The notes beneath the pieces are model-generated. The model worked only from the letters and a program-made list of their open reading frames with translations, had not been told where the DNA came from and ran no database searches. A stretch of 64,000 nucleotides of DNA, taken from NCBI GenBank assembly GCA_030765335.1, contig JAVCCU010000025.1, forward strand, positions 6,784 through 70,783, read 5' to 3'. The stretch's first letter is position 1, and every line of letters begins with the position of its first letter. Below, in pieces: positions 1 through 64,000 of this stretch. Position numbers and translations under genes: made by a program. The DNA is from Candidatus Kaelpia aquatica (GTDB lineage: Bacteria > Omnitrophota > Gorgyraeia > Kaelpiales > Kaelpiaceae).

Positions 1-66
1 TACAATATAATCCTTATTTGTAGGTTTATGGTGATTTAATTTTATTAAAAAAGGAAGGATAGATAG

Positions 67-1740
67 ATGGAATATAAGGATGTTTTTAAAGGAAGTAAGG
101 TTGCATATTTTTCTATGGAGATAGGTGTAAAGCCTGAGTTTTCAACTTATAGCGGTGGTCTTGGTATCTTGGCCGGTGATACTGTTCGCTCCAGTGCGGA
201 TTTAAATATACCTCTTGTCGCTACCACTCTTGTTTCACGCAAAGGTTATTTTAAGCAAGAGTTCAATCGAGATAATTGGCAGATAGAGAAACCAGATCAT
301 TGGGAGCCCAAAGAGTATCTCACATTATTACCTCAGCAGGTTGAAGTTGAGATAGAGAGAAGAGCTGTAAAAGTTCAAGCCTGGTTGTATGTAGTACGAA
401 GTACTACTGGGGGCAGGGTGCCGGTGCTGTTCCTTGATACAGATATAGAAGGCAATAGTGAAGAAGATAGAGATATTACTGCACATCTTTACGGCGGCGA
501 TAAGCGCTATAGAATGAAGCAAGAGATTGTTCTTGGAATAGGCGGTATGAGGATGCTTAAAGCTCTTGAAGTTGAAGTCTCAAAATATCATTTAAATGAA
601 GGTCATGCAAGCTTTCTTACTCTTGAGGTTTTTAAGGAGTTTGAAGGCAATGTTGAAAAGGTGCAAAAAAAATGCATCTTTACTACTCATACTCCTGTTG
701 AAGCCGGACATGATAAGTTCTCTTATCAGCTTGTAGAAGAAGTATTGTCCGACATTGTTCCGCTAGATGTTATTAAAAGTTTTGCCGGCAAGGACTCTTT
801 GAATATGACGCTCCTGGCTTTAAATTTAAGCGGCTTTGTTAATGGTGTTGCAAAGAGTCACGGTGAGACAACAAAAAAGATGTTTCCTGGTTACGTCATA
901 AGTTCGGTTACAAATGGAGTACATCCTTATACTTGGACGGAAGACAATTTTAAAAAACTATATGATAAATATCTTCCCGGTTGGGCTAAGGAGCCTGGGC
1001 TTTTGGGTAGAGTTGAGATTATACCCCATGAGGAAGTTTGGGAGGCGCATTATGCAGCAAAGCAGAGTCTCATTGAGCTTATAAACAGTAAGTCGAAGAT
1101 AAAATTCTCTGAGGATGTTTTTACAATAGGATTTGCAAGACGTGCAACAACATATAAAAGACATGCGCTTTTATTTCAGGATTTGGAGCGGCTTAAGGAT
1201 ATCAGCTCTAAGTTTCCTATTCAAATTATATTTGCCGGTAAAGCGCATCCTTATGATGATCCTGGCAAGAAGATGATTCAAGAGATCTTCTCTTATGCTG
1301 AGAAACTTAAGAATGAGATAAAGATTGCCTATATCGAAAATTATAATATGGAAAAAGCTCAAAAAATGATTCCCGGAGTTGATCTTTGGCTTAATACACC
1401 TAAGCGTCCGATGGAGGCATCAGGCACTAGCGGTATGAAAGCAGCTTTAAATGGAGGTGTAAATTTCTCTATACCTGATGGCTGGTGGATTGAAGGCTGT
1501 ATTGAAGGAGTCACGGGTTGGACCATAGGTCCTATCGAAGAAGATTTTACCAAAAAGGACTTAGAGCTTGAGGAGAAGCATGATCTCTATGGTAAACTTG
1601 AATATGCGATATTACCGATGTTCTATGAACAGAGAGATAATTGGATTGATATAATGAAGAATTCAATCGGTAAGGTTGCAAATTATTTTAATAGTCATCG
1701 TATGATGCATCGTTATATAACAGATGCATATTTTGGCTAA
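67..1740 (+). CDS. alpha-glucan (glycogen/maltodextrin) phosphorylase, GT35 family
   Basis: 557 aa ORF. N-terminal MEIGVKPEFSTYSGGLGILAGD and PLP-lysine region EASGTSGMKAALNGG are typical of GT35 alpha-glucan phosphorylases. AGGA-rich region upstream of the ATG. Confidence 0.8.
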   Translation: MEYKDVFKGSKVAYFSMEIGVKPEFSTYSGGLGILAGDTVRSSADLNIPLVATTLVSRKGYFKQEFNRDNWQIEKPDHWEPKEYLTLLPQQVEVEIERRAVKVQAWLYVVRSTTGGRVPVLFLDTDIEGNSEEDRDITAHLYGGDKRYRMKQEIVLGIGGMRMLKALEVEVSKYHLNEGHASFLTLEVFKEFEGNVEKVQKKCIFTTHTPVEAGHDKFSYQLVEEVLSDIVPLDVIKSFAGKDSLNMTLLALNLSGFVNGVAKSHGETTKKMFPGYVISSVTNGVHPYTWTEDNFKKLYDKYLPGWAKEPGLLGRVEIIPHEEVWEAHYAAKQSLIELINSKSKIKFSEDVFTIGFARRATTYKRHALLFQDLERLKDISSKFPIQIIFAGKAHPYDDPGKKMIQEIFSYAEKLKNEIKIAYIENYNMEKAQKMIPGVDLWLNTPKRPMEASGTSGMKAALNGGVNFSIPDGWWIEGCIEGVTGWTIGPIEEDFTKKDLELEEKHDLYGKLEYAILPMFYEQRDNWIDIMKNSIGKVANYFNSHRMMHRYITDAYFG

Positions 1741-1767
1741 GAGAAGTTAGCATTAAACTTTCTAGGT

Positions 1768-2364
1768 ATGGATGTTAAAAAGGCCCTCTTTATTGTAGAT
1801 GTTCAGAACGATTTCTGTTTAAGGGGGACGTTAGCTGTGAAAGATGCCGATAGAATCATTCCAGTACTAAATAAATATATTGCTCTCTTCCAGAAGAAAA
1901 AATATCCAACGGTTGCTTCTAGAGATTGGCATCCAAATAATTCACAGCATTTTAAAGACTTTGGTGGTCTTTGGCCGCTGCACTGTATACAGGGAACAGC
2001 AGGAGCTGAGTTCCATTCAGAGTTAGAATTACCTCAAAATACAATTATTATTTCATCTGGGGTAGGCGTTAAAGAGGATGGGTATTCTGCTTTTGAGGGA
2101 AGAGACCCTAGAGATGTAGCTTTAGAAGATATTTTAAAAAATTTAAGCATTGAAGAGCTTTATATTGGCGGGATTGCTACTGATTACTGTGTTAAGGCTA
2201 CAGCTTTAGATGCTTTAAAGTTGGGCTTTAAAGTTGTGATTTTAACTGATGGGGTGAAAGGGGTTAATATAGAGAGAGATGATTCCAATAAGGCATTGGA
2301 TCAGATGGTCTCTAAAGGTGCTTCTCTGATAGATTTTAAGGAGCTAGAGGCAGGATGGGTATAG
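1768..2364 (+). CDS. isochorismatase-family hydrolase, nicotinamidase/pyrazinamidase-like
   Basis: 198 aa. IVDVQNDFC, DWHPNNSQHF and HCIQGTAGAEF motifs resemble PncA-type nicotinamidases. Confidence 0.7.
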   Translation: MDVKKALFIVDVQNDFCLRGTLAVKDADRIIPVLNKYIALFQKKKYPTVASRDWHPNNSQHFKDFGGLWPLHCIQGTAGAEFHSELELPQNTIIISSGVGVKEDGYSAFEGRDPRDVALEDILKNLSIEELYIGGIATDYCVKATALDALKLGFKVVILTDGVKGVNIERDDSNKALDQMVSKGASLIDFKELEAGWV

Positions 2365-2870
2365 TCTCAAAGAGAGGAGATAAGGGCAGAACATCGCTTC
2401 TTTATTCAAAGAGGGTAGATAAGGATAATCTCTTAATTGAGGCTGTTGGTGTCTTAGATGAGCTCAATGCTTTTTTAGGTTTATCGAAGTCGTGTATAAG
2501 ATGCAGGAGAAGAAAGAAGATTATAGCGGATATTCAAAAAGATTTATCCCTGATAGCTGCTGAGCTGGTTATAGATGAATCCAAGTATAAAAGTTTAAAG
2601 GAAAAGATAACTTTAGAGAGGATATCTTATCTTGAAAAATTGATAGAGAGTTTTGAGAAAAAAAATAGCGTCAACTCTTTTATTAGTCTAGACTCCAATG
2701 GCTGTTCAGCTTCCATAAATGTTGCCCGGGCTATATCGAGAAAATTAGAGAGAAGAGCAGTGAGCTTAAAAAAGAGAAAGCTTCTTTTAAATGATGCAAT
2801 ATTGGTCTACCTGAACAGGCTGTCTGATTTGTTGTTTCTTTTAGCTATCTCTTTTCAGAAACATGAATGA
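2355..2870 (+). CDS. PduO-type ATP:cob(I)alamin adenosyltransferase
   Basis: 171 aa. N-terminus KGDKGRTSLLYSKRVDKDNLLIEAVGVLDELNAFLG matches the PduO/MMAB family. Overlaps the upstream stop codon. Confidence 0.75.
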   Translation: MGIVSKRGDKGRTSLLYSKRVDKDNLLIEAVGVLDELNAFLGLSKSCIRCRRRKKIIADIQKDLSLIAAELVIDESKYKSLKEKITLERISYLEKLIESFEKKNSVNSFISLDSNGCSASINVARAISRKLERRAVSLKKRKLLLNDAILVYLNRLSDLLFLLAISFQKHE

Positions 2871-3501
2871 TAGCAAGAGGGCTATTAAGATAATAGAGGT
2901 TTTAGGCAAGAAGTATCCTGGGAGCAAAACAGCTTTATTCTATAAAAATCCTTTTCAGCTTCTTGTCGCGACAATTCTATCTGCTCAGTGTACTGATAAA
3001 AAAGTTAACGAGATAACTCCCGGGATTTTCAATAAATATAAAGATGTTTATGGTTTTTCAGCTGCTGAAGAAAAAGAACTAGAAGAGAATATCTACTCTA
3101 GTGGTTTTTATAAAAATAAGACTAAAAACATAATAGCTTCCTCCAAGATAATAGTCAGAGATTTCAATGGCAAGGTGCCAGACAGTATGGCCTCTCTTCT
3201 TAAATTGCCTGGAGTTGCAAGAAAGACAGCCAATATAGTTCTATCTTCTGGATTTCAAAAGATAGAGGGAGTAGCTGTCGATACGCATGTCAAGAGACTC
3301 TCTACTCGGTTCGGTTTTAGCAGCAATAGTAATCCTGATAAGATAGAGAAGGATTTGATCTCTATTTTCCCTAAGAGCTATTGGCTGAAATTAAATCATA
3401 TTTTGGTGAACCATGGTAGGGAGACCTGTAAAGCGCGCAATCCGTTATGCCTTAAGTGTGCTGTTGGTTATCTCTGTAAATCAGAAGATAAGAGAAGATG
3501 A
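2863..3501 (+). CDS. nth: endonuclease III (DNA glycosylase/AP lyase)
   Basis: 212 aa. HhH-GPD fold (LPGVARKTANIVL) and C-terminal 4Fe-4S Cys cluster CKARNPLCLKCAVGYLC. Confidence 0.8.
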   Translation: MNDSKRAIKIIEVLGKKYPGSKTALFYKNPFQLLVATILSAQCTDKKVNEITPGIFNKYKDVYGFSAAEEKELEENIYSSGFYKNKTKNIIASSKIIVRDFNGKVPDSMASLLKLPGVARKTANIVLSSGFQKIEGVAVDTHVKRLSTRFGFSSNSNPDKIEKDLISIFPKSYWLKLNHILVNHGRETCKARNPLCLKCAVGYLCKSEDKRR

Positions 3502-4499
3502 AGAGAGAGGCTTACTTATATCATAAGATTGAAGATAGTAAGGTTAGGTGCTTTCTATGTAATCATAATTGTGTAATCATTGATTCTGAATATGGATTTT
3601 GCGGTGTTAGAAAGAATGAGAAAGGAATTCTTTATAGCGATGTTTATGCAGAGCCGGCGGCATTGCATGTAGACCCCATTGAAAAAAAACCACTCTACCA
3701 CTTTTATCCTGGAAGCTTATCTTATTCTATGGCAACCATCGGGTGCAATTTTAGATGCGAATTTTGTCAAAACTGGCAGATATCACAGAGATCGAAAAGC
3801 GATTTTAAGCCGGAAAGAATAGTTCTTCCTGAAGATATTGCCTATTATGCTAAAGAAAATAATTGCTCCAGTATAAGCTATACTTATACAGAGCCGACTG
3901 TCTTTTTTGAGTATGCTTACGATATAGCTAAAATAGCTCATAAAGAAGGTCTGCATAATATCTTTGTTACCAATGGTTATATGAGTACCGAAGCTATAGA
4001 TAAGATAGCGCCGTACTTAAATGCTGCTAATGTCGACTTGAAAAGTTTTAACGATGGTTTCTATGTTAAAAATTGTAAGGCACATCTAAAGCCGGTTTTA
4101 GATTCAATTAAATATATGAAAGAGAGAGGCATATGGATTGAAATCACGACTTTAATTATTCCCGGGGAAAATGACTCTGGTCAGGAGTTGATGCAGTTAG
4201 CCGATTTTGTTGCTTCTGTTGGGGTAGAGATCCCTTGGCATATAAGTAGGTTTCATCCGGATTATAAATATTTGAAATCTGAGTCTACACCTATTGAAAC
4301 TTTGAAAATGGCAAAAGAGATAGCTAGGAGCAGGGGGTTAAGGTATGTCTATCTTGGCAACGTATTTGAGGGCAATGATAGTCTCTGCTATAATTGCGCT
4401 AAGCTGCTTATAAAAAGATCTGGCCTTAATCTTAGCGCTAATAATTTAGATAGCGGCAGCTGTCCTTACTGCGGGGTTTCAATAGACGGCCTGTTCTAA
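3498..4499 (+). CDS. radical SAM enzyme, AmmeMemoRadiSam-system type (PFL-activase-like)
   Basis: 333 aa. CNFRCEFCQNW CX3CX2C motif plus N-terminal Cys pair (CFLCNHNC), characteristic of this radical SAM subfamily. No AMMECR1 or Memo partner in the window. Confidence 0.65.
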   Translation: MKREAYLYHKIEDSKVRCFLCNHNCVIIDSEYGFCGVRKNEKGILYSDVYAEPAALHVDPIEKKPLYHFYPGSLSYSMATIGCNFRCEFCQNWQISQRSKSDFKPERIVLPEDIAYYAKENNCSSISYTYTEPTVFFEYAYDIAKIAHKEGLHNIFVTNGYMSTEAIDKIAPYLNAANVDLKSFNDGFYVKNCKAHLKPVLDSIKYMKERGIWIEITTLIIPGENDSGQELMQLADFVASVGVEIPWHISRFHPDYKYLKSESTPIETLKMAKEIARSRGLRYVYLGNVFEGNDSLCYNCAKLLIKRSGLNLSANNLDSGSCPYCGVSIDGLF

Positions 4500-4508
4500 T
4501 TTTCATAT

Positions 4509-4538
4509 TTGACAATAGTATAAGTCTATGGTATAAAT
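4509..4538 (+). promoter_or_regulatory. sigma70-type promoter TTGACA-N17-TGGTATAAAT upstream of the LacI-family gene
   Basis: TTGACA at 4509-4514 and extended -10 TGGTATAAAT at 4529-4538. The same architecture recurs elsewhere in the window. Confidence 0.6.
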
Positions 4539-4542
4539 CTTA

Positions 4543-4569
4543 TGTAAACGATTACAGCAAACGTTTACA
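4543..4569 (+). promoter_or_regulatory. LacI-family type palindromic operator (probable autoregulation)
   Basis: TGTAAACG half-site at 4543-4550 and AGCAAACGTTTACA at 4556-4569, 12/14 to the ideal LacI-family palindrome TGTAAACGTTTACA. Lies between the promoter and the LacI gene start. Confidence 0.5.
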
Positions 4570-4582
4570 TGGGAGATAAGAT

Positions 4583-5593
4583 ATGAAAAGAATAACTATA
4601 AAAGAGGTAGCAGAGAGAGCCGGAGTATCAATTGCTACAGTCTCAAGGGCTTTAAACTCTAGAACAGAGAAATCTGTTAAGCAGGATACTCTAGAGAAGA
4701 TAAAGGATATTATTAGAGAATTAAAATATTTTCCCAATAGATCGGCGAGCTCCCTAAGGCATGGTTTTTCACGAACAATAGGTTTGCCTATGAATTTTAA
4801 GACAGATACTACCTCAGGCTATGTTGGCGAGATAATGAAAGGTGTATTAAGAGGTTTAGACGAGATAGGGTACGACTTAAAGCTTATATCTCAAGAAGAG
4901 TTTGTTTCACTTCAAACGCTGCTTGATAGTGCCGGTGTAGATGGATTAATTATTACCCATGCTTACCATATAGCATACCCTCATCTAGAGGAAGAGTTGA
5001 AAAATAAAAAGTCTTTTCCTCTTGTTGTTATGAATGATTATAATCCTGACTTAGATATCAATCAGGTTTATATAGATACTTATCAGGCAACATGCGATAT
5101 GACGGAGTATGTTATTAAAAAAAACAATTCTGATCTCTATCTTTTAGGCGGAGAGGTATATTCTCAAGATGCTCAAAGAAGAGAGAAAGCTTTTTTAGAT
5201 ACGCTGGCTAAGCATAATATTGATTTTGGCGAAAGTAGAATTTTAAATGGTCATTTTAATGAAACTGGCGGATACGAGATGACCAAACAAATATTTATTA
5301 AAAATCCTGATTTTAAAGGATTGATATATTCTCTTAACGATGCTATGGCGATAGGTGCTTTGCGTGCATTAGGTGAACTCTGCCTCAATTGTCCTAGAGA
5401 TGTTAAAGTTGTTGGCTTTGATGATATAGCTATTTCAGAGCATATGAATCCGCCGTTGACAACTATCCATGTTCCTTTATCTGAGATGGGTTATGAGGCA
5501 ATTAAAATAATATATGGTATTTTCACTGGAGAGATTATAGGTGCTCAAAAGCCCCAGTTTGATTATAGATTGATTCAAAGAGAATCTTGTTAA
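4583..5593 (+). CDS. LacI family transcriptional regulator
   Basis: 336 aa. N-terminal HTH ITIKEVAERAGVSIATVSRALN followed by a periplasmic-binding-protein-like sugar-binding domain. Confidence 0.85.
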   Translation: MKRITIKEVAERAGVSIATVSRALNSRTEKSVKQDTLEKIKDIIRELKYFPNRSASSLRHGFSRTIGLPMNFKTDTTSGYVGEIMKGVLRGLDEIGYDLKLISQEEFVSLQTLLDSAGVDGLIITHAYHIAYPHLEEELKNKKSFPLVVMNDYNPDLDINQVYIDTYQATCDMTEYVIKKNNSDLYLLGGEVYSQDAQRREKAFLDTLAKHNIDFGESRILNGHFNETGGYEMTKQIFIKNPDFKGLIYSLNDAMAIGALRALGELCLNCPRDVKVVGFDDIAISEHMNPPLTTIHVPLSEMGYEAIKIIYGIFTGEIIGAQKPQFDYRLIQRESC

Positions 5594-5641
5594 TTTAAAA
5601 AAGGGGTGCTATTTGTTTAGAATGAAAAGTCAAATGGTAGC

Positions 5642-7543
5642 TTAAATTTTAAGCTGCCATTCAGCATTAACAATATCACGATTTAAAACGCTAGATGCTT
5701 TATTTATCTTTTCTCTTAGATTTTCAGATATTATTCTTTGATTCATATCTCTCAATACTTGATTTGTCATGCGAAAGTTTCTTACAATTGCACCTTCATC
5801 TAAAGATGTCAGGTTAATTATTTTATTGAATTCACTGCCTCTGAGCCAAGCTTGCAATGTTTGCGCGAGTTGAAAATGAGGTTTTAATATTCGTGGATAG
5901 ATTCTGTGTGTTTTTTCTATTTTTTGTATCTTAGCTACGGTATTAGTGATTTTTAATCTCAGTTTTCTCAATCCTTTGTCTAGCTTTATCTCTGTATCTT
6001 TAGCTCTTGATTCTGTAATTATCGCGCATATTACTATTGTTAATTCTATCCAGGATATATTTTCAAAAAATCCTGCTTCATATAGCTCGCCCACTATGAG
6101 CTCATAACCAAATACATTAGACGAGAATTTGCCTTTTAATGTTAGTTCTTGATTTTTTATATAACCTAAGTTTTTCAATAGCTTTAACTTAGAACTAAGC
6201 ATCTTTGCTTCTCTTGACTTCCTATGTCTATTTTGAAAATAGTGGAAACTTTTAGGGTAGATGGTTATTATCTCATCTTGGATATCATTATATAGGTTTA
6301 AGATTGTTGCATAGGATGCGTTAAATTGACTCTTTATAAGTTCGGGTCTATTTCTGGCAATGATCTCCATCTTCTCAATATCGTCTTTAAACGGTTTAAG
6401 TTTTACAAAGACGTAGCCTTCTTCATCTATTCCGCGTCTGCCTGCGCGCCCTGCCATTTGATAAAAATCTCTGGTACTTAGATAATGCGCTCTTCTTTTG
6501 TAATGTTTTGCTATTTCATCGAAACAGACAGTACGTGATGGCATATTGATGCCTAATGCAAATGTCTCCGTTGTAAATATTACCTTAATCATTTTTTTGG
6601 TAAATATTCTTTCAATAATCTCCTTTAGAGGCGGCAATAATCCTGCATGATGGTAGGCGATGCCCCTCTCCAGCAGGTGCAGCATGTCATGGGTAGATGT
6701 ATGCTGTTCTATTTTGAATTTTTTTACCAGCTCTTTATAGAGGTTCTTAATATCTCTCTTTTCTTCTTCGGTTAAAAAATTGAACTGGGAGAGATCTTTT
6801 GCATAATTTTCACATTTTTTTCTTGAGAAACAGAAATATATACAAGGCAAGAAACCATTGGTTTTTAGATGTTTAATTAAAGAGTCTATTCTATTATTTA
6901 AGAAGAATTTACCTCTCTCTCTGGAGCTATATTTTTTTAAATCTTTAAGATTTGAGAAAATCTGATTATCTGCCTGAAAATAGAAATGCAAAGGCACTGG
7001 TCTGACGGCCTCTTCTATCTCTATTATGTTTTGATTATGAACTTTTTTGATCCAATTTTTAAACTCACCCACGTTAGGCAGTGTTGCAGATAGCGCTAAT
7101 ATTCTCATTTCTGGAGGCAGGAATATAATAGATTCTTCCCAGACGGTGCCTCTCTCTGGGTCATCAAGATAATGTACTTCATCAAATATCACCCATTTTT
7201 TATCTTTTAGTTTTTCTGGTTCCTGGAGGAGGTAGTTTCTAAATATCTCTGTTGTCATGATTAAAATAGGGGCTCTGGGATTTATTCTGACATCACCTGT
7301 TATTATTCCGACTTTTTGAGGAAAGTTTTTAGAGAAATCTCTGAACTTCTGATTGCTCAAAGCTTTTATTGGTGCTGTGTATATAAGCCCCTTATTCTCC
7401 TTGAGGCATTTCTCGATTGCATATTCAGCAATGAGAGTCTTGCCAGCGCCTGTTGGTGCTGCCACAATAACGGAATTATTTTTATCAATATGCTCAATGG
7501 CATCTTTTTGGAAGTTATCAAGTATGATATTTTCTGTTAGCAT
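5642..7543 (-). CDS. DEAD/DEAH-box (Ski2-like) superfamily II helicase
   Basis: 633 aa. Walker A APTGAGKT, DEVH box FDEVHYLDD, SAT motif LSATLPN and motif VI QMAGRAGRRG. Confidence 0.75.
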   Translation of the reverse strand: MLTENIILDNFQKDAIEHIDKNNSVIVAAPTGAGKTLIAEYAIEKCLKENKGLIYTAPIKALSNQKFRDFSKNFPQKVGIITGDVRINPRAPILIMTTEIFRNYLLQEPEKLKDKKWVIFDEVHYLDDPERGTVWEESIIFLPPEMRILALSATLPNVGEFKNWIKKVHNQNIIEIEEAVRPVPLHFYFQADNQIFSNLKDLKKYSSRERGKFFLNNRIDSLIKHLKTNGFLPCIYFCFSRKKCENYAKDLSQFNFLTEEEKRDIKNLYKELVKKFKIEQHTSTHDMLHLLERGIAYHHAGLLPPLKEIIERIFTKKMIKVIFTTETFALGINMPSRTVCFDEIAKHYKRRAHYLSTRDFYQMAGRAGRRGIDEEGYVFVKLKPFKDDIEKMEIIARNRPELIKSQFNASYATILNLYNDIQDEIITIYPKSFHYFQNRHRKSREAKMLSSKLKLLKNLGYIKNQELTLKGKFSSNVFGYELIVGELYEAGFFENISWIELTIVICAIITESRAKDTEIKLDKGLRKLRLKITNTVAKIQKIEKTHRIYPRILKPHFQLAQTLQAWLRGSEFNKIINLTSLDEGAIVRNFRMTNQVLRDMNQRIISENLREKINKASSVLNRDIVNAEWQLKI

Positions 7544-7587
7544 TAGTATATATAATATATAATAAATTGAATTCTTTCAAGGTAAAG

Positions 7588-7611
7588 TAGTCTAATTGAC
7601 AAAATAGACTA
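7588..7611 (+). promoter_or_regulatory. inverted repeat TAGTCTA-N10-TAGACTA overlapping a TTGACA -35 box upstream of bcd-etfBA
   Basis: TAGTCTA at 7588-7594, TTGACA at 7596-7601 and TAGACTA at 7605-7611. Operator-like palindrome embedded in a putative promoter. Confidence 0.4.
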
Positions 7612-7656
7612 TTTATATTAACATTAAAGCGCTGATTTAAATTAAGGAGGATTAAA

Positions 7657-8817
7657 ATGTTGGACTACCTGTTAACAGAAGAACAGCAGATGTTAAAAGA
7701 GTTGGCTCATAAGATCGCAGAGGAGAAGATACGCCCTGTTGCAAAAGAGTACGATGAATCGGGCGAGTTCCCCTGGGATATTATGAAGATCCTTGCTCAG
7801 AGTGACCTGTTTGGGGTCTACATAGATGAAAAATATGGCGGTTTTGGAGGAGGCGTATTTGAGTTATCCCTCGTTGCTGAAGAGCTCTCTCGTGCCTGCG
7901 GTGGTATCGCTGTAAGCTATGCAGCTTCAGCACTAGGAACTTATCCTATTATTCTTTTTGGCAACGATGAGCAGAAAGACAAGTATTTACCTGATATTGC
8001 AAGCGGTAAGAAGATAGCTGCTTTTGCAATAACAGAGCCGAATGCAGGATCTGATGCTTCTGCTATGGAGAGCAAGGCTCAAAAAGATGGCGATTCTTAT
8101 ATATTGAATGGAAGAAAGCAATGGATTACAAATGGCGGTGAAGCAGAGACTTATGTAGTTATTGCAATGACAAATAAAGCTAAAGGGGCCAGAGGTGCAA
8201 CAGCTTTTATACTTGAAAAAGGTATGGAAGGCTTTGATTTTGGCAAAAAAGAGGACAAACTTGGTATCCGTGCATCAGCGACAAGAGAGCTTATTTTTAA
8301 TAATTGCCGTGTTCCTAAAGAGAATGTTTTGGGTAAAGAAGGCCTAGGCTTTGTAGTTGCTATGAAGACTTTTGACTGTTCTCGCCCTGGAGTTGCAGCG
8401 CAGGCTCTGGGTATTGCTCAGGGAGCGCTTGAGCTGGCTACTGAGTATGCTCATCAGAGACACCAGTTTAATAAGCCGATAACAAGTTTTCAGGGAATAC
8501 AGTTTATGCTTGCCGATATGGCAATGCAGATTGAAGCAGCAAGGGCTTTAATCTATGCTACTTGCAGAATGGTGGACAGCGGTAATATGTCTGTGGCTAA
8601 AGAGTCGGCTATAACCAAGGTGTTTGCATCCGATGTTGCTATGAAGGTTACGACTGATTGCCTTCAGATATTCGGCGGGTATGGTTATATGAAAGAGTAT
8701 CCTATAGAAAAATATATGAGAGATGCAAAGATCACTCAAATATATGAAGGTACAAATCAGATATTAAGGGGTGTAATTGCATCTCATCTTATCAAGGAGC
8801 AGACTAAGAAAAAGTGA
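7657..8817 (+). CDS. acyl-CoA dehydrogenase (short-chain/butyryl-CoA dehydrogenase-like)
   Basis: 386 aa with full ACAD signature (ITEPNAGSDASAMESKA, C-terminal YEGTNQI). Strong RBS AAGGAGG upstream. Confidence 0.85.
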   Translation: MLDYLLTEEQQMLKELAHKIAEEKIRPVAKEYDESGEFPWDIMKILAQSDLFGVYIDEKYGGFGGGVFELSLVAEELSRACGGIAVSYAASALGTYPIILFGNDEQKDKYLPDIASGKKIAAFAITEPNAGSDASAMESKAQKDGDSYILNGRKQWITNGGEAETYVVIAMTNKAKGARGATAFILEKGMEGFDFGKKEDKLGIRASATRELIFNNCRVPKENVLGKEGLGFVVAMKTFDCSRPGVAAQALGIAQGALELATEYAHQRHQFNKPITSFQGIQFMLADMAMQIEAARALIYATCRMVDSGNMSVAKESAITKVFASDVAMKVTTDCLQIFGGYGYMKEYPIEKYMRDAKITQIYEGTNQILRGVIASHLIKEQTKKK

Positions 8818-9602
8818 AAGTCATAGTCTGCATAAAACAGGTACCTGACACAACGAATGTCAAGATAGATCCAGAGACCAATACTTTAATTCGTGAAGGC
8901 GTTGAATCTATCATTAATCCTTTTGATACTTATGCTATTGAAGAAGGCTTGCGTATTAAGGAGAGGCTGGATGGGGTAGAGGTGATCGCTTTAACTATGG
9001 GCCCTCCTCAAGCAGAAGAGGCATTAAGAGAAGCGATATCTTTAGGTGTAGATAGAGCGGTGCTCTTATCAGATAGAAAGTTTGCAGGCTCAGATACCTG
9101 GGCTACAAGTTATGCCTTATCAAAAGCTATAGAGAAGATAGGAGATTATGGTTTAATTATATGTGGTAAGCAGGCAATAGATGGTGATACTGCCCAAGTT
9201 GGGCCTGGGATATCATCCTGGCTCGATCTTCCCCAGGCAGCATATGTTAGGCATATAGAAAAGCTGTCTAGAGATAAGGCGACTGTTGAGCGGATGACAG
9301 AAGAGGGCTATGATGTTATAGAGATACCGTTTCCTGCTGTATTTACTGTAGTAAAAGAGATCAATGAGCCTCGGTTCCCTTCACTTAAAGGCAAGATGCG
9401 TGCAAAGAGAGCCGAGATAGAAGTATGGTCGGCAGCTGATGTAGGCTTAGATGAATCTTGCGTTGGATTAAACAATTCTCCTACAAGAGTAGTGAAGATA
9501 TTTACACCTCCAGTTAGAGAGAAAGGCATGATCTTAGAGGGAGATATATCAGAAAACGTTGATAAGTTAACAGATTTAATAAGGGATGTTTTGATAGGAT
9601 GA
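8814..9602 (+). CDS. etfB: electron transfer flavoprotein beta subunit
   Basis: 262 aa. MKVIVCIKQVPDT N-terminus typical of EtfB. GTG start overlapping the bcd stop. Confidence 0.85.
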   Translation: MKVIVCIKQVPDTTNVKIDPETNTLIREGVESIINPFDTYAIEEGLRIKERLDGVEVIALTMGPPQAEEALREAISLGVDRAVLLSDRKFAGSDTWATSYALSKAIEKIGDYGLIICGKQAIDGDTAQVGPGISSWLDLPQAAYVRHIEKLSRDKATVERMTEEGYDVIEIPFPAVFTVVKEINEPRFPSLKGKMRAKRAEIEVWSAADVGLDESCVGLNNSPTRVVKIFTPPVREKGMILEGDISENVDKLTDLIRDVLIG

Positions 9603-10795
9603 TTACAGTATTAATAGAAAAATGTAGCGGTTGCGGGGTATGCATCAAGTCTTGCCCTTTTTCGGCTATTAAGATTAAAGATAAAGAGCTGATAATAGAT
9701 TTAGAGAAGTGTAATTTTTGCGGAGCTTGCGTTGAGATCTGTCCTCTTTCGGCTATTGAGATAAAAAGAGAGGAGATAAAACGTGATCTGTCGGCCTATA
9801 AGAATGTCTGGGTCTTTGCGGAACAAAAAAAAGGAATAGTTCAGCCGGTCGTATATGAGCTGCTTGGAAAAGGCAGGGAATTGGCAGATAGTTTAGGAGT
9901 TCAACTCTGGGCGGTGTTGCTTGGAAATAATATAAAGGATGTATGTAGAGATTTAATAGCCAGCGGAGCAGACAAAGTTTTGGCAGCAGAAGATGAGCTC
10001 TTAGAGAACTACCTGGATGAGCCTTATACTCAAGTACTTGTTGATTTAATTGAAAAACATAAGCCGGAGATAGTCTTAACCGGCGCTACAACTATTGGGC
10101 GTGCACTCATATCTCGCGTTGCAGTTAAGATAGGCGCAGGCCTTACTGCAGATTGCACAGGATTAGAGATAGACCTTAAAGATAAAATTTTACTCCAGAC
10201 ACGCCCTGCTTTTGGCGGTAATATTATGGCAACTATAATTACACCTAACCATAGGCCTCAAATGTCGACTGTGCGGCATAAGGTAATGAAAGAAGCTCAG
10301 ATTGATAACACTAGAAGCGGAGAGGTTGAACTGATAAATTATAATGGTAAATTAAGTTCCAGAACAAAATTGATTGATGTTATAGATGAAGTAGGCAAAA
10401 GTGTAAATCTAACAGAGGCTGATGTTGTAGTGTCAGGCGGATATGGTTTAGGTAAGCCTGAAAATTTTAAGATTATCGAAGGGTTAGCCGAGGTCTTAGA
10501 TGCTGCTGTTGGAGCATCACGTTCGGCTGTAGATAATGGTTGGATTCCTTATGCTCATCAGGTAGGTCAGACCGGACGTACTGTCTGCCCTAAGCTATAT
10601 ATTGCCTGCGGGATATCAGGTCAGATTCAACATTTAGTAGGTATGCAATCCTCAGATGTTATTGTTGCTATAAACAGAGATTCTGAAGCTCCAATATTTA
10701 AGGTTGCAACCTATGGAATAGTAGGAGATCTTTTTGAAGTTATACCTCTTTTAACTAAGAGATTGAATGAAATATTAAAAAAAGCGAGGGTCTAA
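9599..10795 (+). CDS. etfA: electron transfer flavoprotein alpha subunit with N-terminal 2x[4Fe-4S] ferredoxin domain
   Basis: 398 aa. CSGCGVCIKSCP and CNFCGACVEICP ferredoxin motifs at the N-terminus, then the EtfA FAD-binding domain (GISGQIQHLVGM). Confidence 0.85.
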   Translation: MITVLIEKCSGCGVCIKSCPFSAIKIKDKELIIDLEKCNFCGACVEICPLSAIEIKREEIKRDLSAYKNVWVFAEQKKGIVQPVVYELLGKGRELADSLGVQLWAVLLGNNIKDVCRDLIASGADKVLAAEDELLENYLDEPYTQVLVDLIEKHKPEIVLTGATTIGRALISRVAVKIGAGLTADCTGLEIDLKDKILLQTRPAFGGNIMATIITPNHRPQMSTVRHKVMKEAQIDNTRSGEVELINYNGKLSSRTKLIDVIDEVGKSVNLTEADVVVSGGYGLGKPENFKIIEGLAEVLDAAVGASRSAVDNGWIPYAHQVGQTGRTVCPKLYIACGISGQIQHLVGMQSSDVIVAINRDSEAPIFKVATYGIVGDLFEVIPLLTKRLNEILKKARV

Positions 10796-10796
10796 A

Positions 10797-12011
10797 TTGA
10801 AAGTAGATAAAGATTATGAAAATCTTGTAAAAGAGACGTTGTACTTGCTTTCAATAACTCAGGATTTGGATGAGAAAGGTAAATATGAGCATGGGGTAAG
10901 AGTAGCCCTTATGTCTGAGAAAATAGCAGAGGAAGTATTGCCTCAAGAGAGAGATTTAATGTTCTTTGCAGGTCTTGTGCATGATATAGGAGGTTTGGGT
11001 TCTAGAAACCATATTCTACACCACCCTGATCTGCTTGCACAGATTCAAGATCCGGATATATTTGAACACCCTTATAGAGGCGTGCATTTAATAAGGATGT
11101 TTCCAGTTCTCTTCCAAGGTCAGTATAGAATGTCGGATTATATCTTTGAACACCATGAATGGTGGAAAGGGGTGGGATATCCTCGTCAGTATAAAAAGAA
11201 TGAGATTCTGCTTGGAGGTAGAATTTTAAGAGCAGCTGATGCTTTTGATATCTATTCTCGGCATGGACAGAACAAAAGTGAGATCAATCCTCAGTCAGCT
11301 ATTAATGTCCTAGAGTCCAACGAAGAGCTTGACCCTGATATTTTGAATATCTTAAAAGAGATTATAAAAGATAAAGAGTTTATGGGGTTATATCTTAAGC
11401 CTCAGGATATGATTCTAGAATATGTAAGGAGCAAGGATTTAAACATAATCCTTAACCATAGAGATGAAGATGATCTGTTCGCATTCATCGGGTATTTAAT
11501 AGATTTTAAAATAGATTCTAATGCAATGGGTCACTCAGAAGGGGATACGCATTATTCGGTACAGATTGCAAAAGCGTTAAATTTGCCAGAAGATGAAGTG
11601 ACTATGATAAGAAGGGGTGGGTATCTGCATGATATAGGTAAATTATCTATTCCGCATATGGTATTAAATAAACCAGCTTGGCTGACAGAGCAGGAGTGGC
11701 AGATAGTCAAAAAGCATTCTGCGATAACTGTTGAGCTGCTTGATTCAATCCCCTCATTTAAAAAATATGTTTTTGCAGGATATCACCATGAGCGCTGGGA
11801 TGGTAAAGGTTATCATCAGGGTTTAAAAGGCGAAGAGATACCGCTAGGAGCCAGAATTATCTCGGTTGCCGATGCTCTAGATGCTATGACATCTAAGAGG
11901 ACCTATCGTCCTGTCCTTACCTTCAAAGAGGCATTAAAAGAGCTTAAGAGTAATGCCGGGACTCAGTTTGATCCTAAGATTATTGAGGAGACAGTTAGGA
12001 TTTATAAGTGA
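10797..12011 (+). CDS. tandem HD-GYP domain protein (putative c-di-GMP phosphodiesterase)
   Basis: 404 aa. Two HD domains (HDIGGLG; HDIGKLSIPHMVLNKP). The first has GYP (KGVGYPRQ), the second has GYH (GKGYHQGL). TTG start 2 nt after the etfA stop. Confidence 0.65.
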   Translation: MKVDKDYENLVKETLYLLSITQDLDEKGKYEHGVRVALMSEKIAEEVLPQERDLMFFAGLVHDIGGLGSRNHILHHPDLLAQIQDPDIFEHPYRGVHLIRMFPVLFQGQYRMSDYIFEHHEWWKGVGYPRQYKKNEILLGGRILRAADAFDIYSRHGQNKSEINPQSAINVLESNEELDPDILNILKEIIKDKEFMGLYLKPQDMILEYVRSKDLNIILNHRDEDDLFAFIGYLIDFKIDSNAMGHSEGDTHYSVQIAKALNLPEDEVTMIRRGGYLHDIGKLSIPHMVLNKPAWLTEQEWQIVKKHSAITVELLDSIPSFKKYVFAGYHHERWDGKGYHQGLKGEEIPLGARIISVADALDAMTSKRTYRPVLTFKEALKELKSNAGTQFDPKIIEETVRIYK

Positions 12012-12766
12012 AGTTTGATCTTTTAATCCTATCCTTTATTCAAGGAATTGCGGAGTTTCTTCCTATAAGCAGTTCAGGACATCTTCTATTTTTGAGTAAT
12101 TTATTAAATTTAAATATCGATAAATTTATCTTCACCATATTCCTTCATCTAGCTGCTCTCTTAGCTATACTCTTTTACTTTTATCCCAGAATAAAAATTT
12201 TATTAAAAGATAATATATATATATTAAAGGTTCTTGCAGCTTTTTGCACGACTATCATAGTCGCTCTCTATCTTAGAAGATATGTTGTTGCAATATACAA
12301 CATGGAAGGATTAAATATTTTAGGACCATTTTTTATAATAAGCGGAGTATTGTTATTTTTGCCGAGGTTAAGAAAGAATCAAAGTCAGAGTCTAACTTTT
12401 AAATCTGCATTGTTGATAGGATTTGTGCAGGGGGTCTCAGTCTTTCCAGGGATATCGCGCTCTGGTATTACCATTGTATTAGCCCTATTGCTTGGATTAA
12501 CTAGAGAAGAAGCGTTTAGATTCTCTTTTCTTTTAGCTATTCCGACAATAATTGGAGCAGGCGTTTATGAGCTTTTAAAATCAAGCTGGAATTTCCAAGC
12601 ATTTAATGTTATTAATATTTCATATGTAGGTTATTTTGTGATAACTTTCATCGTGAGCTTAGCATCTCTTGCTATTCTAGAGAAAACGGTCTTTAGAAAG
12701 AAGCTTTCATTTTTTGGCTACTACTGTTGTATAATAGGGCTAATCGTCTTATTTATAGGAGGCTAG
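12008..12766 (+). CDS. uppP: undecaprenyl-diphosphatase
   Basis: 252 aa polytopic membrane protein. IQGIAEFLPISSSGHL and PGISRSG motifs are typical of UppP/BacA. Confidence 0.85.
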   Translation: MKFDLLILSFIQGIAEFLPISSSGHLLFLSNLLNLNIDKFIFTIFLHLAALLAILFYFYPRIKILLKDNIYILKVLAAFCTTIIVALYLRRYVVAIYNMEGLNILGPFFIISGVLLFLPRLRKNQSQSLTFKSALLIGFVQGVSVFPGISRSGITIVLALLLGLTREEAFRFSFLLAIPTIIGAGVYELLKSSWNFQAFNVINISYVGYFVITFIVSLASLAILEKTVFRKKLSFFGYYCCIIGLIVLFIGG

Positions 12767-12767
12767 A

Positions 12768-13790
12768 ATGATACATGTAGGAATAATAGGGGCATTAGGA
12801 TATACAGGTAAGGAGCTCATACATTATCTATCCAGACATCCGGTTGTTAGGATATATAAGCTCTGGGATAATGCAGTGGATAAAAAGGGAGCGAGAATAG
12901 ATTCAATATTCCCTGAGTTTAAGAATATAGTAAATACAAAGGTTGAGCATTTTAATAAGAAGGACTTAGATGTTGTTGATGTTGTTTTTCTTGCTCTCCC
13001 TCACACCGTATCTATGAAGATTGCTCCTAGTATTCTAGATAAGGTGAGCCTCTTGATAGATCTCTCTGCGGACTACAGGTTTAAGAGCCATAAGTCTTAT
13101 CAGAAGTGGTATAAGGCAGATCACTTGGATAAGAAGAATTTAAAAAAGGCTGTCTATGGTCTTCCTGAAATTAATAGAAGCGAGATTAAAGGAGCTAAGC
13201 TTATTGCCAACCCTGGCTGTTATCCAACAAGCATGATATTGGGTCTATATCCTCTTGCAAAGGAAGGACTGCTTGATAATGCTCAAGTTATAGTAGACTC
13301 TAAGACAGGCACTTCTGGCGCAGGAAGAAAGGCAGCTACAGGATTAATATTTTCTGAACTCAATGGTAATCTGCGGCCTTATAAGATAAATAAACATCAG
13401 CATATGCCCGAGGTTACAGCGTTTTTTAAAGATGAGTTAAATAAGAGCGTAGATTTAAGCTTTGTTCCTCAGCTGATACCAATTAATAGGGGCATAATCA
13501 GCATGATCTATACTGTATTTAAGAATAAAAAGAAAAAAGATCTCTATGGGTTGTATAAAAAATATTATTCCAAAGAGCCTTTTATCAGAATCTCCAAGAA
13601 GGGTGAAGTTACTGAGTTAAAGGACGTTGCCTTTACCAACTTCTGCGACCTGAGTTATTTAGATTTTATAAATGACAATACATTTTTGATAATTTCCTGC
13701 ATAGATAATCTGGGGAAAGGAGCTGCCTCTCAAGCTGTACAGAATATGAATATTGCTCTTGGTTTTGATGAAAAAGAAGGGTTAATATGA
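12768..13790 (+). CDS. argC: N-acetyl-gamma-glutamyl-phosphate reductase
   Basis: 340 aa. GALGYTGKELI NAD-binding N-terminus and catalytic NPGCYPTS. Confidence 0.9.
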   Translation: MIHVGIIGALGYTGKELIHYLSRHPVVRIYKLWDNAVDKKGARIDSIFPEFKNIVNTKVEHFNKKDLDVVDVVFLALPHTVSMKIAPSILDKVSLLIDLSADYRFKSHKSYQKWYKADHLDKKNLKKAVYGLPEINRSEIKGAKLIANPGCYPTSMILGLYPLAKEGLLDNAQVIVDSKTGTSGAGRKAATGLIFSELNGNLRPYKINKHQHMPEVTAFFKDELNKSVDLSFVPQLIPINRGIISMIYTVFKNKKKKDLYGLYKKYYSKEPFIRISKKGEVTELKDVAFTNFCDLSYLDFINDNTFLIISCIDNLGKGAASQAVQNMNIALGFDEKEGLI

Positions 13791-14941
13791 TTACACCCAA
13801 AGGTTTTGTTTTTAACGGAATAAACTCTCGCGTTAAGAAGCAAGCTAAAGACCTGGGTATTATAATAACTGAAGAAAAAGCAGATGCGGTTGGATTTTTT
13901 ACCAAAAATGAATATAAGTCTGAGTCTCTCTTGGTCTGTCAGAGAAATATAGAAGATGGTTTAGCTCAGGCTATTGTTGTAAATAGCGGTTGTGCTAATT
14001 GCGGATTGGGCAAGAAGGGAGAGGCTGCAGCATTAAAAATATGTTCTGAAGTTGCTAAGGAACTAAAAACTAAAAAGTCCGACGTGTTGATTGCTTCTAC
14101 AGGATCAATAGGTATACCTCTTGAAGAGCAGAAGATAGTCTCTAGTATTCCTAGGTTGATTAAAGGGGCTCTAAGCACTAAGGCAGAAGATTTTGCTAGA
14201 GCAATCATGACAACAGATAAATACCCTAAGGTCTCTGCTCTTAAATTGAAGAGCGGTGTTACTATATTAGGCATAGCTAAGGGTGCCGGGATGATAGAGC
14301 CTAATATGGCTACAACCCTATCGTTTCTTTTGACAGATGCAAAGATAAGAAGGAGTTCTCTGGCTAAGATTGTAAAATCAGCCCTCGATTTGACTTTTAA
14401 CAGGATATCTATAGATGCTGATCAGAGCACAAACGATACTTTTCTTGCTTTGGCCAACGGTGCTAGCTCTGTCGATGTTGAGGTTTCTAGAGATAAGAGA
14501 GATGAATTTATAAAAGGTGTTTTTAAGGTGCTGCATGATTTAGCGTATGAAATAGTCGAGAACGGTGAAGGGGCGACTAAGATAGTAAAGATAGAAGTAA
14601 AATCTGCAAAGAGTAGAATAGTAGCTGAAAAAATATGCAGGAAGCTTGCATCTTCCATGCTCTTTAAAAGCTCGCTATATGGAAATAGCGCTAACTGGGG
14701 CAGAATTCTATCCTCAGTCGGCTCTCTAAGTTTGGGTGTTGGCAAGAGTTATGATATAAATTATGGTAATATCAAAGTTGTTAAAAATGGTCTGAGTCTA
14801 TATAATAATAAAAAGAGAGCGGATGATTATTTGAAGAAGTCTAAAGAGGTAAAGATTGTTTTGGATTTCAAAAAAGGCGGAGATGATTTTTTTATGTATA
14901 CAACTGATCTCTCCCCAGATTATGTTAAGTTAAATAGCTGA
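13787..14941 (+). CDS. argJ: bifunctional glutamate N-acetyltransferase/ornithine acetyltransferase
   Basis: 384 aa. ArgJ-family autoproteolysis region (ATTLSFLLTD) with conserved synteny argC-argJ-argB. Confidence 0.85.
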   Translation: MITPKGFVFNGINSRVKKQAKDLGIIITEEKADAVGFFTKNEYKSESLLVCQRNIEDGLAQAIVVNSGCANCGLGKKGEAAALKICSEVAKELKTKKSDVLIASTGSIGIPLEEQKIVSSIPRLIKGALSTKAEDFARAIMTTDKYPKVSALKLKSGVTILGIAKGAGMIEPNMATTLSFLLTDAKIRRSSLAKIVKSALDLTFNRISIDADQSTNDTFLALANGASSVDVEVSRDKRDEFIKGVFKVLHDLAYEIVENGEGATKIVKIEVKSAKSRIVAEKICRKLASSMLFKSSLYGNSANWGRILSSVGSLSLGVGKSYDINYGNIKVVKNGLSLYNNKKRADDYLKKSKEVKIVLDFKKGGDDFFMYTTDLSPDYVKLNS

Positions 14942-15789
14942 TGGAAGATTTAATTAAAAAAGCCCATATTCTAGTTGAAGCGTTTCCTTATATTGAAGAG
15001 TTTAGAGGAAAAATTATTGTAATTAAATACGGCGGCAGGGCTTTATTGAGTGAAGATGCAAAAAATAATATATTAAAAGATATAGCTTTTATGTCTCTTG
15101 TAGGTATAAAGCCGATTATTGTTCATGGTGGCGGCTATAAGATCACAGAGTTGATAGCTCAATCAGGGGGAATATCTAAGTTCATTGAAGGAAAGAGAGT
15201 TACGAATAAAAAGACCATGCAGATGGTTTATAAGGTGCTTAAGAATATGAATGAGGATCTAGTTAGTGAGATCAAAAGTTTTAGAGGTAATGCGCAGGGT
15301 ATTAATCCTAAGATAGATAAAAATGTATCTGTAAGGCAAGAATCAAAAAATTTAGGCTACGTAGGAGTAGTTGATAAGATAAGCTCAGAGAGCATTTTAA
15401 AACTCACAGAGAGAGAGATTGTGCCTGTAATTATGCCTGTTGGGCTTGATAAAGATGGTGAGTTATACAATGTAAACGCAGATGATATGGCTGCAGAACT
15501 TGCAATAAGTTTAAATGCTGAAAAGTTAGTTCTTCTCACTGATGTAAAGGGTATTTTAAGAGATAAGAGCGATGAGGAGAGTTTGATTCCAAGCTTACAT
15601 GCCTCAGAAGTAGATGATCTTATAAGAATGGATGTTATATCAAGCGGTATGGTGCCTAAAGTAAAAGCCTGCCTTAGAGCCTTAGATAGAGGCGTCAGAA
15701 AGACTCACATTTTAGACGGTCGAGTGCCCCATGTTGTTCTTCTGGAGGTATTTACGGAAGAGGGTGTAGGCACAGAGATTATAGTCTAG
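14941..15789 (+). CDS. argB: acetylglutamate kinase
   Basis: 282 aa. VIKYGG...HGGG amino-acid kinase family motifs. Confidence 0.9.
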   Translation: MEDLIKKAHILVEAFPYIEEFRGKIIVIKYGGRALLSEDAKNNILKDIAFMSLVGIKPIIVHGGGYKITELIAQSGGISKFIEGKRVTNKKTMQMVYKVLKNMNEDLVSEIKSFRGNAQGINPKIDKNVSVRQESKNLGYVGVVDKISSESILKLTEREIVPVIMPVGLDKDGELYNVNADDMAAELAISLNAEKLVLLTDVKGILRDKSDEESLIPSLHASEVDDLIRMDVISSGMVPKVKACLRALDRGVRKTHILDGRVPHVVLLEVFTEEGVGTEIIV

Positions 15790-15837
15790 TAACCTATCTT
15801 TTCTAATTAAATAAATTTAAAAAGTTTGTTTAGCAAT

Positions 15838-15866
15838 TTGACATAGGTTTATTTTATGGTATAAAT
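15838..15866 (+). promoter_or_regulatory. sigma70-type promoter TTGACA-N16-TGGTATAAAT
   Basis: TTGACA at 15838-15843 and TGGTATAAAT at 15857-15866, about 40 nt upstream of the 15908 gene. Confidence 0.6.
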
Positions 15867-15907
15867 ATCATAGATTATAAGGGGCAGCAATTATAGAAAG
15901 ATAATTT

Positions 15908-17410
15908 ATGAAGAAACTAATTATATTATTTATTATTCCAATTCTATTCTTGTCGTTTAGTTCTTATTCTAACTCTGAGGATTTGGAGCAATGCCCACTT
16001 GTTTTGCCGAGCATTACTTCTGGTGAATATTCAAAAGTTTTTTCGGGTAACGCGTTTAACAAGAGACTAAACGAGATATTGTTAAGTCAACAATTAAATG
16101 AAATAAATTCCGAAACGCTTTATAACTCTTATCTAATTCTGGCTATTGAAGGTCTTAATGGTATGGTCGAGCAAAATACAGGCTTGCCATATGATGTAGT
16201 AAGAGTAGGAGAAGGAAATGAACTAATACCTGTAGATAAAAAAGTAAGCGGATTGGAAATTGGTTTGCAGATATTGAATTTAGTTATCCAAAGAGATTTA
16301 GAAATTATGACAGATGATCAAGTTTTATTAAAAATGGATATTGTTTTAAATTCCATAGATAAAGCAGCGAAAAAAAACGGTTTTCTTTACGATTTTGTGT
16401 CTTTACCCAGTCTTAATAAACATAAACTGAGTAACGTTTCAGATGTGTTTAACAGCGGTTATTTGGCAGCAGCTTTAATGATAGCAAATCAAGCGTTTGA
16501 AGGAACTGTAGTTAGCGATAGATGTCAGTTGATTTTAGATGAAATGGATTTTAATTTCTTTTATTCCAATAATGGCCAGTTGTACGGCGATTCTAATAAA
16601 GGATATAGCGTCGGGCAGTTTGGCAGTGAGGTGCTATTACCTGCAATAGTTGCAACGTCAACAGACAATGTGCCTGATAGTGTCATAGCGCCTAGCGACT
16701 CAATATCGATTTATCGAGAGACATATACTACTAATGAGGGGGAAGAAATTAGTGTTATTCCTGCATGGGGTGGACAGATCTGGACTATACTTATGCCGCT
16801 TCTTTTCTTGGGACCTGAGGTGGAAAATCCTGATACAGGTGAAAATGTTATTGCTGGATTTATAGAGAATGCCAGACGTTGGGTAGAAATTCAGATTGAT
16901 GTAGCAGATAAGCTTGATTTAAATATTTGGGGTTGGTCTCCTTGTGCGGCTGTTTCTTCTAAGTATATTTACGATAGTGAAAATGGAGTTCCTGGTTTAG
17001 AGCAATATGGTAATGCTGGAAATCCGCGCAATAATCCTGTTGCTATATATGTTAGTTTTTTAGCGTTAGGTGTATTGTCTGGGTATGATGTAGCAAGCCC
17101 TCAAATACAAGCTACATTAGAAAATTTAGAAGCAATGATAAGTTTAAATCCAGATGTCAATAATTCAAATTATGGATTCCTAGATTCAATAACACAAGAC
17201 GGGGAAGTTTCACCATTTATATTAGGATTGGATAAAGGCATGGAAGTTATTGGTATGTTCAATGCCTACCGAAGAAGTAGTGGTAATCAGGGAATAGAAG
17301 GTTATTTTTGGCAGTATTTGGAAGAAAACGGAATGACAGATACAGTAAGAGAACTTCTTGGTCAACGTAGTAAAGAAATTTTGACGACAATCGGCGTTGA
17401 GAATATGTAG
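15908..17410 (+). CDS. secreted hypothetical protein (signal peptide; possibly carbohydrate-active, function unknown)
   Basis: 500 aa. N-terminal signal peptide MKKLIILFIIPILFLSFSSYS. No motif I can assign. Inserted between argB and pckG with its own strong promoter. Confidence 0.5.
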   Translation: MKKLIILFIIPILFLSFSSYSNSEDLEQCPLVLPSITSGEYSKVFSGNAFNKRLNEILLSQQLNEINSETLYNSYLILAIEGLNGMVEQNTGLPYDVVRVGEGNELIPVDKKVSGLEIGLQILNLVIQRDLEIMTDDQVLLKMDIVLNSIDKAAKKNGFLYDFVSLPSLNKHKLSNVSDVFNSGYLAAALMIANQAFEGTVVSDRCQLILDEMDFNFFYSNNGQLYGDSNKGYSVGQFGSEVLLPAIVATSTDNVPDSVIAPSDSISIYRETYTTNEGEEISVIPAWGGQIWTILMPLLFLGPEVENPDTGENVIAGFIENARRWVEIQIDVADKLDLNIWGWSPCAAVSSKYIYDSENGVPGLEQYGNAGNPRNNPVAIYVSFLALGVLSGYDVASPQIQATLENLEAMISLNPDVNNSNYGFLDSITQDGEVSPFILGLDKGMEVIGMFNAYRRSSGNQGIEGYFWQYLEENGMTDTVRELLGQRSKEILTTIGVENM

Positions 17411-17461
17411 TATTTTTATATAGTTTTTTCAAATTTATCTTTTTGCAAATATAAAGTGTGC

Positions 17462-17489
17462 TTGTTTTTTAAGACCTTTCTAGTATAAT
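17462..17489 (+). promoter_or_regulatory. putative promoter TTGTTT-N16-TATAAT upstream of pckG
   Basis: TTGTTT at 17462-17467 and TATAAT at 17484-17489. RBS GGAGGA precedes the pckG ATG. Confidence 0.4.
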
Positions 17490-17519
17490 CTTATCCACTA
17501 ATTAAATGAGGAGGAAGAT

Positions 17520-19379
17520 ATGGTAGGACTAGATTTATTGAAAGAGAGATGTGATAGTGATAGTTTAGAGAAGATTTCTGGCTTGGGCCAGGAGGTTGTT
17601 GATTTTATCGTTAAGTATGTTGAGCTCTGTAATCCCGATAGCGTATTTATTAGAAACGATTCAGATCAGGATGCAGAGTATGTTAGAAGCAAGACGCTAG
17701 AGCTTGGAGAGGAGAGATCTCTTAAGAAGAGCGGTCATACCATTCATTTTGATGGTATCCGTGATCAGGCTAGAGATAAAGAGAATACTAAATTTTTGGT
17801 CACTCCAGACTCTAAACTCGAAGGCCTTAACTCTATCGATAGAGTTAAAGGATTAGATGAGATAGAAGGGCTGCTTAAAGATATTATGAAGGGTAAAGAG
17901 ATGTACGTTCTCTTTATGGGTTTAGGTCCTGTTGATTCTGAATTCTCTGTTTATGCTGTTCAAATAACAGATTCTTCTTATGTATCCCATTCCGAAGATA
18001 TTCTCTATAGGGGAGCATATGAGGTTTTTAAGAAAAACCCGGATCTTGATTTCTTTAGATATGTTCATTCAGCAGGAGAGTTAGATGAAAACAAAGCAAG
18101 TAAGAATATAGATAAGAGGCGCGTTTATGTTGATTTCTCAGAAGATACAGTATATTCGACAAATACTCAGTATGCCGGCAATACTGTAGGTTTAAAGAAG
18201 CTGGCTCTTCGCCTTGCAATAAAAAAGGCTGACCATGAAGGTTGGCTTGCTGAGCATATGTTTGTTATGGCTGTACATGATGAAGATGGCAATAAGAACT
18301 ATTTTACAGGGGCCTATCCATCGTCTTGCGGTAAGACTTCTACTTGTATGGTGGAAGGTGAAAGAATTATAGGAGATGATATTGCTTATTTAAAGAAGAG
18401 AGATGATAGAGTCTATGCTGTTAATGTTGAGAGGGGTATATTCGGTATTATGAAAGATGTTAACTCTGATGATGCTCCATTGATATGGGAGGCACTCAAT
18501 AAAGAAGGAGAGGCGATATTCTCAAATATACTGATTAAAGACAAAACTCCTTATTGGAAAAACGATGGCAGGGTTACTCCGGATGATGGAGAGAACTTTT
18601 CAGGGTCTTGGCATGTAGGCAAAAAAAATGAATCCGGCAATGAGATTCCTTTTGCTCATCCTAACGCAAGATATACAATAAGTCTTAAGAATTTAGAGAA
18701 TGTAGATAGTGAGCTAGATAATCCTAAAGGAGTATTTGTAAAAGGGGTAATCTATGGCGGCAGGGATTCTAATACCTGGGTACCTGTATTTGAAAGCTTC
18801 AATTGGATTCATGGTGTTGTCTCAATTGCAGCGTCTTTGGAGTCTGAGACAACTGCAGCAACTTTGGGCAAAACCGGAGAGCGTAAGTTTAATCTGATGG
18901 CTAATTTAGATTTTCTGTCTATTCCAATAGGAAAATATCTAAAGAACCATCTTGATTTTGTAAAAGATATTAAAGAGCCCCCGGTTATATTCGGTGTAAA
19001 TTATTTTCTACTTAATGAGCATGGCGAGTATATAAGCGGTATGCATGATAAGAGGGTGTGGCTTAAATGGATGGAACTAAGAGTAAACAAGAAGGTAGGT
19101 GCAGTCAGTACCCCTATAGGGAGCATTCCTGAATGTAAAGATTTAGAGAGGCTGTTTAAAGAATTATTGAATAAAGAGTTCTCTTTGGATGAATACAATA
19201 TGTTCTTCAGCATTAGATGTCCTCAGAACTTAGAGAAGATTGAGAGAATAAGGAATATCTATAATGGATTTAAAGATATTCCTGAAGAGATCTTCTCTAT
19301 ATTAAGTGAGCAAGAGAGCAGAGTTAAAGAGGCTCAGGATAAATTCGGCGATTTAATAATCCCAGATAAATTTATTTAA
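17520..19379 (+). CDS. pckG: phosphoenolpyruvate carboxykinase (GTP)
   Basis: 619 aa. Kinase-1a/P-loop YPSSCGKTS and overall GTP-PEPCK layout. Confidence 0.85.
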   Translation: MVGLDLLKERCDSDSLEKISGLGQEVVDFIVKYVELCNPDSVFIRNDSDQDAEYVRSKTLELGEERSLKKSGHTIHFDGIRDQARDKENTKFLVTPDSKLEGLNSIDRVKGLDEIEGLLKDIMKGKEMYVLFMGLGPVDSEFSVYAVQITDSSYVSHSEDILYRGAYEVFKKNPDLDFFRYVHSAGELDENKASKNIDKRRVYVDFSEDTVYSTNTQYAGNTVGLKKLALRLAIKKADHEGWLAEHMFVMAVHDEDGNKNYFTGAYPSSCGKTSTCMVEGERIIGDDIAYLKKRDDRVYAVNVERGIFGIMKDVNSDDAPLIWEALNKEGEAIFSNILIKDKTPYWKNDGRVTPDDGENFSGSWHVGKKNESGNEIPFAHPNARYTISLKNLENVDSELDNPKGVFVKGVIYGGRDSNTWVPVFESFNWIHGVVSIAASLESETTAATLGKTGERKFNLMANLDFLSIPIGKYLKNHLDFVKDIKEPPVIFGVNYFLLNEHGEYISGMHDKRVWLKWMELRVNKKVGAVSTPIGSIPECKDLERLFKELLNKEFSLDEYNMFFSIRCPQNLEKIERIRNIYNGFKDIPEEIFSILSEQESRVKEAQDKFGDLIIPDKFI

Positions 19380-19380
19380 A

Positions 19381-19851
19381 ATGGGAATAACGTATCTATC
19401 CAAAAAAGCTTATGAAAAATTAAGGGAAGAGCTTAAGCATCTTAAGTTTGTTAAGCGTAGGCAGATCTCTAAAGACTTAGAGCATGCTAGGTCCTTAGGA
19501 GACTTAAAAGAGAATGCCGAGTACCATGCAGCTAAAGAGTCGCAGGGGTTGAACGAGAAAAAGATCTATGAGATAGAGGCAAAGCTCTCAACAGTTGAAT
19601 TTATTGATAATCTTGATATTTCAAAAGATGAGATAAGGATAGGAGCAAAGGTCAAGCTGCTTGATCTTGGCGATAAACAGGAGTGTGAGTACCAATTGGT
19701 CGGTGCTGATGAATCTAATCCTTCAGAAGGGTTTATCTCTGTTGATTCACCTATAGGAAGGGCTCTTCTGGGGCATAAGAGAGAAGATGAGCTGGATATA
19801 AAAATTCCGGCTGGAGTCTTAAAATATAGAGTCATCGATATTTCTCGGTAA
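19381..19851 (+). CDS. greA: transcription elongation factor GreA
   Basis: 156 aa. N-terminal coiled-coil LGDLKENAEYHAAKE and C-terminal FKBP-like domain. Confidence 0.85.
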   Translation: MGITYLSKKAYEKLREELKHLKFVKRRQISKDLEHARSLGDLKENAEYHAAKESQGLNEKKIYEIEAKLSTVEFIDNLDISKDEIRIGAKVKLLDLGDKQECEYQLVGADESNPSEGFISVDSPIGRALLGHKREDELDIKIPAGVLKYRVIDISR

Positions 19852-20040
19852 GATTTACCTGTAGAGCTTGTTTGTAATAGCTAATCTTTTATCAATTTTT
19901 TATCTTCTATAGTTTTCATTAATACAGCTATATTCTATCTCTTTTCTACTGTGATATTGCTGGAAAGAGTAGTTTTTTCGTTTAATAGGTAATATAATGG
20001 ATCTCAAGTCTCTTTAAGTTTAACGTTAATATTTTATTTT

Positions 20041-20745
20041 TTGAAGACAGCTATAATAGTTCCAACCTACAATGAGAGAGAGAACATCCTTTTCCTTATA
20101 GATATATTAAGGAAGAGATATCCTGAGTTTGATCTCTTAGTTATTGACGATAACTCTCCCGATATGACTTATGAAGTGGTTAGAGAGTTCTCTATGAGGG
20201 ATGATAAAGTCAAACTGCTCTTTAGAGAAAGAAAGGAGGGTTTAGGCAGGGCGCTCTGTTCTGGCTATCGCTATAGTATGGCCAATGGTTATCAAAGGTT
20301 AATACAGCTTGATGCTGATTTCTCTCATCCTCCTGAGTATATTGATTTAATATTAAAAGGTTTGAACTCTGCAGGCCTTGTTATAGCCTCCAGAAATATA
20401 GCCGGAGGCGGGGTTGAGAATTGGTCTCTGTTTAGGATATTAGTGAGCCGTTTAGCCAATCTGGCAACTAGTATTATGCTAAGACTAGGAGTGAGAGATG
20501 CAACCTCTGGTTTTAGAGGGTTCTCAAGAGATTTTATAGAAGATTTTATAAAAAAAGGCCCTATATCTAGAGGTTATATTATCCAAGTTGAGACAACCTT
20601 CTATGCTAGAAGATTGGGTTATGGTATAAAAGAAGTACCTTTTATATATAGAGAGCGGGAAAGAGGTAAGTCAAAGTTAGATATCAAGGAAGTTTTGATT
20701 TCGGTTTTTACACTCATAAGGCTTGCTTTTAAAAGATGTAATTGA
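20041..20745 (+). CDS. GT2 family glycosyltransferase, polyprenol-phosphate mannosyl/glucosyltransferase-like
   Basis: 234 aa. IIVPTYNEREN, DDNSPD and the DAD motif of Dpm1-like GT2 enzymes. TTG start. Confidence 0.7.
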   Translation: MKTAIIVPTYNERENILFLIDILRKRYPEFDLLVIDDNSPDMTYEVVREFSMRDDKVKLLFRERKEGLGRALCSGYRYSMANGYQRLIQLDADFSHPPEYIDLILKGLNSAGLVIASRNIAGGGVENWSLFRILVSRLANLATSIMLRLGVRDATSGFRGFSRDFIEDFIKKGPISRGYIIQVETTFYARRLGYGIKEVPFIYRERERGKSKLDIKEVLISVFTLIRLAFKRCN

Positions 20746-20777
20746 ATAATTAAGCTATTACGTATAGAATTTTTAAA

Positions 20778-21857
20778 ATGAAATACAGATTTTTATTGAT
20801 ATTATTGGTGCTCTCGATGGGTTGTGCAACTATGCCTTCTGGCAGATACTCTTCTTATTATAGAGAGATAGATGAAAAAGGGCATATATCTTTAAATGAA
20901 TTTGCCAGGAAGCATGATTTTCAGATAGACTTTGATCCTTTTCTTAAGAAAGTATATCTTACCAAAGGAGATAGCATAGAGCTGATATTTGCATTGGAAT
21001 CTTCAGTAGCCTTGCTCAATGATCAGGTTCTTAGGCTGCAGGACAGTTTAAAAGTAGAGAGAGGAGATATTAGGCTCTCTTCCCAAAGTGCCAGAATGAT
21101 TATAAATCAGATCTACTATGATAAGAAGCCTCAGGAAAAGAAGCAGAAGAAGATATCGGATATCCATAGAGTGCATACTATTGTATTAGATCCCGGACAT
21201 GGTGGAAAAGATCCCGGGGCAATAGGTGTAAGCGGGGTTAAAGAGAAAGATCTGGTTTTAAGTATAGCAAAGATACTTAAATCTAAACTGGCGTCTGCAG
21301 GTTATAAGGTAAAGATGACACGTAGCGATGATAGTTATGTTTCACTCTGGAATAGAGTTGCTTTTGCTAACCGTGAGGGAGCGGATCTCTTTCTCTCGAT
21401 ACATGCTAACAGTGCCCGGGCAAAGAGCGCCTCTGGGTTTGAGGTTTTTTATCTTTCAGAGGCAAGCGATGAAAGCGCAAGGTCGCTTGCTGCAGCTGAG
21501 AACTATCCCTTGGGGTTTGAGGAGAGCCTATCTCAAGATTTAAATGTTCAGGCAACTATCTGGGACCTTCTGTATACTGAGAATAGAAAAGATGCAATAA
21601 AGCTAGGCAGAAAGATATGTTTAGCCATGGATAGCTTGGTTTCAACGAAAAATAGAGGTTTAAAGAGCGCTAATTTTTATATTTTAAGAGGAGCGCAGAT
21701 GCCGGCTGTATTAGTAGAGGTTGGATTTATCTCCAATAAATATGAGGAGTCTAATTTAAATACCTGGAGATTCAAGAGTAATATAGCAGAGGCATTAGTT
21801 AGAGGAGTTGAATCTTATGAGAAAGAGTATCTGGTGAGCCATGGATATAATAGATAG
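20778..21857 (+). CDS. N-acetylmuramoyl-L-alanine amidase (Amidase_3) lipoprotein
   Basis: 359 aa. Lipobox LSMGC and Amidase_3 domain (IVLDPGHGGKDPGAIG, SIHANS). Confidence 0.8.
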   Translation: MKYRFLLILLVLSMGCATMPSGRYSSYYREIDEKGHISLNEFARKHDFQIDFDPFLKKVYLTKGDSIELIFALESSVALLNDQVLRLQDSLKVERGDIRLSSQSARMIINQIYYDKKPQEKKQKKISDIHRVHTIVLDPGHGGKDPGAIGVSGVKEKDLVLSIAKILKSKLASAGYKVKMTRSDDSYVSLWNRVAFANREGADLFLSIHANSARAKSASGFEVFYLSEASDESARSLAAAENYPLGFEESLSQDLNVQATIWDLLYTENRKDAIKLGRKICLAMDSLVSTKNRGLKSANFYILRGAQMPAVLVEVGFISNKYEESNLNTWRFKSNIAEALVRGVESYEKEYLVSHGYNR

Positions 21858-22686
21858 AAGAGAACTGCCAATAGCTGTCTTTGATTCCGGAGTAGGGGGT
21901 CTTACAATTGTTAAGGAGATTTTAAATATCTTACCTCAGGAATCAGTGCTCTATTTAGGTGATACTGCGCGGGTACCTTATGGAGCTAAATCAGCCGAGA
22001 CAGTTAAGAGGTTTACAGAGGAGGCTATCTCTTTTTTCAAACCCAAAGGGATAAAGATGCTTCTCATTGCTTGTAATACCTCATCTAGCCTGGCTCTACC
22101 TAGTCTTAGAGAAGATTATGGTTTTAAAATACTGGGGGTAGTTGATGCCGGAGCAGAAGAGGCTGCTAAGGTGAGCAGGATTAAGAGGATTGGAGTGATA
22201 GGGACAGAGGCGACCATAAGCAGCGGGATCTATGAGAGAAAATTAAAAGAGTTAGACCCAAGCTTAGAAGTTTTCAGTAAGTCTTGCCCTCTCCTTGTTC
22301 CTCTTGTTGAAGAGGGGTGGATAGATGAACCTGAAAGCTATAAAATAGCTTCTAAATATTTAAAGAGCTTAAAGGATAAGAAGATTGATACTTTAATATT
22401 GGGTTGTACGCATTATCCTTTAATGAAGAAGATGATTCAATATGGGATAGGTGAACATGTTGCATTGATAGATTCTGCCAAAGCTTTCATAAAGAGAGTA
22501 AGAAATGTTTTATCAAGCGATGATATTCTCTCTAATAGAAAAGATAAAGAGTACAGGTTCTATGTAACAGATGAGCCGGGTAAATTCAAAGAGCTTAGTG
22601 AGGTTTTTTTAGGCGCTGCCTTAGGTACAGTTGAGAGAGTTGATTTAAAGGAGTGTAATAATGTATCAGATTTCAATAAAGTCTAG
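21841..22686 (+). CDS. murI: glutamate racemase
   Basis: 281 aa. IAVFDSGVGGLT and LIACNTSS catalytic Cys motifs. Confidence 0.85.
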   Translation: MDIIDRRELPIAVFDSGVGGLTIVKEILNILPQESVLYLGDTARVPYGAKSAETVKRFTEEAISFFKPKGIKMLLIACNTSSSLALPSLREDYGFKILGVVDAGAEEAAKVSRIKRIGVIGTEATISSGIYERKLKELDPSLEVFSKSCPLLVPLVEEGWIDEPESYKIASKYLKSLKDKKIDTLILGCTHYPLMKKMIQYGIGEHVALIDSAKAFIKRVRNVLSSDDILSNRKDKEYRFYVTDEPGKFKELSEVFLGAALGTVERVDLKECNNVSDFNKV

Positions 22687-23029
22687 TTTTTCTGCTGCCC
22701 ATAACTTAAGGGAATATAAGGGTAAGTGTGAGAACCTTCATGGCCATAACTGGAACATAGAGGTCTTTGTAGAATCAGATAGATTGAATAAGGAAGGCAT
22801 GGTTATTGACTTTATAGATTTAAAAGCAATCTTAAAAGAGGCGCTGGCTAAGTTGGATCATAACTATATAAATGAGGTTAAGCCGTTCGATAGTTTGAAT
22901 CCGACATCTGAGAATCTCTCCTGGTACATCTTTAGGGCGATGGGAGAGGCTCTCTCTGATAATGGTATTAGAGTAAAGAGAGTTGATGTTTGGGAGACTG
23001 AATCATCTAGAGCCAGCTACTATGAATAA
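22661..23029 (+). CDS. queD: 6-carboxy-5,6,7,8-tetrahydropterin synthase
   Basis: 122 aa. HGHNWNIEV Zn-binding motif of QueD/PTPS. Confidence 0.85.
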   Translation: MYQISIKSSFSAAHNLREYKGKCENLHGHNWNIEVFVESDRLNKEGMVIDFIDLKAILKEALAKLDHNYINEVKPFDSLNPTSENLSWYIFRAMGEALSDNGIRVKRVDVWETESSRASYYE

Positions 23030-23690
23030 TAAAAAGGGAATTGTTCTATTATCAGGGGGGCTTGACTCTTCAACCTCTCTTTATTATGCGCTAGATAAGG
23101 GTTATGAAATTAAAGCTCTTATTTTTGACTACGGTCAGAGAGATAAGAGAGAGATTGATTTAGCTAAGAGCATAGCTCAGGCAGCAGGAGTTGAATATGA
23201 GATTATTAATCTAGATTTTAGCTGGGGCGGCAGTGCTCTTTTAGATAAAGATATAGAATTACCTCAGGGAGATTTGGAGAGGGAAGATATACCCCTAAGT
23301 TATGTGCCTTCAAGAAATATAGTCTTTCTCTCTATTGCTTTAAGCTATGCTGAGGCAAAGTTATTTGATGAGATATTTATCGGTGCTAATGCGGTTGACT
23401 ATTCCGGGTATCCGGACTGCAGGCCTGATTTCATGGAGGCATTTCAAAGAGTTGCAGATTGCGGGACAAAATCAGGCATTGAGGGCAGACCAATAAAGAT
23501 ATCAGCTCCTTTACTTAAGTTAAAAAAATCAGAGATTATAAAGTTAGGCAATAGTTTAGGTGTCCCCTTTGATTTAACTTCCTCTTGCTATGAAGGAGAC
23601 AGTGAGCCCTGTATGAAGTGTGACTCTTGCTTAATAAGAGAGAGAGGCTTTAAAGAGGCAGGATTAGAAGATCCTATAATAAAAAGATGA
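23022..23690 (+). CDS. queC: 7-cyano-7-deazaguanine synthase
   Basis: VLLSGGLDSST PP-loop and C-terminal Zn Cys cluster (CYEGDSEPCMKCDSC). Start set at ATG 23022 (MNNKKGIVLLSGG) rather than the upstream TTG of the ORF track. Confidence 0.8.
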   Translation: MNNKKGIVLLSGGLDSSTSLYYALDKGYEIKALIFDYGQRDKREIDLAKSIAQAAGVEYEIINLDFSWGGSALLDKDIELPQGDLEREDIPLSYVPSRNIVFLSIALSYAEAKLFDEIFIGANAVDYSGYPDCRPDFMEAFQRVADCGTKSGIEGRPIKISAPLLKLKKSEIIKLGNSLGVPFDLTSSCYEGDSEPCMKCDSCLIRERGFKEAGLEDPIIKR

Positions 23691-24367
23691 AAAATTCAAA
23701 AGCTAAGATATCAGAAATTTTTTACTCTATTCAGGGTGAAGGGATATATTTGGGTTATCCTCAGGTGTTTATAAGGTTTTGGGGTTGTAATCTAGGCAGC
23801 TGCCAGTATTGCGATACCAAGCTTAATGATTTTAAAGAATATACTCTAGAGCGTATTAAAAAAGAGATCAGAGGTTTAAATAAAGGTTGCCATTCGATAT
23901 CTCTTACGGGAGGAGAGCCTTTAGTTCAGGCTGATTTTATCAAAAAATTATTAGGTTCTCTAGAAGATAGCGAGAAGGTTTATCTTGAGACTAACGGAGT
24001 ATTGTCTAAGCAGCTTGAAAAAATCATAGAAGATGTTGATATAGTTGCTATGGATATGAAGCTTCCTTCATCTTCAGGTTTAAAGCCTTTTTGGGATGAG
24101 CATAGAAAGTTCTTACTTGTTGCCTGGGAGAAGCAGGTTTTTGTTAAGATGGTTGTAGTAGAAAAGACCACCGTAAAAGATTTTAGAAGGGCTCTTGAGA
24201 TTATCCTCTCTGTTGACACTTCAATCCCTCTTGTTATCCAGCCCCACTTTGAAGATAGCTCTCCTAAACTCGTAGATAAACTGCTAAGGTTTCAGGAGGA
24301 GGCTTTTAGATCTCTGATACATGTAAGGGTAATACCCCAGCTTCATAAAGGAATGAATATAAGATGA
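23687..24367 (+). CDS. queE: 7-carboxy-7-deazaguanine synthase (radical SAM)
   Basis: 226 aa. IFYSIQGEG...FIRFWGCNLGSCQYCDT radical SAM motif typical of QueE. Confidence 0.85.
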   Translation: MKNSKAKISEIFYSIQGEGIYLGYPQVFIRFWGCNLGSCQYCDTKLNDFKEYTLERIKKEIRGLNKGCHSISLTGGEPLVQADFIKKLLGSLEDSEKVYLETNGVLSKQLEKIIEDVDIVAMDMKLPSSSGLKPFWDEHRKFLLVAWEKQVFVKMVVVEKTTVKDFRRALEIILSVDTSIPLVIQPHFEDSSPKLVDKLLRFQEEAFRSLIHVRVIPQLHKGMNIR

Positions 24368-25203
24368 GAGTAGATTTTAAAAGAATAGCCAAAGAGCTCT
24401 ACCTAGAAGCAAGTTTTAATCTAAGAAGAGATATTAGAAAGGCTTTAGTTAAAGCCTATAGTCAGGAGAGAGAGAAACTAGTTAAAGAAGCTTTAAGTGC
24501 AATCTTAAAGAATGGAGATCTTGCCAAGAAAAATAGAATGGCAATCTGCCAGGATACAGGTTATCCGGTATTATTTTTAAAAATCGGTGATATCGGAATT
24601 AAGAATTTAAACAGTATAACAGGAGATTTAACCAAAGGGATAAGAGAGGCCACTATAAGAGGTCATTTACGTTACTCGGTTGTAGTAGATCCATTAGATA
24701 GAATGAAAATAGCACCCAATATACCTCCTATATTTCATATAGAGTTTAATAACAGCAAGAGGTTAGAGATAGAACTTTTAGTTAAAGGGTTTGGCTCTGA
24801 GAATCAGACAAAGCTCTCTATGTTGAGTCCAAATACTTTAGATAGCGATATTGTAGGTATTGTAGCTGATCATATTAAGGTTGTTGGGTCTAAAGCCTGC
24901 CCGCCTTATGTAATAGGTATTGGAATCGGGGGAACTGCCGATAAGGCTATTATACTCTCAAAAGAGGCAGCATTAATTAGCTTAGATAAGAAAAATAAAA
25001 ATAAGAGACTAGCAGATTTAGAGCAGAGGATAAGAGAAGAAGTAAATAAGCTTAAGATAGGGCCTTTAGGTGTGGGCGGGGAGACGACCTGTCTAGGCGC
25101 TAAGGTGCTAACACATCCAACACATATCGCAGGGTTGCCCCTTGGAATAACGGTATCCTGTCATGCTGTGAGATCTGCCAAGAAAATTATCAAGTTTAAA
25201 TAA
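24364..25203 (+). CDS. class I (Fe-S) fumarate hydratase, alpha subunit
   Basis: 279 aa. Similar to the FumA N-terminal/TtdA family (CQDTGYPVLF). Confidence 0.8.
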   Translation: MRVDFKRIAKELYLEASFNLRRDIRKALVKAYSQEREKLVKEALSAILKNGDLAKKNRMAICQDTGYPVLFLKIGDIGIKNLNSITGDLTKGIREATIRGHLRYSVVVDPLDRMKIAPNIPPIFHIEFNNSKRLEIELLVKGFGSENQTKLSMLSPNTLDSDIVGIVADHIKVVGSKACPPYVIGIGIGGTADKAIILSKEAALISLDKKNKNKRLADLEQRIREEVNKLKIGPLGVGGETTCLGAKVLTHPTHIAGLPLGITVSCHAVRSAKKIIKFK

Positions 25204-25736
25204 TGAATATAGAGAGTCCGTTAACAGCCGGTATTATTAAAAGCCTAAAAGCGGGGGAGCTGGTTTATTTAAGCGGAGCTATTTATACAGCTCGTGATAA
25301 GGCTCATAAGAAGATATTTGATTTAATAGATAAAGGAAGAGAGCTGCCTTTTAACTTAAAAGATTCAATTATATATTACTGCGGACCTGCTCCAAAAAAG
25401 AGAGGAGAGGCTATAGGATCTTGCGGTCCTACGACAAGCTCTAGAATGGATAAGCATACCCCTTTACTCTATGAGTTAGGGCTAGGGGCAACAATAGGAA
25501 AAGGAGAGAGGGGTGAAGATGTAGTAGATGCTGTTAAAAAGTATAAAGGAGTATATTTCTTAGCCTGGGGTGGTTGCGGTGCCTATCTAAGCAGCTTTGT
25601 TAAGAGTTCAAAAATAATAGCATTTAAAGAGTTAGGTGCTGAGGCAATTAGAAGATTAGAGGTTGAGAGATTTCCTTTGGTTGTTGCAGTAGACAGCTAT
25701 GGTAATAAAATATGGGATAAAAGGGGTAAAAAATGA
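25203..25736 (+). CDS. class I (Fe-S) fumarate hydratase, beta subunit
   Basis: 177 aa. FumA C-terminal/TtdB-like ([23 protein letters not shown]). Confidence 0.8.
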
Positions 25737-26452
25737 GATTAGATAATAGAAGTAATGATCAGTTGAGAAAAGTTAAGATTACAAAAGATTATATTGAATA
25801 TGCAGAAGGTTCATGTCTTATTGAAGTGGGCAATACCAAAGTGATCTGCACCGCTTCAGTTGAAGAAAAGGTTCCGCCTTTTTTGAGAAATTCAGGAAGC
25901 GGCTGGATTACAGCAGAATACAGCATGCTACCCAGGTCTTGTAAGAGTAGAGTTGTAAGAGAGGCCAGGAAGGGTTCAGTTGGAGGAAGAACTAGTGAGA
26001 TTCAGCGCCTGATAGGAAGATCTCTAAGAGCAGTAGTAAATTTAAAGGGTTTTGGTGAGAGGACCATCTGGATAGATTGCGATGTTGTCCAGGCAGATGG
26101 AGGGACCCGCACAGCATCTATTACAGGTGGTTTTGTTGCTCTATATTTAGCATTTCAGAAACTTATAAAAGATGAGGCTATTAAAGAGAGTCCAGTTAAA
26201 ACTTTTTTAGCTGCAGTCTCTGTTGGTTTAATAGATAAAGAGGTAATGCTTGATTTGGCATACAGTGAGGATTTTAAAGCCGATGTTGATATGAATCTTG
26301 TTATGACTGAATCTAAAGATATTGTTGAGATTCAGGGAACAGCTGAAGGAGAGCCGTTCTCAAAGAGAAAGATGGATCAGCTTGTAAAGCTAGCAGAGAA
26401 AGGAATAGAAGAGTTAATAGCTATCCAGAAGAAGACTCTAAAGGTTAAATGA
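25733..26452 (+). CDS. rph: ribonuclease PH
   Basis: 239 aa. RNase PH family ([17 protein letters not shown]). Confidence 0.9.
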
Positions 26453-27042
26453 AGAGGCTCCTCCTTGCTACTTTCAATCAAAATAAAGTCAAAGAGATTA
26501 CTCAGATTGCTGGAGATTTAAATCTTGAAATTGAATTTCTATACTTAAAAGACTTTAATAATATAAAGGAAGCCGTTGAAGACGGTAAGACATTTAAAGA
26601 TAATGCTATTAAGAAGGCAAGAGATTATTATACACAAACCGGCATTGTTACACTGGCTGAAGATTCAGGGCTTGCGGTAGATGCTTTAGATGGAGAGCCC
26701 GGAGTATATTCAGCTCGCTTCGGGGGGGAAGATAAAGATGATTATAAGAACAATCTTAAATTACTCCATATCTTAGAAGGCGTAACGGATAGAGCTGCTC
26801 ATTTTGTCTGCTCCGCTGCTTTAGCTATATCTAGGGATAACATAGAGACATTTGAAGGTATATTAGATGGTAGCATATCTTGTCATATGATGGGGAATAG
26901 CGGTTTCGGCTATGACCCTCTATTTATACCTAAAGATTGCGATAAGACGCTGGCTGAACTAGGCTCAAATATAAAGAATAAGATCTCACATAGATATAGG
27001 GCAATTAGAGATGTTTTTAACTTTATAAAGGAGAATTATTAG
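26449..27042 (+). CDS. rdgB: dITP/XTP pyrophosphatase (RdgB/HAM1 family)
   Basis: 197 aa. [16 protein letters not shown] and FGYDPLF motifs. Confidence 0.85.
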
Positions 27043-27057
27043 AATTTTGGGGGTGAC

Positions 27058-27086
27058 TTGTATTTTAAGTCTAATGTGGTATAAAT
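27058..27086 (+). promoter_or_regulatory. putative promoter (weak -35 TTGTAT, extended -10 TGGTATAAAT)
   Basis: TGGTATAAAT at 27077-27086. The -35 is only 4/6. Confidence 0.35.
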
Positions 27087-27136
27087 ATTGTATGATATGT
27101 TTAAAATGAACAAATTAAAAAAATATAGCAACCGAC

Positions 27137-27165
27137 TTGACAGCAGATTATATTATGGTATAAAT
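27137..27165 (+). promoter_or_regulatory. sigma70-type promoter TTGACA-N16-TGGTATAAAT
   Basis: TTGACA at 27137-27142 and TGGTATAAAT at 27156-27165. Confidence 0.55.
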
Positions 27166-27325
27166 ATTACAGGAGGTAGAAGGGCTTGAGAAAAAGATTA
27201 TGAAGAGAACAAAACTTAACAACATTATTCTCTGTATTATCGGTGCTCAGGAGGGGCATTGTCAAGATAGATTAAGGAATTCAAATAAACGGGTGTTTAA
27301 TTTGGTAAAAAAGGAGGAAGTTAAA

Positions 27326-27805
27326 ATGAATAAAGCATTAGTAATTCTTGTGTTAGGCATGTTGTTTATAACTCAGCTTGCATCTGCAGCAATTAATCAA
27401 ACAGGTCAAATCGCAATAAGTTTAAGGTTGGGTCAGGTGATTAACGAACGAGCTGATCAGGAAATTGAAGGTGCTCGCGAAATAAATGGAATCGCTGCAG
27501 GTATTGACGCTGGTACCATAGCGGTAACCGATAGAACTGTAGCAGAAAACGAAGGAGCGGCTTTTCTTGATTTTGTAAATAAAGTAAATGGTTTAAGCGA
27601 TGAAAAAACTAATGATGCAGTTGAAATTAAGCAATGTGCAGCTATGGCATTGAATGGTTCTGAATTAAGTTTGCCAGCTGAAGCAGTCGATGTGTTGGCT
27701 GGTAAGTGGTCTGATAATCTTGATAGCATGCTTGAGGAATTACAGAAAGCAGATCAGGTGTTAGACGATGATACGATGACTGCAGTTATGAATATACAAG
27801 AATAA
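27326..27805 (+). CDS. small secreted acidic hypothetical protein
   Basis: Start placed at ATG 27326 (AAGGAGG 8 nt upstream). Signal peptide MNKALVILVLGMLFITQLASA. The ORF track's extension to 27200 has no RBS and is not signal-like. Confidence 0.5.
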   Translation: MNKALVILVLGMLFITQLASAAINQTGQIAISLRLGQVINERADQEIEGAREINGIAAGIDAGTIAVTDRTVAENEGAAFLDFVNKVNGLSDEKTNDAVEIKQCAAMALNGSELSLPAEAVDVLAGKWSDNLDSMLEELQKADQVLDDDTMTAVMNIQE

Positions 27806-27816
27806 ATATTACGGAT

Positions 27817-27846
27817 GCTGGAGGCCTAAATAGGCCTCCAGCTTAA
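27817..27846 (+). terminator. GC-rich hairpin (possible terminator/attenuator)
   Basis: GCTGGAGGCCT-AAAT-AGGCCTCCAGC perfect 11-bp stem. The downstream tail is not T-rich, so it may be only a partial terminator. Confidence 0.4.
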
Positions 27847-27860
27847 AAGGGGAGAGTATT

Positions 27861-28009
27861 ATGAATAGAAAAAAGAAGATGTTTAAAACAAGGCAGCAAG
27901 AGTCTTTTTTTTATTCAATTAATAAAATCTTAATAAAAGATTTCATTAGCATTGTTGTTGCCTGCTCAATGCTTTTTGCTAATACTATCTGTTTGGCTGG
28001 CGATGAAGC
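27861..28009 (+). repeat. direct repeat copy 1 (149 bp) encoding the shared N-terminal leader
   Basis: Near-identical to 28738-28886. The differences cluster in one ~20 nt patch. Confidence 0.8.
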
Positions 28010-28745
28010 TGAGACAGTACATGCTGATGGTGTATTCACAACTATGCCTATGGCCCCTGCGGCCAGCGATCTTATGGGTGTATCTTTGATTGACCAGACA
28101 GAAATTGTTGCAATAGAGCGGGTAGGAGTATTGCGCATAGAAGAGTTTAATGTAGGTTTTCAAGTAACATATATGCTTAACAATGGTGCCAAGATGCTAC
28201 AAAGTTTAATCGTTTATCTTCCTATTAAGCGTGATGAAAATGAAGCGATAAGTGTCCCCGATGTCTATATCGAAACTCCTGAAATATCTGAAGCTGGGTT
28301 TCGTGGTGAATCTTGGAATATAAATCCTGGAGATGATTCTATTGGTTATCTTGAGATAGTAATTGTTAATAATGGAATTAACCTTATTACAGAGTATGCT
28401 CCGATTACTGATACGGCGATGGGTATTGAATTTACATATGATGGAGCTACGCGTGGCGTTTACAACCATGACCTTGATGATATTGATATGCTTAATCAAT
28501 GTACATCGATTGTGAAAACATTAAATTTCTTTCTCAATCTCGAAGATTTTGATAGCAACAGTGCTAGCCATAGCGTTGAAAATCCTTCGATTGATAATCC
28601 TTCGGTTGATAATGAAAGTAACTCAATTTTAGATCATTTTCAAACCTTTGCGTTGCGTTTTTTTCCTGCACTTTTTCTTGGAGGCACTTTAGCTTATGAG
28701 ATATATCTCCAACAGCAGCGTTGGATTAGGAGGAGTAATGAATAG
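27861..28745 (+). CDS. hypothetical protein with conserved basic N-terminal leader (MNRKKKMFK...ICLAGDEA)
   Basis: 294 aa. Shares its first ~50 aa almost exactly with the next gene. The rest is unique, with a PSIDNPSVDN repeat near the C-terminus. Confidence 0.55.
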   Translation: MNRKKKMFKTRQQESFFYSINKILIKDFISIVVACSMLFANTICLAGDEAETVHADGVFTTMPMAPAASDLMGVSLIDQTEIVAIERVGVLRIEEFNVGFQVTYMLNNGAKMLQSLIVYLPIKRDENEAISVPDVYIETPEISEAGFRGESWNINPGDDSIGYLEIVIVNNGINLITEYAPITDTAMGIEFTYDGATRGVYNHDLDDIDMLNQCTSIVKTLNFFLNLEDFDSNSASHSVENPSIDNPSVDNESNSILDHFQTFALRFFPALFLGGTLAYEIYLQQQRWIRRSNE

Positions 28746-28886
28746 AAAAAAGAAGATGTTTAAAGCAAGGCAGCAAGCATATTTTTTGTATTTAATTAAT
28801 AAAATCTTAATAAAAGATTTCATTAGCATTGTTGTTGCCTGCTCAATGCTTTTTGCTAATACTATCTGTTTGGCTGGCGATGAAGC
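28738..28886 (+). repeat. direct repeat copy 2 (149 bp) encoding the shared N-terminal leader
   Basis: Near-identical to 27861-28009. Confidence 0.8.
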
Positions 28887-31221
28887 AGTTGCGGATGTTG
28901 GAAAAACGGTTTTGCCGGAATTACGCGGTACCCTAGAAGATATTGCGGAATGTTTTGGTCGAGCAATAACCACAGATGATGTTACTGTAATCGAAAGAGG
29001 TGGAGAACTAGGTAACTTGCCATTTTTAAGTGAATTAGATTTACCTAATTATCTTAGTGAAGGTGCTCTCGGTAATTTACCTATTGAGATAAGGGACTAT
29101 AGTCTCGGAGACCTTAGTTTAAGTTCTATAGCTGGCATTGAAAGCAATCATCAGAGTACATTAGCGTGTACGAGAAATGGTGAACCAGAGTGGGCAATTA
29201 GGCGTAGCGTTAAAGATGGAGAAGTAAGCTTTACTGTTATGTGGGAAGAAGAGGGTGAGTATACAGAGTTGGCAGTTGATGCAGACGGCACTATAAGAAG
29301 AGTAATGCATGTAAGAACTTCTGGAGATTATAGAGGAGTATATGTTTATGAAAGTGATGATCCTGAAGGTTATGGACAGATTTTAATATCTGATTGGGAT
29401 AATTCAATGGCTAACCCAGCTAACCATAATCTCCCTTATACAGAAGAGGTTCAGGATAGATTTGATAATTATTTGGATTATCTGCCTTCTGTTGAAGAAT
29501 TTTTCAGCGATACGGCGACTTACATAGCAGAGACACCAGAAGAAGATAGAGTTAATTCCGATTTAAATGTTAGGGCAATTCCATACATTGTTTGGAATGA
29601 AAATATGGTAGATGATACTCCTGCTGATGCATTTGTGCACTCAGGGGGCACAGTGGTGTTTGCTCAAGTCGACATTGATGTATCTAAAGCGGAAGCTTTT
29701 AAATCAATCATGGATGAATTTTACAGATCTCTTGAGATTCTTGCAGGAGAAGAAGGAGGAGCAGGAGGAAGCGCAGTCGACCCTACTGTAGATGCTCAGG
29801 TAGCTTCTGAGTGGATAGGAGAATTTGCACATGATGCATTAGGAGAGGCTTTTGAAATATATGGAGTTGCAGGTGCTATGATGGCAGCCGTTCTTGATAC
29901 CTGGGCAGTTGCTACGAGTAGCTTTAGATTTTGTTTTGATTTTACCAAAGCTTATGAAACGTATACACCTGTAGTAGTTGATCCTGTGACCCTAAACTAT
30001 TACTTTGATACACCAGAAATTGATGCAACTCAGCCGCTGGATTTCAGTGATCAAGATTTTGTTGCGGGTCTATTCGGAGGCCATCTAGAAGCTGGCAATA
30101 TTGATCAAAGTGAATATGATGCCATTTTAGCGCAATATGAGTATTTCCGTCTTCTATCTTTGGATTATAACGATTCAGCTTTTGGTGAAGCTTTTGGTAC
30201 TCCAGTAGCATTCGATCCAGTTAATTATGGTGAACAGGTTGAGGTATATGTTAGCGATTTTAGAGATAATGGTAATATAGGTGCGCTAGAAAATCTTGCA
30301 GAAAGAATGGGACTGTATAAGTATGCATTTCTTACTTGGCTTGAGAAACGATATCCCCAGTTCTTGGTTGATGACGGCACTGCTATAACTGCAGGTCAGA
30401 TTAGTTTTTCTCCAAAATGGGCTCAGTTTGATGTGGCCGATGCGCTTGGTCTAGTAGCTACTATCTATACTCTTAGAGTCGAGGCGCTTAGCATGCTAGG
30501 AGGTGTATTAAAAGGAGCAGGTTGGGTTGCTAATAAGGCATCTTGGGTAAAGGTGGCTCAAGCACTAAATACATATTCCGCTTCTCTTAATGGAGCAGCT
30601 CTTACATATGCTGGATTTAGTGAATACGCCGCTCTCCGGGGTATAAGCGAGCACAAGATTTTAACAGCATTAGGCTTTGCCCCAGGGACAGGAGCTGCTT
30701 ACGGGCTTATAAGCAGGGCTGTATATTTCTCATTAGTTGGGCCTGCAACACAAGCTCTCAATGGCGATCCTATGCCTGAAACATTTCAGAGTTATCTTTA
30801 TGGTATTGGCGATCAGTTTGCAACCGGTGTTATATATTCGGGTATGTTTGGCTATGTTATGCCTCTTATGCAAGGGGGAGCTGGAGGTTCTATATTGCTT
30901 GCAAACTTAAAAAACCAAGCGATGTTTTGGGTATCAGAGATATATTTAGAAGAATACTTGCTTCAAAAAGCAGCAGAAACCATACATGATAGATATGATC
31001 CTAGGGGTTGGGATACAGCTGTTTTGTGGGATAAAGAATTTTATGGCAATTTGGCTGAAATATTTAATCCTTTGGAGATAATGATGTTGATTGGGACAGA
31101 TATAAAATCAGGCACTCATGGTGGAAGAAATACTGTACTAGCTGTGGGAGGTCTGTATGCTTTAGGATTAATAGTTGAAGGTTTGGAGCGAGCAACAGGC
31201 GTAAAGCTTTTTGGAGGTTAA
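28738..31221 (+). CDS. large hypothetical protein with the same N-terminal leader; Gly/Ala-rich hydrophobic C-terminal region
   Basis: Start at ATG 28738 (AGGAGG 4 nt upstream), overlapping the upstream gene's stop. About 827 aa. The C-terminal ~250 aa are rich in G/A with GxxxG-like motifs. Confidence 0.55.
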   Translation: MNRKKKMFKARQQAYFLYLINKILIKDFISIVVACSMLFANTICLAGDEAVADVGKTVLPELRGTLEDIAECFGRAITTDDVTVIERGGELGNLPFLSELDLPNYLSEGALGNLPIEIRDYSLGDLSLSSIAGIESNHQSTLACTRNGEPEWAIRRSVKDGEVSFTVMWEEEGEYTELAVDADGTIRRVMHVRTSGDYRGVYVYESDDPEGYGQILISDWDNSMANPANHNLPYTEEVQDRFDNYLDYLPSVEEFFSDTATYIAETPEEDRVNSDLNVRAIPYIVWNENMVDDTPADAFVHSGGTVVFAQVDIDVSKAEAFKSIMDEFYRSLEILAGEEGGAGGSAVDPTVDAQVASEWIGEFAHDALGEAFEIYGVAGAMMAAVLDTWAVATSSFRFCFDFTKAYETYTPVVVDPVTLNYYFDTPEIDATQPLDFSDQDFVAGLFGGHLEAGNIDQSEYDAILAQYEYFRLLSLDYNDSAFGEAFGTPVAFDPVNYGEQVEVYVSDFRDNGNIGALENLAERMGLYKYAFLTWLEKRYPQFLVDDGTAITAGQISFSPKWAQFDVADALGLVATIYTLRVEALSMLGGVLKGAGWVANKASWVKVAQALNTYSASLNGAALTYAGFSEYAALRGISEHKILTALGFAPGTGAAYGLISRAVYFSLVGPATQALNGDPMPETFQSYLYGIGDQFATGVIYSGMFGYVMPLMQGGAGGSILLANLKNQAMFWVSEIYLEEYLLQKAAETIHDRYDPRGWDTAVLWDKEFYGNLAEIFNPLEIMMLIGTDIKSGTHGGRNTVLAVGGLYALGLIVEGLERATGVKLFGG

Positions 31222-31225
31222 TAGA

Positions 31226-33154
31226 ATGAAGATTAATATGAGATATAATACAATTTTAATAATCACTATAGGGATGTTTTATACTATGGTTGCCTTAGAG
31301 TGTTCCGGGGCGGAGAATAATTTTTTAGATACATCTTCACTTTTCCGCTCTTTTGGCTCTGTTGTTCAAGCCGAGATTATGCTTCCTTTTAGTTCAGACG
31401 GTTCTGTTGTTGCAGATAATACTGAAAACGATGTTCCAGCAGAAGATTTGCTTTTTGCTTCAAATATAATCGAAATGTTTATAGAGGGTTCATCATTAGC
31501 GGATCTTGGCCTGGATGCATCCCAAGTCGAGCTCCTACAGTTATATTTTCCTGCATCGTTTGCTCTTATGCCATTTGCGCAAGAAAGGCCATTGAGTTTT
31601 TTGAACCCCGTCGTTTTATATGATGGCTCAAGACGCATTATTATAACTGAATCTATAGAAAGAGAGCCGATGCGTATTGATGATGCATGGGAAATGGAAT
31701 CCGTTAACGCTATCTTTGTTAATGTCAGGGATGTAGATGTTGATAGCGGGGCAATCATATACAGTACGTATGCATTTAAAGCCGAAGATTTTGACTTTTA
31801 TTATGGCAACAGCGTAGATGCGATTTTATCTTCTTTGGAGGGGAGAGTACCATATGCAATGCAATCTTACATATATAACCAGGATGATGGTTTATTTGAT
31901 GTAGAGGCTGCTTATTTTTCAGAAGCAGGAATCGACATTATTCAACAGGGAAGAGTATCACTTCATGAAGATGGTTTTGTTTGGTCTGCTGCTGAAGGAT
32001 CTTTTAAATTTTATTTTGATGAATCAAACAGTACGCTTAATATAGAAAATTATTTGCTTGATGAAATGATTAGTTCTACAGCTATTCATTGTGACGAAGA
32101 TTCTGGAAGTATAATAATAAAAGAAGGTGATTATGAAATCATCATATCTGATGTTGAGTTTTCACAATCTTTATACGATGGATCTATTGTAGCATATGGA
32201 GATGATGATGGATCAATACAAGATGGTGTATTTACTTATTATGAGATTAAGCATTGGACAACTATCATGAAGAATGATGAGTTGGTTGAATCTTGGTATG
32301 ACATATCTCATACTGCAAACGATTCTTCTTATAGAATTAAGATTTATTCTCAGAGCGCTGATAGTTCCTCCCCAGAATTTTATGCTCTTCAATATCAGGA
32401 AATAGGAGACGATGCTGCTTCTATTCGTAAATATGCTATTGAGCAAGACGAAGAAGAAGGCTTGTTGTATCGTAAGGTTTTTCATGTTTGGGATAGTTCC
32501 TATGCTCCAGGCAGTAGTTCTAGAATGTATTATATTGAAGATACGCCTGAAGATTGGCAAAATGCAAGCTGGTTTTTGCAAAGCGTTATCGATGAGCATT
32601 GTCAGCTTATATGTCAATCCGATACTGTTGTTTCTGCGGGAAAGGATGGTGATATTGTTATAACAAATAATGCATTTTACAACAGCGTCACTATAACAAG
32701 TGATTATGACGAGAGTATTCCTGGAGGGTTTCTTCAGCTTATAGAGAGTTACAGAGAATATCTATCCTCTAACCATCTTTTGAGTCGACCTGAGGTTGAA
32801 GAGGTTATAAATATAACCACTACCAAGGTGTTGTATCAAGATATTCGTTTGCCATATACGAGTCAGTTTTTAGAAATGATAGATAAAAATACAGGCTCAA
32901 ATCATCTTAGTAGTTTAGAAAATAAATCCGAGATTAAGATAAATATTGTCAATGAGGTTGCACGAGCATATCTAGAAAGAGGTATAAGTTTCTTTGGTTC
33001 TGCTTGGTCTTTACCTTCAGGGTTTACTCAGTTTTCTTTCGAATTTAGAAGCCTTATTCATAATACAGTTGTTCCTGAGTTGCAGGGCATGGTCCCTTAT
33101 GAATGGGATTATGACGAGGGGATACTAATTTTGTATCCTGATAGTGATAGTTAA
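31226..33154 (+). CDS. secreted highly acidic hypothetical protein
   Basis: Start at ATG 31226 (GGAGG upstream). Signal peptide MKINMRYNTILIITIGMFYTMVALECSGA. About 642 aa, D/E/S-rich, no recognisable domain. Confidence 0.5.
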   Translation: MKINMRYNTILIITIGMFYTMVALECSGAENNFLDTSSLFRSFGSVVQAEIMLPFSSDGSVVADNTENDVPAEDLLFASNIIEMFIEGSSLADLGLDASQVELLQLYFPASFALMPFAQERPLSFLNPVVLYDGSRRIIITESIEREPMRIDDAWEMESVNAIFVNVRDVDVDSGAIIYSTYAFKAEDFDFYYGNSVDAILSSLEGRVPYAMQSYIYNQDDGLFDVEAAYFSEAGIDIIQQGRVSLHEDGFVWSAAEGSFKFYFDESNSTLNIENYLLDEMISSTAIHCDEDSGSIIIKEGDYEIIISDVEFSQSLYDGSIVAYGDDDGSIQDGVFTYYEIKHWTTIMKNDELVESWYDISHTANDSSYRIKIYSQSADSSSPEFYALQYQEIGDDAASIRKYAIEQDEEEGLLYRKVFHVWDSSYAPGSSSRMYYIEDTPEDWQNASWFLQSVIDEHCQLICQSDTVVSAGKDGDIVITNNAFYNSVTITSDYDESIPGGFLQLIESYREYLSSNHLLSRPEVEEVINITTTKVLYQDIRLPYTSQFLEMIDKNTGSNHLSSLENKSEIKINIVNEVARAYLERGISFFGSAWSLPSGFTQFSFEFRSLIHNTVVPELQGMVPYEWDYDEGILILYPDSDS

Positions 33155-33320
33155 GTTAATGAGTAAAAAGGTTTTATTTGTGTATAGCCGTGCTCAGAAT
33201 TTTAGAAGAATCATTAGTCTCTTAGTGTACTTAGTGGTACAATAATTTCAAATTTAAAAGAAAAATTGAATCTGTATTGTTTATTGAATTTTGATATTTT
33301 TTTAGAACAATGATATTGTT

Positions 33321-34709
33321 ATGAAAATAAATGCATTATTTTTTGTTGCTATAGTTTGTTTTTTTATAAATTTAAAATTTGCTCATAGCTCCCAAAATAC
33401 TCAAGAATATAAAGTGCTTTTGGAAGAGTATGGTTTGAATTCATACCTCACGACAGATAATATAGATAGGTTGCAAGATTTTTCCAAATATGCAAAGTCT
33501 AAAGGAAAATTGCTAGACCTTTATCTGTTAAATTATTCTGAATTCCTAAAATTGTGTAAGAGCAATTTCTTTTTTACCATAGATGAAGAAGAGCCTAGTC
33601 AAGTATGCTTTTATGATAAAGAGATAGATGATATTGATAAACTCTACAATGCTTGTGGTGGATATATTGTTTCTCTCCCATTGGTAAATATAGTAGCACG
33701 GCATGTTTACCAAGATAGCAAAGGTAGTCTATCCCAAAATAACATTTTTGTAATATATCTTTTGCACGAAGGTGTCAATTTTTCTTTATTGCAACATTTA
33801 TTGGATAATATTATTGAAAAAGCAGGAGGGCCTTCTGCAGTTGTTTATATAGATGAGCTTGGGTTAATACCGGAAGACTCTGTCAATAGGTATAGCCAGG
33901 CTTACAAGATAAGCGAAAAAGAATCATTCGAAAAAATAAAAAATTCTCTTAAGAACGATATAAAATCAATAAGTATGGGCCATACTATTTATGATTCAAA
34001 CAAGCTTTATGCTCAGATATATAGCTATTTCGCAAAACATAAAATCGACTCTAATATGGAAGATCTTTCTTATGATAATTGGAAAAATATAGTTGCATTT
34101 GATAAGTTGAATTTATGGAGAAAAAGTGCGCGTTTGTTTTTAATGGGTGCGGTGAGAGCATGTATAGAATCTTCTCAAGAGTTTGTGTTTGGATTCATGT
34201 TGTACAATAATATAATGCGTGATGCTAATTTTTCAAATCAACTAAAAGCATTATTGTCTGATAAAAGTGGCACTACATTAATTACTATCCGTGGTCTTGG
34301 TCATTTTGGATTTGAAAAAAAATTGATAGAGGATGCAAATGTAAGTGTTTGTATTTTAGGCGACGAAGGAGACTCTTTCTTTACGCTAACAGCGCTCCGT
34401 GAAAGGTATATGATTTATCAAGTTAATGAAGTGATTTTAAGTAATGAAGAGGAAGATAGATTGCTATTAAATAGCGTACTTAGTTTTCTTATGTTTAATT
34501 ATTTGATAAAATATGGGATAGAAGACAATTACTATGATGCAATGAAAAGTACGATAGCATTATTAACGCCTCTATCTTTAGCACAGCTATATGCACTTCA
34601 AAGCAAACTATTTTATGAGTTGCAGGCAGGAAATTTCTCTAAAAATAATATCTATGAATTTATTTACAATTGGTGTAAAAATCAAACATTTATAAAAGAA
34701 GAGAACTAA
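33321..34709 (+). CDS. secreted hypothetical protein (very AT-rich gene)
   Basis: 462 aa. Signal peptide MKINALFFVAIVCFFINLKFAHS. Composition markedly more AT-rich than its neighbours. Confidence 0.5.
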   Translation: MKINALFFVAIVCFFINLKFAHSSQNTQEYKVLLEEYGLNSYLTTDNIDRLQDFSKYAKSKGKLLDLYLLNYSEFLKLCKSNFFFTIDEEEPSQVCFYDKEIDDIDKLYNACGGYIVSLPLVNIVARHVYQDSKGSLSQNNIFVIYLLHEGVNFSLLQHLLDNIIEKAGGPSAVVYIDELGLIPEDSVNRYSQAYKISEKESFEKIKNSLKNDIKSISMGHTIYDSNKLYAQIYSYFAKHKIDSNMEDLSYDNWKNIVAFDKLNLWRKSARLFLMGAVRACIESSQEFVFGFMLYNNIMRDANFSNQLKALLSDKSGTTLITIRGLGHFGFEKKLIEDANVSVCILGDEGDSFFTLTALRERYMIYQVNEVILSNEEEDRLLLNSVLSFLMFNYLIKYGIEDNYYDAMKSTIALLTPLSLAQLYALQSKLFYELQAGNFSKNNIYEFIYNWCKNQTFIKEEN

Positions 34710-34871
34710 TCCTTTGGAATTATTTTTGCATCACTCACCAAGTTTTATTAAGCAGTTGTTGTAATTATACGAACATAGGCTGGGTTTCGTTAAAAAAACT
34801 AAATCAAGTGATTCTATTGTTTTTTTTGTTTACTTTTTTACCCCCATAACTTTAAAAAGTAGTGATAAAAT

Positions 34872-34901
34872 TTGACAGCACTTATTTTGTATGGTACAAA
34901 T
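34872..34901 (+). promoter_or_regulatory. sigma70-type promoter TTGACA-N17-TGGTACAAAT
   Basis: TTGACA at 34872-34877 and TGGTACAAAT at 34892-34901, upstream of the PilZ gene. Confidence 0.5.
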
Positions 34902-34958
34902 ATATTAGGTAAGAAAGGTGGTAAAGCAGAAATCAAGTTTATATAAGGAGCGGGCAAA

Positions 34959-35306
34959 TTGAACTACGATGGAATGGAAAGAAGGCAGTGGACTCGGGTC
35001 GATATGAATGTTCCCCTTAAATTCAGAGAAGTAGGTGAATTCAGCCGTTCTCCGCTTGATTCAGAGACAAGAGATATAAGTGAAGGTGGCATAAGATTTG
35101 CGACTGATAAGTTTCTTCCAAAAGATAGTAAGCTCGTTATAAACATAGATTTCCATGATATTCCAGCTGTTAAAGCAACTGCTAAAGTTTCTTGGTCGGT
35201 AAGAGATTCTCATACCAGCATGTATGAGATAGGTGTTGAGTTTGATACTATTCCTTCAGAAGCAAGAGTTCAACTTTCCAATATCGTCAGAAAAAACTTA
35301 AATTAA
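34959..35306 (+). CDS. PilZ domain protein (putative c-di-GMP receptor)
   Basis: 115 aa. RRQWTRV (RxxxR) and DISEGGIRF (DxSxGG) PilZ motifs. TTG start 7 nt after AAGGAG. Confidence 0.7.
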   Translation: MNYDGMERRQWTRVDMNVPLKFREVGEFSRSPLDSETRDISEGGIRFATDKFLPKDSKLVINIDFHDIPAVKATAKVSWSVRDSHTSMYEIGVEFDTIPSEARVQLSNIVRKNLN

Positions 35307-36334
35307 GATCTAGATCTATTCTTTCTCTCTAACTCTTTTTTCATCTCCAACTCTTTCAGTCTTTTTCTTCTATCCAAATCGTATTTGTCTATTTTCTTAT
35401 TCAAAGCCTGGCGAGATATTCCAAGCAGATTTGCAACCTTAGATTTATTCCACTTAAGTTCATATAGTATCTCAGTCAATATCTTCTGTTCATATATCTC
35501 AACTACGCCTTTAAGCGTCTTATCTTTTACTGCCACTAGTTTAAGGTTTACTCCTCCAGACCTTAACTTTTCAGACAGGTCGCTGGGCAGTATATGAGGC
35601 CCCTCTGATAGTATTACAGCTCTCTCTATCTCATGCTCTAATTCTCGTATATTGCCCGGCCAGTCATACTCTAGGAGATATTTTATTGCATCTGGCACCA
35701 TGTTTTTTATGGATTTCTTATCATTCTTATCGGCATATAGTCGCAGGAAATGCTCTGCTAAGACCGGGATGTCGTCTCTCTTGTCTCTTAGCGGTGGAAT
35801 TGGGATATCTATGACACAAAGCCTGTAAAAGAGGTCTCTTCTAAACCCGCCTCTCTCTACCTCTTTTTCCAGATTTCTATTTGTTGCTGCTACTATTCTT
35901 ACATCTACAGATATATCACTTGTTGCTCCGACTCTCTTTATAGTCCCTTCCTGTAAGACTCTTAAGAGCTTAGATTGCAGGCCTGGTGAAACCTCGCTTA
36001 CTTCATCTAAAAAGAAGGTTCCTTTATCGGCTGCTTCAAATAAACCTTTCTTCTCAGCTATTGCTCCGGTAAATGAGCCTCTGATATGACCGAATAGTTC
36101 TGATTCAAGTAATGTCTCAGTTAGGGCTGAGCAGTTAACAGCTATAAAAGGAGCATTTCTTCTTTTGGAGTGATAATGAAGCGCTTTAGCGATCAGCTCT
36201 TTACCTGTTCCTGTCTCACCTCTTATTAAAATCGTACTGTTTGTATTTACAACCTTTTCCATGATTCTGTAGACTTCTTTCATGTGACTGTTTGTACCTA
36301 TTATCTCTGGAAATGGATTCTGATATTCTTCCAT
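35303..36334 (-). CDS. sigma-54-dependent transcriptional activator (AAA+ and Fis-type HTH only; no N-terminal receiver/sensor domain)
   Basis: 343 aa. GETGTGKE Walker A, ESELFGH, the GAFTGA-region variant GSFTGA and a C-terminal HTH. The stop codon overlaps the PilZ gene stop convergently. Confidence 0.85.
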   Translation of the reverse strand: MEEYQNPFPEIIGTNSHMKEVYRIMEKVVNTNSTILIRGETGTGKELIAKALHYHSKRRNAPFIAVNCSALTETLLESELFGHIRGSFTGAIAEKKGLFEAADKGTFFLDEVSEVSPGLQSKLLRVLQEGTIKRVGATSDISVDVRIVAATNRNLEKEVERGGFRRDLFYRLCVIDIPIPPLRDKRDDIPVLAEHFLRLYADKNDKKSIKNMVPDAIKYLLEYDWPGNIRELEHEIERAVILSEGPHILPSDLSEKLRSGGVNLKLVAVKDKTLKGVVEIYEQKILTEILYELKWNKSKVANLLGISRQALNKKIDKYDLDRRKRLKELEMKKELERKNRSRS

Positions 36335-36336
36335 AC

Positions 36337-37683
36337 TTAACTCCTCCTTAACTTTGTAGGCAGTATTTTAAGTCTTTCTCTGTATTTAGCTACTGTCCTT
36401 CTTGCAATAGTGATTCCATCCTCTTTCAAAAGCTGCGTAATCTTATTGTCGCTAAGAGGTTTCTTGGAATCTTCCGCTACAACTATATCTTTTATCTTCT
36501 CCTTGATTAATTTACTTGAAATGCCTTTCACATTGCTTGAGAAGAAATCTCTTAATTCAAATATCCCAGAAGGTGTATCGATATATTTGCCATTTACAGT
36601 CCTTGAGATTGTGGATTCATCTAATCCAGTGCTCTCTGAAACCCTATTTAGAGTTAAGGGTTTGAGTCCGGCCTTTCCCTTTTTAAAGAACTCTTTCTGG
36701 TGATTTATAATAAAATCAGTAATTTTGATTATAGTTTTTCCTCTCTGCTCCATTGCCTGAATAAGCTCTTTCGTTGTTTTAAGCTTATCTTTAAGGTATC
36801 TCTTTGTCTCTTCAGGCGTTGAGGGATCCTTTAATATCTTAAGATACTGCTTATTTATCCTTATTTTTGGAATATCTCTCTTATTGGTTCTAATCTGATA
36901 TTTGCCGTCTGGTGCTATATCTAAAAATACTTCTGGTATTGCATAGTTGGGGAATGCGCTAGTATAATTTCTGCCTGGTTTTGGATCCAAGCTTTTCAGC
37001 ATCTTTAAGAACTCTTCCATCTTCTTATCGGTTATCTTTAGCTCTTTCTCTATCTTCTTGTAATTATGTGTGGCAAGCTCCTCCAGGAACCGCTCTATTA
37101 TCTGCTGGAATATTTTTTCTTTTAACCCTTTCCTTGCAAGCTGTATGGTTAGACATTCTTTTAGATCTCTGGCTCCGATTCCAGCAGGTTCAAAATCCTG
37201 AACTATTTTTAAAATTTGTTCACATTTTTTATTTGAAACTTTTAATTTCTCGGCTATCTCAAGCAGGGCTATTTCAAGATATCCGTTGGGGTTTAAATTT
37301 CCTATTATCTCTTCACCTATTAAAAGATTATTAACGCTTATCCTCTGCATATGGAGCTGTTTTAAGAGGTGTTCTTGGAGTGTCTCAGGTTTTGTGACTA
37401 GACTTTCAATGTGCGCTCTTTTTTTAGCGTCTTCCTGACCAAACTTTTCAGACCTCTTCTCCCAGATATTGTCTTCTTGAAATTCAAATTTCTCTTCATC
37501 GGGTATCTCGGGTACTTTCTCTTCTTCGATCTCAAGAAGCGGGTTCTCTTCGAACTCTTCTTCTAGTTTTTCTTTAAGCTCTGTGATTGGCACTTGAAGA
37601 AGGTTTAATAGCTGCCAGAATTGAGGCAACAGCTTAAGTTTTAGCGCCAAGTGCTGTTCAAGGCGGGGGATCATTCTTTCCAT
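36337..37683 (-). CDS. rpoN: RNA polymerase sigma-54 factor
   Basis: 448 aa. C-terminal RpoN box ARRTVAKYR and an acidic region I/II. Confidence 0.9.
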   Translation of the reverse strand: MERMIPRLEQHLALKLKLLPQFWQLLNLLQVPITELKEKLEEEFEENPLLEIEEEKVPEIPDEEKFEFQEDNIWEKRSEKFGQEDAKKRAHIESLVTKPETLQEHLLKQLHMQRISVNNLLIGEEIIGNLNPNGYLEIALLEIAEKLKVSNKKCEQILKIVQDFEPAGIGARDLKECLTIQLARKGLKEKIFQQIIERFLEELATHNYKKIEKELKITDKKMEEFLKMLKSLDPKPGRNYTSAFPNYAIPEVFLDIAPDGKYQIRTNKRDIPKIRINKQYLKILKDPSTPEETKRYLKDKLKTTKELIQAMEQRGKTIIKITDFIINHQKEFFKKGKAGLKPLTLNRVSESTGLDESTISRTVNGKYIDTPSGIFELRDFFSSNVKGISSKLIKEKIKDIVVAEDSKKPLSDNKITQLLKEDGITIARRTVAKYRERLKILPTKLRRS

Positions 37684-37728
37684 AATTTATTGGGTTTAAA
37701 ATACATTATCTTAAAAGTCTTTAAGTCC

Positions 37729-37905
37729 TTATTCAATAAACTCTTCATTGCTATTCTCTATTGCCTTAAGCGTCAGAGGGTTTTTTCTTGCCACTTCTGA
37801 TGAAGTATTACATTGGGAACAGGAGATTATCTCCCCGATTTCAGGTCTAAAATCAAGAATTATCTCTTCACCGCAAGCGGGACATATTGCAGTGAGCTCT
37901 TCCAT
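37729..37905 (-). CDS. LysW/ArgW-like amino-group carrier protein (zinc-ribbon; C-terminal Glu)
   Basis: Start at ATG 37905 (GGAGGA 6 nt upstream), 58 aa. CPACGEEIILDFRPEIGEIISCSQC...PLTLKAIE...EEFIE aligns with LysW along its length, including the acidic C-terminal tail ending in Glu. Confidence 0.55.
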   Translation of the reverse strand: MEELTAICPACGEEIILDFRPEIGEIISCSQCNTSSEVARKNPLTLKAIENSNEEFIE

Positions 37906-38090
37906 TCTTATTCCTCCTTTTGCTTGACTGGTTCTTATATTCAACATCCTTTAGTCTAACATAAAAATTGAGGGCTTCAAATAGAAATTAGCAGAGATTT
38001 GTTTAAATTCAGGTAAAACAGTTAAAACTTTAAGAGCACTACCCTTGATTCTCTTTACAAAATCTTAAATTAGTCTATAATTAACTCATC

Positions 38091-39383
38091 ATGCGTGACC
38101 TTAAGAGATTAATTTTAAAAAAAGATGCGCTAATTTCTATTATAGGGCTTGGCTATGTAGGTTTGCCTTTAGCTGTTGAGTTTGCAAAGAAGGGCTACAA
38201 TGTTTGCGGAATAGATATAGATAAAGAGAGAGTTAAAAGTATAAATAGAGGCAAGTCCTATTTAGTAGATGTAGATGATAAAATTCTCAAAACTTTAGTT
38301 AAAGAGAAGAGATTAAAAGCCGGGATTAGCTATAATGTTATTGCTAAGTCCGATGCTGTAATTATATCTGTACCTACCCCTTTAAGGAAGACCCAGGAGC
38401 CCGATATATCTTATGTTATAGCTGCTGCTGAGGAACTCAAAAAATATCTTAAGAAGAATACAATTGTTGTCTTAGAGAGCACAACTTATCCTGGAACAAC
38501 GGAGGAGATAATACTGCCTCTGCTCTCTAAGGGAGGCCTAAAGGTAGGGCGCGATTTCTACTTGGCTTTCTCTCCTGAGCGAATAGACCCGGCAAATAAG
38601 AGATATAATACGAAGAATATTCCAAAAGTTGTAGGGGGCTGCACCAAGAGATGTCTTGAAGTTAGTAAGGTGTTGTATGCTCAAGTTGTAGGAGAGGTTG
38701 TAGCTGTATCTTCTCCCAGAGTTGCTGAGATGGTTAAACTCCTAGAGAACTCTTTTAGGGCTGTAAATATAGCCTTAGCTAATGAGGCGGCTTTAATATG
38801 TCAAAGAATGGGAATAGATGTTTGGGAAGTTATAAAGGCAGCAGAGAGTAAGCCTTTTGGTTACATGCCTTTTTATCCCGGACCTGGTATCGGGGGCCAT
38901 TGCATACCGGCAGACCCGATGTATCTTGTCTGGAAATCACGGCTCTCTGGATATGAGCCGGATCTTATCCGCACAGCTCATAAGATAAACTCTAGTATGC
39001 CTCAGCATATTTTAAAGCTAGTCAAGGATGCACTTAAAGAAAGAAAGATAGCCCTAAAGTCTGCTAAAGTATTGATTGTAGGTGTAAGCTATAAGGCAGA
39101 TGTTAATGATATCAGGGAGTCTCCTGCTATAGAGATTATGCGGTTACTTGATAAGAGTAAGGTTAAAGTTGAATTCTATGATCCATTAGTGAAAGAGCTG
39201 AAATTAAAGAGTAAGAAACAAAAGTCCATTAATTTAAATACAAAAAAAATAGCAGAGCAAGACGCAGTAATTATTGCTACGGTTCACAGCTCGCTAGATT
39301 ATAATATTTTCAAAAAGGCAACTCTTCTTGTAGATACAAGAGGAGTGATAAAGTGGAAAGGTAAAAATCTAATTAGGATATAA
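38091..39383 (+). CDS. UDP-sugar (UDP-GlcNAc/ManNAc-type) 6-dehydrogenase
   Basis: 430 aa. N-terminal Rossmann GLGYVGLPLA and catalytic Cys region GGHCIP; WecC/WbpA-like. Confidence 0.85.
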   Translation: MRDLKRLILKKDALISIIGLGYVGLPLAVEFAKKGYNVCGIDIDKERVKSINRGKSYLVDVDDKILKTLVKEKRLKAGISYNVIAKSDAVIISVPTPLRKTQEPDISYVIAAAEELKKYLKKNTIVVLESTTYPGTTEEIILPLLSKGGLKVGRDFYLAFSPERIDPANKRYNTKNIPKVVGGCTKRCLEVSKVLYAQVVGEVVAVSSPRVAEMVKLLENSFRAVNIALANEAALICQRMGIDVWEVIKAAESKPFGYMPFYPGPGIGGHCIPADPMYLVWKSRLSGYEPDLIRTAHKINSSMPQHILKLVKDALKERKIALKSAKVLIVGVSYKADVNDIRESPAIEIMRLLDKSKVKVEFYDPLVKELKLKSKKQKSINLNTKKIAEQDAVIIATVHSSLDYNIFKKATLLVDTRGVIKWKGKNLIRI

Positions 39384-39384
39384 A

Positions 39385-40323
39385 ATGGCAAATTGGTTAG
39401 TTACAGGCGGCGCTGGATTTATAGGTTCTAGTATTGTAGAAGAGCTCTTAAAGCGGGGAGAGAGCGTTAAGGTCTTCGATAATTTTTCTACTGGAAAAAG
39501 AGAGAATCTCGTTTTCTCTAGCGATAATATCTCTGAAGTTATAGAAGGAGATATCAGGAATGTAGATTTACTTAAGAGTGCTTTTAAGGGAGTAGATTAT
39601 GTATTACACCAAGCAGCTATGCGCTCAGTGCCTAAATCTTTTCATAACCCAGGAGAGTATGACGAAGTCAATGTTAAGGGCACTATGAATGTTTTACTTA
39701 CAGCTAAAGAGACTGGTGTTAAGCGTGTTGTCTTCGCATCTTCTAGCTCTGTCTATGGAGAGAGAGAAGACTTACCCGAAAGAGAATCTGATCCACCCAA
39801 TCCACTCTCTATCTATGCTGCTACAAAGCTTAATGGAGAGTATTATTGTAATGTTTTCTCAAAGTTATATGGAGTTGAGACTGTTGTTTTAAGATATTTT
39901 AATGTTTTTGGTCCTAAACAGTCGCTAGAGAATAAATATGCGGTAGTAGTCCCTAAATTTATCAACTCTTTTATTAAAAATGAGTCTCCGCCTATATATG
40001 GAGATGGACTTCAAAGTAGAGATTTTACTTACATATCAAATGTTGTTAATGCAAATATTCTTGCAGCAACTACAGAAGGTGCGAGTGGTGTATTTAATAT
40101 TGCCGGAGGTGGAGCCAATACAGTTCTGGAGCTATTTGAGATTATAAAAGGTTATTTTAAAATTGAATTAAAACCTAAGTTTGAATCTTTGCGGATTGGT
40201 GACGTTAAACATACCCTTGCAGATATAACAAGGGCAAATAATATTTTAGGATATAGAGTAGGAGTTGATTTCAAAGATGGTGTTAAGAGAACTATAGAAT
40301 GGTTTAAGGAGAATACCGCATGA
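39385..40323 (+). CDS. NAD-dependent nucleotide-sugar epimerase/dehydratase (SDR)
   Basis: 312 aa. TGGAGFIGS and YxxxK (YAATKLNGE). Confidence 0.85.
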
Positions 40324-41261
40324 AAAGGGCTGTTGTTACTGGAGGTTGCGGTTTCTTAGCATCGTACCTATGCCAGAAACTAATTGAAGATGAATTTGAA
40401 GTAATAGCCGTTGATAATCTTATTACCGGGGATTTGAAAAATATAGAACAGATAAGCTCTAATCCTAGTTTTAAGCATATAAAACATGATGTCTCTAAGT
40501 ATATAGATATTCCAGGCGAAGTTGACTGGGTATTCCATTTTGCTTCTCCGGCATCTCCGATAGATTATTTGAATTATCCTATTCAGACTCTTAAAGTCGG
40601 AGCATTAGGTACTCATAATACTTTAGGTTTGGCTAAAGATAAGGGTGCAAAATATATGCTTGCTTCAACTTCAGAAGTTTATGGCGACCCGCTTGTAAAT
40701 CCCCAGCCTGAAGATTACTGGGGCAATGTTAATCCTATCGGGCCTAGAGGGGTCTACGATGAGGCCAAAAGGTTTGCCGAATCTATGGTTATGGCCTACA
40801 GCAGAGTGCATGGTATGGATACCAGGATTATAAGAATATTTAATACCTATGGCCCTAAGATGAGATATGATGACGGCAGGGTTGTACCTAATTTTATCGC
40901 TCAGGCATTGAGAGGGGAAGATTTGAGCATCTTTGGTGACGGAGCTCAGACTCGCTCATTTTGTTATGTGGATGATCTAATAAGAGGCATTTTAGCTCTT
41001 ATGAAAGTTAAAGAGCATGAGCCTGTTAATTTGGGAAATTCCCGGGAGCTGAAGGTCATAGAATTGGCTGACATTATTCTGGATATTACAAAGAGTAAGA
41101 GTAAGAAAATATTCTTACCCCTTCCTCAGGATGATCCTAAATTAAGAAGGCCTGATACAGCTAAAGCAAAGAGGTTACTTGATTGGAAAGCAGAAGTATC
41201 TTTAGAGGAAGGACTTGCTAAAACCATAGAATATTTTAAAGAAAGACTTTCTCTTGATTAA
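40320..41261 (+). CDS. UDP-glucuronate decarboxylase-like (UXS family) SDR
   Basis: 313 aa. [13 protein letters not shown]-terminus and YDEAKRFAE, typical of UXS/ArnA-decarboxylase-like enzymes. Confidence 0.8.
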
Positions 41262-42519
41262 CAAAATTAAAGGAGTATTCAAAAAACAGCAGCTCTATTC
41301 CCAGGCGACGATTCTATTTTTAGCTGCTTCTTTGGGCAATCTCTTTAGTCTATTGTATCATTTTTTTATGGTCCGGGCGCTTAGCCCTCAGGATTATGGT
41401 GTTATGAGCACTCTTTTTGCCTGCACCGCGTTTTTTGCTATGCCTACAGGAAATATTCAAATTACGCTTACCCGTTTTATAGCACGCTATCACGGTATGG
41501 GCTCTAAATCAGCAATAGTAAGGCTGCTTAAAGGTATCTCAGGAAGAATATTTCTTTTAGGTGCTATTGTTGCAGCGGTGATATTTATAGGTGCACAATC
41601 TATAGCTAACTATCTGCATATAGATAGTCTTATGCCAGTCTACAGTATGGCAGGTGTGGTTGTGGCCAGCTTATTATTGCCAGTTACTATGGCAGGCTTG
41701 CAAGGCTTGCAGCATTTTTTCTCTTTAGGTTTGAGTATGATCTGTATGAATCTAGGAAAACTTATATTGGCCGTTGTTTTTGTTTGGCTAGGTTTTGGTG
41801 TAACCGGAGCTTTAAGCTCTTTAACTGCAGGAGTGCTTATAGGCGCTATTATTGCTTTCGCGATTTTAAAAATCTCTATCAGAAATCTGAATTTCAAAAA
41901 AGATACTAATATAGACGTTAATTTCAGAGAGATATATCTTTATATTTTACCAGTTAGTCTTGCAACGCTATCTTTTGTGATGTTGACTCATTTAGACCTT
42001 ATCCTTGTTAAACATTTCTTTACCCCCCTTGAAGCAGGGTATTACTCTATAGCGCAGATGATAGGCAAGATGGTGCTATTTCTTCCGTCGGCGATATGTA
42101 TGGTTATGCTGCCAAAGGTTGCAAGCTCTCATGCTAAAGAAGAAGAGACGATAAGCCATCTTAAACACTCTACTATTTACATAGCAGCACTTGTTATCTT
42201 TGCGGCCTCTGTGATTATAGTATTTCCGGAACATATGGTAAAATTATTTACAGGTAAGGCTTATCCTCAGTGCTACAATTTAGTAAGACTCTTTGCTATA
42301 AGTATGGGGTTTTTTGCCATATGTTTTAATTTCCTGCTCTACTATTTATCTTTAAACAGGATAAAGCTTATGACCCCCTTCCTTATCGTATTGGTTTTAG
42401 AAGCGAGTTTAATATATTTATGGCATAATAGTCTTAGTCAGATATTGGGTATTGTTATAAGCGCTGCTGTTGTACTATTTTTAGCAAATATAATAATAAT
42501 TAAGAAAAATTTTACTTAA
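41254..42519 (+). CDS. polysaccharide biosynthesis protein / Wzx-like flippase (MOP superfamily)
   Basis: 421 aa with about 12 predicted TM helices. Sits in the context of sugar-nucleotide genes. Confidence 0.7.
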
Positions 42520-42587
42520 TTAAGTTGACTTAAAATAACTTTTCAAGTAAATTATTAACACTTAAGCAGAAATAAGGAGGTGTTTAG

Positions 42588-42881
42588 ATGGTAAAGTTTG
42601 TTGTGTTGATTTTAGGAGTTCTTTTTGCAGTATTGGGTGTCATAGGAGTAGTTGCTTGGTGGCCGAATTTTCTTATAGTATTAAAAGGTGGAGGCTGTCC
42701 TTTCTTGGCTTTCATTGGTGCTATTATGGCAATAGCTGCGGTAGGTGAAATTAGAGATGCTATAGCTAGAAAGAGAGAGGAAGAGAAAGAGCCTCAGGAA
42801 GAATCAAAGCCAGAAGCAGCTGAAACTCAAGAAGTGACAGAGCAGCAGGAAGCACCCCAAGAAGAGCCCAAACAAGAGTAG
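42588..42881 (+). CDS. small membrane protein with E/Q/P-rich acidic C-terminal tail
   Basis: 97 aa. Two N-terminal hydrophobic helices then EEKEPQEESKPEAAETQEVTEQQEAPQEEPKQE. Strong RBS AAGGAGG upstream. Confidence 0.5.
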   Translation: MVKFVVLILGVLFAVLGVIGVVAWWPNFLIVLKGGGCPFLAFIGAIMAIAAVGEIRDAIARKREEEKEPQEESKPEAAETQEVTEQQEAPQEEPKQE

Positions 42882-42902
42882 GTTAATTAAGATATGTTTT
42901 AC

Positions 42903-42936
42903 AGGGGGGTAATTTTAAACCCCCCTTTTTTATTTT
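42903..42936 (+). terminator. rho-independent terminator
   Basis: GGGGGGT-AATTTTAA-ACCCCCC stem-loop followed by TTTTTTATTTTT. Confidence 0.75.
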
Positions 42937-42942
42937 TATACT

Positions 42943-44352
42943 ATGAAAGTAGTAATCAAACACATAGAAGATCTTTATCAATTCTTAGATAACTCCGAGA
43001 TTTATCTGGTGGGTGGATTTTTGCGAGATCTAATCTTAGGCAAGAAAAGAGATTCTCTTGATTTTGATTTTGCCTCTTCAGGCGATGTTAAGTTAATATC
43101 TAAAAAGTTTGCAGAAAGTATAGGCGGGAGCTGGGTTAGCCTCGATGATTTTAATCGAATCTATAGGGTGGTAGTAAGAGAAGATCCTGTAGTTCAGTAT
43201 GACTTCTCTACCTTAAGAGGAGACGGCATAGAGGAGGATCTAAAGAGCAGAGATTATACTATCAATGCCCTAGGTCTTAAGGTAGAAAAAAAAGATCTAG
43301 ACACTAAAAATTTAATAGACCCTTGCGGGGGCTTGGATGACTTGGATAAAAAGATAGTTCGGGTTATTTCTGAAGATAATCTGCTATCTGACCCTCTAAG
43401 GATCTTGAGAGGGATGAGTATTGCTAGCTATCTTGACTTTGCTATTGAACCTCTAAGCTATGCATTGCTAAAGAAACATTCTGGTCTTATTAAAAGTATT
43501 GCCGGGGAGCGGATAAGCTTTGAGCTTTTTAGACTCTTTAAGGGCAGTTCTTCTTATAAACACGTTCAGACATTACATGAACTCGGGGTTTTAAGTATTA
43601 TATTGCCAGGTTGGGCAGGATTATCTAGTCCGGATCCCGGTCCCTACCATCATCTTCCGGTAGATCTTCACTCTATAGAGAGCTTAAAGCAGTTTGAGTC
43701 TTTGCTTGAATATTTAGCTGATAACTCAAGAGTTCAAGATTATTTAAATGAAAAGATAAGAGAGAATCGAAGAAGAGTTGAGATTTTAAAACTTGCAATC
43801 TTACTACATGATATCGGTAAAGGCCCTGCTTATTTTATAGACAGTGATGACAAGATAAGATTTACCGGCCATGAGAAGCTAGGCAGAGAGATGGTTGATG
43901 AAGTGGCTCTTAAGCTTAAGCTCTCTAAGAAAGAATCTACAATGATATCCGATATGGTTTATTATCATTTAAGGCCAGGCTGTCTTATTGAGTGTATCCA
44001 TGAATCTAAAAAAGCGAAATTCAGGTATTTTAGAGATACAGCTTCTGAAGCTGCTTCAGTTATGCTGCTCTCTATAGCAGACAAGAGTGCTACTTGCGGA
44101 GAGTTGTCCGACTTAGATGATATAGCTAACCATAAAGAGGTTTTGTTGGATCTAATTGAAGAGTATTTTGATAAAGGTGAGGAGATAATACCGCCTAAAC
44201 TGATAGACGGCAATGATGTAATGGAGGCCTTAAAAATAGAGCCGTCTAGAAAAGTAGGCCAGATTTTAAAAGAGATTCAAGAGAGACAGGCATTAGGGGA
44301 AATCAAAACCCGCGAAGATGCAATAGGGTATATAGGTAATATCAAGCCTTAA
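42943..44352 (+). CDS. cca: CCA-adding tRNA nucleotidyltransferase with HD domain
   Basis: 469 aa. Pol-beta NT head (LVGGFLRDLILG, DFDFAS) and C-terminal HD (LHDIGKG). Confidence 0.8.
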   Translation: MKVVIKHIEDLYQFLDNSEIYLVGGFLRDLILGKKRDSLDFDFASSGDVKLISKKFAESIGGSWVSLDDFNRIYRVVVREDPVVQYDFSTLRGDGIEEDLKSRDYTINALGLKVEKKDLDTKNLIDPCGGLDDLDKKIVRVISEDNLLSDPLRILRGMSIASYLDFAIEPLSYALLKKHSGLIKSIAGERISFELFRLFKGSSSYKHVQTLHELGVLSIILPGWAGLSSPDPGPYHHLPVDLHSIESLKQFESLLEYLADNSRVQDYLNEKIRENRRRVEILKLAILLHDIGKGPAYFIDSDDKIRFTGHEKLGREMVDEVALKLKLSKKESTMISDMVYYHLRPGCLIECIHESKKAKFRYFRDTASEAASVMLLSIADKSATCGELSDLDDIANHKEVLLDLIEEYFDKGEEIIPPKLIDGNDVMEALKIEPSRKVGQILKEIQERQALGEIKTREDAIGYIGNIKP

Positions 44353-44412
44353 ATTTGACGTATATCTAGACGTGTGGTATCTTTGATGTAAGGGAAGGGG
44401 CAAAAATCTATT

Positions 44413-44685
44413 ATGAAAAAGCGTATTTTATTTATTATGTTACTGCTTTTTTTATCTAGTATCTCATTGGATGAATTTCAGAATATTCCGCTGAATTGTT
44501 TCAGGAGATTGAGGGCAGATGGTAATATTAATTTTTATCAGATAGTCCAAAATATCTTAATGGATTTAGAAGGAAGAATTACAAATGTGGACAAGGTTGT
44601 TGTATTTGATGAGCTTCGTTACGGAGTCCATGGTGGTATTTCCTGGAAGACATTGCAAATATGTTTACTGATGAAAATCAAGTGA
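44413..44685 (+). CDS. hypothetical signal-peptide ORF, possibly the 5' part of a frameshifted gene continuing at 44661-45323
   Basis: 90 aa. Signal peptide MKKRILFIMLLLFLSSISL. The downstream ORF in another frame opens right after a stop at 44610-12. Confidence 0.35.
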   Translation: MKKRILFIMLLLFLSSISLDEFQNIPLNCFRRLRADGNINFYQIVQNILMDLEGRITNVDKVVVFDELRYGVHGGISWKTLQICLLMKIK

Positions 44686-45323
44686 TACGTGTAACCAATG
44701 TACCTGTAGATGAGAGTGGAATGATTGCATATCAAACGAATAGTAGTTTGGGGGTGATGTTTCCTGGTCAATTCCGAGTCTGTATAGGTGAAGAATATGC
44801 AAATAAAAGAGCAGATGTATTGTTTTCCAAAGACCAGGGTAATAGCATGGTAGTGTTGCGAGTTGAAATAGATGGACAAATTATTATTGATGAGACGATG
44901 GTTTCATATCTTGTGAATGAAAATGGAATCGAACTTTATGCCCCATCGTGCAGCAATAATGTATTTGGGGTAGAGCCTTTTCAGGATTATTTTTACTTTA
45001 GGTCTAGGAGTTCTGAAGGCGATAATGCCTTGTATATTGTAAATCAGCGTCTTTCTACCAAAGGGGGATTCATTCTTTTCAGTAGAACTTATGAGGAAAT
45101 ACTTTCAGATCAACTTGCTAATGCCGTTGTGGTTGTTAAGGTTGAGCGAGAATCGCAATCCGAGCATGATTTTATAGTTTCGGTGATCGTTGTTGAAGAT
45201 AAGGAAGGTAGGCCTATTTTTGATAAATTCGGCAAATCGATTGTATATCATTTCCGGGGTGTTTTAGAAAGAGATCGGTTTCTGAGCTACTCTCTGGAAT
45301 TAATCAAGGGGTCTGAGTTATAA
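44661..45323 (+). CDS. hypothetical protein (possible 3' part of a frameshifted secreted protein gene)
   Basis: 220 aa with no signal peptide of its own. Overlaps the preceding ORF by 25 nt in a different frame. Confidence 0.4.
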   Translation: MFTDENQVIRVTNVPVDESGMIAYQTNSSLGVMFPGQFRVCIGEEYANKRADVLFSKDQGNSMVVLRVEIDGQIIIDETMVSYLVNENGIELYAPSCSNNVFGVEPFQDYFYFRSRSSEGDNALYIVNQRLSTKGGFILFSRTYEEILSDQLANAVVVVKVERESQSEHDFIVSVIVVEDKEGRPIFDKFGKSIVYHFRGVLERDRFLSYSLELIKGSEL

Positions 45324-45395
45324 TTTTACCAATTCTCATTGTGATATTTGCCTATACTTGCAATTTATTTATATTCCTTTTACAATTGATGGTAT

Positions 45396-45487
45396 GGAGA
45401 GGTGTGAGAGCGGCCGAATCAAAACGACTGGAAATCGTTTGACTTGAGAAATTAGGTCCCTGGGTTCAAATCCCAGCCTCTCCGCCA
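45396..45487 (+). tRNA. tRNA-Ser (anticodon GGA), CCA-encoded
   Basis: Acceptor GGAGAGG...CCTCTCC-G-CCA. Anticodon stem-loop AACGA-CTGGAAA-TCGTT gives anticodon GGA. Long variable arm. T-arm CTGGGTTCAAATCCCAG. 92 nt. Confidence 0.85.
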
Positions 45488-45521
45488 TTAATCCTTCCTC
45501 AAATATAATTTTCTTATCAAT

Positions 45522-45550
45522 TTGACTAGATGTATTTGTATGGTATAAAT
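45522..45550 (+). promoter_or_regulatory. sigma70-type promoter TTGACT-N16-TGGTATAAAT
   Basis: TTGACT at 45522-45527 and TGGTATAAAT at 45541-45550, upstream of the repeat-protein gene. Confidence 0.55.
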
Positions 45551-45579
45551 ATATTATCAATTGATAAAGAGGGGGTTAA

Positions 45580-46231
45580 TATGAAATGTAATAAGCTTAG
45601 TGTTGTTTTGGTGTGTTTTATTCTCATAGGTTCTGTTGTTTTTATTCCTGGTCATGCTTATGCCAGAAGAATAAAAGACGATAGTTCAGAACTATCAACA
45701 GAAGATTTAATTCGTATTTCTAATGCTGTTGATTATTTTATTGAACAAGACAGCATGAGAGTCGAAATGTCAACAGAAAATAGAGAAAAATATATAGATT
45801 ATCTACAGAAATGTAATCTTCAAACCTCAGAAAGGAATATACAGTTGTTTGCAAGATTGAACAAGTCATCTGTTGATGCAGGTTTTAATCTTGAACATAA
45901 TGCACCTTCTTATCCTGGAAATACATTTGATGTTCTTAAATCTCTGACAGAAACAGGCATCGTAACCGAAGATAATCTACCTCAATTAATAAATTTAGGC
46001 ATAACATCTGCTGAAGCAGGTTTTCATCCTTGGCATACGTTCAGAGCTCTTGAATTTCTGGCAAAAACAGGTATCTTAATCGAAACTAATCTACCTTAGG
46101 TAATAGATTTAGGCATAGCATCTGCTAAACTACGTCTTAAGCCTTGGGATATATTCAACGTTCTTAAATCTTTGGCAGAATTAGGTGTCTTAACAGAAGA
46201 TAATCTATCTTTGATAATTCTCAAGGATTAA
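45580..46231 (+). pseudogene. secreted tandem-repeat protein interrupted by an in-frame TAG (CAG->TAG within a repeat unit)
   Basis: Signal peptide MKCNKLSVVLVCFILIGSVVFIPGHAYA. ~35-aa repeats (…NLPQLINLGITSAEAGF…). After TAG at 46097-99 the same frame continues the repeat (VIDLGIASAKLRLKPWDIFNVLKSLAELGVLTEDNLSLIILKD) to TAA at 46229-31. TAG is a genuine stop elsewhere in the window. Confidence 0.55.
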
Positions 46232-46437
46232 TAAATAATATAGCTATACCAAATGAGTATGATCAAGTTCTTATATCTACAACTGAAGTAGCTCAATCCA
46301 ATAGGCCTCAGATACGAACAGAGATAAAACGATTAATTGCTAATAAAATTATTATTACTCAGAATGTTCAAGAAGAATTTCCTACAAACAGTATTTACGA
46401 TATAACTGAAGTAGCTCTCTACTGGGAAAAATAACCT

Positions 46438-46608
46438 TGTGCCCAAACTGTGCCCATCTTACATCAAAACATCCGTATGCAAACGTAGGCAAACGTAACC
46501 ATTCGCACTCGATAAATCCTTTACAAAGCAGTGGTTTGCAGCATAGTTTGTTGATATATAAGGAGTTAAGTGATTTAGCTTGATAGAATCCCAGCCTCTC
46601 CGCCATTG
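46438..46608 (+). repeat. islet-end repeat R1 (~170 bp) ending in an exact copy of the tRNA-Ser 3' end
   Basis: About 85% identical over ~125 bp to 48694-48820. Terminates in AATCCCAGCCTCTCCGCCATT. Confidence 0.6.
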
Positions 46609-47002
46609 TTGACGCTCAGTCGAACCCTGTTCCTCAAGAAGGAGTGGAGTTCGCTGTTTTTGGGGCTCTTTCAGTGGTAAGCTATGAACCTTGATTATCT
46701 TGATAAGAGCTTTTAGAAGGCTTATTTGAGCCTCTAGTGGGGGCGGCGAGGTGCGTTCTTTCAGCGACCTTAAAATAAAAAATCGATGTCGTGGTCGTAG
46801 GGAAAAATCGAGAAATTGCTAAAATCAGCGTAATATGTTGTATTTATTGGAGTTATAGCTATTTTAAGCGTGCTCTATAGATTCAAAATAGCCCGAAAAC
46901 CGGACATTTGCCATGTCGTATTATCGTGTTTTGGTGAGTTACAGCAAGTGTGAAGAAAGTATATTCTGGGGTAATTTTCTACACACCCAATGTAATCAAA
47001 GT

Positions 47003-47131
47003 GATAATAACAAAACCTCTTATTATCATTTAACGCCATAAGTGACAATAAAAGATTTTCTTATTACCATTTGGGGCGGCTTGCCATGTTTGAAGATAGA
47101 AATAATAATAAAAATTTTCTTATTGACATTT
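47003..47131 (+). promoter_or_regulatory. three imperfect direct repeats (core TCTTATTRNCATTT) upstream of the Fic gene, the last overlapping its -35
   Basis: 47003-47031, 47044-47072 and 47101-47131. The third contains TTGACA (47123-28) of a TTGACA-N17-TAATAT promoter (-10 at 47146-51). Confidence 0.45.
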
Positions 47132-47213
47132 AAGTGTGTAAATGATAATATATGTCCATATTCAGGTTGAATATTAATAGCGTAGGTTTGTTAAGAATAA
47201 TTAGAGGTGACAT

Positions 47214-48332
47214 ATGTTTAAAGCTGGAAATTACAAGCAACAATATGAATACAAAAGTTTTTTGCCATCGTTAGTTAACGTTGATTATCAGTGGGAGGAT
47301 AGGCAAATTGTTGTTTTATTAGAAAACGCTATGCGTTATCTGGGGGAACTCAATGCCTATTCAACGCTAGTTCCGGACGTGGATTTTTTTATTCAAATGC
47401 ATGTGGCAAAAGAAGCTACGACGTCCAGTCGTATTGAAGGGACAAGAACCAATATTGACGAAGTTGTTTTGCCTGAGAATGAAATCAGTCCTGAAAAACG
47501 TGATGACTGGGCAGAGGTTCAAAATTATATCAAGGCAATGAATTTTGCTATTGATGAGCTTGATAAATTGCCTTTATCGATGAGGCTGCTCAAAGAGACG
47601 CATAAGAGATTGCTCTCAGGTGTAAGAGGTCATCATAAACTTCCGGGAGAAGTAAGAAGAAGCCAAAACTGGATTGGCGGATCAAGCTTAAAAGATGCTT
47701 TTTTCGTTCCGCCACACCATGAAGATTTACCGGATTTGTTGACCGACCTTGAAAAATTTTGGCACAGCAAGGAAATCAATCTTCCTCGTTTAATTCGGGT
47801 TGCCATCAGCCATTATCAATTTGAAACGATTCACCCTTTTCTGGACGGTAATGGCAGGGCAGGACGACTTCTTATAACTTTGCAATTAGTTGATATGGAC
47901 ATATTGAATAAGCCTTGTCTCTATCTTTCAGATTTTTTTGAAAGAAATAAGGGGTCATACTATGATTCATTGAGTGTAGCAAGAGCTTCAAATGATCTTG
48001 ACCAGTGGATAAAGTTTTTTCTTTCAGGAGTCATTGATACAGCTAAGAATGGGAAGGAAACTTTAGAAACCATTGTTAAGCTCAGAAAACAATATGATGA
48101 CAAAATTATAACTATGGGAAGAAAAGCCAAGCCAGCTCAAAAACTGCTTTTGTTCCTTTTTTCGCATCCAATTGTTTCTATCGGGCAGGTCTCTGATCAT
48201 TTAGGAGTAGGATTTTCCGCGGGCGGAAGATTAATAGCGGATTTTCAAAGAGTCGGATTTTTAAAAGAAGTGACAGGTTTTTCTAGAAATAGGTTGTTTG
48301 CGCTGTCGGAGTATTTATCGTTGTTTAAATAG
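47214..48332 (+). CDS. Fic family protein (AMPylase-type) with intramolecular inhibitory motif
   Basis: 372 aa. Fic motif [12 protein letters not shown] and N-terminal inhibitory [ST]xxxE[GN] motif SSRIEG (class II arrangement). RBS AGAGGTG upstream. Confidence 0.85.
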
Positions 48333-48693
48333 CAGGGTATAGGTGTATATGACAAAAACAAAAAGCAGAAAATCATCTGGAATAAGTGCTTGGTGGAAGA
48401 AAAGTAAAGGTATTGAGCAAAATTAACAGGGATAAAGTATATTAATTAGAAAGTGAGTTAGGAGTTTTAAAAAATAAGAATGCCAAATTAATCAGAGAGC
48501 TTATGAGTGCTGCATCTTCACGATGAGGCTGTTTTATAACGTTTGGATTAGACTAGAAACGCAAAGCGGATAAATCTATCTCTTATAACTCATTGTCTCA
48601 TTGTATGAATCTAAATGTTCTTAAAAGGTGGTTTTATCCACCAAGCAGCAGTTATAATATAACCCAATTAGCACTATGCTGGCAGGATAGTGC

Positions 48694-48862
48694 TGTGCCC
48701 CAACTGCGCCCATCTTATACAGTAACATCTGCATACAAACGTATGCAGATGTTACCATTCGCACTCGATAAATCCTTTACAAAACAGGGGTTTGTAGTAT
48801 AGTTTATCAATATATAAAGAGTTGCGGGTTTTAGTTTAACAGAACCTCAGTCTCTCTGTTAG
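48694..48862 (+). repeat. islet-end repeat R2 (degenerate copy of R1) ending in a diverged tRNA-3'-end-like sequence
   Basis: Contains the perfect palindrome ACATCTGCATACAAACGTATGCAGATGT. Ends in GAACCTCAGTCTCTCTG, ~70% identical to the att-like part of R1. Confidence 0.5.
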
Positions 48863-48892
48863 TCTCTGATAGAGTAAATTTATATTATTGTT

Positions 48893-49678
48893 ATGAATAA
48901 TGATTTTAAATATATATATGGTCCGGTATCATCTTGGAGACTAGGTTCTTCTTTGGGTATAGACCCTATATCTGGAGAGAATAAAATTTGCGGTTTTGAT
49001 TGTATCTATTGTCAGATAAAAGAACCAAGCTTATTGAGCCTAAAGAGAGAAATTTTTGTAAATACTGAATTAATTGCTGATGAATTACAATCCTTACCCT
49101 CTGGTTTAAACATTGATTGTATTACTCTCTCAGGTAGGGGTGAGCCTACTTTGGCTTTAAACATTAAAGATATAACTAGTGCTGCAAAGAGCATCTTAGG
49201 TCATCCAGTTGCGCTTCTTACTAACTCTACAATGCTTTTAAGAGAAGATGTTAGAGATGATATCTCTGACATTGATTTTGTAATAGCCAAGATAGATGCT
49301 TCTAGTAATGAATATTTAAGGGCCATAAATAAGCCGCATGAAGATTTAGATTTTTTAAGCATCTTAGATGGAATTAAGAGGTTTAGAGTTAATTATAAAG
49401 GAAAATTTGGAATTCAGATTATGTTTTTAAAGTCGAATGAGTCTGAGGCTAAAGGTATTGCAAGGCTGGTCTCTGAGTTAGCACCGGATGAGGTCCAGCT
49501 TAATACCCCCTTGCGTGATTCTGCAGTCAAGGCTTTATCAAAAGAGGAGATGGGCAGAATAACAGAATTCTTTAAGGACTTTAATGTAATTTCGGTTTAT
49601 GATAGAGAGAAGAAAATAGTAGAGTCAATAAGTGAGGAAGATACAATGAGAAGAAGGGGGAAGAACCATGATAGTTGA
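48893..49678 (+). CDS. radical SAM domain protein (small, subfamily unassigned)
   Basis: 261 aa. CGFDCIYCQ CX3CX2C motif and N-terminal YGPVSSWRLGSSLGIDP. Confidence 0.65.
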   Translation: MNNDFKYIYGPVSSWRLGSSLGIDPISGENKICGFDCIYCQIKEPSLLSLKREIFVNTELIADELQSLPSGLNIDCITLSGRGEPTLALNIKDITSAAKSILGHPVALLTNSTMLLREDVRDDISDIDFVIAKIDASSNEYLRAINKPHEDLDFLSILDGIKRFRVNYKGKFGIQIMFLKSNESEAKGIARLVSELAPDEVQLNTPLRDSAVKALSKEEMGRITEFFKDFNVISVYDREKKIVESISEEDTMRRRGKNHDS

Positions 49679-49901
49679 TATAACTCACCTAAAACCCAAG
49701 GAGAGCGGCGTGGTTGTTGAGATAAAGGGCGGCACTGGCCTTATTGACCGCCTTAAAAGCATGGGCATAAGAGTTAGCAAGCGGGTAAGTAAGGTTAGCT
49801 CTCATTTTTGGAGAGGTCCGCAGACTATTGAGATTGATAATTTTACAGTTGCTATCGGCCATGGAATGGCTAAGAAGATTATAGTAGATACAGATAAATG
49901 A
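49668..49901 (+). CDS. feoA: ferrous iron transport protein A
   Basis: 77 aa SH3-like FeoA (LKPKESGVVVEIKGG...RLKSMGI). Overlaps the feoB start. Confidence 0.75.
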   Translation: MIVDITHLKPKESGVVVEIKGGTGLIDRLKSMGIRVSKRVSKVSSHFWRGPQTIEIDNFTVAIGHGMAKKIIVDTDK

Positions 49902-51607
49902 AAAACGTTCTATTAGTTGGAAATCCCAATGTAGGTAAGAGCGCTATATTCTCTCGTCTTACAGGGGCAAGAGTTGTTATATCTAACTTTCCCGGCTCAA
50001 CCGTTGAATATACAAAAGGCCGGAGCAAGATCTTTGGAGATGTTGTAGATGTAATAGATATCCCAGGTACTTATAGTTTAAAGCCTAATTGTTGCGCTGA
50101 AGAGATTGCAGTCAAGATGCTTGATCAGGGCGATGTCATTGTAAATGTAGTTGACGCGACGAATTTAGAGAGAAATCTCTATCTTACTCTAGAATTAATA
50201 GAGAGAGGTTCTCCTGTTATAGTTGCGTTAAATATCTGGGATGAGACAAAGCATCGTGGAATCAGTATAGATATTAAGAGATTAGAAGAGCTGCTAGGGG
50301 TGCCTGTTGTAAGTACTTGCGGCTTGACGGGGGAAGGCATAAGGGAGTTAGCATTAAAGATGAAAGATCTAAAGCCAAAACATAGAGAGGATGTTTCTGA
50401 TGAGCAGCGTTGGATAGAGATAGGCAATATTACTCAAGAGGTGCAGAAGCTTCACCACAGGCATCATACGTTTCTTGAGATTTTAGAAGGTTTGAGTATT
50501 AGACCTTTTAGCGGTTTGATCATAGGGCTTCTTATTATGGCAGTCTCTTTCTTTGTGGTCAGACTTGTAGGCGAGGGCATTATTAATTATCTATTGGATC
50601 CGTTATTTGAAAATTACTGGCTTCCTATAATGGACAGCCTAAGTGCCGTTATCTCTAAGTTTAGTTTTTTGCATTATATAGTAATAGGCAGGCTAATAGA
50701 TGGAGGGATAGATTTTGGGCTCTCATTTGGGCTTTTGACTACAGGTCTCTATGTACCCATCGTTATGGTTGCTCCTTATATTTTGAGCTTCTATTTTGTT
50801 TTAGGGCTTATGGAGGATTTTGGTTATCTTCCACGTCTTGCTGTTTTAGTTGATAATGTGATGCATAAGTTGGGATTACACGGTTATGCTGCTGTGGGGA
50901 TGATCTTAGGACTAGGCTGCAATGTCTCTGGTGCTCTATCGGTACGATTACTCGAAAGTAAGAGGGAGAAGTTTATTGCTTCAACGCTTCTTAGCATTGC
51001 GGTGCCCTGCATGGCTCAGATTGCCGTTATAGTTGGACTATTAGGTGCAAGAAGTCATAAGGCGGTAATGGTTGTATTTTTAACCCTTCTTTTGCTTTGG
51101 TTCATAATAGGCTATGTTTTAAATAAGGTTTTAAAAGGGGAGAGCATCCCTTTGATGCTTGAGATTCCTCCATATAGAAGGCCTCAGTTAGGAGCGGTCT
51201 TAAAAAAACTCTGGATGCGGATATCAGGTTTTTTACTCACTGCGATACCCTATGTATTATTAGGCGTTCTTTTGGTTAATATGCTCTATGCTTTTGGGGT
51301 AGTAGATTTCTTTGCTCGCATTTTTTCACCGCTGCTTAAAAATATCTGGGGTCTGCCATCAGAGGCAATATCGGCATTATTAGTTGGATTTTTAAGAAAA
51401 GATGTTGCTGTGGGTATGTTGGGACCAATGGGTTTAACATTGAAGCAGCTTACTATAGGCTGTGTTATTCTTGCCATATACTTTCCCTGTTTTGCTACTT
51501 TCATAGTCTTATTTAAAGAGTTGGGGTTAAGAGATATGCTAAAAGCGGCAGTTATTATGATATCTGTAGCGATTATAGTAGGCGGAGCACTTAACTTCAT
51601 ACTTTAG
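49898..51607 (+). CDS. feoB: ferrous iron transport protein B
   Basis: 569 aa. N-terminal G-domain GNPNVGKS plus a polytopic membrane domain. Confidence 0.9.
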   Translation: MKNVLLVGNPNVGKSAIFSRLTGARVVISNFPGSTVEYTKGRSKIFGDVVDVIDIPGTYSLKPNCCAEEIAVKMLDQGDVIVNVVDATNLERNLYLTLELIERGSPVIVALNIWDETKHRGISIDIKRLEELLGVPVVSTCGLTGEGIRELALKMKDLKPKHREDVSDEQRWIEIGNITQEVQKLHHRHHTFLEILEGLSIRPFSGLIIGLLIMAVSFFVVRLVGEGIINYLLDPLFENYWLPIMDSLSAVISKFSFLHYIVIGRLIDGGIDFGLSFGLLTTGLYVPIVMVAPYILSFYFVLGLMEDFGYLPRLAVLVDNVMHKLGLHGYAAVGMILGLGCNVSGALSVRLLESKREKFIASTLLSIAVPCMAQIAVIVGLLGARSHKAVMVVFLTLLLLWFIIGYVLNKVLKGESIPLMLEIPPYRRPQLGAVLKKLWMRISGFLLTAIPYVLLGVLLVNMLYAFGVVDFFARIFSPLLKNIWGLPSEAISALLVGFLRKDVAVGMLGPMGLTLKQLTIGCVILAIYFPCFATFIVLFKELGLRDMLKAAVIMISVAIIVGGALNFIL

Positions 51608-51765
51608 CTACAAGTTATATAAATTTTTCTTTAAGAAATAGTATTTTAGCAGGAAATATTCAGATTTAAACAGAGAGTTAAAATATCATATATTCAAGTT
51701 CTTTTAAAATGGGCTGGGGATTTATCTATTTGACTTTTAAGTCCTTATTATTTAGAATTCTTGCT

Positions 51766-52716
51766 ATGAAAAACTTCAAAATCTTTGTTGTATTTATAGT
51801 CTTTTTTAGCTTTCTGAACAATGCGTTCTCTTTTTGGATCTGGACTCCTGAGACAGGTAAGTGGATAAACCCTGATAGCTATGTTCGGGATACGCCTGAT
51901 GAACAATTTAATCTGGGTTATAAGAAATTTCAGGAGGAAGACTTTAAAGGAGCTATTGAGGCTTTTAAAAAACTCGTCAAATATTATGAAAAGTCAAAGT
52001 ATGCTCCGGAAGCACAGTTCTACATTGGCCAGGCTCAGGAGAGGCTAGGTAAATATTATCCGGCATTTAAAGCATACCAGAAGATTATAGACACATATCC
52101 TTATACATCAAGAGTCGATGAGGTTATATCTTTGGAATATAAGATAGCCAATCTCTATTTTGTGAAAGATAACGAAGATAGGAATTTGATGGAGAAGATA
52201 TCTTTCTTAGATGATAATTCAAGAGCTATTGAGATATTTAAAAAAGTAGTTGATAACTCTCCTTACGGAGAGTATGCGCCTTTGGCCCAATTTAAATTGG
52301 GCCTGGTATATAAGCGTATAGGCGATTATTCCGGAGCAGAAGAGGCTTTTAAAAATCTTATTACAGGTTATCCAGGCTCTGAATTGGCGGATGATGCAGT
52401 TATACAGCTTGCAGAGGTTGCATCAGAGAGGGAGGTTAAGGTAGACTATTCTCAGGAAGGGACGGAGGTTGCAATTAAGAGATTAGAAGAGATGTCCCAA
52501 GTTGGTGAGATGCCTGAAGAAGGCGATAAAATATTAGCAAGGCTAAAAGCGCGTAAGGCAGAGAGCCTTTATAATACAGCCAAGTTTTATGAGAAGCAGA
52601 AGCTATATGATAGCGCCGTGATATATTATGAAGAAGTAGTTAAACAGTATCCCAATACTGATTGGGCTGTAATAGCTGCGGGGAAAGTGGCAGCATTTAA
52701 GAAGAAGGAAAATTAA
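51766..52716 (+). CDS. TPR-repeat protein, BamD/YfiO-like (signal peptide, no lipobox Cys)
   Basis: Start at ATG 51766. Signal peptide MKNFKIFVVFIVFFSFLNNAFS. Multiple TPR-like repeats with conserved Y/A/G spacing, similar to outer-membrane assembly factor BamD. Confidence 0.5.
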   Translation: MKNFKIFVVFIVFFSFLNNAFSFWIWTPETGKWINPDSYVRDTPDEQFNLGYKKFQEEDFKGAIEAFKKLVKYYEKSKYAPEAQFYIGQAQERLGKYYPAFKAYQKIIDTYPYTSRVDEVISLEYKIANLYFVKDNEDRNLMEKISFLDDNSRAIEIFKKVVDNSPYGEYAPLAQFKLGLVYKRIGDYSGAEEAFKNLITGYPGSELADDAVIQLAEVASEREVKVDYSQEGTEVAIKRLEEMSQVGEMPEEGDKILARLKARKAESLYNTAKFYEKQKLYDSAVIYYEEVVKQYPNTDWAVIAAGKVAAFKKKEN

Positions 52717-53235
52717 TTGAAAAGACCAACAGCATTACTATTGGCTGCTTTAATTGTTTCAGGTTGCGGCTACACTTTAAGAAGTGTTCAAAACTTACCT
52801 TATAAGACAATCTATATCCCGACGTTCTCTAATAGAATTTCTATAAATAGCATCTCTTCAGATTATAAGCTCTACTATCGTGGTCTTGAGATAGAGCTTG
52901 AGAATATTTTGAGAGAGAGATTTAGATATGATGGTAATGTTCTTCCTGTTTCTAACATGCAAGATGCTGATATAGCTATAGAAGGCGAGATATTAGATTA
53001 TAATAAAAGTGCTTTAAGCTATGCTAGCGATGAAGATGTTGATGAGTATAGGATTACGGTTAGCACAAATGTCCGCCTCCTAGAAAAAGAAGAAGAGCTG
53101 TGGAGTGAGAGTATATCTGGAGAGTCAACATATCTGACAACAGGAGCTAACGCTAAAAGCGAGACTCAGGCTTTAAGGGATGCTCTAGGTGATCTATCCA
53201 GAAAGATTGTAGATAGAGTAGTAGCTAACTGGTGA
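52717..53235 (+). CDS. LptE-like lipoprotein (putative LPS-assembly lipoprotein)
   Basis: 172 aa. Lipobox LIVSGC. Small lipoprotein immediately upstream of holA, the conserved lptE-holA arrangement. TTG start. Confidence 0.5.
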   Translation: MKRPTALLLAALIVSGCGYTLRSVQNLPYKTIYIPTFSNRISINSISSDYKLYYRGLEIELENILRERFRYDGNVLPVSNMQDADIAIEGEILDYNKSALSYASDEDVDEYRITVSTNVRLLEKEEELWSESISGESTYLTTGANAKSETQALRDALGDLSRKIVDRVVANW

Positions 53236-54077
53236 GTACTTTTTTAATACATTCAAAAGATAGTACCCTTGCTGAGATATTCCTAGAGTCTCAGGTCAAA
53301 AGTTTAAATCTCAAGAAAGTTCAAAGATATTCTCTTAAATCTAGAAGTTTTGAAGATATTATTGCTGAGATATTTAATTGCTCTCTTTTTGAAGATAAAA
53401 CATTATATTTCCTAGATAATGCCGAAGCTCTTAAACCTAAAAATATAGCCTTCTTAAAAGAGAAGATAGATTTTACACAACTCAAAGATAGCTATATTTT
53501 TAATCTTACAAGTAAGACTTATTGGTTGCAGCTGCCTAAATGGGAAGGTATCAAAGGGTTAAAGATTATGGAATTACGATTTAACCCGAGCGATATAAAG
53601 TTATATCTCGAGGAGTTTAGCGGTAAGAAAATCTCCCAAGAAGTTATAAGTTATATAGTAAAGATATATAACAAGAGCAGGGATTTTAAATCTATTCTTG
53701 ATGCTGTTTCAAAGGTTGAGCTGCTTTATCCCGAGAAAGATTATATAGACTTAGGTTCTCTTAGTGAATTTCTCCAGGAGAGAGAGCCGCCCGAGATGAA
53801 GTATCTTTACGAGAGTATATTGGCAAAGGATGCAAAACGTTCTCTTGAGACAGTCTTGTCTCTAAAGGAAAAAGGCTATAAGGATGAGAAAATACTGCTC
53901 TCTCTTATGCCTCGCTTTCTTGATAATGTAGATAATAAAGAGGCTGATTTTATTGTTCATCTGGAGAAGAGTTTTAAAACTGGCAAGAAAGATGCCTACT
54001 CTTTGATTTTGGATTTAATCCTGTTTTTTACACAGAGAGAGATCTTTAAAGTATCTATCGGAGTTTTTAATGATTAA
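53232..54077 (+). CDS. holA: DNA polymerase III delta subunit-like
   Basis: 281 aa. Call rests mainly on position after the lptE-like gene and AAA+-lid-like helical content; sequence motifs are weak. GTG start. Confidence 0.45.
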   Translation: MSTFLIHSKDSTLAEIFLESQVKSLNLKKVQRYSLKSRSFEDIIAEIFNCSLFEDKTLYFLDNAEALKPKNIAFLKEKIDFTQLKDSYIFNLTSKTYWLQLPKWEGIKGLKIMELRFNPSDIKLYLEEFSGKKISQEVISYIVKIYNKSRDFKSILDAVSKVELLYPEKDYIDLGSLSEFLQEREPPEMKYLYESILAKDAKRSLETVLSLKEKGYKDEKILLSLMPRFLDNVDNKEADFIVHLEKSFKTGKKDAYSLILDLILFFTQREIFKVSIGVFND

Positions 54078-54357
54078 AGAAATAATAAAAGTGGGAGACA
54101 GTTTTATAGAGGCTGTTTCAATTAAATTAGGGAATCATAATCTTATTATTCTAAGGGGTAGTCGAGGTTATATCATGTGCGGTTATCTTAATATGGATGT
54201 AGCAGATAATTTTGGAGATATTGCAATTAAGATAACAGGAGTTGGGACAATTCAGGAAGCATTGGATACAGCTGCTAAAGAGGTTAGCAGGGAGGCTAAG
54301 AATATCGGCATCTATGAGGGCCAGAGTATTAATGAGATTCTTAAGTTAATTGTATAG
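54070..54357 (+). CDS. DUF1805 (YunC-like) domain protein
   Basis: 95 aa. LIILRGSRGYIMCGYLN is characteristic of DUF1805. Confidence 0.5.
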   Translation: MIKEIIKVGDSFIEAVSIKLGNHNLIILRGSRGYIMCGYLNMDVADNFGDIAIKITGVGTIQEALDTAAKEVSREAKNIGIYEGQSINEILKLIV

Positions 54358-54369
54358 GAGGTATAAGCT

Positions 54370-54879
54370 ATGAAAAGATTAGTCTTTGTCGTTACCGGTT
54401 TAATCTTAATGTTATCTTCTTTAGGTTATGCTCAAGATAGAGTGCTTGTATTAAGAGAGGCAAAAGAACACAGGAAAGCAACAGCTGCAGTAGAGGCTTA
54501 TTTAGAAGGCAATACTTTAGAAGTAACAGTAATAGCCAGGATGGATAGGACAAAGCCCAGAATATACAATGTAATAGTGATTGGTCCTAAGATTGGCCGT
54601 TTGGTACCCAAGATGCGTGATACTCTCTATCCCACCATGGATAACGAAGAGCCTTTCCCGACAAAGAAGAGCGGTGGATTTATAAGATTCTCTAGTAAAG
54701 ATGAGGTAAAGAAAACGTCAGGGACGCTTACAAAAGAACTCTTAAAATTTGAGATTCCAGGTGAGAAAGTGATAGCTGGGAAGCGTTATCAGATTTGGGT
54801 TAAGATAGAGAGCATGCAGAGAGGCGGAGATAAAGAGTCGTTCAAGTTTGACTTAGAGGATTTTGCCTCCTATTTTTAA
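54370..54879 (+). CDS. secreted hypothetical protein
   Basis: 169 aa. Signal peptide MKRLVFVVTGLILMLSSLGYA. RBS GGAGGT upstream. Confidence 0.5.
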   Translation: MKRLVFVVTGLILMLSSLGYAQDRVLVLREAKEHRKATAAVEAYLEGNTLEVTVIARMDRTKPRIYNVIVIGPKIGRLVPKMRDTLYPTMDNEEPFPTKKSGGFIRFSSKDEVKKTSGTLTKELLKFEIPGEKVIAGKRYQIWVKIESMQRGGDKESFKFDLEDFASYF

Positions 54880-55028
54880 GAAATGTTTTTATAATTTTTT
54901 CTCTTTAAAATTTAAATTAGATATTTAATTTTTAGCTTGCTTGATGCAAATAAATTTAGTATTTTAATCCAAACTACTACGAAGTTGTTCTACCTCAAAG
55001 AAGAGTTGTGAAATTATCCAAATTGCTG

Positions 55029-55056
55029 TTGATTAGTTAGTTCTTATTGGTATAAT
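55029..55056 (+). promoter_or_regulatory. putative promoter TTGATT-N16-TATAAT upstream of carB
   Basis: TTGATT at 55029-55034 and TATAAT at 55051-55056. AAGGAGGG RBS before the carB ATG. Confidence 0.45.
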
Positions 55057-55091
55057 AGTGCTCAAATTTTAATCATTATTAAGGAGGGTTT

Positions 55092-58000
55092 ATGCCGAAG
55101 CGTTCCGATATCCACAAAGTTTTAATAATAGGATCAGGCCCGATAATTATAGGTCAGGCTTGCGAGTTTGACTATTCAGGGACTCAAGCCTGTAAGGCTC
55201 TTAAAGAAGAAGGTTATGAGGTTATCCTTGTTAATTCTAACCCGGCAACTATTATGACTGACCCTGAAATGGCTGATAAGACATACATCGAGCCTTTAAC
55301 GGTTGAGACTATAGCGAAAATTATAGAGAAGGAGAGACCTGATGCCTTGCTCCCTAATCTTGGCGGTCAAACCGGATTAAATCTATCTTCTGCTTTACAT
55401 AAAGAAGGAATACTTAATAAATATAATGTTGAGGTAATAGGAGTAAAGATTGATGCTATAGAGCGCGGTGAAGACAGGCTGGCTTTCAAAGAGACGATGA
55501 ATAAGCTTGGAATTCCGCTTGCAAAGTCTGATGTGTCTCATTCAGTTGAGGAAGCAGAGAAAATAGCTAATGAGCTAGGTTATCCGGTTGTGCTGCGTCC
55601 TGCATATACTATGGGCGGTACAGGAGGAGGCATAGCTTATAACATTGAAGAGTTAAGGACTATTGTTGCGCGTGGCCTTGCAGTAAGTATTGTAGGCCAA
55701 GTTTTAGTTGAAGAGGCTGTTGTCGGCTGGGAGGAGCTTGAGCTTGAAGTAGTCCGTGATGAAAAAGATCAAAAAATTACAGTATGTTTTATTGAAAATG
55801 TAGATGCGATGGGTGTACATACCGGAGACAGCTTCTGCGTTGCTCCTATGCTTACGGTACCTAAAGATTTACAGAAAAAATTACAGGATATTTCATATAA
55901 GATAGTTGATGCAATAGGTGTAATAGGTGGAACAAATGTTCAATTTGCCCATAATAAAAAAGATGGCAGAATCGTTGTTATTGAGATAAATCCCAGAACT
56001 TCTCGCTCATCAGCCCTTGCCTCAAAGGCAACAGGATTTCCTATTGCAAGAGTTTCAACCAAGCTTGCAGCAGGTCTAACAATGGATGAGATTCCTTACT
56101 GGAGAGACGGAACGTTAGAGAAGTATACACCCAGTGGTGATTATGTTGTAGTTAAATTTGCACGCTGGGCATTTGAAAAGTTTTCACAAGCAAAAGATAT
56201 ACTTGGTACTCAGATGAAAGCAGTGGGAGAGGCTATGAGTATTGCGAAAACCTTTAAGGAGTCTTTTCAAAAATCTATCAGGTCTCTTGAAATAAAGAGG
56301 TATGGTTTAGGAGGAGTAAAAAAGTTTAAAGACCTTTCGTTATATCAGCTAAAAAAGAAGTTAGTCCATCCTTCTAGTGAGAGAGTTTTTATTATATATG
56401 AAGCCTTAAGAAAAGGCATGACGGTAGAGGAGCTTTATGAGGTTACTCATATAGGAGAGTGGTTTTTAGGAGAGATGAAAGAGCTGGTTAATTTTGAGGA
56501 GAAGATAATTACTGAAGATTGGAAAAGTTTATCTAAGGATAACCTGAGAAAAGCTAAAGAGCTTGGCTTCTCTGACAAATATTTAGCCGCTCTCTTTAAC
56601 ATTAAAGAGATAGAAGTCAGAGAGAGGAGGATCTCTTTAGGTATAGAAGTTCGTTTTGAAGCTGTCCCTGTAAGCGGGATTGAAGATGCAGCCTACTATT
56701 ATTCGACCTATTCTCAAGGAGAAGATGAAGTCTCTGTTTCAGATAATAAGAAGATTATGATTCTTGGCGGAGGCCCTAATAGGATAGGCCAAGGTATAGA
56801 GTTTGACTATACTTGTGTCCATGCTACATTTGCTTTAAAGGACGAAGGCTTTGAAACTATCATGGTCAACTGTAATCCCGAGACCGTTTCTACTGATTAT
56901 GATACTTCTGATAAGCTGTATTTTGAGCCTTTAACAGTCGAAGATGTTTTAGCTATACACAAAAAAGAGAAGCCTCAAGGTGTTATTGTGCAATTTGGTG
57001 GTCAGACGCCGTTAAACATTGCTCAAGAATTAAAAGATTGCGGGGTTAATATATTAGGGACATCTCCTGAGAGTATCCATTTTGCAGAAGATAGAGAACG
57101 TTTTAGAAAAAAGATGATAGATTTAAATGTTCTTCAGACCGAGGGCGGCATAGCGCGTTCAGTAGATGAGGCTGTTAAGATAGCTGAAAATATCGGATAT
57201 CCCCTGATGGTTAGGCCCTCCTTTGTTTTAGGGGGACGGGGTATGGAGATCATATATGAGAAAGAGAGGCTATTAAAATATGCTGAAGAGGCGATAGATA
57301 TATCACCTGAATACCCAATGCTTATCGATAGATTTCTAGAGAATGCTGTTGAGCTTGAAGTTGATGCTTTATCTGATGGCGAAAATTCTTTCGTTGCATC
57401 TATCATGGAACATATTGAATATGCCGGAGTGCACTCTGGTGATTCTGCCTGCGTTATCCCAACCAGAACCATATCTAAAGAACATCTTGATAAAATAGAG
57501 GAGTATACAAAGGTAATAGCAAAAGAGCTTAAAGTCGTCGGGTTGATAAATATTCAGTATGCTATCTGTGATAATAAGGTCTATATCTTAGAGGCAAACC
57601 CCAGAGCGTCCCGTACAGTACCTCTAGTTTCAAAAATTACCGGAATACCTATAGCAAGGATCGCGACTCTTCTTATGTTGGGTAAAAAGATAAAAGATTT
57701 TAAGGAATTGAAAAAGTATGATCTGCCTTATTTTGGAGTCAAAGAGGCAGTATTTCCTTTTAATATGTTCCCCGAAGTTGACCCCGTATTGGGGCCTGAG
57801 ATGAAAGCAACAGGTGAGGTGATGGGAATATCCGATAGTTTCGGGCTTGCATTTTATAAGGCTCAAGAAGCTGCTGGAACCAAGCTTCCAACCTCAGGGT
57901 CTGTTCTATTGACAGTTAAAAATAAAGATAAAGAGTTGCTTCTTCCAATTGCAGAAGGGTTAGATAGATTAGGTTTTAAGATATATGCTACAGAGGGTAC

Positions 58001-58295
58001 AGCTGATTTTCTAGGAGATAATGGACTAGAAGTTTCAAAGGTAAAAAAGTTACACCAGGGCAGGCCTAATGTAGCAGATCTTATTAAAAATAAAGAGCTC
58101 CAGCTTATTATAAATACTCCTGTCGGTAAAGAGAGCAAGTATGATGATAGCTATATTAGAATTATGGCTATTCAGAATAAAATCTCTTACATGACTACTA
58201 TCTCAGCTGCATTGGCTGGAGTAGAAGGGATTGAAGCTGCTAAAGGTAAAGATCTTACAGTTAAGGCTTTGCAGGATTATTATAAAGATAAATAG
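55092..58295 (+). CDS. carB: carbamoyl-phosphate synthase large subunit
   Basis: 1067 aa. Duplicated ATP-grasp halves and a C-terminal MGS-like domain. Confidence 0.95.
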   Translation: MPKRSDIHKVLIIGSGPIIIGQACEFDYSGTQACKALKEEGYEVILVNSNPATIMTDPEMADKTYIEPLTVETIAKIIEKERPDALLPNLGGQTGLNLSSALHKEGILNKYNVEVIGVKIDAIERGEDRLAFKETMNKLGIPLAKSDVSHSVEEAEKIANELGYPVVLRPAYTMGGTGGGIAYNIEELRTIVARGLAVSIVGQVLVEEAVVGWEELELEVVRDEKDQKITVCFIENVDAMGVHTGDSFCVAPMLTVPKDLQKKLQDISYKIVDAIGVIGGTNVQFAHNKKDGRIVVIEINPRTSRSSALASKATGFPIARVSTKLAAGLTMDEIPYWRDGTLEKYTPSGDYVVVKFARWAFEKFSQAKDILGTQMKAVGEAMSIAKTFKESFQKSIRSLEIKRYGLGGVKKFKDLSLYQLKKKLVHPSSERVFIIYEALRKGMTVEELYEVTHIGEWFLGEMKELVNFEEKIITEDWKSLSKDNLRKAKELGFSDKYLAALFNIKEIEVRERRISLGIEVRFEAVPVSGIEDAAYYYSTYSQGEDEVSVSDNKKIMILGGGPNRIGQGIEFDYTCVHATFALKDEGFETIMVNCNPETVSTDYDTSDKLYFEPLTVEDVLAIHKKEKPQGVIVQFGGQTPLNIAQELKDCGVNILGTSPESIHFAEDRERFRKKMIDLNVLQTEGGIARSVDEAVKIAENIGYPLMVRPSFVLGGRGMEIIYEKERLLKYAEEAIDISPEYPMLIDRFLENAVELEVDALSDGENSFVASIMEHIEYAGVHSGDSACVIPTRTISKEHLDKIEEYTKVIAKELKVVGLINIQYAICDNKVYILEANPRASRTVPLVSKITGIPIARIATLLMLGKKIKDFKELKKYDLPYFGVKEAVFPFNMFPEVDPVLGPEMKATGEVMGISDSFGLAFYKAQEAAGTKLPTSGSVLLTVKNKDKELLLPIAEGLDRLGFKIYATEGTADFLGDNGLEVSKVKKLHQGRPNVADLIKNKELQLIINTPVGKESKYDDSYIRIMAIQNKISYMTTISAALAGVEGIEAAKGKDLTVKALQDYYKDK

Positions 58296-58321
58296 CAGTT
58301 CTTTTATCTTTTTACTCTGAT

Positions 58322-59545
58322 ATGAAGCGTTTTACTTTCCATAAACCGGAACTAGTTGTCCCTGCCGGTGACTGGCCATCTTTAATTACGGCTGCCGAGA
58401 ATGGGGCAGATAGTATTTACTTCGGTATCCAAGGATTAAATATGCGTGAACGCGCCTCCAATTTTAAGATTTCAGATTTAAAAAAGATTATGCGATTGTT
58501 GCATCAGAAGAAGGTCAAAGGGTACCTTGCTCTCAATGTTGTAGTTATGAACGATGAGCTAAAAAGAGTAGAAAGAGTTCTGCTAAAGGCTAAGGAGAGC
58601 AATGTTGATGCTGTAATAGCATGGGATATGGCCGTTATCTCCTTAGCGAAAAGAATAGGATTAAAGATCCATCTCTCAACTCAAGCCAGTATCTCTAATA
58701 TTGAAGCAATAAAATATTACAATAGATTAGGTATTAAGAGGGTTGTTTTGGCGCGGGAATGCAGTCTCTCTGATATGAGAAAGATTAAAGTTTTAATAAA
58801 AAAAGAAAATTTAGATACTCAAATAGAGACTTTTATCCATGGCGCGATGTGTGTCAGTATATCGGGCAGGTGTTTTTTATCCGAGCATTCTTATGGAGAG
58901 TCTGCAAATAGAGGCAGGTGTCTGCAGCCTTGCAGGCGTGAGTTCATTATAAAAGAGAGACAGGGTGATTTAGAGTATATCTTAGGCAAAGACTATATCT
59001 TAAGCCCAAAAGATTTATGTACGATAGATTTTATAGATAGCCTAATAAGAGCAGAGATAGATGCCTTTAAGATTGAAGGTAGGATGCGTTCTCCAGAGTA
59101 TATAAAGATTGTGGTCTCTGTCTATAGGGAGGCTATAGATGCTTTTTATGAAAATAGGCTAAGTGAATCTTTAAAGAGAAGGCTTAAGAAAGAACTTAAG
59201 AGTGTATATAATAGAGGATTTTCAGATGGATTTTATTTTAAAAGTCCTGATGGAGATATAAGCAAGCGTTTAGAGCACCTCTATGAGAAGATATACTTGG
59301 GTGAGGTTAAAAAGTTTTATCCTAAGATCTCTGTTGCAGAGATATTAGTCCAAGCTGGACCTCTGAAGAAGGATGACGAGTTATTATTTGTAGGTAAAAG
59401 TACTCCAGTTCAATTTGTAAAAGCATCTGAGATTCAGCAAGAGCATAAATATGTAACTCGAGTCAAGAAAGGCGAATTAGCTGGAATCAAGGTTCCTTTC
59501 AAGGTTAGGTTAGGTGATAAGGTTTATGCTTGGAGAAAAAAATAG
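58322..59545 (+). CDS. peptidase U32 family protein
   Basis: 407 aa. U32 signature E-x-F-x2-G-[SA]-[LIVM]-C-x4-G-x-C-x-[LIVM]-S (FIHGAMCVSISGRCFLS). Confidence 0.85.
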   Translation: MKRFTFHKPELVVPAGDWPSLITAAENGADSIYFGIQGLNMRERASNFKISDLKKIMRLLHQKKVKGYLALNVVVMNDELKRVERVLLKAKESNVDAVIAWDMAVISLAKRIGLKIHLSTQASISNIEAIKYYNRLGIKRVVLARECSLSDMRKIKVLIKKENLDTQIETFIHGAMCVSISGRCFLSEHSYGESANRGRCLQPCRREFIIKERQGDLEYILGKDYILSPKDLCTIDFIDSLIRAEIDAFKIEGRMRSPEYIKIVVSVYREAIDAFYENRLSESLKRRLKKELKSVYNRGFSDGFYFKSPDGDISKRLEHLYEKIYLGEVKKFYPKISVAEILVQAGPLKKDDELLFVGKSTPVQFVKASEIQQEHKYVTRVKKGELAGIKVPFKVRLGDKVYAWRKK

Positions 59546-59985
59546 ATATTGACAGTAAAATTGATAGACTAGAAAATATTATTTAAGATATGGAAGCCTT
59601 AAATAGTTTAGGAGTATTGCTTGGAAGACCCTGGTCTTAGGAGTCAATCTTTATCTTACCGTTGCTGGCCTGGGTATATTAAATAGGATTGGCGCGGCAA
59701 GTCTGCCTGGCTAGTCTTGGTACTCTTTCTAACCCTTATCATAGGACTTGCTGTTATTATGTATCTCGTTGAGTTTTTTGCAGAAAAAATTCCATATCTT
59801 GATTCTGATCTTATTGCTCTTAATATTTCGTATGCCTGAAATGCATTGTAGAATATTTTTATGCAAAAGGTTGTTCAAATGAGAGTTAAGTAATGATGCA
59901 AGATAAAATCTAAGTTATTATGATGGAGAAATGTAAACCATTATTACGATAAATTTGATTTATTAAATGTAGATAAGGGTGAAAT

Positions 59986-60258
59986 CTACTTTTTAACCTT
60001 TGCTTGATTCAATAAAGATTGTAGTCGAGATATATGACGTGAAGCTTTGTTCTTATGGATAATATTCTTGCTTCCAGCCTGCATTAATCTTTTCTCAAGT
60101 TCTTTAAAATATTCTTCAGCCTCTGGCAACTTATTTTTACTTACCAGTTCTCTGAATTTTTTAATCTTAGTCTTGAGCTCTGATTTTACAGTTTTGTTTC
60201 CAGCTTCTCTTTTTATGTTTTGCTTTAATCTTTTACAGGCAGACTTTAAATTCGGCAT
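59986..60258 (-). CDS. rpsT: 30S ribosomal protein S20
   Basis: Start at ATG 60258 (GGAGGT 6 nt upstream). MPNLKSACKRLKQNIKREAGNK... is a typical bS20. The ORF track's 14-aa N-terminal extension is ignored. Confidence 0.85.
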   Translation of the reverse strand: MPNLKSACKRLKQNIKREAGNKTVKSELKTKIKKFRELVSKNKLPEAEEYFKELEKRLMQAGSKNIIHKNKASRHISRLQSLLNQAKVKK

Positions 60259-60342
60259 TGTAAAACCTCCAATTTTGGAACAAAATATAGCATATATCAT
60301 TTCGGTTTGTCAAACAATTTAAATTGGTGTATAAGAATAAAC

Positions 60343-61878
60343 ATGTTTAAACAGATATTGAGGAAGTCTTTTACGATTGGAACAGCCACTTTTATCAGCA
60401 GGATATTGGGGTTTGTACGAGATGTTTTAATTGCTTTTTTCTTTGGGACTGGTTATGGGGCTCAGGCTTTTGTTGTGGCTTTTCGCCTTCCAAATATTTG
60501 GCGCAGCTTTGTTGGGGAGGAGGCGGTTAATGCTGCGGTTGTCCCGGTTTTGTCTGAATATAGAGCTAAGGAGGATTTAGATAATTTTAAGAGTCTATCC
60601 AAGTCTCTTATAAAGTCTTCTGCATTTATCTTAATTTTGATTACTGTAGGTGGGGTTTTTTTTGCTCCATTGTTAATTAAGTTAATAGCGCCTGGCTTTA
60701 TAGCTGATATCCAAAAATATGTTCTTTCCGTTAAATTGACCAGGGTAATATTCCCCTATGTGTTTCTTATAGGGTTAACGGCTATGGTGGCTGGAATTGC
60801 AATATCTCAAAGAATATTCTGGAGCTACTCCTGGGCCTCTGCTGCTTTAAATATCTCTATTATATCCAGCATTCTTTTCTTAGGCAGAAGATACGGAGTC
60901 TATGCATTAGCTTTTGGAATAATAATAGGCGGCATCATTGAGCTTTTGATGCAGTTTTTTGCTATAAGAGGGAAAGGAATATATAGAGCAAAGGCTAGGA
61001 TGTTCCATCCAGAGTACGGCAGGATTTGGAAGCTGCTGCTTCCTAGGTTTCTTGGTGCAGGAGTCTATCAAGTCAGTATATTCATAGATACTATCTTAGC
61101 CTCTCTTCAATCTATTGTAGGCTCTGGTGCTATTGCAGCTCTATATTATGCTCAGAGATTCGTGCAGCTACCTTTGGCTGTTTTTGCTACCTCTCTTGCA
61201 ACTGCGGCATTGCCTTTCTTCTCTGCCAGGAGAACAAAAAATGAAAGTGCATCTATAGGAGATAATCTAATTCTCTCTTTAAGGTTTGTAGCCTTTATTA
61301 TGATACCGGCAACGTTCGGGTTTTTTATTTTGGCAAAAGAGATAATATCTGTTGTTTTTCAACACGGAAGTTTTTCAAGCTATTCCACAGCTATAACATC
61401 TAGCGCTTTGAGGTTCTATGCTTTAGGTTTGCTATTTTATGCGGGGATAAAGATCCTCGTTGTTACTTTCTATTCTATGCAGGATACTTTGACGCCAGTT
61501 AAGATTTCGATAATATCTTTAGCTATAAATATAGTAGGTAGTGTTGCCTTAATGTTTTCAATGAAAATCTCAGGCCTATGTCTTGCTACCTCTTTTGCTG
61601 CAAGTTGCAATTTCACCTTGCTGTTTCTGGCTTTAAATAAAAAGATAAAGTTCTATAATAAAAATTTTATTATAGGCATTCTAAAGATCTTGCTCTGTTC
61701 TGTTATTATGGCCGGAACCCTGCTATTTACTAAAAAACTGTTTTTTGAAAACATCTCTTCAGATATCTTGGCTCTTATCTCTCTGATATCACTATCAATA
61801 TTTGCCTATCTACTTTCAAGCCTTTTTATAAACAACGAAGACTTACGGAAATTTATATGGTGCAGCAAGAAAGAATAG
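60343..61878 (+). CDS. murJ: lipid II flippase MurJ
   Basis: Start at ATG 60343 (MFKQILRKSF...). FISRILGFVRDVLIAFFFG N-terminus and ~14 TM helices typical of MurJ/MviN. Confidence 0.85.
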   Translation: MFKQILRKSFTIGTATFISRILGFVRDVLIAFFFGTGYGAQAFVVAFRLPNIWRSFVGEEAVNAAVVPVLSEYRAKEDLDNFKSLSKSLIKSSAFILILITVGGVFFAPLLIKLIAPGFIADIQKYVLSVKLTRVIFPYVFLIGLTAMVAGIAISQRIFWSYSWASAALNISIISSILFLGRRYGVYALAFGIIIGGIIELLMQFFAIRGKGIYRAKARMFHPEYGRIWKLLLPRFLGAGVYQVSIFIDTILASLQSIVGSGAIAALYYAQRFVQLPLAVFATSLATAALPFFSARRTKNESASIGDNLILSLRFVAFIMIPATFGFFILAKEIISVVFQHGSFSSYSTAITSSALRFYALGLLFYAGIKILVVTFYSMQDTLTPVKISIISLAINIVGSVALMFSMKISGLCLATSFAASCNFTLLFLALNKKIKFYNKNFIIGILKILLCSVIMAGTLLFTKKLFFENISSDILALISLISLSIFAYLLSSLFINNEDLRKFIWCSKKE

Positions 61879-63266
61879 CTAGGCTTCCTGATTCATCCGG
61901 AGTCTATATTTTTAAAGATAAGAAAAATGAGATTATCTATATAGGTAAGGCTAAATCAATATTAAAAAGAGTCCGCAGTCATTTTTATTCCAAAAATATT
62001 AACTCAAAGGGTGAGAAGTTAATTTCTAGAGTAAGAGATATTGATTTTATTATCACTGCTTCTGAAGCTGAAGCACTATTGCTTGAATCATATCTTATTA
62101 AAAAAGAGAAGCCTTTTTACAATATAAGCTTAAGGGATGATAAATCTTACCCTTATCTTAAGATCACGCTTAAAGATGATTTTCCGCGTATCTTGATAAC
62201 TCGCAATAAGAACAAAGATGGATCGCTTTATCTAGGTCCTTATCCAGATGCTAAGGGATTGAAAATGACTCTTAAAACATTAAGAGAGATTATCTCTTTT
62301 AGGAGCTGTAGGAAATTTAATAAGAATGGCTGCCTCTATCTACATATAGGCTTCTGTCCTGGGCCTTGCCTGGAGAAGATAAGCAAAACAGAGTATCGCA
62401 GAAATATTTTAATTGCAGTGAAGACTCTTCTTGGAGATAGAGAAGGAGTCATAAAGGATTTAACAGAAGAGATGGATGGCTATGTTAAAAAAAGAGAATA
62501 CGAGAAAGCTGCTAAATCGCGGGATAGACTGAGGTTTCTGGGGAATAGTTCAGGTATCTTTGGTCTTAGTGGAGGGATTAATGTATTAGAGAATATAAAG
62601 AGTATACTGAATCTCCCTAAAGTACCCCGTATTATTGATGCTGTGGATATTTCCAATGTATCTGGTACTTCTGCAGCCGGCGCCGTGATTAGATTTAAAG
62701 ACGGGGTTAAAGATAGAGAGCTCTATCGCAAATTTAGACTGAAAAAACAGAACTTTATAGATGATTATGAGATGATGGCTGAAGTTGTACTGAGGCGCTA
62801 TAGAGATCTTTTTAAGAAAAAAGAAGATTTACCCGATCTTATCATGCTTGATGGCGGCAAGGGTCACTTGAATAGAATTGGTGCGATTATTGATAAGGAT
62901 TTTGAAATAGATATACCTCTGATTGCCTATGCTAAAGGAAGAGATCTTATTCACTCCAGATATAGGAAAATCCCTATTGCTCTGCCTCAGAACTCTTTGG
63001 AGAAGAATTTACTTATTAGAATAAGAGATGAGGCTCATAGATTTGCTATTGGATACCATAGAAGTTTAAGAGGGAAGAGAATGAAAGAGACTGCTTTTGA
63101 AAATATACCTGGAGTCGGTATATCTAAAGTCAATGCTGTTTTAAGGTATCTCAGTGATTTAGGCTGTTATGAAAATATATCGGTTTCAGATTTAAAAAGA
63201 ATCAAAGGTATCGGCGATATGCTTGCAGAGAGGATGTATGATTACGTTAAAAAGAGAGGAGCTTAA
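61857..63266 (+). CDS. uvrC: excinuclease ABC subunit C homolog (short form)
   Basis: 469 aa. N-terminal GIY-YIG (GVYIFKDKKNEIIYIGKAKSLKKR) and C-terminal HhH (IKGIGDMLAERMYDY). Shorter than canonical ~600 aa UvrC. Confidence 0.75.
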   Translation: MVQQERIARLPDSSGVYIFKDKKNEIIYIGKAKSILKRVRSHFYSKNINSKGEKLISRVRDIDFIITASEAEALLLESYLIKKEKPFYNISLRDDKSYPYLKITLKDDFPRILITRNKNKDGSLYLGPYPDAKGLKMTLKTLREIISFRSCRKFNKNGCLYLHIGFCPGPCLEKISKTEYRRNILIAVKTLLGDREGVIKDLTEEMDGYVKKREYEKAAKSRDRLRFLGNSSGIFGLSGGINVLENIKSILNLPKVPRIIDAVDISNVSGTSAAGAVIRFKDGVKDRELYRKFRLKKQNFIDDYEMMAEVVLRRYRDLFKKKEDLPDLIMLDGGKGHLNRIGAIIDKDFEIDIPLIAYAKGRDLIHSRYRKIPIALPQNSLEKNLLIRIRDEAHRFAIGYHRSLRGKRMKETAFENIPGVGISKVNAVLRYLSDLGCYENISVSDLKRIKGIGDMLAERMYDYVKKRGA

Positions 63267-63446
63267 GAAGTCTCTTAAGAGTTACTGCTAAAGCTATGTC
63301 AGGGAATCTCTATCCTTTTAAAGAACTTTTAATCTCAAAGCGTCCAAAATATGTTACACTACTTAGAAGTTACTATGTTTGGAAAAAAGAGTAAAATCCG
63401 CTATAATAAAGAAGCGTAAATAAATATTATGATCCATTGGAGGAGA

Positions 63447-64000
63447 TATGAGAGATGAATTAATGCAAAGAGCAGCAGGGCTTAAAGAGAGATTTCAAGA
63501 ACTGCGAGGTTTTCTTTAACCTGGATAAAAAGAACAACTATATAGCAGAGATAGAAAAAAAGATGTCTCAGCCTGGATTCTGGGATCAGGGCTCCAAAAA
63601 TACCAGCATTCTTAAAGAGCTAAAAATTCTTAAAGAGAGTGTTGAGGGCTTTAAGTTCCTAGAGAGAGAATTACGAGATTTAGAGGAGTTGATTGGCATA
63701 TCGACGGATGAGGAGAGCAGCTCCTTGTCTAAAGAGCTGAATAAAGTTGAGTCAGAGATTGATAGGTTGGAGTTTAAGATTTATCTAAGTGAACCCTATG
63801 ATTCTGGTAATGCTATAATTTCAATCCATGCCGGTGCTGGTGGTACAGAGTCTTGTGATTGGGCTCAGATGTTAATTAGGATGTATTCTAGGTGGGTTGA
63901 AAAAAAAGGGTATAAGATAGAGATGCTGGATGTTTTAGAAGGTGAAGAGGCTGGTATTAAAAGGGCTACTTTTATTATAAAAGGCGATTATGTCTATGGT
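63447..64000 (+). CDS. prfB: peptide chain release factor 2 with programmed +1 frameshift site CTT-TAA-C; partial (runs off window); possible 1-nt indel in the given 5' segment
   Basis: Downstream frame encodes PGFWDQ...DSGNAIISIHAGAGGTESCDWAQML (RF2). SD-like GAGGT 3 nt before CTT TAA C at 63514-63520. The upstream frame as given is MRDELMQRAAGP* and is out of register with CTT TAA by one nucleotide. Confidence 0.7.

What the first reader, a model, noticed from the sequence alone, without database searches (positions are those of the whole stretch)
28738..31221. ~830 aa leader-bearing protein with a Gly/Ala-rich, glycine-zipper-like hydrophobic C-terminal region
The C-terminal ~250 residues (…GAGWVANKASWVKVAQALN…GFAPGTGAAYGLISRAVYFSLVGPATQALNG…GGAGGSILLANL…AVGGLYALGLIVEGL…) are dominated by G, A and small residues. 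They carry GxxxG/AxxxG patterns typical of membrane-inserting or pore-forming helices, as in colicin-type channel domains or glycine-zipper toxins.

The N-terminal two-thirds is acidic and aromatic-rich. The start codon overlaps the upstream leader-sharing gene, which suggests translational coupling.
Basis: inference. Interest (0 to 1): 0.6.

Follow-up and report, generated by a model that had tools for sequence, protein, structure and literature searches.

The report
Exported orphan protein, unproven membrane tail
This is a real gene for an exported, acidic protein found in only a handful of uncultured Omnitrophota bacteria; its small-residue-rich tail is a conserved, newly seen module that may touch a membrane, but nothing tested here shows it is a pore-forming toxin.

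Summary
The ORF (28738-31221, +, 827 aa) is real. It is identical to a hypothetical protein of the Candidatus Kaelpia aquatica MAG (Omnitrophota, Ace Lake) and is under purifying selection (dN/dS 0.34 against a 70%-identical orthologue).

The quoted peptides, the 8-nt start/stop overlap, a strong Shine-Dalgarno site and the acidic, aromatic-rich N-terminal part are all confirmed. The last 250 aa hold 26% G+A, against 14.4±3.5% for the window's proteins. A soluble acyl-CoA dehydrogenase in the window reaches the same value. GxxxG and small-xxx-small counts match shuffles (P 0.2-0.6), and the most distant homologue has only 15% G+A.

Exhaustive searches found four distinct family members. They share a roughly 300-aa C-terminal module with charge-poor, non-amphipathic predicted helices and an invariant acidic motif. 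The N-terminal part holds one PepSY-like unit. There are no Pfam, NCBIfam, PHROG, PADLOC or PDB matches. AlphaFold failed twice.

No C-terminal segment reaches the hydrophobicity of this genome's own transmembrane helices, yet one 32-aa charge-free run (51 aa in a homologue) is otherwise seen only in membrane proteins. No immunity-like gene is nearby.

Best reading (about 0.4): a membrane-associated envelope protein acting with its two coupled neighbours. The pore-former reading (about 0.12) is unsupported but not excluded.

The parts
28728..28735 (+). Shine-Dalgarno-like AGGAGGAG, ending 2 nt before the ATG at 28738; it lies inside the 3' end of the upstream gene
   Evidence: sequence read directly
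28738..28745 (+). 8-nt overlap ATGAATAG: start codon of the 827-aa gene and stop codon (28743-28745) of the upstream 294-aa gene
28738..28875 (+). Leader, residues 1-46: a basic N-terminal extension of about 26 aa, the hydrophobic core FISIVVACSMLFANTICLA, and a probable signal-peptidase-I site CLA|GDEA. The cleavage site is inferred. No canonical lipobox is present.
   Evidence: It is the only segment of the protein with TM-grade hydrophobicity (KD 2.19, Hessa sum +0.1). The orthologue P0003 has ...FAWA|NGD at the same place.
27861..28010 (+). Second copy of the same leader, at the 5' end of the upstream 294-aa gene (27861-28745). 143 of 149 nt are identical to 28738-28886, and identity then collapses.
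28876..30312 (+). Acidic, aromatic-rich, poorly conserved N-terminal and middle part of the mature protein (residues 47-525)
   Evidence: pI 4.05, D+E 18.7%, K+R 5.4%. Many indels among homologues. dN/dS 0.30-0.49 outside the PepSY-like unit.
29059..29301 (+). PepSY-like beta unit (residues 108-188; core 147-187)
   Evidence: It matches the PepSY-repeat protein P0007 (E 3.9e-6 across 1.8 billion proteins; BLASTP 1.5e-8). P0007 hits PF11396 and PF03413 at about 5e-21. An HMM built from the P0007 repeats hits residues 147-187 at 4.5e-6. This is the most constrained part of the gene (dN/dS 0.10). There is no direct Pfam hit.
29830..29979 (+). Conserved middle element (residues 365-414): an apolar helix EIYGVAGAMMAAVLDTWAVA followed by invariant R397 and D401
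   Evidence: Aligns with P0003 residues 541-590. Invariant columns are listed.
30313..31218 (+). Conserved C-terminal module (residues 526-827), the defining feature of the family. Motifs: YPQ, GQ, DA..AT...L..E, Y....R...F....P, G.Q...G..Y.G, SE...EE..L, EF.GN..E..NP.EI.
   Evidence: 32% identity over 308 aa to P0003 and 26% over 266 aa to P0005. Both AlphaFold runs give the same helix boundaries, but at pLDDT around 30.
30526..30636 (+). Kaelpia-specific insertion (residues 597-633), the most G/A-rich stretch (34% G+A). It is absent from P0003 and P0005.
30814..30909 (+). 32-residue charge-free segment (residues 693-724) with a central PLMQGGAGG turn. It is a candidate helical hairpin and holds the only family-conserved small-xxx-small-xxx-small motif (G697, S701, G705).
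   Evidence: The run is 51 aa in P0003 and 23 aa in P0005. Hydrophobicity is only marginal (Hessa +6.7 to +6.9).
30934..31080 (+). Acidic stretch with the invariant motifs SE(I/V)..EE..L and EF.GN..E..NP.EI (residues 733-781)
31129..31185 (+). Last apolar helix NTVLAVGGLYALGLIVEGL (residues 798-816), a possible C-terminal anchor
   Evidence: KD 1.53, Hessa +4.8. The equivalent segment of P0005 scores +2.1 and is followed by RTLKP.
31226..33154 (+). Downstream gene of 642 aa: signal peptide, pI 4.06, no known domain. Its ATG lies 4 nt after the 827-aa gene's stop, with GGAGG at 31213-31217.
   Evidence: The same gene follows the orthologue in L001, L006, L007 and L008.
27323..27805 (+). First gene of the acidic exported cluster (160 aa from ATG 27323, or 201 aa from ATG 27200). 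A GC-rich hairpin lies between its stop and 27861.

Best explanation
The gene encodes a lineage-restricted, Sec-exported, modular cell-envelope protein.

A cleavable leader sends it across the inner membrane; the cleavage site is inferred. The mature protein has two parts:
- an acidic, fast-evolving outer part that contains one PepSY-like beta unit;
- a conserved C-terminal module of about 300 aa, built of long, charge-poor, non-amphipathic predicted helices plus an invariant acidic motif.

My inference is that this module holds the protein on or in a membrane after export. The candidate membrane-contacting elements are the 693-724 charge-free hairpin and the last helix, 798-816. I further infer that it works as one subunit of an envelope or surface complex with the products of the two tightly linked neighbours: the 294-aa protein with the same leader, and the 642-aa acidic protein.

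Shown here: the gene is real and constrained, it carries an export leader, it has a PepSY-like unit, and the C-terminal module is conserved and has unusual physico-chemistry.

Inferred: membrane association, complex formation and the cellular role.
For: - Real, constrained gene: dN/dS is 0.34 overall, 0.10 in the PepSY-like unit and 0.27-0.34 in the C module.
- Export leader: it is the only TM-grade hydrophobic segment, and P0003 has an AxA-type site at the same place.
- PepSY-like unit, a domain type typical of extracytoplasmic proteins.
- C module conserved in all four family members despite 26-32% identity.
- Its apolar segments stay apolar at every position in the divergent members (reading of the alignment) and have low hydrophobic moments (0.08-0.20).
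- Charge-free runs of 32 aa (51 aa in P0003) occur in this window otherwise only in BacA, MurJ, FeoB and a flippase. Proteins assigned by Pfam to soluble families reach at most 24 aa.
- In P0005 the first and last apolar segments reach near-TM values (+2.8 and +2.1).
- Operon signals: an 8-nt overlap upstream and a 4-nt gap downstream, each with a Shine-Dalgarno site. The downstream neighbour is conserved in the sister population.
- The four cluster proteins from 27323 to 33154 have signal peptides and share a strikingly low pI (4.06-4.44) and low K+R (5-7%); the fifth, at 33321, also has a signal peptide but pI 5.23.
Against: - No segment of the C module in this protein reaches the hydrophobicity of this genome's own transmembrane helices. 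It scores +4.8 to +6.7, against mostly -4 to +3. Soluble enzymes in the window also have occasional segments at +3.9 to +6.3.
- No 3D model is available (pLDDT 29-40), so helix packing and topology are unknown.
- Positive-inside reasoning gives no consistent topology.
- No homologue has any experimental or annotated function.
- Complex formation with the neighbours rests on gene arrangement alone.
Confidence: 0.4

Rival explanations
1. Soluble exported protein with no membrane role. The C-terminal module is an ordinary globular all-helical domain with an Ala/Gly-rich core. The invariant acidic and polar residues (D568, E582, R660, Q693, E734, E738, E739, E767, N771, E774, N777, E780) form a catalytic or ligand/metal-binding site.
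For: - The hydrophobic segments score in the range of buried helices of soluble enzymes in the same window.
- A soluble acyl-CoA dehydrogenase has the same G+A content.
- There are many invariant charged residues in the module.
- G/A-richness is not conserved in P0005.
- The marginal segments would probably pass through SecYEG without stopping (inference).
Against: - There are four apolar, non-amphipathic segments within 260 aa, whereas soluble enzymes here have 0-2 per 400-1000 aa.
- The charge-free run of 32-51 aa exceeds anything in the window's proteins that Pfam assigns to soluble families.
- No enzyme or binding-domain family matches.
Confidence: 0.28
2. Classical polytopic inner-membrane protein. 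After the leader, a periplasmic PepSY-bearing domain is followed by four co-translationally inserted transmembrane helices, at roughly residues 566-592, 641-675, 693-724 and 798-816.
For: - Four apolar segments lie at conserved positions.
- P0005's first and last segments score +2.8 and +2.1.
- The loop between segments 1 and 2 is basic and the loop between segments 2 and 3 is acidic, which fits the positive-inside rule (sequence).
Against: - All four segments in this protein are marginal (at least +4.8). The window's real membrane proteins have a majority of segments below +3.
- Segment 1 has only 13 apolar residues between the invariant D568 and E582. Segment 2 carries an invariant Arg at its centre.
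- An odd/even count of crossings conflicts with the basic C-terminal tail of P0005.
Confidence: 0.18
3. One reading: a secreted alpha-helical pore-forming toxin or effector. Its C-terminal module is stored as a soluble bundle and inserts a helical hairpin into a target membrane, as in colicin-type, diphtheria-T-domain-type or glycine-zipper toxins.
For: - The protein is exported and helix-rich, with a 32-51-aa charge-free segment split by a Gly-rich turn. That is similar in length to colicin-type hairpins, by my own knowledge of those toxins.
- The marginal hydrophobicity is compatible with a soluble-to-membrane switch.
- The host phylum is thought to be symbiotic, predatory or parasitic. For other ultra-small microbes, poorly annotated large proteins have been proposed to form pores in host envelopes (PMC10066038).
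Against: - No match to any Pfam family, colicin and Gly-zipper models included, or to any PDB chain.
- The zipper motifs are at chance level.
- G/A-richness is absent from P0005.
- No immunity-like small membrane gene lies nearby, and the flanks are housekeeping genes.
- No phage, plasmid, viral-contig or defence-system link.
- Selection is purifying and not diversifying.
- No structure is available to compare.
Confidence: 0.12

Closest known systems
PepSY / PepSY_like domain proteins (Pfam PF03413, PF11396), e.g. M4 peptidase propeptides, YpeB and secreted multi-PepSY proteins such as P0007
   Same: Residues 108-188 align with the repeat unit of a bona fide PepSY-repeat protein. The pattern is a strand-rich '...Y.V.F...G....L.VD.DG.I' unit. 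As in most PepSY proteins, the domain sits behind a signal peptide, so it is extracytoplasmic.
   Different: There is only one unit, and it falls below Pfam's own detection level. It covers about 10% of the protein, and nothing else in the protein resembles known PepSY-protein architectures. No peptidase or PepSY-associated TM (PF03929-type) region was detected.
Colicin-type pore-forming domains (Pfam PF01024) and related helical 'inside-out' toxins (diphtheria toxin T domain, Bcl-2-like)
   Same: Both sit at the C-terminal end, are helical (here by low-confidence prediction), and have a long charge-free stretch interrupted by a turn that could form a helical hairpin.
   Different: - No sequence match.
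- The candidate hairpin is far less hydrophobic (KD about 1.1-1.25).
- The module is about 300 aa, with helices predicted at 23-35 residues, not a compact bundle of about 200 aa and 10 helices (the comparison figures are my own knowledge).
- It has a Sec leader, which colicins lack.
- There is no immunity gene.
Glycine-zipper membrane proteins and toxins (GxxxGxxxG; Pfam Gly-zipper families)
   Same: One small-xxx-small-xxx-small motif (G697-S701-G705) is kept in all four members, as G/S/G or G/A/A.
   Different: Motif density equals the chance expectation for the composition. No Pfam Gly-zipper match. The most distant member is not Gly/Ala-rich.
Surface-protein gene families with a shared, concertedly evolving 5' leader, e.g. 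Mycoplasma Vsp/Vlp variable lipoproteins (from my own knowledge, not tested against those sequences)
   Same: Two otherwise unrelated adjacent genes share a near-identical 5' end of about 150 nt. Identity is 96% here and 99% in the sister population, against 83-85% between the two populations, which indicates gene conversion. In the sister population the leader is found after three different upstream genes.
   Different: Only 2-3 copies exist. There is no lipobox, no recombinase, no invertible element and no repeat-expansion regions. The variant gene orders may be assembly artefacts across a 147-nt exact repeat.

Membership tests
Colicin-type pore-forming domain (PF01024) | Sequence match to the family profile | tested here: not met
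   No Pfam hit at E<=1 for the whole protein or at E<=10 for residues 340-827 of all four members. No PDB chain matches by phmmer or by profile.
Colicin-type pore-forming domain (PF01024) | Globular helical bundle that buries a strongly hydrophobic helical hairpin | tested here: inconclusive
   A charge-free run of 32 aa (51 aa in P0003) with a central Gly-rich turn exists, but its hydrophobicity is low (Hessa +6.7, KD 1.1). The 3D models are unusable (pLDDT 28.8 and 39.6). Foldseek found nothing below E = 2.
Colicin-type pore-forming domain (PF01024) | Adjacent gene for a small membrane immunity protein | tested here: not met
   All ORFs in 27200-34709 are large exported acidic proteins or spurious antisense ORFs. 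None is a small hydrophobic ORF.
Glycine-zipper proteins (GxxxGxxxG) | Zipper motifs more frequent than the composition predicts, and conserved | tested here: not met
   Observed counts equal the shuffle means (P 0.22-0.63). Only one small-xxx-small-xxx-small motif is conserved across members. G+A is 14.9% in P0005.
PepSY domain (PF03413 / PF11396) | Direct match to the Pfam model above its gathering score | tested here: not met
   No hit at E<=1.
PepSY domain (PF03413 / PF11396) | Significant similarity to a protein that is itself a clear PepSY member | tested here: met
   P0007 matches residues 108-188 with E 3.9e-6 library-wide and 1.5e-8 pairwise. P0007 matches PF11396 at 4.4e-21 and PF03413 at 5.5e-21. 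A repeat HMM hits residues 147-187 at 4.5e-6.
Sec-type cleavable signal peptide | Basic n-region, hydrophobic h-region, small residues at -3 and -1 | tested here: met
   The sequence reads MNRKKK...KD / FISIVVACSMLFANTI / CLA|G, with KD 2.19 and Hessa +0.1. P0003 has AWA|N at the same place. No dedicated predictor such as SignalP was available. The n-region is unusually long, at about 26 aa.
Type V autotransporter | ESPR-type extended signal peptide and a C-terminal beta-barrel | tested here: not met
   No ESPR or Autotransporter Pfam hit. The C-terminal region shows no beta (160-180 degree) hydrophobic periodicity (z -1.1 to -1.5) and is predicted helical.
C-terminal sorting signals (PEP-CTERM, GlyGly-CTERM, LPXTG and similar) | Match to the NCBIfam/TIGRFAM sorting-domain models | tested here: not met
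   No NCBIfam hit at E<=1 other than a meaningless 0.14 hit to nitrosuccinate lyase.
Integral polytopic membrane protein | Several segments with TM-grade hydrophobicity | tested here: not met
   Apart from the leader, the best five 19-mers score +4.8 to +6.7. BacA, MurJ, FeoB and the flippase of the same window score mostly -4 to +3.
Anti-phage defence, phage or plasmid protein | Match in PADLOC, PHROGs, phage or plasmid records, or IMG/VR | tested here: not met

The most novel reading that the evidence does not exclude
The C-terminal module is a previously undescribed class of helical membrane-insertion or translocator domain. An ultra-small, possibly host-dependent Omnitrophota cell uses it to attach to or breach a partner cell's envelope. 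The shared 150-nt leader acts as a recombination cassette that reshuffles or duplicates the surface/effector genes behind it, which would explain the variant gene orders seen in the sister population.
Probability: 0.08. Interest if true: 0.7.

Novelty: new variant of a known kind. Interest (0 to 1): 0.3.

Why it matters
Omnitrophota are uncultured, mostly ultra-small bacteria suspected of living on other cells. How they contact partners is unknown, and their large envelope proteins are mostly unannotated (PMC10066038).

This protein defines a tiny family of four distinct sequences among billions searched. Its C-terminal module is conserved and physico-chemically odd, and it sits in an operon of acidic exported proteins. 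If the module proved membrane-active, it would be a new membrane-interaction domain and a handle on Omnitrophota cell-surface biology.

As things stand it is a well-delimited orphan family, not a demonstrated toxin. The practical result is a negative one: composition-driven 'glycine zipper' calls need a shuffle control and a check in homologues.

Tried and rejected
**Structure and fold**
- AlphaFold2 on the full length with a 2-sequence alignment gave pLDDT 28.8.
- AlphaFold2 on residues 340-827 with all four members gave pLDDT 39.6. Only residues about 440-550 reached 68-85.
- Foldseek against the PDB with that model had a best E of 2.4, which is meaningless.

**Homologue searches**
- The word-indexed search with the protein found only itself and one orthologue.
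- The same search with the C-module alignment scored nothing, not even the query. I guess that Gly/Ala-rich words filled the candidate list; this was not checked.
- The same search with P0005 found only itself.
- Exhaustive phmmer found six proteins in all.
- Collection scans added Saelkia (= P0003) from the genomes, three contigs identical to P0002 from the metagenomes, and nothing from viral contigs.

**Family and record libraries**
- Pfam, NCBIfam, PHROGs, PADLOC, PDB sequences (single and profile), and tblastn against phages and plasmids all returned nothing.

**Ideas considered and rejected**
- Autotransporter, suggested by the extended leader and C-terminal domain. Rejected: no beta periodicity and no Pfam hit.
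- Lytic transglycosylase (ES...LMQ) and CorA (YGMN-like) motif resemblances. Rejected: the motifs are not conserved or not in the right context, and there are no Pfam hits.
- Lipoprotein. Rejected: there is no lipobox, and the Cys is absent from P0003.
- Sigma-54 promoter upstream, because rpoN and an activator lie nearby. Matches were at chance level: 24 found against 20±5 expected.
- Sigma-70 promoter and terminator scans were uninformative.
- Homology between the 642-aa neighbour and the gene downstream of P0005. hhalign probability was 0.4%, so none.
- Alternative start at 28696. Rejected in favour of 28738, on the Shine-Dalgarno site, the leader repeat and the NCBI gene model.


Full report
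**1. What is in the sequence**

The + strand carries an ORF from 28696 to 31221. The start used here is the ATG at 28738, for three reasons:
- AGGAGGAG lies at 28728-28735.
- The ATG overlaps the stop of the upstream gene in ATGAATAG (28738-28745).
- The 827-aa product is 100% identical, end to end, to 'hypothetical protein P9X27_04400' of a Candidatus Kaelpia aquatica MAG. This is an Omnitrophota genome from Ace Lake, Antarctica (PMC8542988).

The next gene starts at ATG 31226, 4 nt after the stop, behind GGAGG at 31213-17. The 294-aa, 827-aa and 642-aa genes are therefore packed as an operon.

**2. How unusual the composition is**

- The last 250 residues contain 26% G+A, and residues 566-725 contain 30%. 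Windows of 250 aa across the window's ORFs average 14.4±3.5%. This is the top value in the window.
- The soluble acyl-CoA dehydrogenase at 7657-8817 reaches 25.6%.
- Counts of GxxxG, [GA]xxx[GA], [GAS]xxx[GAS] and triple zippers are indistinguishable from 2000 composition-preserving shuffles (P = 0.22-0.63). The 'glycine-zipper-like' pattern is therefore a by-product of composition.
- The richest stretch (residues 597-633, 34% G+A) is an insertion found only in the Kaelpia-type proteins.
- The same module in the most distant homologue has 14.9% G+A, the proteome average.
- The N-terminal two-thirds is indeed acidic and aromatic-rich: D+E 18.7%, K+R 5.4%, F/W/Y 12.4%, pI 4.05.

**3. Is it a real gene?**

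Against the 70%-identical orthologue P0002, dN/dS is 0.34 overall. By region it is 0.10 in residues 136-220, 0.27 in 641-725, 0.34 in 726-785, and 0.44-0.49 in the poorly conserved middle. The gene is real and constrained.

**4. Relatives**

- The word-indexed search of 5.8 billion proteins returned only the protein itself and P0002.
- The exhaustive phmmer pass over 1.84 billion cluster representatives returned six proteins:
  - the protein itself;
  - P0003 (1022 aa, E 5e-28), which lies on a Candidatus Saelkia tenebricola contig, also from Ace Lake;
  - P0005 (952 aa, E 4e-9), on a Logan contig;
  - the upstream neighbour and its orthologue, matched through the leader only;
  - P0007.
- The metagenome scan found three more contigs. 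In the shared parts they are 99.9-100% identical to the P0002 contigs.
- P0005 has no other relatives.
- The family therefore has four distinct members.
- Nothing matches in Pfam, NCBIfam, PHROGs, PADLOC, PDB sequences, phage records, plasmid records or IMG/VR.

**5. Anatomy**

(a) *Leader, residues 1-46.* The sequence is MNRKKKMFKARQQAYFLYLINKILIKD-FISIVVACSMLFANTI-CLA|GDEA.
- It is the only segment with TM-grade hydrophobicity (KD 2.19, Hessa sum +0.1).
- P0003 has FAWA|NGD at the same position and no Cys, so the leader reads as a signal-peptidase-I leader, not a lipoprotein leader.

(b) *Acidic variable part, residues 47-525.*
- It contains one PepSY-like unit. Residues 108-188 match the repeats of P0007.
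- P0007 is itself a clear PepSY/PepSY_like protein (about 5e-21).
- The target does not reach Pfam's model directly.

(c) *Conserved middle element, residues 365-414*.

(d) *C-terminal module, residues 526-827.*
- It is 32% identical to P0003 over 308 aa and 26% identical to P0005 over 266 aa.
- Its invariant motifs are YPQ, GQ, D568-A...A-T...L...E582, Y655....R660...F664....P669, G691.Q693...G697..Y700.G702, S733-E734...E738-E739..L742, and E767-F.G-N..E..N-P.E-I781.

**6. Physical character of the C module**

- *Secondary structure.* Both AlphaFold runs give the same long helices (566-597, 603-633, 652-674, 681-711, 718-752, 795-820), but at pLDDT around 30. Hydrophobic periodicity shows no beta signal (z -1.1 to -1.5 at 160-180 degrees). 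The helices are non-amphipathic (moment 0.08-0.20).
- *Hydrophobicity, calibrated on this window's own proteins.* BacA, MurJ, a flippase and FeoB have most transmembrane segments at Hessa sums of -4 to +3 (KD 1.7-2.9). Soluble enzymes have 0-2 segments at +3.9 to +6.3. The target has five segments at +4.8 to +6.7 and none lower apart from the leader.
- *Charge-free runs.* The run at 693-724 is 32 aa long. It is 51 aa in P0003 and 23 aa in P0005. In this window only integral membrane proteins have runs of this length (33-44 aa), apart from one 30-aa run that includes a signal peptide. Proteins that Pfam assigns to soluble families stop at 24 aa.
- *Substitution pattern.* In the alignment, the apolar segments stay apolar at all positions in all members (reading). 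That is not expected for surface-exposed helices of a soluble bundle.
- *P0005.* Its first and last apolar segments approach TM values, at +2.8 and +2.1.

Taken together, the module is too weakly hydrophobic for a standard polytopic membrane domain. It is also too charge-poor and too non-amphipathic for a typical soluble domain.

**7. Context**

- The gene sits in a run of five exported proteins with no known domains (27200/27323-34709). The first four, up to 33154, have pI 4.06-4.44 and the lowest K+R in the window; the fifth (33321-34709) has pI 5.23.
- The flanks are housekeeping or regulatory genes: queC, queE-like, fumarate hydratase-like, RNase PH-like, rdgB-like, PEPCK, a PilZ protein, a sigma-54 activator, rpoN and sugar-nucleotide enzymes. 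Some of these names come from Pfam hits and others from reading the translations.
- There is no secretion-system gene, no mobile-element gene and no small hydrophobic immunity-like ORF.
- P0005 is likewise flanked by two exported proteins with no known domains. They are not detectably homologous to the neighbours here.

**8. Interpretation**

The best-supported statement is this. The gene encodes an exported, modular envelope protein with a PepSY-bearing variable acidic part and a new, conserved helical C-terminal module. The module's physico-chemistry suggests association with a membrane after export, and the protein probably acts with its two tightly linked neighbours. I put this at about 0.4.

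The rivals are:
- a purely soluble exported protein with a globular helical domain (about 0.28);
- a classical four-TM inner-membrane protein (about 0.18);

The toxin idea is not refuted. The charge-free hairpin-like segment and the marginal hydrophobicity are what a soluble-to-membrane switch would look like. Omnitrophota are also suspected symbionts or predators. But every specific line offered for it fails:
- the zipper motifs are at chance level;
- G/A-richness is not conserved in the family;
- there is no family match;
- there is no immunity gene.

The fold test could not be run to a usable confidence.

**9. Side observation on the leader**

- The first 149 nt of the 294-aa and 827-aa genes are 96% identical. 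The next 149 nt are 34% identical.
- In the sister population the two leaders are 148/149 identical, 147 of them in an exact run. Between the populations they are only 83-85% identical. This pattern indicates ongoing gene conversion.
- In that population the leader follows three different upstream genes, and contigs from different metagenomes join it to different bodies: 201-like→842, 294-like→842, 647-like→842 and 647-like→294-like.
- One contig (L007) is a circular permutation of another (L001).
- The exact repeat (147 nt) exceeds the assembler k-mer implied by the contig names k141_, which I read as k = 141. These joins may therefore be graph artefacts. Even so, a third leader copy after the 647-like gene exists there and not in this window.

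**10. Verdict**

The result is a well-delimited orphan family with one recognisable domain and an undescribed C-terminal module. Its function is unproven. Interest is modest (0.3).

Noticed in passing
window 27861-28010 and 28738-28887; L001 357-528; L006 991-; L007 4445-4616 and 5337-; L008 832-: The roughly 150-nt leader shared by two otherwise unrelated genes evolves in concert. Identity within a genome is 96% here and 99% in the sister population, against 83-85% between the populations. In the sister population the leader follows three different upstream genes. Contigs from five assemblies, which are 99.9-100% identical elsewhere, join it to different gene bodies, and L007 is a circular permutation of L001. 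This could be recombination or tandem duplication through the leader. It could also be assembly ambiguity across a 147-nt exact repeat, which is longer than the k of 141 suggested by the contig names.
   Followed up: partly
window 27200-27322: The ORF of the first cluster gene extends 41 codons upstream of the obvious signal-peptide start (ATG 27323). This extension (MKRTK...AQEGHCQDRL...) is open and conserved in the sister population (L008), with pN 0.23 against pS 0.49. It may be a translated N-terminal extension before the signal peptide, which recalls the long n-region of the shared leader.
   Followed up: partly
window 27861-28745: The upstream 294-aa leader-sharing protein ends in a marginally hydrophobic stretch followed by a basic, Trp-rich tail (FFPALFLGGTLAYEIYLQQQRWIRRSNE). 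Its orthologue ends in VFPALALGAAILHDLCIQRLNWWRWQNEENE. This looks like a C-terminal anchor or an unrecognised sorting signal. The protein is only 48% identical between the two populations, against 70-76% for its neighbours.
   Followed up: partly
window 15908-17410: Another 500-aa ORF with an N-terminal hydrophobic leader, pI 4.22 and K+R 5.8% has no Pfam match. It has the same 'acidic exported orphan' character as the cluster but lies 10 kb away.
   Followed up: no
window 34959-37683: A PilZ-domain gene (34959-35306, +) lies directly downstream of the exported-protein cluster. It converges on a sigma-54 activator (35303-36334, -) and rpoN (36337-37683, -). Loose sigma-54 promoter-like matches at 33235 and 34715 are at chance frequency.
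   Followed up: partly
window 47214-48332: A Fic/DOC-family protein (Fic_N plus Fic) lies among housekeeping genes. Two short ORFs without Pfam matches precede it (44661-45323 and 45530-46099).
   Followed up: no
L004 459-1115 and 4074-5423: The most distant homologue (P0005) is also flanked by two signal-peptide-bearing proteins with no known domain. These show no detectable similarity to the neighbours in this window, so the arrangement is analogous but the genes are not homologous.
   Followed up: partly

Follow-up and report, generated by a model that had tools for sequence, protein, structure and literature searches.

Transcription dependent on sigma-54 always requires an ATP-driven activator, and some of these activators (bacterial enhancer-binding proteins, bEBPs) are sensor-less and placed under the trans control of an anti-activator, as occurs with PspF and PspA in E. 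coli and with HrpR/S and HrpV in Pseudomonas syringae. To our knowledge, the control of sensor-less activators has been described in these few systems only. The second messenger c-di-GMP acts on sigma-54 activators too, and in all the cases we know of it does so by binding directly to the activator; FleQ, FlrA and VpsR are the precedents for this type of control.

Other described systems bring these elements together in different ways. In Xanthomonas, the rpoN2-(vemR)-fleQ arrangement has rpoN co-transcribed with a downstream bEBP gene, outside the lptB-rpoN-hpf-ptsN context (PMC8657755). In Borrelia burgdorferi, the PilZ-type receptor PlzA influences the output of the Rrp2-RpoN-RpoS pathway (PMC8323883, PMC9974103), while in the RsiG-sigma(WhiG) pair c-di-GMP arms an anti-sigma factor (PMC7005675), a precedent for c-di-GMP controlling a sigma factor by way of a partner. 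Finally, MapZ (PA4608) is a single-domain PilZ adaptor that, when loaded with c-di-GMP, binds its partner enzyme CheR1 (PDB 5xly, 5y4r). The window analysed here, a stretch of 64,000 nucleotides from Candidatus Kaelpia aquatica (Omnitrophota), carries rpoN, a sensor-less bEBP gene and the gene of a stand-alone PilZ-domain protein side by side. Our literature search found no published work on sigma-54, bEBP or PilZ regulation in Omnitrophota, and no published PilZ-bEBP partnership.

The rpoN operon and its sensor-less activator

On the minus strand of the window, a small zinc-ribbon gene, rpoN and the bEBP gene follow one another in this order, with the PilZ gene converging at the bEBP end. The rpoN product (36337-37683; 448 aa) scores 417.7 bits against TIGR02395 (cutoff 277.35), has PF00309, PF04963 and PF04552 (AID, CBD and DBD) above cutoff and presents the RpoN box ARRTVAKYR. 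The gene lies 45 nt downstream of the zinc-ribbon gene and 2 nt from the bEBP gene, whose ribosome-binding site (AGGAGG) falls within the final rpoN codons; of the two gaps given in an earlier interpretation made from the letters of the window (hereafter the sequence-only reading), the 45 bp one is exact and the 3 bp one had to be shortened. The same reading had placed rpoN in one operon with a receiver-less activator, as the ORFs, their order and their domains bear out, and outside the canonical lptB-rpoN-hpf-ptsN context, which is indeed absent from the window and from about 20 related loci. In the window and in the gene-called relatives, rpoN is flanked by bamD-lptE-holA or by genes for a UDP-sugar dehydrogenase, an ECF sigma factor or a radical SAM protein.

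The first gene of the operon (ORF 37729-37947, minus strand), described earlier as lysW-like, does code for a small zinc-ribbon protein of LysW-like fold with an acidic tail (PF21344, E=1.8e-9), but its start is likely not the ATG at 37947, located only 5 nt past the conserved -10 hexamer. Translation would more probably begin at the ATG at 37905, which is preceded by AAGGAGG, yielding 58 aa. LysW/ArgW amino-group carriers combine a zinc ribbon with an EDWGE-type tail ending in Glu and with lysX/argX partners. This identity was considered for the protein and rejected, given its scores (TIGR01206, 31.5 vs. 53.2; NF041070, 31.7 vs. 75), a C-terminus that is not conserved among three of the relatives, and the presence of classical argC, argJ and argB in the window.

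The bEBP (35303-36334, minus strand; 343 aa) was delimited by Pfam and NCBIfam scans into a Sigma54_activat domain (residues 11-177; PF00158, E=1e-69), an AAA_lid_14 domain (183-260) and a Fis-type HTH_8 (279-318). With the AAA+ domain starting at residue 11, the profile scan left no N-terminal regulatory domain, and the C-terminal HTH completes the sensor-less architecture of the PspF/HrpRS type. Since the protein is reduced to an AAA+ motor and an HTH, signal input is not built in. Sigma-54 activators are recognized by an AAA+ domain with Walker A and B motifs, a GAFTGA-type loop and arginine fingers; here the catalytic and contact motifs are intact, namely Walker A (GETGTGKE), Walker B (FFLDE), RRDLFYR and the sigma-54 contact loop GSFTGA, a GAFTGA-type variant in which F and T are kept. 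The protein stays under all NCBIfam equivalog cutoffs, and it was rejected as a PspF orthologue on its scores (TIGR02974, 278.5 vs. 443.55; NF008622, 231 vs. 529) and on the absence of psp genes nearby. Its own orthologue group comprises 36 clusters (319-341 aa), beyond which scores fall sharply to generic bEBPs.

The convergent PilZ gene

The PilZ gene (34959-35306, plus strand) starts with a TTG codon 8 nt past AAGGAG and codes for 115 aa (PF07238, E=6e-14; 52.6 bits vs. a cutoff of 22.5 in the profile scan). Its ORF and that of the bEBP overlap by 4 nt (TTAA), 2 nt being common to both stop codons, in agreement with the sequence-only reading; because the two genes are convergent, they are not co-transcribed.

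Receptors of c-di-GMP belonging to this family carry RxxxR and (D/N)xSxxG motifs on a six-stranded beta-barrel. Both motifs, which had been reported as intact, are present (RRQWTR and DISEGG), and their five ligand-motif residues (R9, R13, D39, S41 and G44) are invariant in the alignment of orthologues whose sequences have otherwise diverged to 32-42% identity. The AF2 model (pLDDT 89) shows the canonical fold, a beta-barrel followed by a C-terminal helix, and its top Foldseek matches are c-di-GMP-bound PilZ structures: MotI (5vx6), BcsA, Alg44 and MapZ (5xly_B, TM 0.75). An earlier AF2 run on 11 close homologues, with a pLDDT of 54, was set aside. Motifs and model thus make the protein a predicted c-di-GMP receptor. 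Several further stand-alone PilZ paralogues are carried by Omnitrophota.

Another gene of the window (10797-12011, plus strand) codes for a predicted tandem HD-GYP-type phosphodiesterase of 404 aa with two HD_5 stretches, in which the HD metal site and the GYP motif read HD...GYP in domain 1 and HD...GYH in domain 2. It is situated 23-24 kb from the PilZ-rpoN cluster, in an etfB-etfA-HDGYP-uppP-argCJB run. The gene and its distance (24 kb) had been correctly noted, but no link to the sigma-54 cluster, either in position or in regulation, was found.

Promoters and sigma-54-like sites

PilZ is preceded by a sigma-70-type promoter (34872-34900, plus strand) composed of TTGACA (34872-34877), a 17-nt spacer and an extended -10, TGgTACAAA (34892-34900). 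The designation of consensus promoter that it had received is justified for the perfect -35 and the extended -10, and the form TTGAC[A/G]-N14-15-TGnTAnAnn recurs 5' of PilZ in 12 orthologous loci, but the -10 hexamer has only 4/6 matches and a simple promoter scanner gave no call. The zinc-ribbon-rpoN-bEBP operon has a sigma-70-type promoter of its own (37953-37980, minus strand; TTGAAG, 16 nt including TGt, TAGACT), with position and form kept 5' of rpoN in six relatives, L012 and L013 of the PilZ-less subclade (see below) among them. As both units have conserved sigma-70 promoters, sigma-54 autoregulation is unlikely as a control route.

The search for sigma-54 promoters, which the sequence-only reading had proposed, lent no support to a regulatory module: the window has 33 matches vs. 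28.6 expected, and in related loci totalling about 200 kb no conserved intergenic site of at least 12 bits was found, so that a regulon is not definable. The top sigma-54-like site of the window (TGGCATAAGATTTGC at 35087) lies within PilZ, antisense into bEBP, and was attributed to chance; its -12 GC corresponds to an Ala codon confined to the closest relatives and is not conserved. Chance was also the verdict on TGGAATTATTTTTGCA (34715-34730), located 5' of PilZ and missing from the corresponding region of L017, L018, L019 and every other locus with PilZ. An Rfam scan of the window gave zero matches.

Conservation of the arrangement in related genomes

The bEBP gene comes after rpoN in all the orthologous loci that were recovered (bEBP identity 55-92%). 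With tblastn, the zinc-ribbon gene was located in five loci whose rpoN identity is 61% or higher; a further one (L034) has a called Zn_ribbon_LysW gene, and the other loci screened gave zero tblastn matches. Throughout one monophyletic subclade, PilZ lies tail-to-tail with the bEBP gene in all the informative loci sampled, the stop-to-stop distance ranging from -8 to +61 bp. About 15 distinct lineages of PilZ orthologues were recovered and the bEBP gene comes next in all those with sequence past the PilZ 3' end (14/14). The comparison of rpoN neighbourhoods that had been suggested as a check therefore turned up no unlinked PilZ: each orthologue with enough flank abuts bEBP-rpoN. This subclade is deep, with rpoN identity down to 47%, and its outer neighbours vary by lineage on the PilZ side (uncharacterized secreted proteins, comEC, accD, short ORFs of unknown nature followed by an FBP aldolase gene, Cofac_haem_bdg) as well as on the rpoN side (UDP-sugar dehydrogenase, radical SAM, ECF sigma, bamD, lptE). 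Every rearrangement observed fell 5' of PilZ, in an intergenic distance of 80-250 bp.

The sister subclade (L012, L013, L028 and L029) has the same operon of rpoN and sensor-less bEBP, with PilZ absent and comEC at the convergent position held by PilZ elsewhere. A 73-aa ORF found 3' of the bEBP gene in L028 was discarded as a candidate PilZ, for it has no similarity to PilZ and directly adjoins comEC. It follows that PilZ is dispensable for the module and that its association with the operon, mapping to one monophyletic group, stems from a single evolutionary event; on this distribution, PilZ was probably gained (or lost) once. What stands of the proposed c-di-GMP-responsive sigma-54 module is its anatomy, the sensor-less bEBP and the linkage, and not a requirement for PilZ. 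In the alignment, only five mild substitutions tell the bEBPs of PilZ-plus and PilZ-minus clades apart, which is uninformative. Fusions of the two proteins were not seen either, PF00158 occurring in 0/78 PilZ matches and PF07238 in 0/120 of the best-scoring bEBP matches listed.

Proposed role of PilZ and rival explanations

We favour, with a probability of roughly 0.4, the view of the locus as a lineage-specific sigma-54 cassette passed on vertically within Omnitrophota, in which c-di-GMP-loaded PilZ would most likely be a small adaptor acting on the bEBP or on sigma-54. A single operon under a housekeeping-type promoter would supply sigma-54, an activator made of motor and HTH and, in some of the lineages, the zinc-ribbon protein. 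The single-domain PilZ gene, which brings a strong sigma-70 promoter of its own, would have been inserted tail-to-tail between the bEBP gene and comEC in one subclade, to stay put in every lineage sampled. Once loaded with c-di-GMP, PilZ would bind the activator or sigma-54 and set the ATPase and remodelling activity, so that a sigma-54 system which would else be constitutive receives input from a second messenger. Such control would follow the logic of PspA-PspF and HrpV-HrpS, with a protein of the type known from MapZ-CheR1. A c-di-GMP-dependent partnership between PilZ and the bEBP is plausible, the contact itself being putative, like the direction of its effect (inhibition or activation) and its target genes. 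The most far-reaching proposition, by which PilZ is a c-di-GMP-loaded trans-regulator of the sensor-less bEBP or of sigma-54, be it anti-activator or co-activator, is somewhat unlikely, and the anti-activator mechanism put forward by the sequence-only reading is conjectural.

A serious rival, only slightly less likely, holds that the adjacency of PilZ and bEBP genes is inherited and non-functional: the activator would be constitutive, with its regulon set by the expression level of rpoN-bEBP, and PilZ would have its target elsewhere, being kept in place only by the near-absence of intergenic DNA in which to rearrange. The sister subclade with an identical operon and no PilZ, the single event behind the association, the conserved housekeeping-type promoter of the operon and the multiple stand-alone PilZ paralogues of the phylum are all in line with it, as is the contrast between the tight stop-to-stop junction and the roomier 5' side that received all rearrangements. 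Against it speaks the fact that PilZ was neither lost nor relocated in any sampled informative locus over the whole depth of the subclade, while both outer flanks were repeatedly turned over in the same lineages. However, with next to no 3'-3' spacer a neutral breakpoint is less likely to arise there, making the retention of PilZ weak evidence of selection.

The same tight junction would also suit a coupling in cis, in which read-through of the convergent units generates antisense transcripts both ways, so that the units interfere with each other or the levels of sigma-54 and activator come under antisense control. In all loci the stop codons either overlap or are separated by 61 bp at most, which leaves no room for terminators; prediction gave no intrinsic terminator for the junction of the window, no convincing hairpin with a U-tract was seen in the 52-61 bp PilZ-bEBP spacers of relatives, and the conserved PilZ promoter would supply the opposing transcription. 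Yet Rho-dependent terminators or terminators in the coding regions may operate, comEC occupies the same convergent position in the sister clade, and such coupling does not explain why a PilZ protein, strictly conserved in its ligand-binding residues, is the convergent partner, making this account improbable. Far less probable still is that the bEBP itself senses c-di-GMP in the manner of FleQ, FlrA and VpsR, with PilZ irrelevant to it. Its AAA+ domain is about 50% identical to that of FleQ, and FleQ-type structures are among its best PDB matches, but of the c-di-GMP contact residues of FleQ, which are R144 (linker), R185/N186 (post-Walker-A) and R334 (PMC10723142), the first three are not conserved: R144, R185 and N186 align with P9, K50 and A51. 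Direct binding of the FleQ type was rejected on these grounds, the replacements by P, K and A making direct sensing of c-di-GMP by the bEBP unlikely.

Should the adaptor role of PilZ prove true, it would constitute a new route from the second messenger to sigma-54 and the first demonstrated case of a PilZ-type adaptor gating transcription by sigma-54, as part of a self-contained three-gene unit (sigma factor, motor and second-messenger input) in small-genome Omnitrophota. It would also offer a first handle on gene regulation in this uncultured phylum. Even with no PilZ link, the invariant rpoN-bEBP operon represents a compact and testable minimal sigma-54 system.

Comparison with known systems

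The locus resembles those of PspF and HrpR/S in having an activator limited to AAA+ and HTH domains, a small candidate regulator encoded beside it and a proposed control in trans. It departs from them in that the bEBP is co-operonic with rpoN and is not a PspF orthologue, and in that the candidate regulator is a PilZ protein, unrelated to PspA or HrpV, whose contact with the activator is putative. For the co-operonic arrangement, in a non-canonical context, the Xanthomonas rpoN2-(vemR)-fleQ operon provides a precedent. That operon, however, holds a second rpoN copy within a flagellar cluster, and its FleQ has an N-terminal domain and binds c-di-GMP, whereas the bEBP described here lacks that domain and the FleQ binding residues and has no flagellar genes nearby.

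Regarding c-di-GMP, PlzA is comparable as a PilZ-type receptor tied to sigma-54/bEBP output in a small-genome bacterium with few regulators, but it combines two domains, xPilZ and PilZ (PDB 7mie, which matched weakly in structure at rank 38), is not encoded beside rpoN or rrp2, and acts indirectly and via nucleic-acid binding. FleQ, FlrA, VpsR and RsiG-sigma(WhiG) use no PilZ protein, and the residues for direct binding are absent from the present bEBP. At the level of the protein, there is a parallel in MapZ, with which PilZ shares a size of about 115-120 aa, the barrel with C-terminal helix (TM 0.72-0.75) and intact RxxxR and DxSxxG motifs, at a sequence identity of about 19%; a bEBP or sigma-54 partner for an adaptor of this kind would be new.

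Organization of the cluster in the window

All four ORFs proposed by the sequence-only reading were present, and their domains were confirmed. The stand-alone PilZ gene, of the c-di-GMP-receptor type (34959-35306, plus strand; 115 aa), matches PF07238 with E=6e-14 and carries the motifs RRQWTR and DISEGG. It converges tail-to-tail on the gene of a sigma-54 activator (bEBP; 35303-36334, minus strand; 343 aa), in which Sigma54_activat begins at residue 11 and precedes the AAA+ lid and HTH_8, with no N-terminal domain detected by the domain scan of the protein. The bEBP scored under the cutoff of each NCBIfam equivalog, PspF included. The two ORFs overlap by 4 nt (TTAA), 2 nt being common to both stop codons. 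Upstream of the bEBP gene lies rpoN (36337-37683, minus strand; 417.7 bits with the RpoN equivalog model, cutoff 277), at a distance of 2 nt instead of the 3 bp originally counted, so that the bEBP's AGGAGG falls within the final rpoN codons. The 45-nt gap reported between rpoN and the zinc-ribbon ORF that opens the operon (37729-37947, minus strand) was correct.

The product of this first gene matches only the Zn_ribbon_LysW fold and ends in a C-terminal tail that is acidic yet non-conserved; identity with the LysW carrier was ruled out by scores under the LysW cutoffs and by this lack of conservation. Its real start is probably at 37905 (58 aa), because the listed ATG at 37947 lies only 5 nt past a -10 hexamer. 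The gene is also found in the related loci L004, L006 (broken by a stop codon), L007, L017 and L034, that is, in relatives whose rpoN has 61% identity or more and in L034, where rpoN identity was not measured; tblastn gave no match in the remaining screened loci.

The rpoN-bEBP pair in related genomes

Among species-representative genomes, the nearest rpoN loci belong to Omnitrophota MAGs (Ca. Saelkia tenebricola, Ca. Omnitrophica 4484_49 and two bins labelled 'Planctomycetia'). The genera Kaelpia and Saelkia were described from Ace Lake, Antarctica, in a report where sigma factors, PilZ and c-di-GMP are unmentioned (PMC8542988). The window bEBP is 91% identical to that of Ca. Kaelpia imicola and belongs to an orthologue group retrieved by database search as 36 clusters (319-341 aa, 56-92% identity, 692 down to 405 bits), below which scores fall sharply to generic bEBPs, from 356 bits down. 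The latter are mostly of ~410-550 aa with additional N-terminal sequence or domains, a few others being short and apparently sensor-less. In all fetched loci of the group (L005-L007, L012-L015, L017, L019, L023-L025, L028-L034, and also short contigs from the species to which the window belongs), rpoN is directly upstream on the same strand, and none has lptB, hpf or ptsN adjoining it, which bears out the atypical rpoN context noted from the sequence. A sigma-70-type promoter with an extended -10 is kept before the operon in 7/7 upstream regions examined (window, L004, L006, L007, L012, L013, L015). The L007 bEBP (Omnitrophica bacterium 4484_49; 7350-8196) is split into ORFs of 204 and 82 aa, with ~45 lid-domain residues absent, which points to misassembly or else to decay of the gene.

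The ancestral layout appears to have been bamD-lptE-holA divergent from rpoN-bEBP, with comEC converging at the other side, as in L012, L013, L028 and L029. The bamD-lptE-holA...S20-murJ-uvrC block lies directly beside rpoN in L012, L013, L015, L029, L031 and L032; in L028, which lacks bamD, the gene abutting rpoN is lptE. In the window the whole block occupies 51709-63266, with bamD-lptE (51.7-54 kb) 14 kb from rpoN. The intervening 38091-51607, which resembles an insertion or rearrangement particular to this lineage, carries nucleotide-sugar/polysaccharide genes, a CCA-adding enzyme, tRNA-Ser (45396-45487), Fic, radical SAM and feoB. A 163-nt direct repeat of 80% identity (46438-46600 and 48694-48856) flanks the Fic/DOC toxin-like gene (47214-48332) ~1 kb downstream of the tRNA, and may mark the ends of an integrated cassette.

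Distribution and history of PilZ

Close homologues of PilZ are few; a search with its profile yielded ~28 clusters of orthologues together with paralogues, each of them a single-domain protein. The PilZ-containing lineages recovered number ~15. Wherever the sequence extends past the 3' end of a PilZ orthologue, the gene proved to be tail-to-tail with the bEBP, a result on which the metagenome profile scan, tblastn and contig look-ups agree; the two stop codons are spaced by -8 to +61 bp (~51 bp in L007). PilZ is missing in L012, L013, L028 and L029, where comEC abuts a bEBP 55-62% identical to the window's. In a neighbour-joining bEBP tree the PilZ-linked members form one monophyletic group (30 clusters), to which the PilZ-less members (6 clusters) are sister, and in L014 comEC still adjoins PilZ. 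The simplest history, given this topology and adjacency, is that PilZ was inserted once between bEBP and comEC and strictly retained thereafter. While PilZ stayed, its upstream neighbour was replaced at least 5 times, and that of rpoN at least 3 times.

L014 holds a second stand-alone PilZ paralogue (12924-13268; 114 aa, 29% identical) 5 kb from the bEBP-linked one, and an entire family of paralogues of this kind in Omnitrophota appears among the profile matches. On the other side of PilZ, the window encodes five consecutive plus-strand ORFs (27200-34709; 201, 294, 841, 647 and 462 aa) with no Pfam/NCBIfam match. The 462-aa protein, the only one of the five inspected in this respect, has an N-terminus resembling a signal peptide; its homologues lie near PilZ in L006, L017 and L018, where the immediate PilZ neighbour is a separate protein of about 600 aa.

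The PilZ protein and its promoter

PilZ orthologues diverge down to 32-42% identity, compared with 65% for bEBP and 47-48% for rpoN, and despite this R9, R13, D39, S41 and G44 are invariant. The AF2 model (72-sequence alignment; pLDDT 89) shows a beta-barrel with a C-terminal helix, and was matched by Foldseek to the c-di-GMP-bound PilZ domains of MotI/DgrA, BcsA, PA0012 and Alg44, as well as to the single-domain adaptor MapZ in its CheR1 complex (TM 0.72-0.75).

TTGAC[A/G] with an extended -10 precedes PilZ in 12/12 upstream regions examined (window and eleven loci), and from this conserved promoter transcription of the gene is predicted to be sigma-70-dependent, not sigma-54-dependent. In deeper lineages of the PilZ-linked group, a CGATTT-N4-AAATCG palindrome occupies the spacer between -35 and extended -10 (L014 8416; L024, of the same locus type as L015, 4949; L025 1577; L031 7370) and looks like a putative repressor operator. 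A loose form of the pattern has no second match within these four loci; it also matches in L007, L011 and L017, but away from PilZ promoters, and the palindrome is absent from the window's own PilZ promoter. Several window genes have in common the strong form TTGACA-N14-TGGTAYAAAT (27130-27180, 34872-34900), which is probably the housekeeping promoter consensus of the source organism and would be of use in annotating Omnitrophota MAGs.

Sigma-54 sites and c-di-GMP

No credible sigma-54 promoter was found near the cluster, TGGCAC-N5-TTGC matches being at chance level (33 versus 28.6 expected). The top site, at 35087 inside PilZ, rests on an Ala codon limited to close relatives, and an intergenic one (34715-34730) is not conserved; across the related loci, conserved intergenic sites numbered zero. 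The bEBP is without the residues through which FleQ contacts c-di-GMP, R144, R185 and N186 aligning with P9, K50 and A51, and FleQ-like direct sensing by it is unlikely. The tandem HD-GYP enzyme that the sequence-only reading had associated with the cluster does exist (10797-12011; two HD_5 stretches, the first with GYP and the second with GYH), although nothing links it to the cluster; the presence of its gene shows predicted cyclic-dinucleotide turnover in the organism.

Possible role of PilZ

The anatomy of the cluster is consistent with a compact sigma-54 unit with a sensor-less activator. The original observation was confirmed, while its interpretation, a c-di-GMP-responsive module with PilZ as anti-activator or partner of the bEBP, is supported in part only. 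The best single hypothesis, with a probability of about 0.4, is that PilZ would act as a c-di-GMP-dependent adaptor on the bEBP or on sigma-54, on account of the conserved linkage, the invariant ligand-binding residues and the MapZ-like single-domain fold. No PilZ-bEBP fusion occurs among the matches listed in the PilZ and bEBP searches.

This reading is tempered by three facts: the association traces to a single event in evolution, the sister clade has this operon but no PilZ, and the 3'-3' junction is so short that a neutral breakpoint could hardly fall in it. The rearrangements observed (at least 5) all fell within the 80-250 bp 5' spacer of PilZ, which by our estimate would happen by target size alone roughly 40% of the time. 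The same facts keep two other explanations alive. That PilZ and bEBP are adjacent for neutral reasons is a serious, if somewhat doubtful, explanation, favoured by the single-event association, the PilZ-less sister operon and the near-zero junction. Coupling in cis through convergent transcription, with which the failure to detect terminators at the PilZ-bEBP junction agrees, seems unlikely.

Comparison with known systems

The bEBP is like PspF and HrpR/S in architecture but orthologous to neither. To our knowledge, c-di-GMP control of sigma-54 activators occurs only via direct binding (FleQ and relatives), and no published PilZ-bEBP partnership was found in a literature search. A precedent for rpoN being co-transcribed with a bEBP, as in the window, is the Xanthomonas rpoN2-(vemR)-fleQ arrangement (PMC8657755). 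The one known case of PilZ influence on a sigma-54 cascade, that of Borrelia PlzA, is indirect (PMC8323883, PMC9974103), and in RsiG-sigma(WhiG) c-di-GMP arms a sigma-factor antagonist (PMC7005675). If true, a PilZ adaptor with the bEBP or sigma-54 as its target would combine these known parts in a new way.

Follow-up and report, generated by a model that had tools for sequence, protein, structure and literature searches.

Integron arrays and CALINs consist of single-gene units in one orientation, each with a site-like repeat of ~60-170 nt and the newest lying by the insertion point; CALINs are attC clusters that lack an integron integrase, and arrays may occur with no integrase close by. IMEX elements, e.g. 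the CTX/TLC arrays of Vibrio, use the host XerCD at dif and are integrase-less, tandem and bounded by copies of the site. In the Islander database, attachment sites in the T-stem region were recorded for 1836 of 3919 islands, and 125 cases of tandem arrays are known (PMC4383910). A pathway has been described in which elements decay until attL and attR are left and then accrete in tandem (PMC5704250).

Organization of the locus

The locus described here belongs to Candidatus Kaelpia aquatica (Omnitrophota), which is uncultivated and comes from an Antarctic lake. In the window, i.e. the whole stretch of 64,000 nt that was analysed, ARAGORN detected tRNA-Ser(GGA) (45396-45487) as the sole tRNA. 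The features of the locus are as follows.

45396..45487, + strand: intact tRNA-Ser(GGA) with full acceptor stem and CCA, a live attachment-site gene (ARAGORN)
45469..45489, + strand: core copy 0, 21 nt that begin with the final 3 nt of the T-loop, run to CCA and include the TT after it; the reference for repeat family D4
45488..45580, + strand: left arm, a conserved region following the tRNA, with a promoter-like element and then the cargo-gene 5' UTR
45581..46434, + strand: cargo 1, secreted repeat-protein pseudogene (translation; TRF)
46438..46586, + strand: R1 body, ~150 nt, closed by core copy 1
46587..46607, + strand: core copy 1, displaced tRNA 3' end, 21/21 match to AATCCCAGCCTCTCCGCCATT
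46588..46773, - strand: small-ORF remnant, truncated and internally deleted (tblastn E 2e-17)
46998..47213, + strand: SoFic promoter/operator region, with promoter elements and repeated CTTATTNNCATTT-type motifs (D10, I1)
47214..48332, + strand: cargo 2, predicted SoFic-type class II Fic AMP-transferase (Pfam Fic_N + Fic)
48349..48426, + strand: 25-aa basic ORF, 16 nt past the SoFic stop, called in one JGI contig
48694..48842, + strand: R2 body, ~150 nt, closed by core copy 2
48843..48863, + strand: core copy 2, old displaced tRNA 3' end, AACCTCAGTCTCTCTGTTAGT, 14/21, in register with the R alignment
48893..51607, + strand: radical SAM-feoA-feoB, the conserved flank (Pfam), where the core genome resumes

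Core copy 0 (AATCCCAGCCTCTCCGCCATT, 45469-45489) is the same in the sister species K. imicola, whose tRNA (L009 5404-5495) is 97.8% identical to that of K. aquatica. The initial annotation had reported that the tRNA tail (19 nt plus TT) recurs exactly once and in diverged form near a second repeat. Both copies were recovered, the exact one at 46587-46607, one base to the left of the position first given, and the diverged one at 48843-48863, where six of the seven differences from AATCCCAGCCTCTCCGCCATT are transitions. Both displaced 3' fragments are in direct orientation, likewise in K. imicola. Two parts of the Islander signature, a regenerated target tRNA at one end and a displaced 3' fragment at the other, were thus present, and att-like repeats were seen at the sequence level, exact for unit 1 and decayed for unit 2. 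The same R1 junction was found in independent assemblies from other samples (L021, L017 and L018), as was the same R2 junction (L002, L003 and L004), and the structure of the locus is therefore not an assembly artefact.

The R repeats

The pairing of two ~170 bp repeats, each closed by a copy of the tail, was borne out, but their identity is lower than the ~85% first given: the R1 and R2 bodies are 81% identical by global alignment and 80% identical ungapped over 163 nt. The 30-mer ACCATTCGCACTCGATAAATCCTTTACAAA, common to R1 and R2, occurs twice in the window as against 0 expected (100 shuffles). R starts with TGTG and contains short repeated motifs. In R1, two copies of TGTGCCCA lie in 11-nt phase (at 46438 and 46449) and 2.4 copies of CGTAGGCAAA follow with a 10-nt period (46474-46497). 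The paired, 11-nt-phased TGTGCCCA and the 10-nt-phased CAAACGTA repeats are exclusive to R copies, and such phasing gives R the look of a protein-binding site.

Both copies contain a promoter-like block, TTTACA-16-CATAGT in R1 (46520-46547) and TTTACA-16-TATAGT in R2 (48776-48803), the latter ~85-90 nt before the radical-SAM ATG. Within the radical-SAM-proximal R, no other portion is as well conserved across three species, even where other R sequence has decayed.

A perfect palindrome of 28 bp had been described in R2. It is in fact not continuous but interrupted, the hairpin (48722-48755) having two perfect 15-nt arms (48722-48736 and 48741-48755) and a 4-nt AAAC spacer. The fold z-score was -5.5 for R2 and -0.6 for R1, the latter no better than shuffles, and the covariation term in the consensus fold of six copies was only -0.9 kcal/mol. 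No Rfam family matched R at gathering or permissive thresholds. A structured RNA or a folded single-stranded DNA site was considered and rejected, since there was no consistent fold, the hairpin was confined to R2 and covariation was negligible over the six copies.

A profile search of the 294 kb compared, including ~87 kb of Kaelpia DNA, gave matches to R at the tRNA-Ser locus only. The dispersed copies expected of a generic MITE, which the initial annotation had named as evidence against its own reading, were thus not seen in the ~87 kb of Kaelpia DNA. R had no match in phage and plasmid records, and a scan of viral contigs with three patterns gave nothing; the sole match of the 19-nt tRNA tail in viral contigs was an unrelated jumbo-phage tRNA cluster. 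Pattern scans returned one 20-nt chance match (L005) in genome contigs and three chance matches of 20-24 nt in metagenome contigs, but these two scans say little because the source genome itself was absent from both results. R is a putative att-arm family previously unseen, and is found here in Omnitrophota.

Cargo of the two islets

The left arm contains a promoter-like element, as read from the sequence, with TTGACT (45522-45527), a 16-nt spacer and TATAAA (45544-45549). It shares ~80% identity, over 67-69 nt, with the region following the tRNA of K. imicola, and 78% with the region following the first K. imicola copy of R (Ra). Cargo 1 comprises, in order, a signal peptide, an N-domain, 38-aa repeats (TRF period 114 nt, 2.6 copies), a TAG codon (46097-46099), a frame change at ~46230 and a C-terminal fragment (46234-46434). 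Intact homologues with the same N-terminus and C-terminus are P0247 (795 aa) and P0248 (751 aa), and a paralogue, P0245, occurs within K. aquatica itself. The original protein is predicted to have been secreted and ~750-800 aa long. The nonsense codon to which the inactivation had been ascribed is present in this gene of 114-nt period, but it is not the full account, as ~450 internal codons have also been lost.

Cargo 2 fitted the PADLOC SoFic model over its full length (residues 9-371, E 4e-114) and matched SoFic structures in PDB (E 6e-28). Two motifs were read from its translation, HxFx(D/E)GNGRxxR of Fic proteins and, in the form SSRIEG, the N-terminal inhibitory-helix motif (S/T)xxxE(G/N). 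The first description, a Fic-family protein with its own promoter, held for the Fic domains and for the promoter elements upstream (TTGACA at 47123 and a TG-extended -10, TAATAT, at 47146-47151), and can be refined to a predicted anti-phage defence gene of the SoFic type. Compared with characterized SoFic defence, an anti-phage system of one gene (PADLOC; PMC12249575), cargo 2 fits the model and the solved structures and has both motifs, whereas it is only ~30% identical to the studied proteins, and its defence function is predicted.

Close relatives of this protein are found in another Omnitrophota and a Dependentiae (94-95% amino acid identity) and in a Woesearchaeote (77%), and at the DNA level 79-91% identity was seen in five unrelated contexts. 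SoFic has been widely transferred between phyla. The DNA similarity to five other SoFic contexts sets in inside the promoter/operator region or shortly past its start, at 46997-47019 in three of them (L024, L026 and L027) and, as a main block, at 47094 in L023; the divergence point in L018 is 47130.

The 25-aa basic ORF had been proposed as the only candidate remnant of a mobility gene, for which no support was obtained. It is absent downstream of SoFic in five other contexts, and its position matches that of the E. coli Sofic AS1 antitoxin, a likeness of position only (PMC12249575). The actual remnant is the truncated minus-strand ORF at 46588-46773, a copy of a 77-aa ORF that another Omnitrophota genome carries upstream of SoFic in divergent orientation (L023 5842-6075). 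The two are 94% identical by blastn (46600-46681 and L023 5857-5938), and the homology ends at 46600, 8 nt inside the core; the left junction of the SoFic block is thus an 8-nt microhomology, not an att arm. This junction, which truncates the ORF, is also the sole hint of a deletion in the decay from a parent element. The remnant had no Pfam or PADLOC match, and in 46608-47213 it was found in place of any integrase remnant.

Two further candidates were set aside. A tRNA-like fragment beside SoFic in L023 is insignificant (15/22 only, 9 of them within the shared block). In L027 a tRNA-Ser(TGA) precedes SoFic by 3.3 kb, but this is a coincidence, as its tail is unrepeated there and the L027 repeat protein is an unrelated TPR protein.

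Comparison with related genomes

K. imicola has the same tRNA and orthologous flanks (85% nucleotide identity), and from 48879 onward the two species are 85.7% identical; as first annotated, the core genome resumes with radical SAM-feoAB, from 48893. A 220-aa protein encoded upstream has homologues in K. aquatica and K. imicola only. Between its flanks K. imicola carries two copies of R with a core (Ra, 21/21; Rb, 19/21) and a third, decayed R (Rc) whose core is past recognition. The cargo is unrelated to that of K. aquatica and consists of a TPR protein, a 301-aa protein and a frameshifted gene. In a third Kaelpia-like species, a 4Fe-4S gene is followed by R, which immediately precedes the radical-SAM gene and has a core of ~10/21 by eye. 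Cargo that differs between close relatives, as here in K. imicola with its conserved flanks and again in the third species, is asked of islands in Islander. The initial annotation had allowed that relatives with the same cargo and no att-like duplication would speak against it; K. imicola contradicts this, having different cargo with the duplication present.

In both K. aquatica and K. imicola the decay of the tail copies rises with distance from the tRNA, the exact copy being proximal, as predicted by serial insertion at a live tRNA. The identities between R copies were 90% for R1-Ra, 87% for R1-Rb, 77-78% between Rb and the copy of the third species, and 53% for R2-Rc. The R copies are therefore not simple orthologues across species, a pattern that suggests that related elements arrived repeatedly from a common pool.

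In K. imicola the repeated block extends ~170 nt beyond the core at 90% identity, through the promoter and the signal-peptide coding region. The two left arms share promoter and signal peptide, and the mature parts of the proteins are unrelated. The repeat-protein family (P0245 and P0247) is the native source of this signal peptide. Its presence at the start of the unrelated TPR and 301-aa proteins as well implies that recombination took place within the coding sequence. A repeat of ~170 nt exceeds the needs of a site-specific core and would suit RecA-driven events.

The search for an empty site, with the tRNA followed directly by the radical-SAM gene, which had been recommended as a check, yielded none by way of radical-SAM homologues, synteny being lost outside Kaelpia. 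The homologues in L010 (73%), L016 (57%) and L028 (62%) lie in non-syntenic surroundings with neither a tRNA nor R.

Origin of the locus

The locus is probably a tRNA-Ser(GGA) hotspot with two decayed, integrase-less islets in tandem, formed by CIME-like accretion at a T-loop-type site and probably reshaped by homologous recombination. This agrees with the attL/attR-like footprint of serial integration at a tRNA 3' end that was first proposed, which the flanks and cargo of K. imicola and the decay gradient support, an integrase being presumed. In elements of one family, the attachment site would have consisted of the ~150-nt R arm followed by a 21-nt copy of the tRNA end from T-loop to CCA. 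Site-specific recombination with the tRNA 3' end, presumably by the tyrosine integrase of a parent or helper element, would have rebuilt the tRNA at each insertion and shifted the earlier tail downstream, fused to R. The SoFic islet (46608-48863) would have arrived first and the repeat-protein islet (45488-46607) later. Mobility genes were presumably lost by deletion, with the 8-nt microhomology that truncates the ORF as one such junction, and units are probably exchanged, duplicated or deleted by homologous recombination between the direct repeats of ~170-380 nt. The radical SAM-feoAB operon now appears to use the outward promoter of the distal R. The small size of the units (1.1-2.3 kb, one gene each), the length of the block repeated in K. 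imicola, and the failure to find an integrase, an empty site or a copy of R beside an integrase count against this reading.

As first reported, no integrase, excisionase or transposase was found at the locus of either species, in the neighbouring genes, in 20 further ORFs of the window, or among the Pfam families listed for the contigs; Fic was the only Pfam family in the K. aquatica islets. The other check initially recommended, a copy of R beside an integrase elsewhere, gave none in genome, metagenome, phage and plasmid searches, the genome and metagenome parts being uninformative as the source genome was absent. Nor was a parent ICE, IME or prophage sharing the att site found in the scans of viral, genome and metagenome contigs and of phage and plasmid records.

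The missing integrase would be expected if homologous recombination had acted alone, i.e. if one ancient event made the first R plus core, and RecA-mediated unequal crossing-over and Campbell-type insertion of circles cut out between direct repeats (R, core and left arm, up to ~380 nt) then produced, duplicated, exchanged and deleted the units, with no integrase since. We consider this possible though unlikely. It also fits the microhomology at the left SoFic junction, the K. imicola left arms shared over ~170 nt ahead of unrelated mature proteins, and the repeat-protein signal peptide on the TPR and 301-aa proteins. However, it still requires a first site-specific event, and it does not explain the precise tRNA-tail end of every unit, the non-orthologous behaviour of R between species, or the presence of R at the distal end of unrelated cargo such as SoFic.

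It is doubtful that the units form an active, integrase-free cassette system, in which single genes on a ~380-bp backbone (R arm, tRNA-tail core and promoter/signal-peptide arm) would be inserted and exchanged at the tRNA-Ser 3' end by a recombinase encoded elsewhere, in the host or a helper. The Kaelpia units resemble integron arrays and CALINs in being single-gene, in one orientation and repeat-ended, with the newest adjoining a fixed point. Unlike attC, R has no imperfect palindrome with R''/L''-L'/R' boxes conserved across copies, and a core of the GTTRRRY type is lacking. Insertion is at the 3' end of a tRNA, and some units bring their own promoter.

Very improbably, R could be the native regulated promoter region of radical SAM-feoAB and the upstream copies local segmental duplications, with no mobile element involved. 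The conserved TTTACA-16-TATAGT block before the radical-SAM ATG in three species and the phased upstream repeats, which are like activator sites, would suit such a role. A duplicated promoter would not be expected to finish with the tRNA 3' end, as every clearly recognisable R nevertheless does (21/21, 21/21, 19/21 and 14/21, with ~10/21 by eye in the third species), radical SAM-feoAB lacks R outside Kaelpia (L010, L016 and L028), and the cargo between the copies is unrelated and partly acquired horizontally.

Some CRISPR-associated transposons have a tRNA-matching spacer near one end. That R, with its TGTG start and short repeated motifs, is a transposon-like end (a MITE, or Tn7/CAST-like homing to the tRNA) and the 21-mer a homing or guide sequence instead of an att core is exceedingly improbable and largely refuted, as neither an inverted copy of the R terminus nor terminal inverted repeats exist, no transposase or Cas gene was found, dispersed copies of R are absent from the sequence searched, and the sequence after the core is that found after the tRNA (the left arm), as predicted by recombination within the core and not by insertion downstream.

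Relation to known elements

The probable tRNA-Ser(GGA) integration hotspot and the putative att-arm family R are documented here for Omnitrophota, in which Kaelpia has no cultured member; a limited check of the literature on the genus found no description of its mobile elements. Under the tandem-islet reading, a SoFic defence gene that travels widely and secreted proteins specific to the lineage have been parked beside a tRNA and are decaying there, and an iron-uptake operon may have taken over an element arm as its promoter. The use of these results lies in annotation and comparative genomics, and a new mechanism would follow only from the cassette platform. If that were true, Kaelpia would be able to exchange secreted proteins and defence genes on an integron-like platform anchored at a tRNA.

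The units share with IMEX elements the tandem stacking at one chromosomal site, the site copies bounding each unit and the lack of an integrase, but their site is a tRNA end and not dif, and a link to a host recombinase is only hypothetical.

Like Islander islands, the locus has a regenerated tRNA, a displaced direct 3' fragment, a T-stem/T-loop-type block and a tandem arrangement (PMC4383910). An integrase gene is required in Islander, specifically a tyrosine integrase inside the island, and none is present here, so the Kaelpia units would drop out of that set as relics (PMC4383910). They resemble CIMEs (cis-mobilizable elements) and decayed ICEs and IMEs of the Streptococcus ICESt1 family, in which attL/attR-like repeats of the target gene's 3' end are kept and the integration and transfer genes are gone (PMC5704250); the islets likewise lack these genes and have such repeats at the sequence level. 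They differ in being far smaller (1.1-2.3 kb, single genes), in lacking a parent ICE, IME or prophage among the sequences scanned, in their uncultivated Omnitrophota host and in the promoter and signal-peptide arm common to three units. In CIME accretion, arrivals at an att site that contains a gene end stack in tandem and the residents are mostly decayed (PMC5704250), as is proposed for this locus. The locus is a genomic-island scar of a familiar type and not a new mechanism.

The tRNA-Ser tail and its displaced copies

The only tRNA gene in the window (ARAGORN) is tRNA-Ser(GGA), at 45396-45487. Its tail is the 21-mer AATCCCAGCCTCTCCGCCATT (45469-45489; hereafter the core), which opens with the final three bases of the T-loop, takes in the 3' strands of both the T and acceptor stems and the discriminator base, and finishes with CCA plus two extra T. 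The initial annotation had claimed that this tail recurs downstream, and this was confirmed: a second copy is exact (21/21), and a third, whose register was set by the alignment of the surrounding repeat, retains 14 of the 21 positions. Six of the seven differences in the third copy are transitions, chiefly C to T, the pattern expected of neutral decay in a genome of 37% G+C. In both species with a full interval (K. aquatica and K. imicola) the copies are exact beside the tRNA and more decayed farther away. The gene has a long variable arm and, though a clean ARAGORN call, lies below the gathering score of the Rfam tRNA model; the sole Rfam match at this position was tRNA-Sec (30.7 bits).

Both displaced copies close a repeat body (R) of about 150 nt, and the interval is laid out as follows:

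45396-45487: tRNA-Ser(GGA), with the original core at 45469-45489
45581-46434: unit 1 cargo, a pseudogene (signal peptide, N-domain, 38-aa repeats with a 114-nt period)
46438-46586: body of R1, closed by the exact core at 46587-46607
46588-46773, minus strand: remnant of a 77-aa divergent ORF
46998-48332: SoFic module of unit 2
48694-48842: body of R2, closed by the 14/21 core at 48843-48863

R1 and R2 are 80-81% identical, and a 30-mer common to them occurs twice, compared with none in 100 shuffles. Both junctions were reproduced in independent assemblies from other samples, indicating that they are not an assembly artefact. R starts 3-4 nt past the cargo stop codon and contains two TGTGCCCA boxes spaced 11 nt, two or three CAAACGTA-type boxes spaced 10 nt, and a promoter-like TTTACA-16-TATAGT directed at the core. 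The TGTGCCCA pair is confined to R copies and is never inverted. In R2 and in the R of a third Kaelpia-like species a hairpin takes the place of the CAAACGTA-type boxes. The palindrome described earlier in R2 is present as a perfect hairpin with 15-nt arms (48722-48755), but is not a continuous 28-bp palindrome, as a 4-nt loop interrupts it. Direct repeats in helical phase beside the core resemble arm-type integrase sites. R matched no Rfam family, and no consistent fold was found among its copies.

Cargo of the two units

Unit 1 carries the nonsense codon that had been reported to inactivate its repeat protein (TAG at 46097), but the damage is more extensive, with a frame change near 46230 followed by a 66-codon tail ending at 46434. 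Intact members of the family (P0247 and P0248, 795 and 751 aa) align with its N-terminal part as well as with its tail, which indicates that about 450 internal codons were lost. The family is rare (8 matches among 1.84 billion representative proteins), and K. aquatica has a paralogue (MDP8254065) elsewhere in its genome. The best non-self match, P0244, a homologue of the part encoded at 45581-46096, is annotated as coming from a stick insect (Bacillus rossius, XP_063237924.1, 1473 aa, E 5e-35) and may reflect bacterial contamination or transfer in the insect assembly; the remaining named matches are all from Omnitrophota.

The cargo of unit 2, originally described as a Fic-family protein, has Fic_N and Fic domains over 372 aa and can be assigned more precisely to the SoFic type, since the PADLOC SoFic defence model aligns along its full length (E 4e-114); it is also related to solved SoFic structures. 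Sofic has been reported as an abortive-infection AMPylase with a small antitoxin encoded downstream (PMC12249575). Judged from its distribution, the gene is exceptionally mobile. Amino acid identity is 95% to another member of the Omnitrophota, 94% to one of the Dependentiae, 87% to one of the Nitrospinota, 79% to Scalindua (Planctomycetota) and 77% to a Woesearchaeote. The shared module begins in operator-like DNA about 200 nt upstream and ends exactly at the stop codon, with DNA 79-91% identical in five unrelated neighbourhoods, defence-island settings among them. Besides the window, DNA similarity was located as follows:

L018 (independent assembly), 12330-13661
L023 (another Omnitrophota), 6147-7387
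L024, 5475-6797
L026, 432-1743
L027, 7793-9123

Motifs of the CTTATTNNCATTT type form inverted and direct repeats overlapping the SoFic promoter (47021-47059 / 47112-47150 and 47051-47072 / 47110-47131) and also precede SoFic in L023, L026 and L027; their probable role is as operators through which the SoFic C-terminal winged-helix domain regulates its own gene. On the minus strand at 46891-46905, in the stretch that separates the SoFic promoter from the remnant of the small ORF, a terminator-like hairpin with a T-run hints at a short divergent transcript. Contig L018 shows no difference from the window as far as 47130, a point within the promoter; beyond it (L018 12470-14454) come a 13%-diverged SoFic and then an OmpR-type response regulator that replaces R2 and the radical SAM gene. 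This arrangement may represent another copy of SoFic in the genome, a different strain or a chimera created in assembly. JGI contigs end at 46891 and 47036. A further assembly of the population, L017, has 259 mismatches to the window concentrated in about 2 kb (34500-36500), in the sigma-54 activator / sigma-54 region, and just four in the 14 kb that follow, all close to 41.5 kb, a pattern resembling a tract of recombination between strains.

The remnant ORF proposed in the initial annotation was a 25-aa basic peptide. This ORF (48349-48426) lies 16 nt 3' of the SoFic stop and is not conserved in other SoFic contexts; in E. coli, the small antitoxin gene AS1 occupies the matching downstream position (PMC12249575). 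The remnant found instead is the piece of the 77-aa ORF, part of an extra block common to the window and L023 (tblastn E 2e-17). Homology to L023 stops at 46600, which is 8 nt into the exact displaced core (CCGCCATT); the ORF's own end is lost. This junction may be read as a microhomology-mediated deletion or joining, an event that could have been a route by which tRNA-adjacent DNA, possibly including an integrase module, was lost.

Comparison with related genomes

The source names of the flanking proteins place the window in Candidatus Kaelpia aquatica, a member of the Omnitrophota described from a MAG and found in Ace Lake, Antarctica. Its sister species K. imicola (GCA_030765505.1; contig L009) is syntenic on both flanks at about 85% nucleotide identity and has the same tRNA at L009 5404-5495, followed by:

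left arm, TPR/transglutaminase-like secreted protein, Ra and core (21/21)
second copy of the left arm, unrelated 301-aa secreted protein, Rb and core (19/21)
frameshifted gene, badly decayed Rc, radical SAM gene

The third of these units (L009 8357-9355) contains a gene split by the frameshift into 111 and 189 aa, with no Pfam match, and represents decayed cargo. In the third Kaelpia-like species (L014/L015), whose radical SAM is 78% identical, R lies directly 5' of the radical SAM gene and follows the end of a 4Fe-4S protein gene. Flanks and R-plus-core punctuation are thus common to the genomes compared, whereas the cargo differs in each. R1 and Ra are 90% identical, and Rb and the third-species copy 77-78%, whereas R2 and Rc, in equivalent positions, are just 53% identical. 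The copies do not behave as orthologues, and these values suggest that members of a pool of related elements arrived repeatedly, as opposed to the inheritance of a single structure.

The 67-69 nt 3' of the tRNA (left arm) are about 80% conserved between K. aquatica and K. imicola and contain a promoter-like TTGACT/TTGTAT ... TATAAA. In K. imicola the blocks following the tRNA and Ra are 90% identical over about 170 nt, through the signal peptide MKRISII...FIPNISFARR, after which similarity ends sharply and the mature proteins are unrelated. Unit 1 of K. aquatica has a diverged form of this signal peptide, which is the repeat-protein family's own (P0245, P0247). Its presence on unrelated proteins implies recombination inside the coding sequence. 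The approximately 30 nt from the R2 core to the radical SAM ATG bear a faint likeness to the beginning of the left arm, as if the element site had also copied part of the sequence that natively follows the tRNA.

The promoter block is the best-conserved part of the three radical-SAM-proximal R copies (three species), and lies a constant 85-90 nt or so from the radical SAM ATG; K. imicola follows this pattern despite the decay of its R outside the block. The distal R arm is therefore a putative co-opted promoter of the radical SAM-feoAB operon. In a more distant member of the Omnitrophota (L016 1049-2307) a Fur gene overlaps the start of this operon; in Kaelpia there is no Fur gene there, and R occupies that position.

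Origin of the array

In the best-supported explanation, which we consider probable, elements integrated one after another and site-specifically at an attachment site of the T-loop type in tRNA-Ser, and the inserted units decayed to an integrase-less form and accreted in tandem. The initial interpretation as an integration footprint is supported in its essentials, with the remnant ORF, pseudogene, Fic identity and palindrome corrected. As had been stated, no integrase, excisionase or transposase was found in the interval of either species, nor in the neighbouring genes examined. No empty site was found, and beyond Kaelpia other genes flank the radical SAM-feoAB operon. Searches of viral, genome, metagenome, phage and plasmid collections yielded no further R copies; two large scans missed the source genome itself, so other copies may exist within Kaelpia. 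An R profile gave no additional match in about 87 kb of Kaelpia DNA.

Homologous recombination has probably also reshaped the array, given the long left-arm repeats and chimeric signal peptides. That it did everything after a first event is the main rival, and on the same evidence a possible but rather unlikely one, set beside R copies that suggest repeated arrivals. An active, integron-like, tRNA-anchored cassette platform, its recombinase encoded elsewhere, is doubtful. Duplication of a native promoter, despite the promoter-like element in R, fits poorly and is improbable, and a transposon or CAST-type element also fits poorly and is the hardest to credit.

Serial integration with decay would make this locus a first view of how an integration hotspot changes over time in Omnitrophota. 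Decay and tandem accretion are the pathway described for cis-mobilizable elements (CIMEs) and decayed ICE/IME (PMC5704250), and the signature used by Islander, the tRNA-gene island database (PMC4383910), is matched here, minus the integrase.
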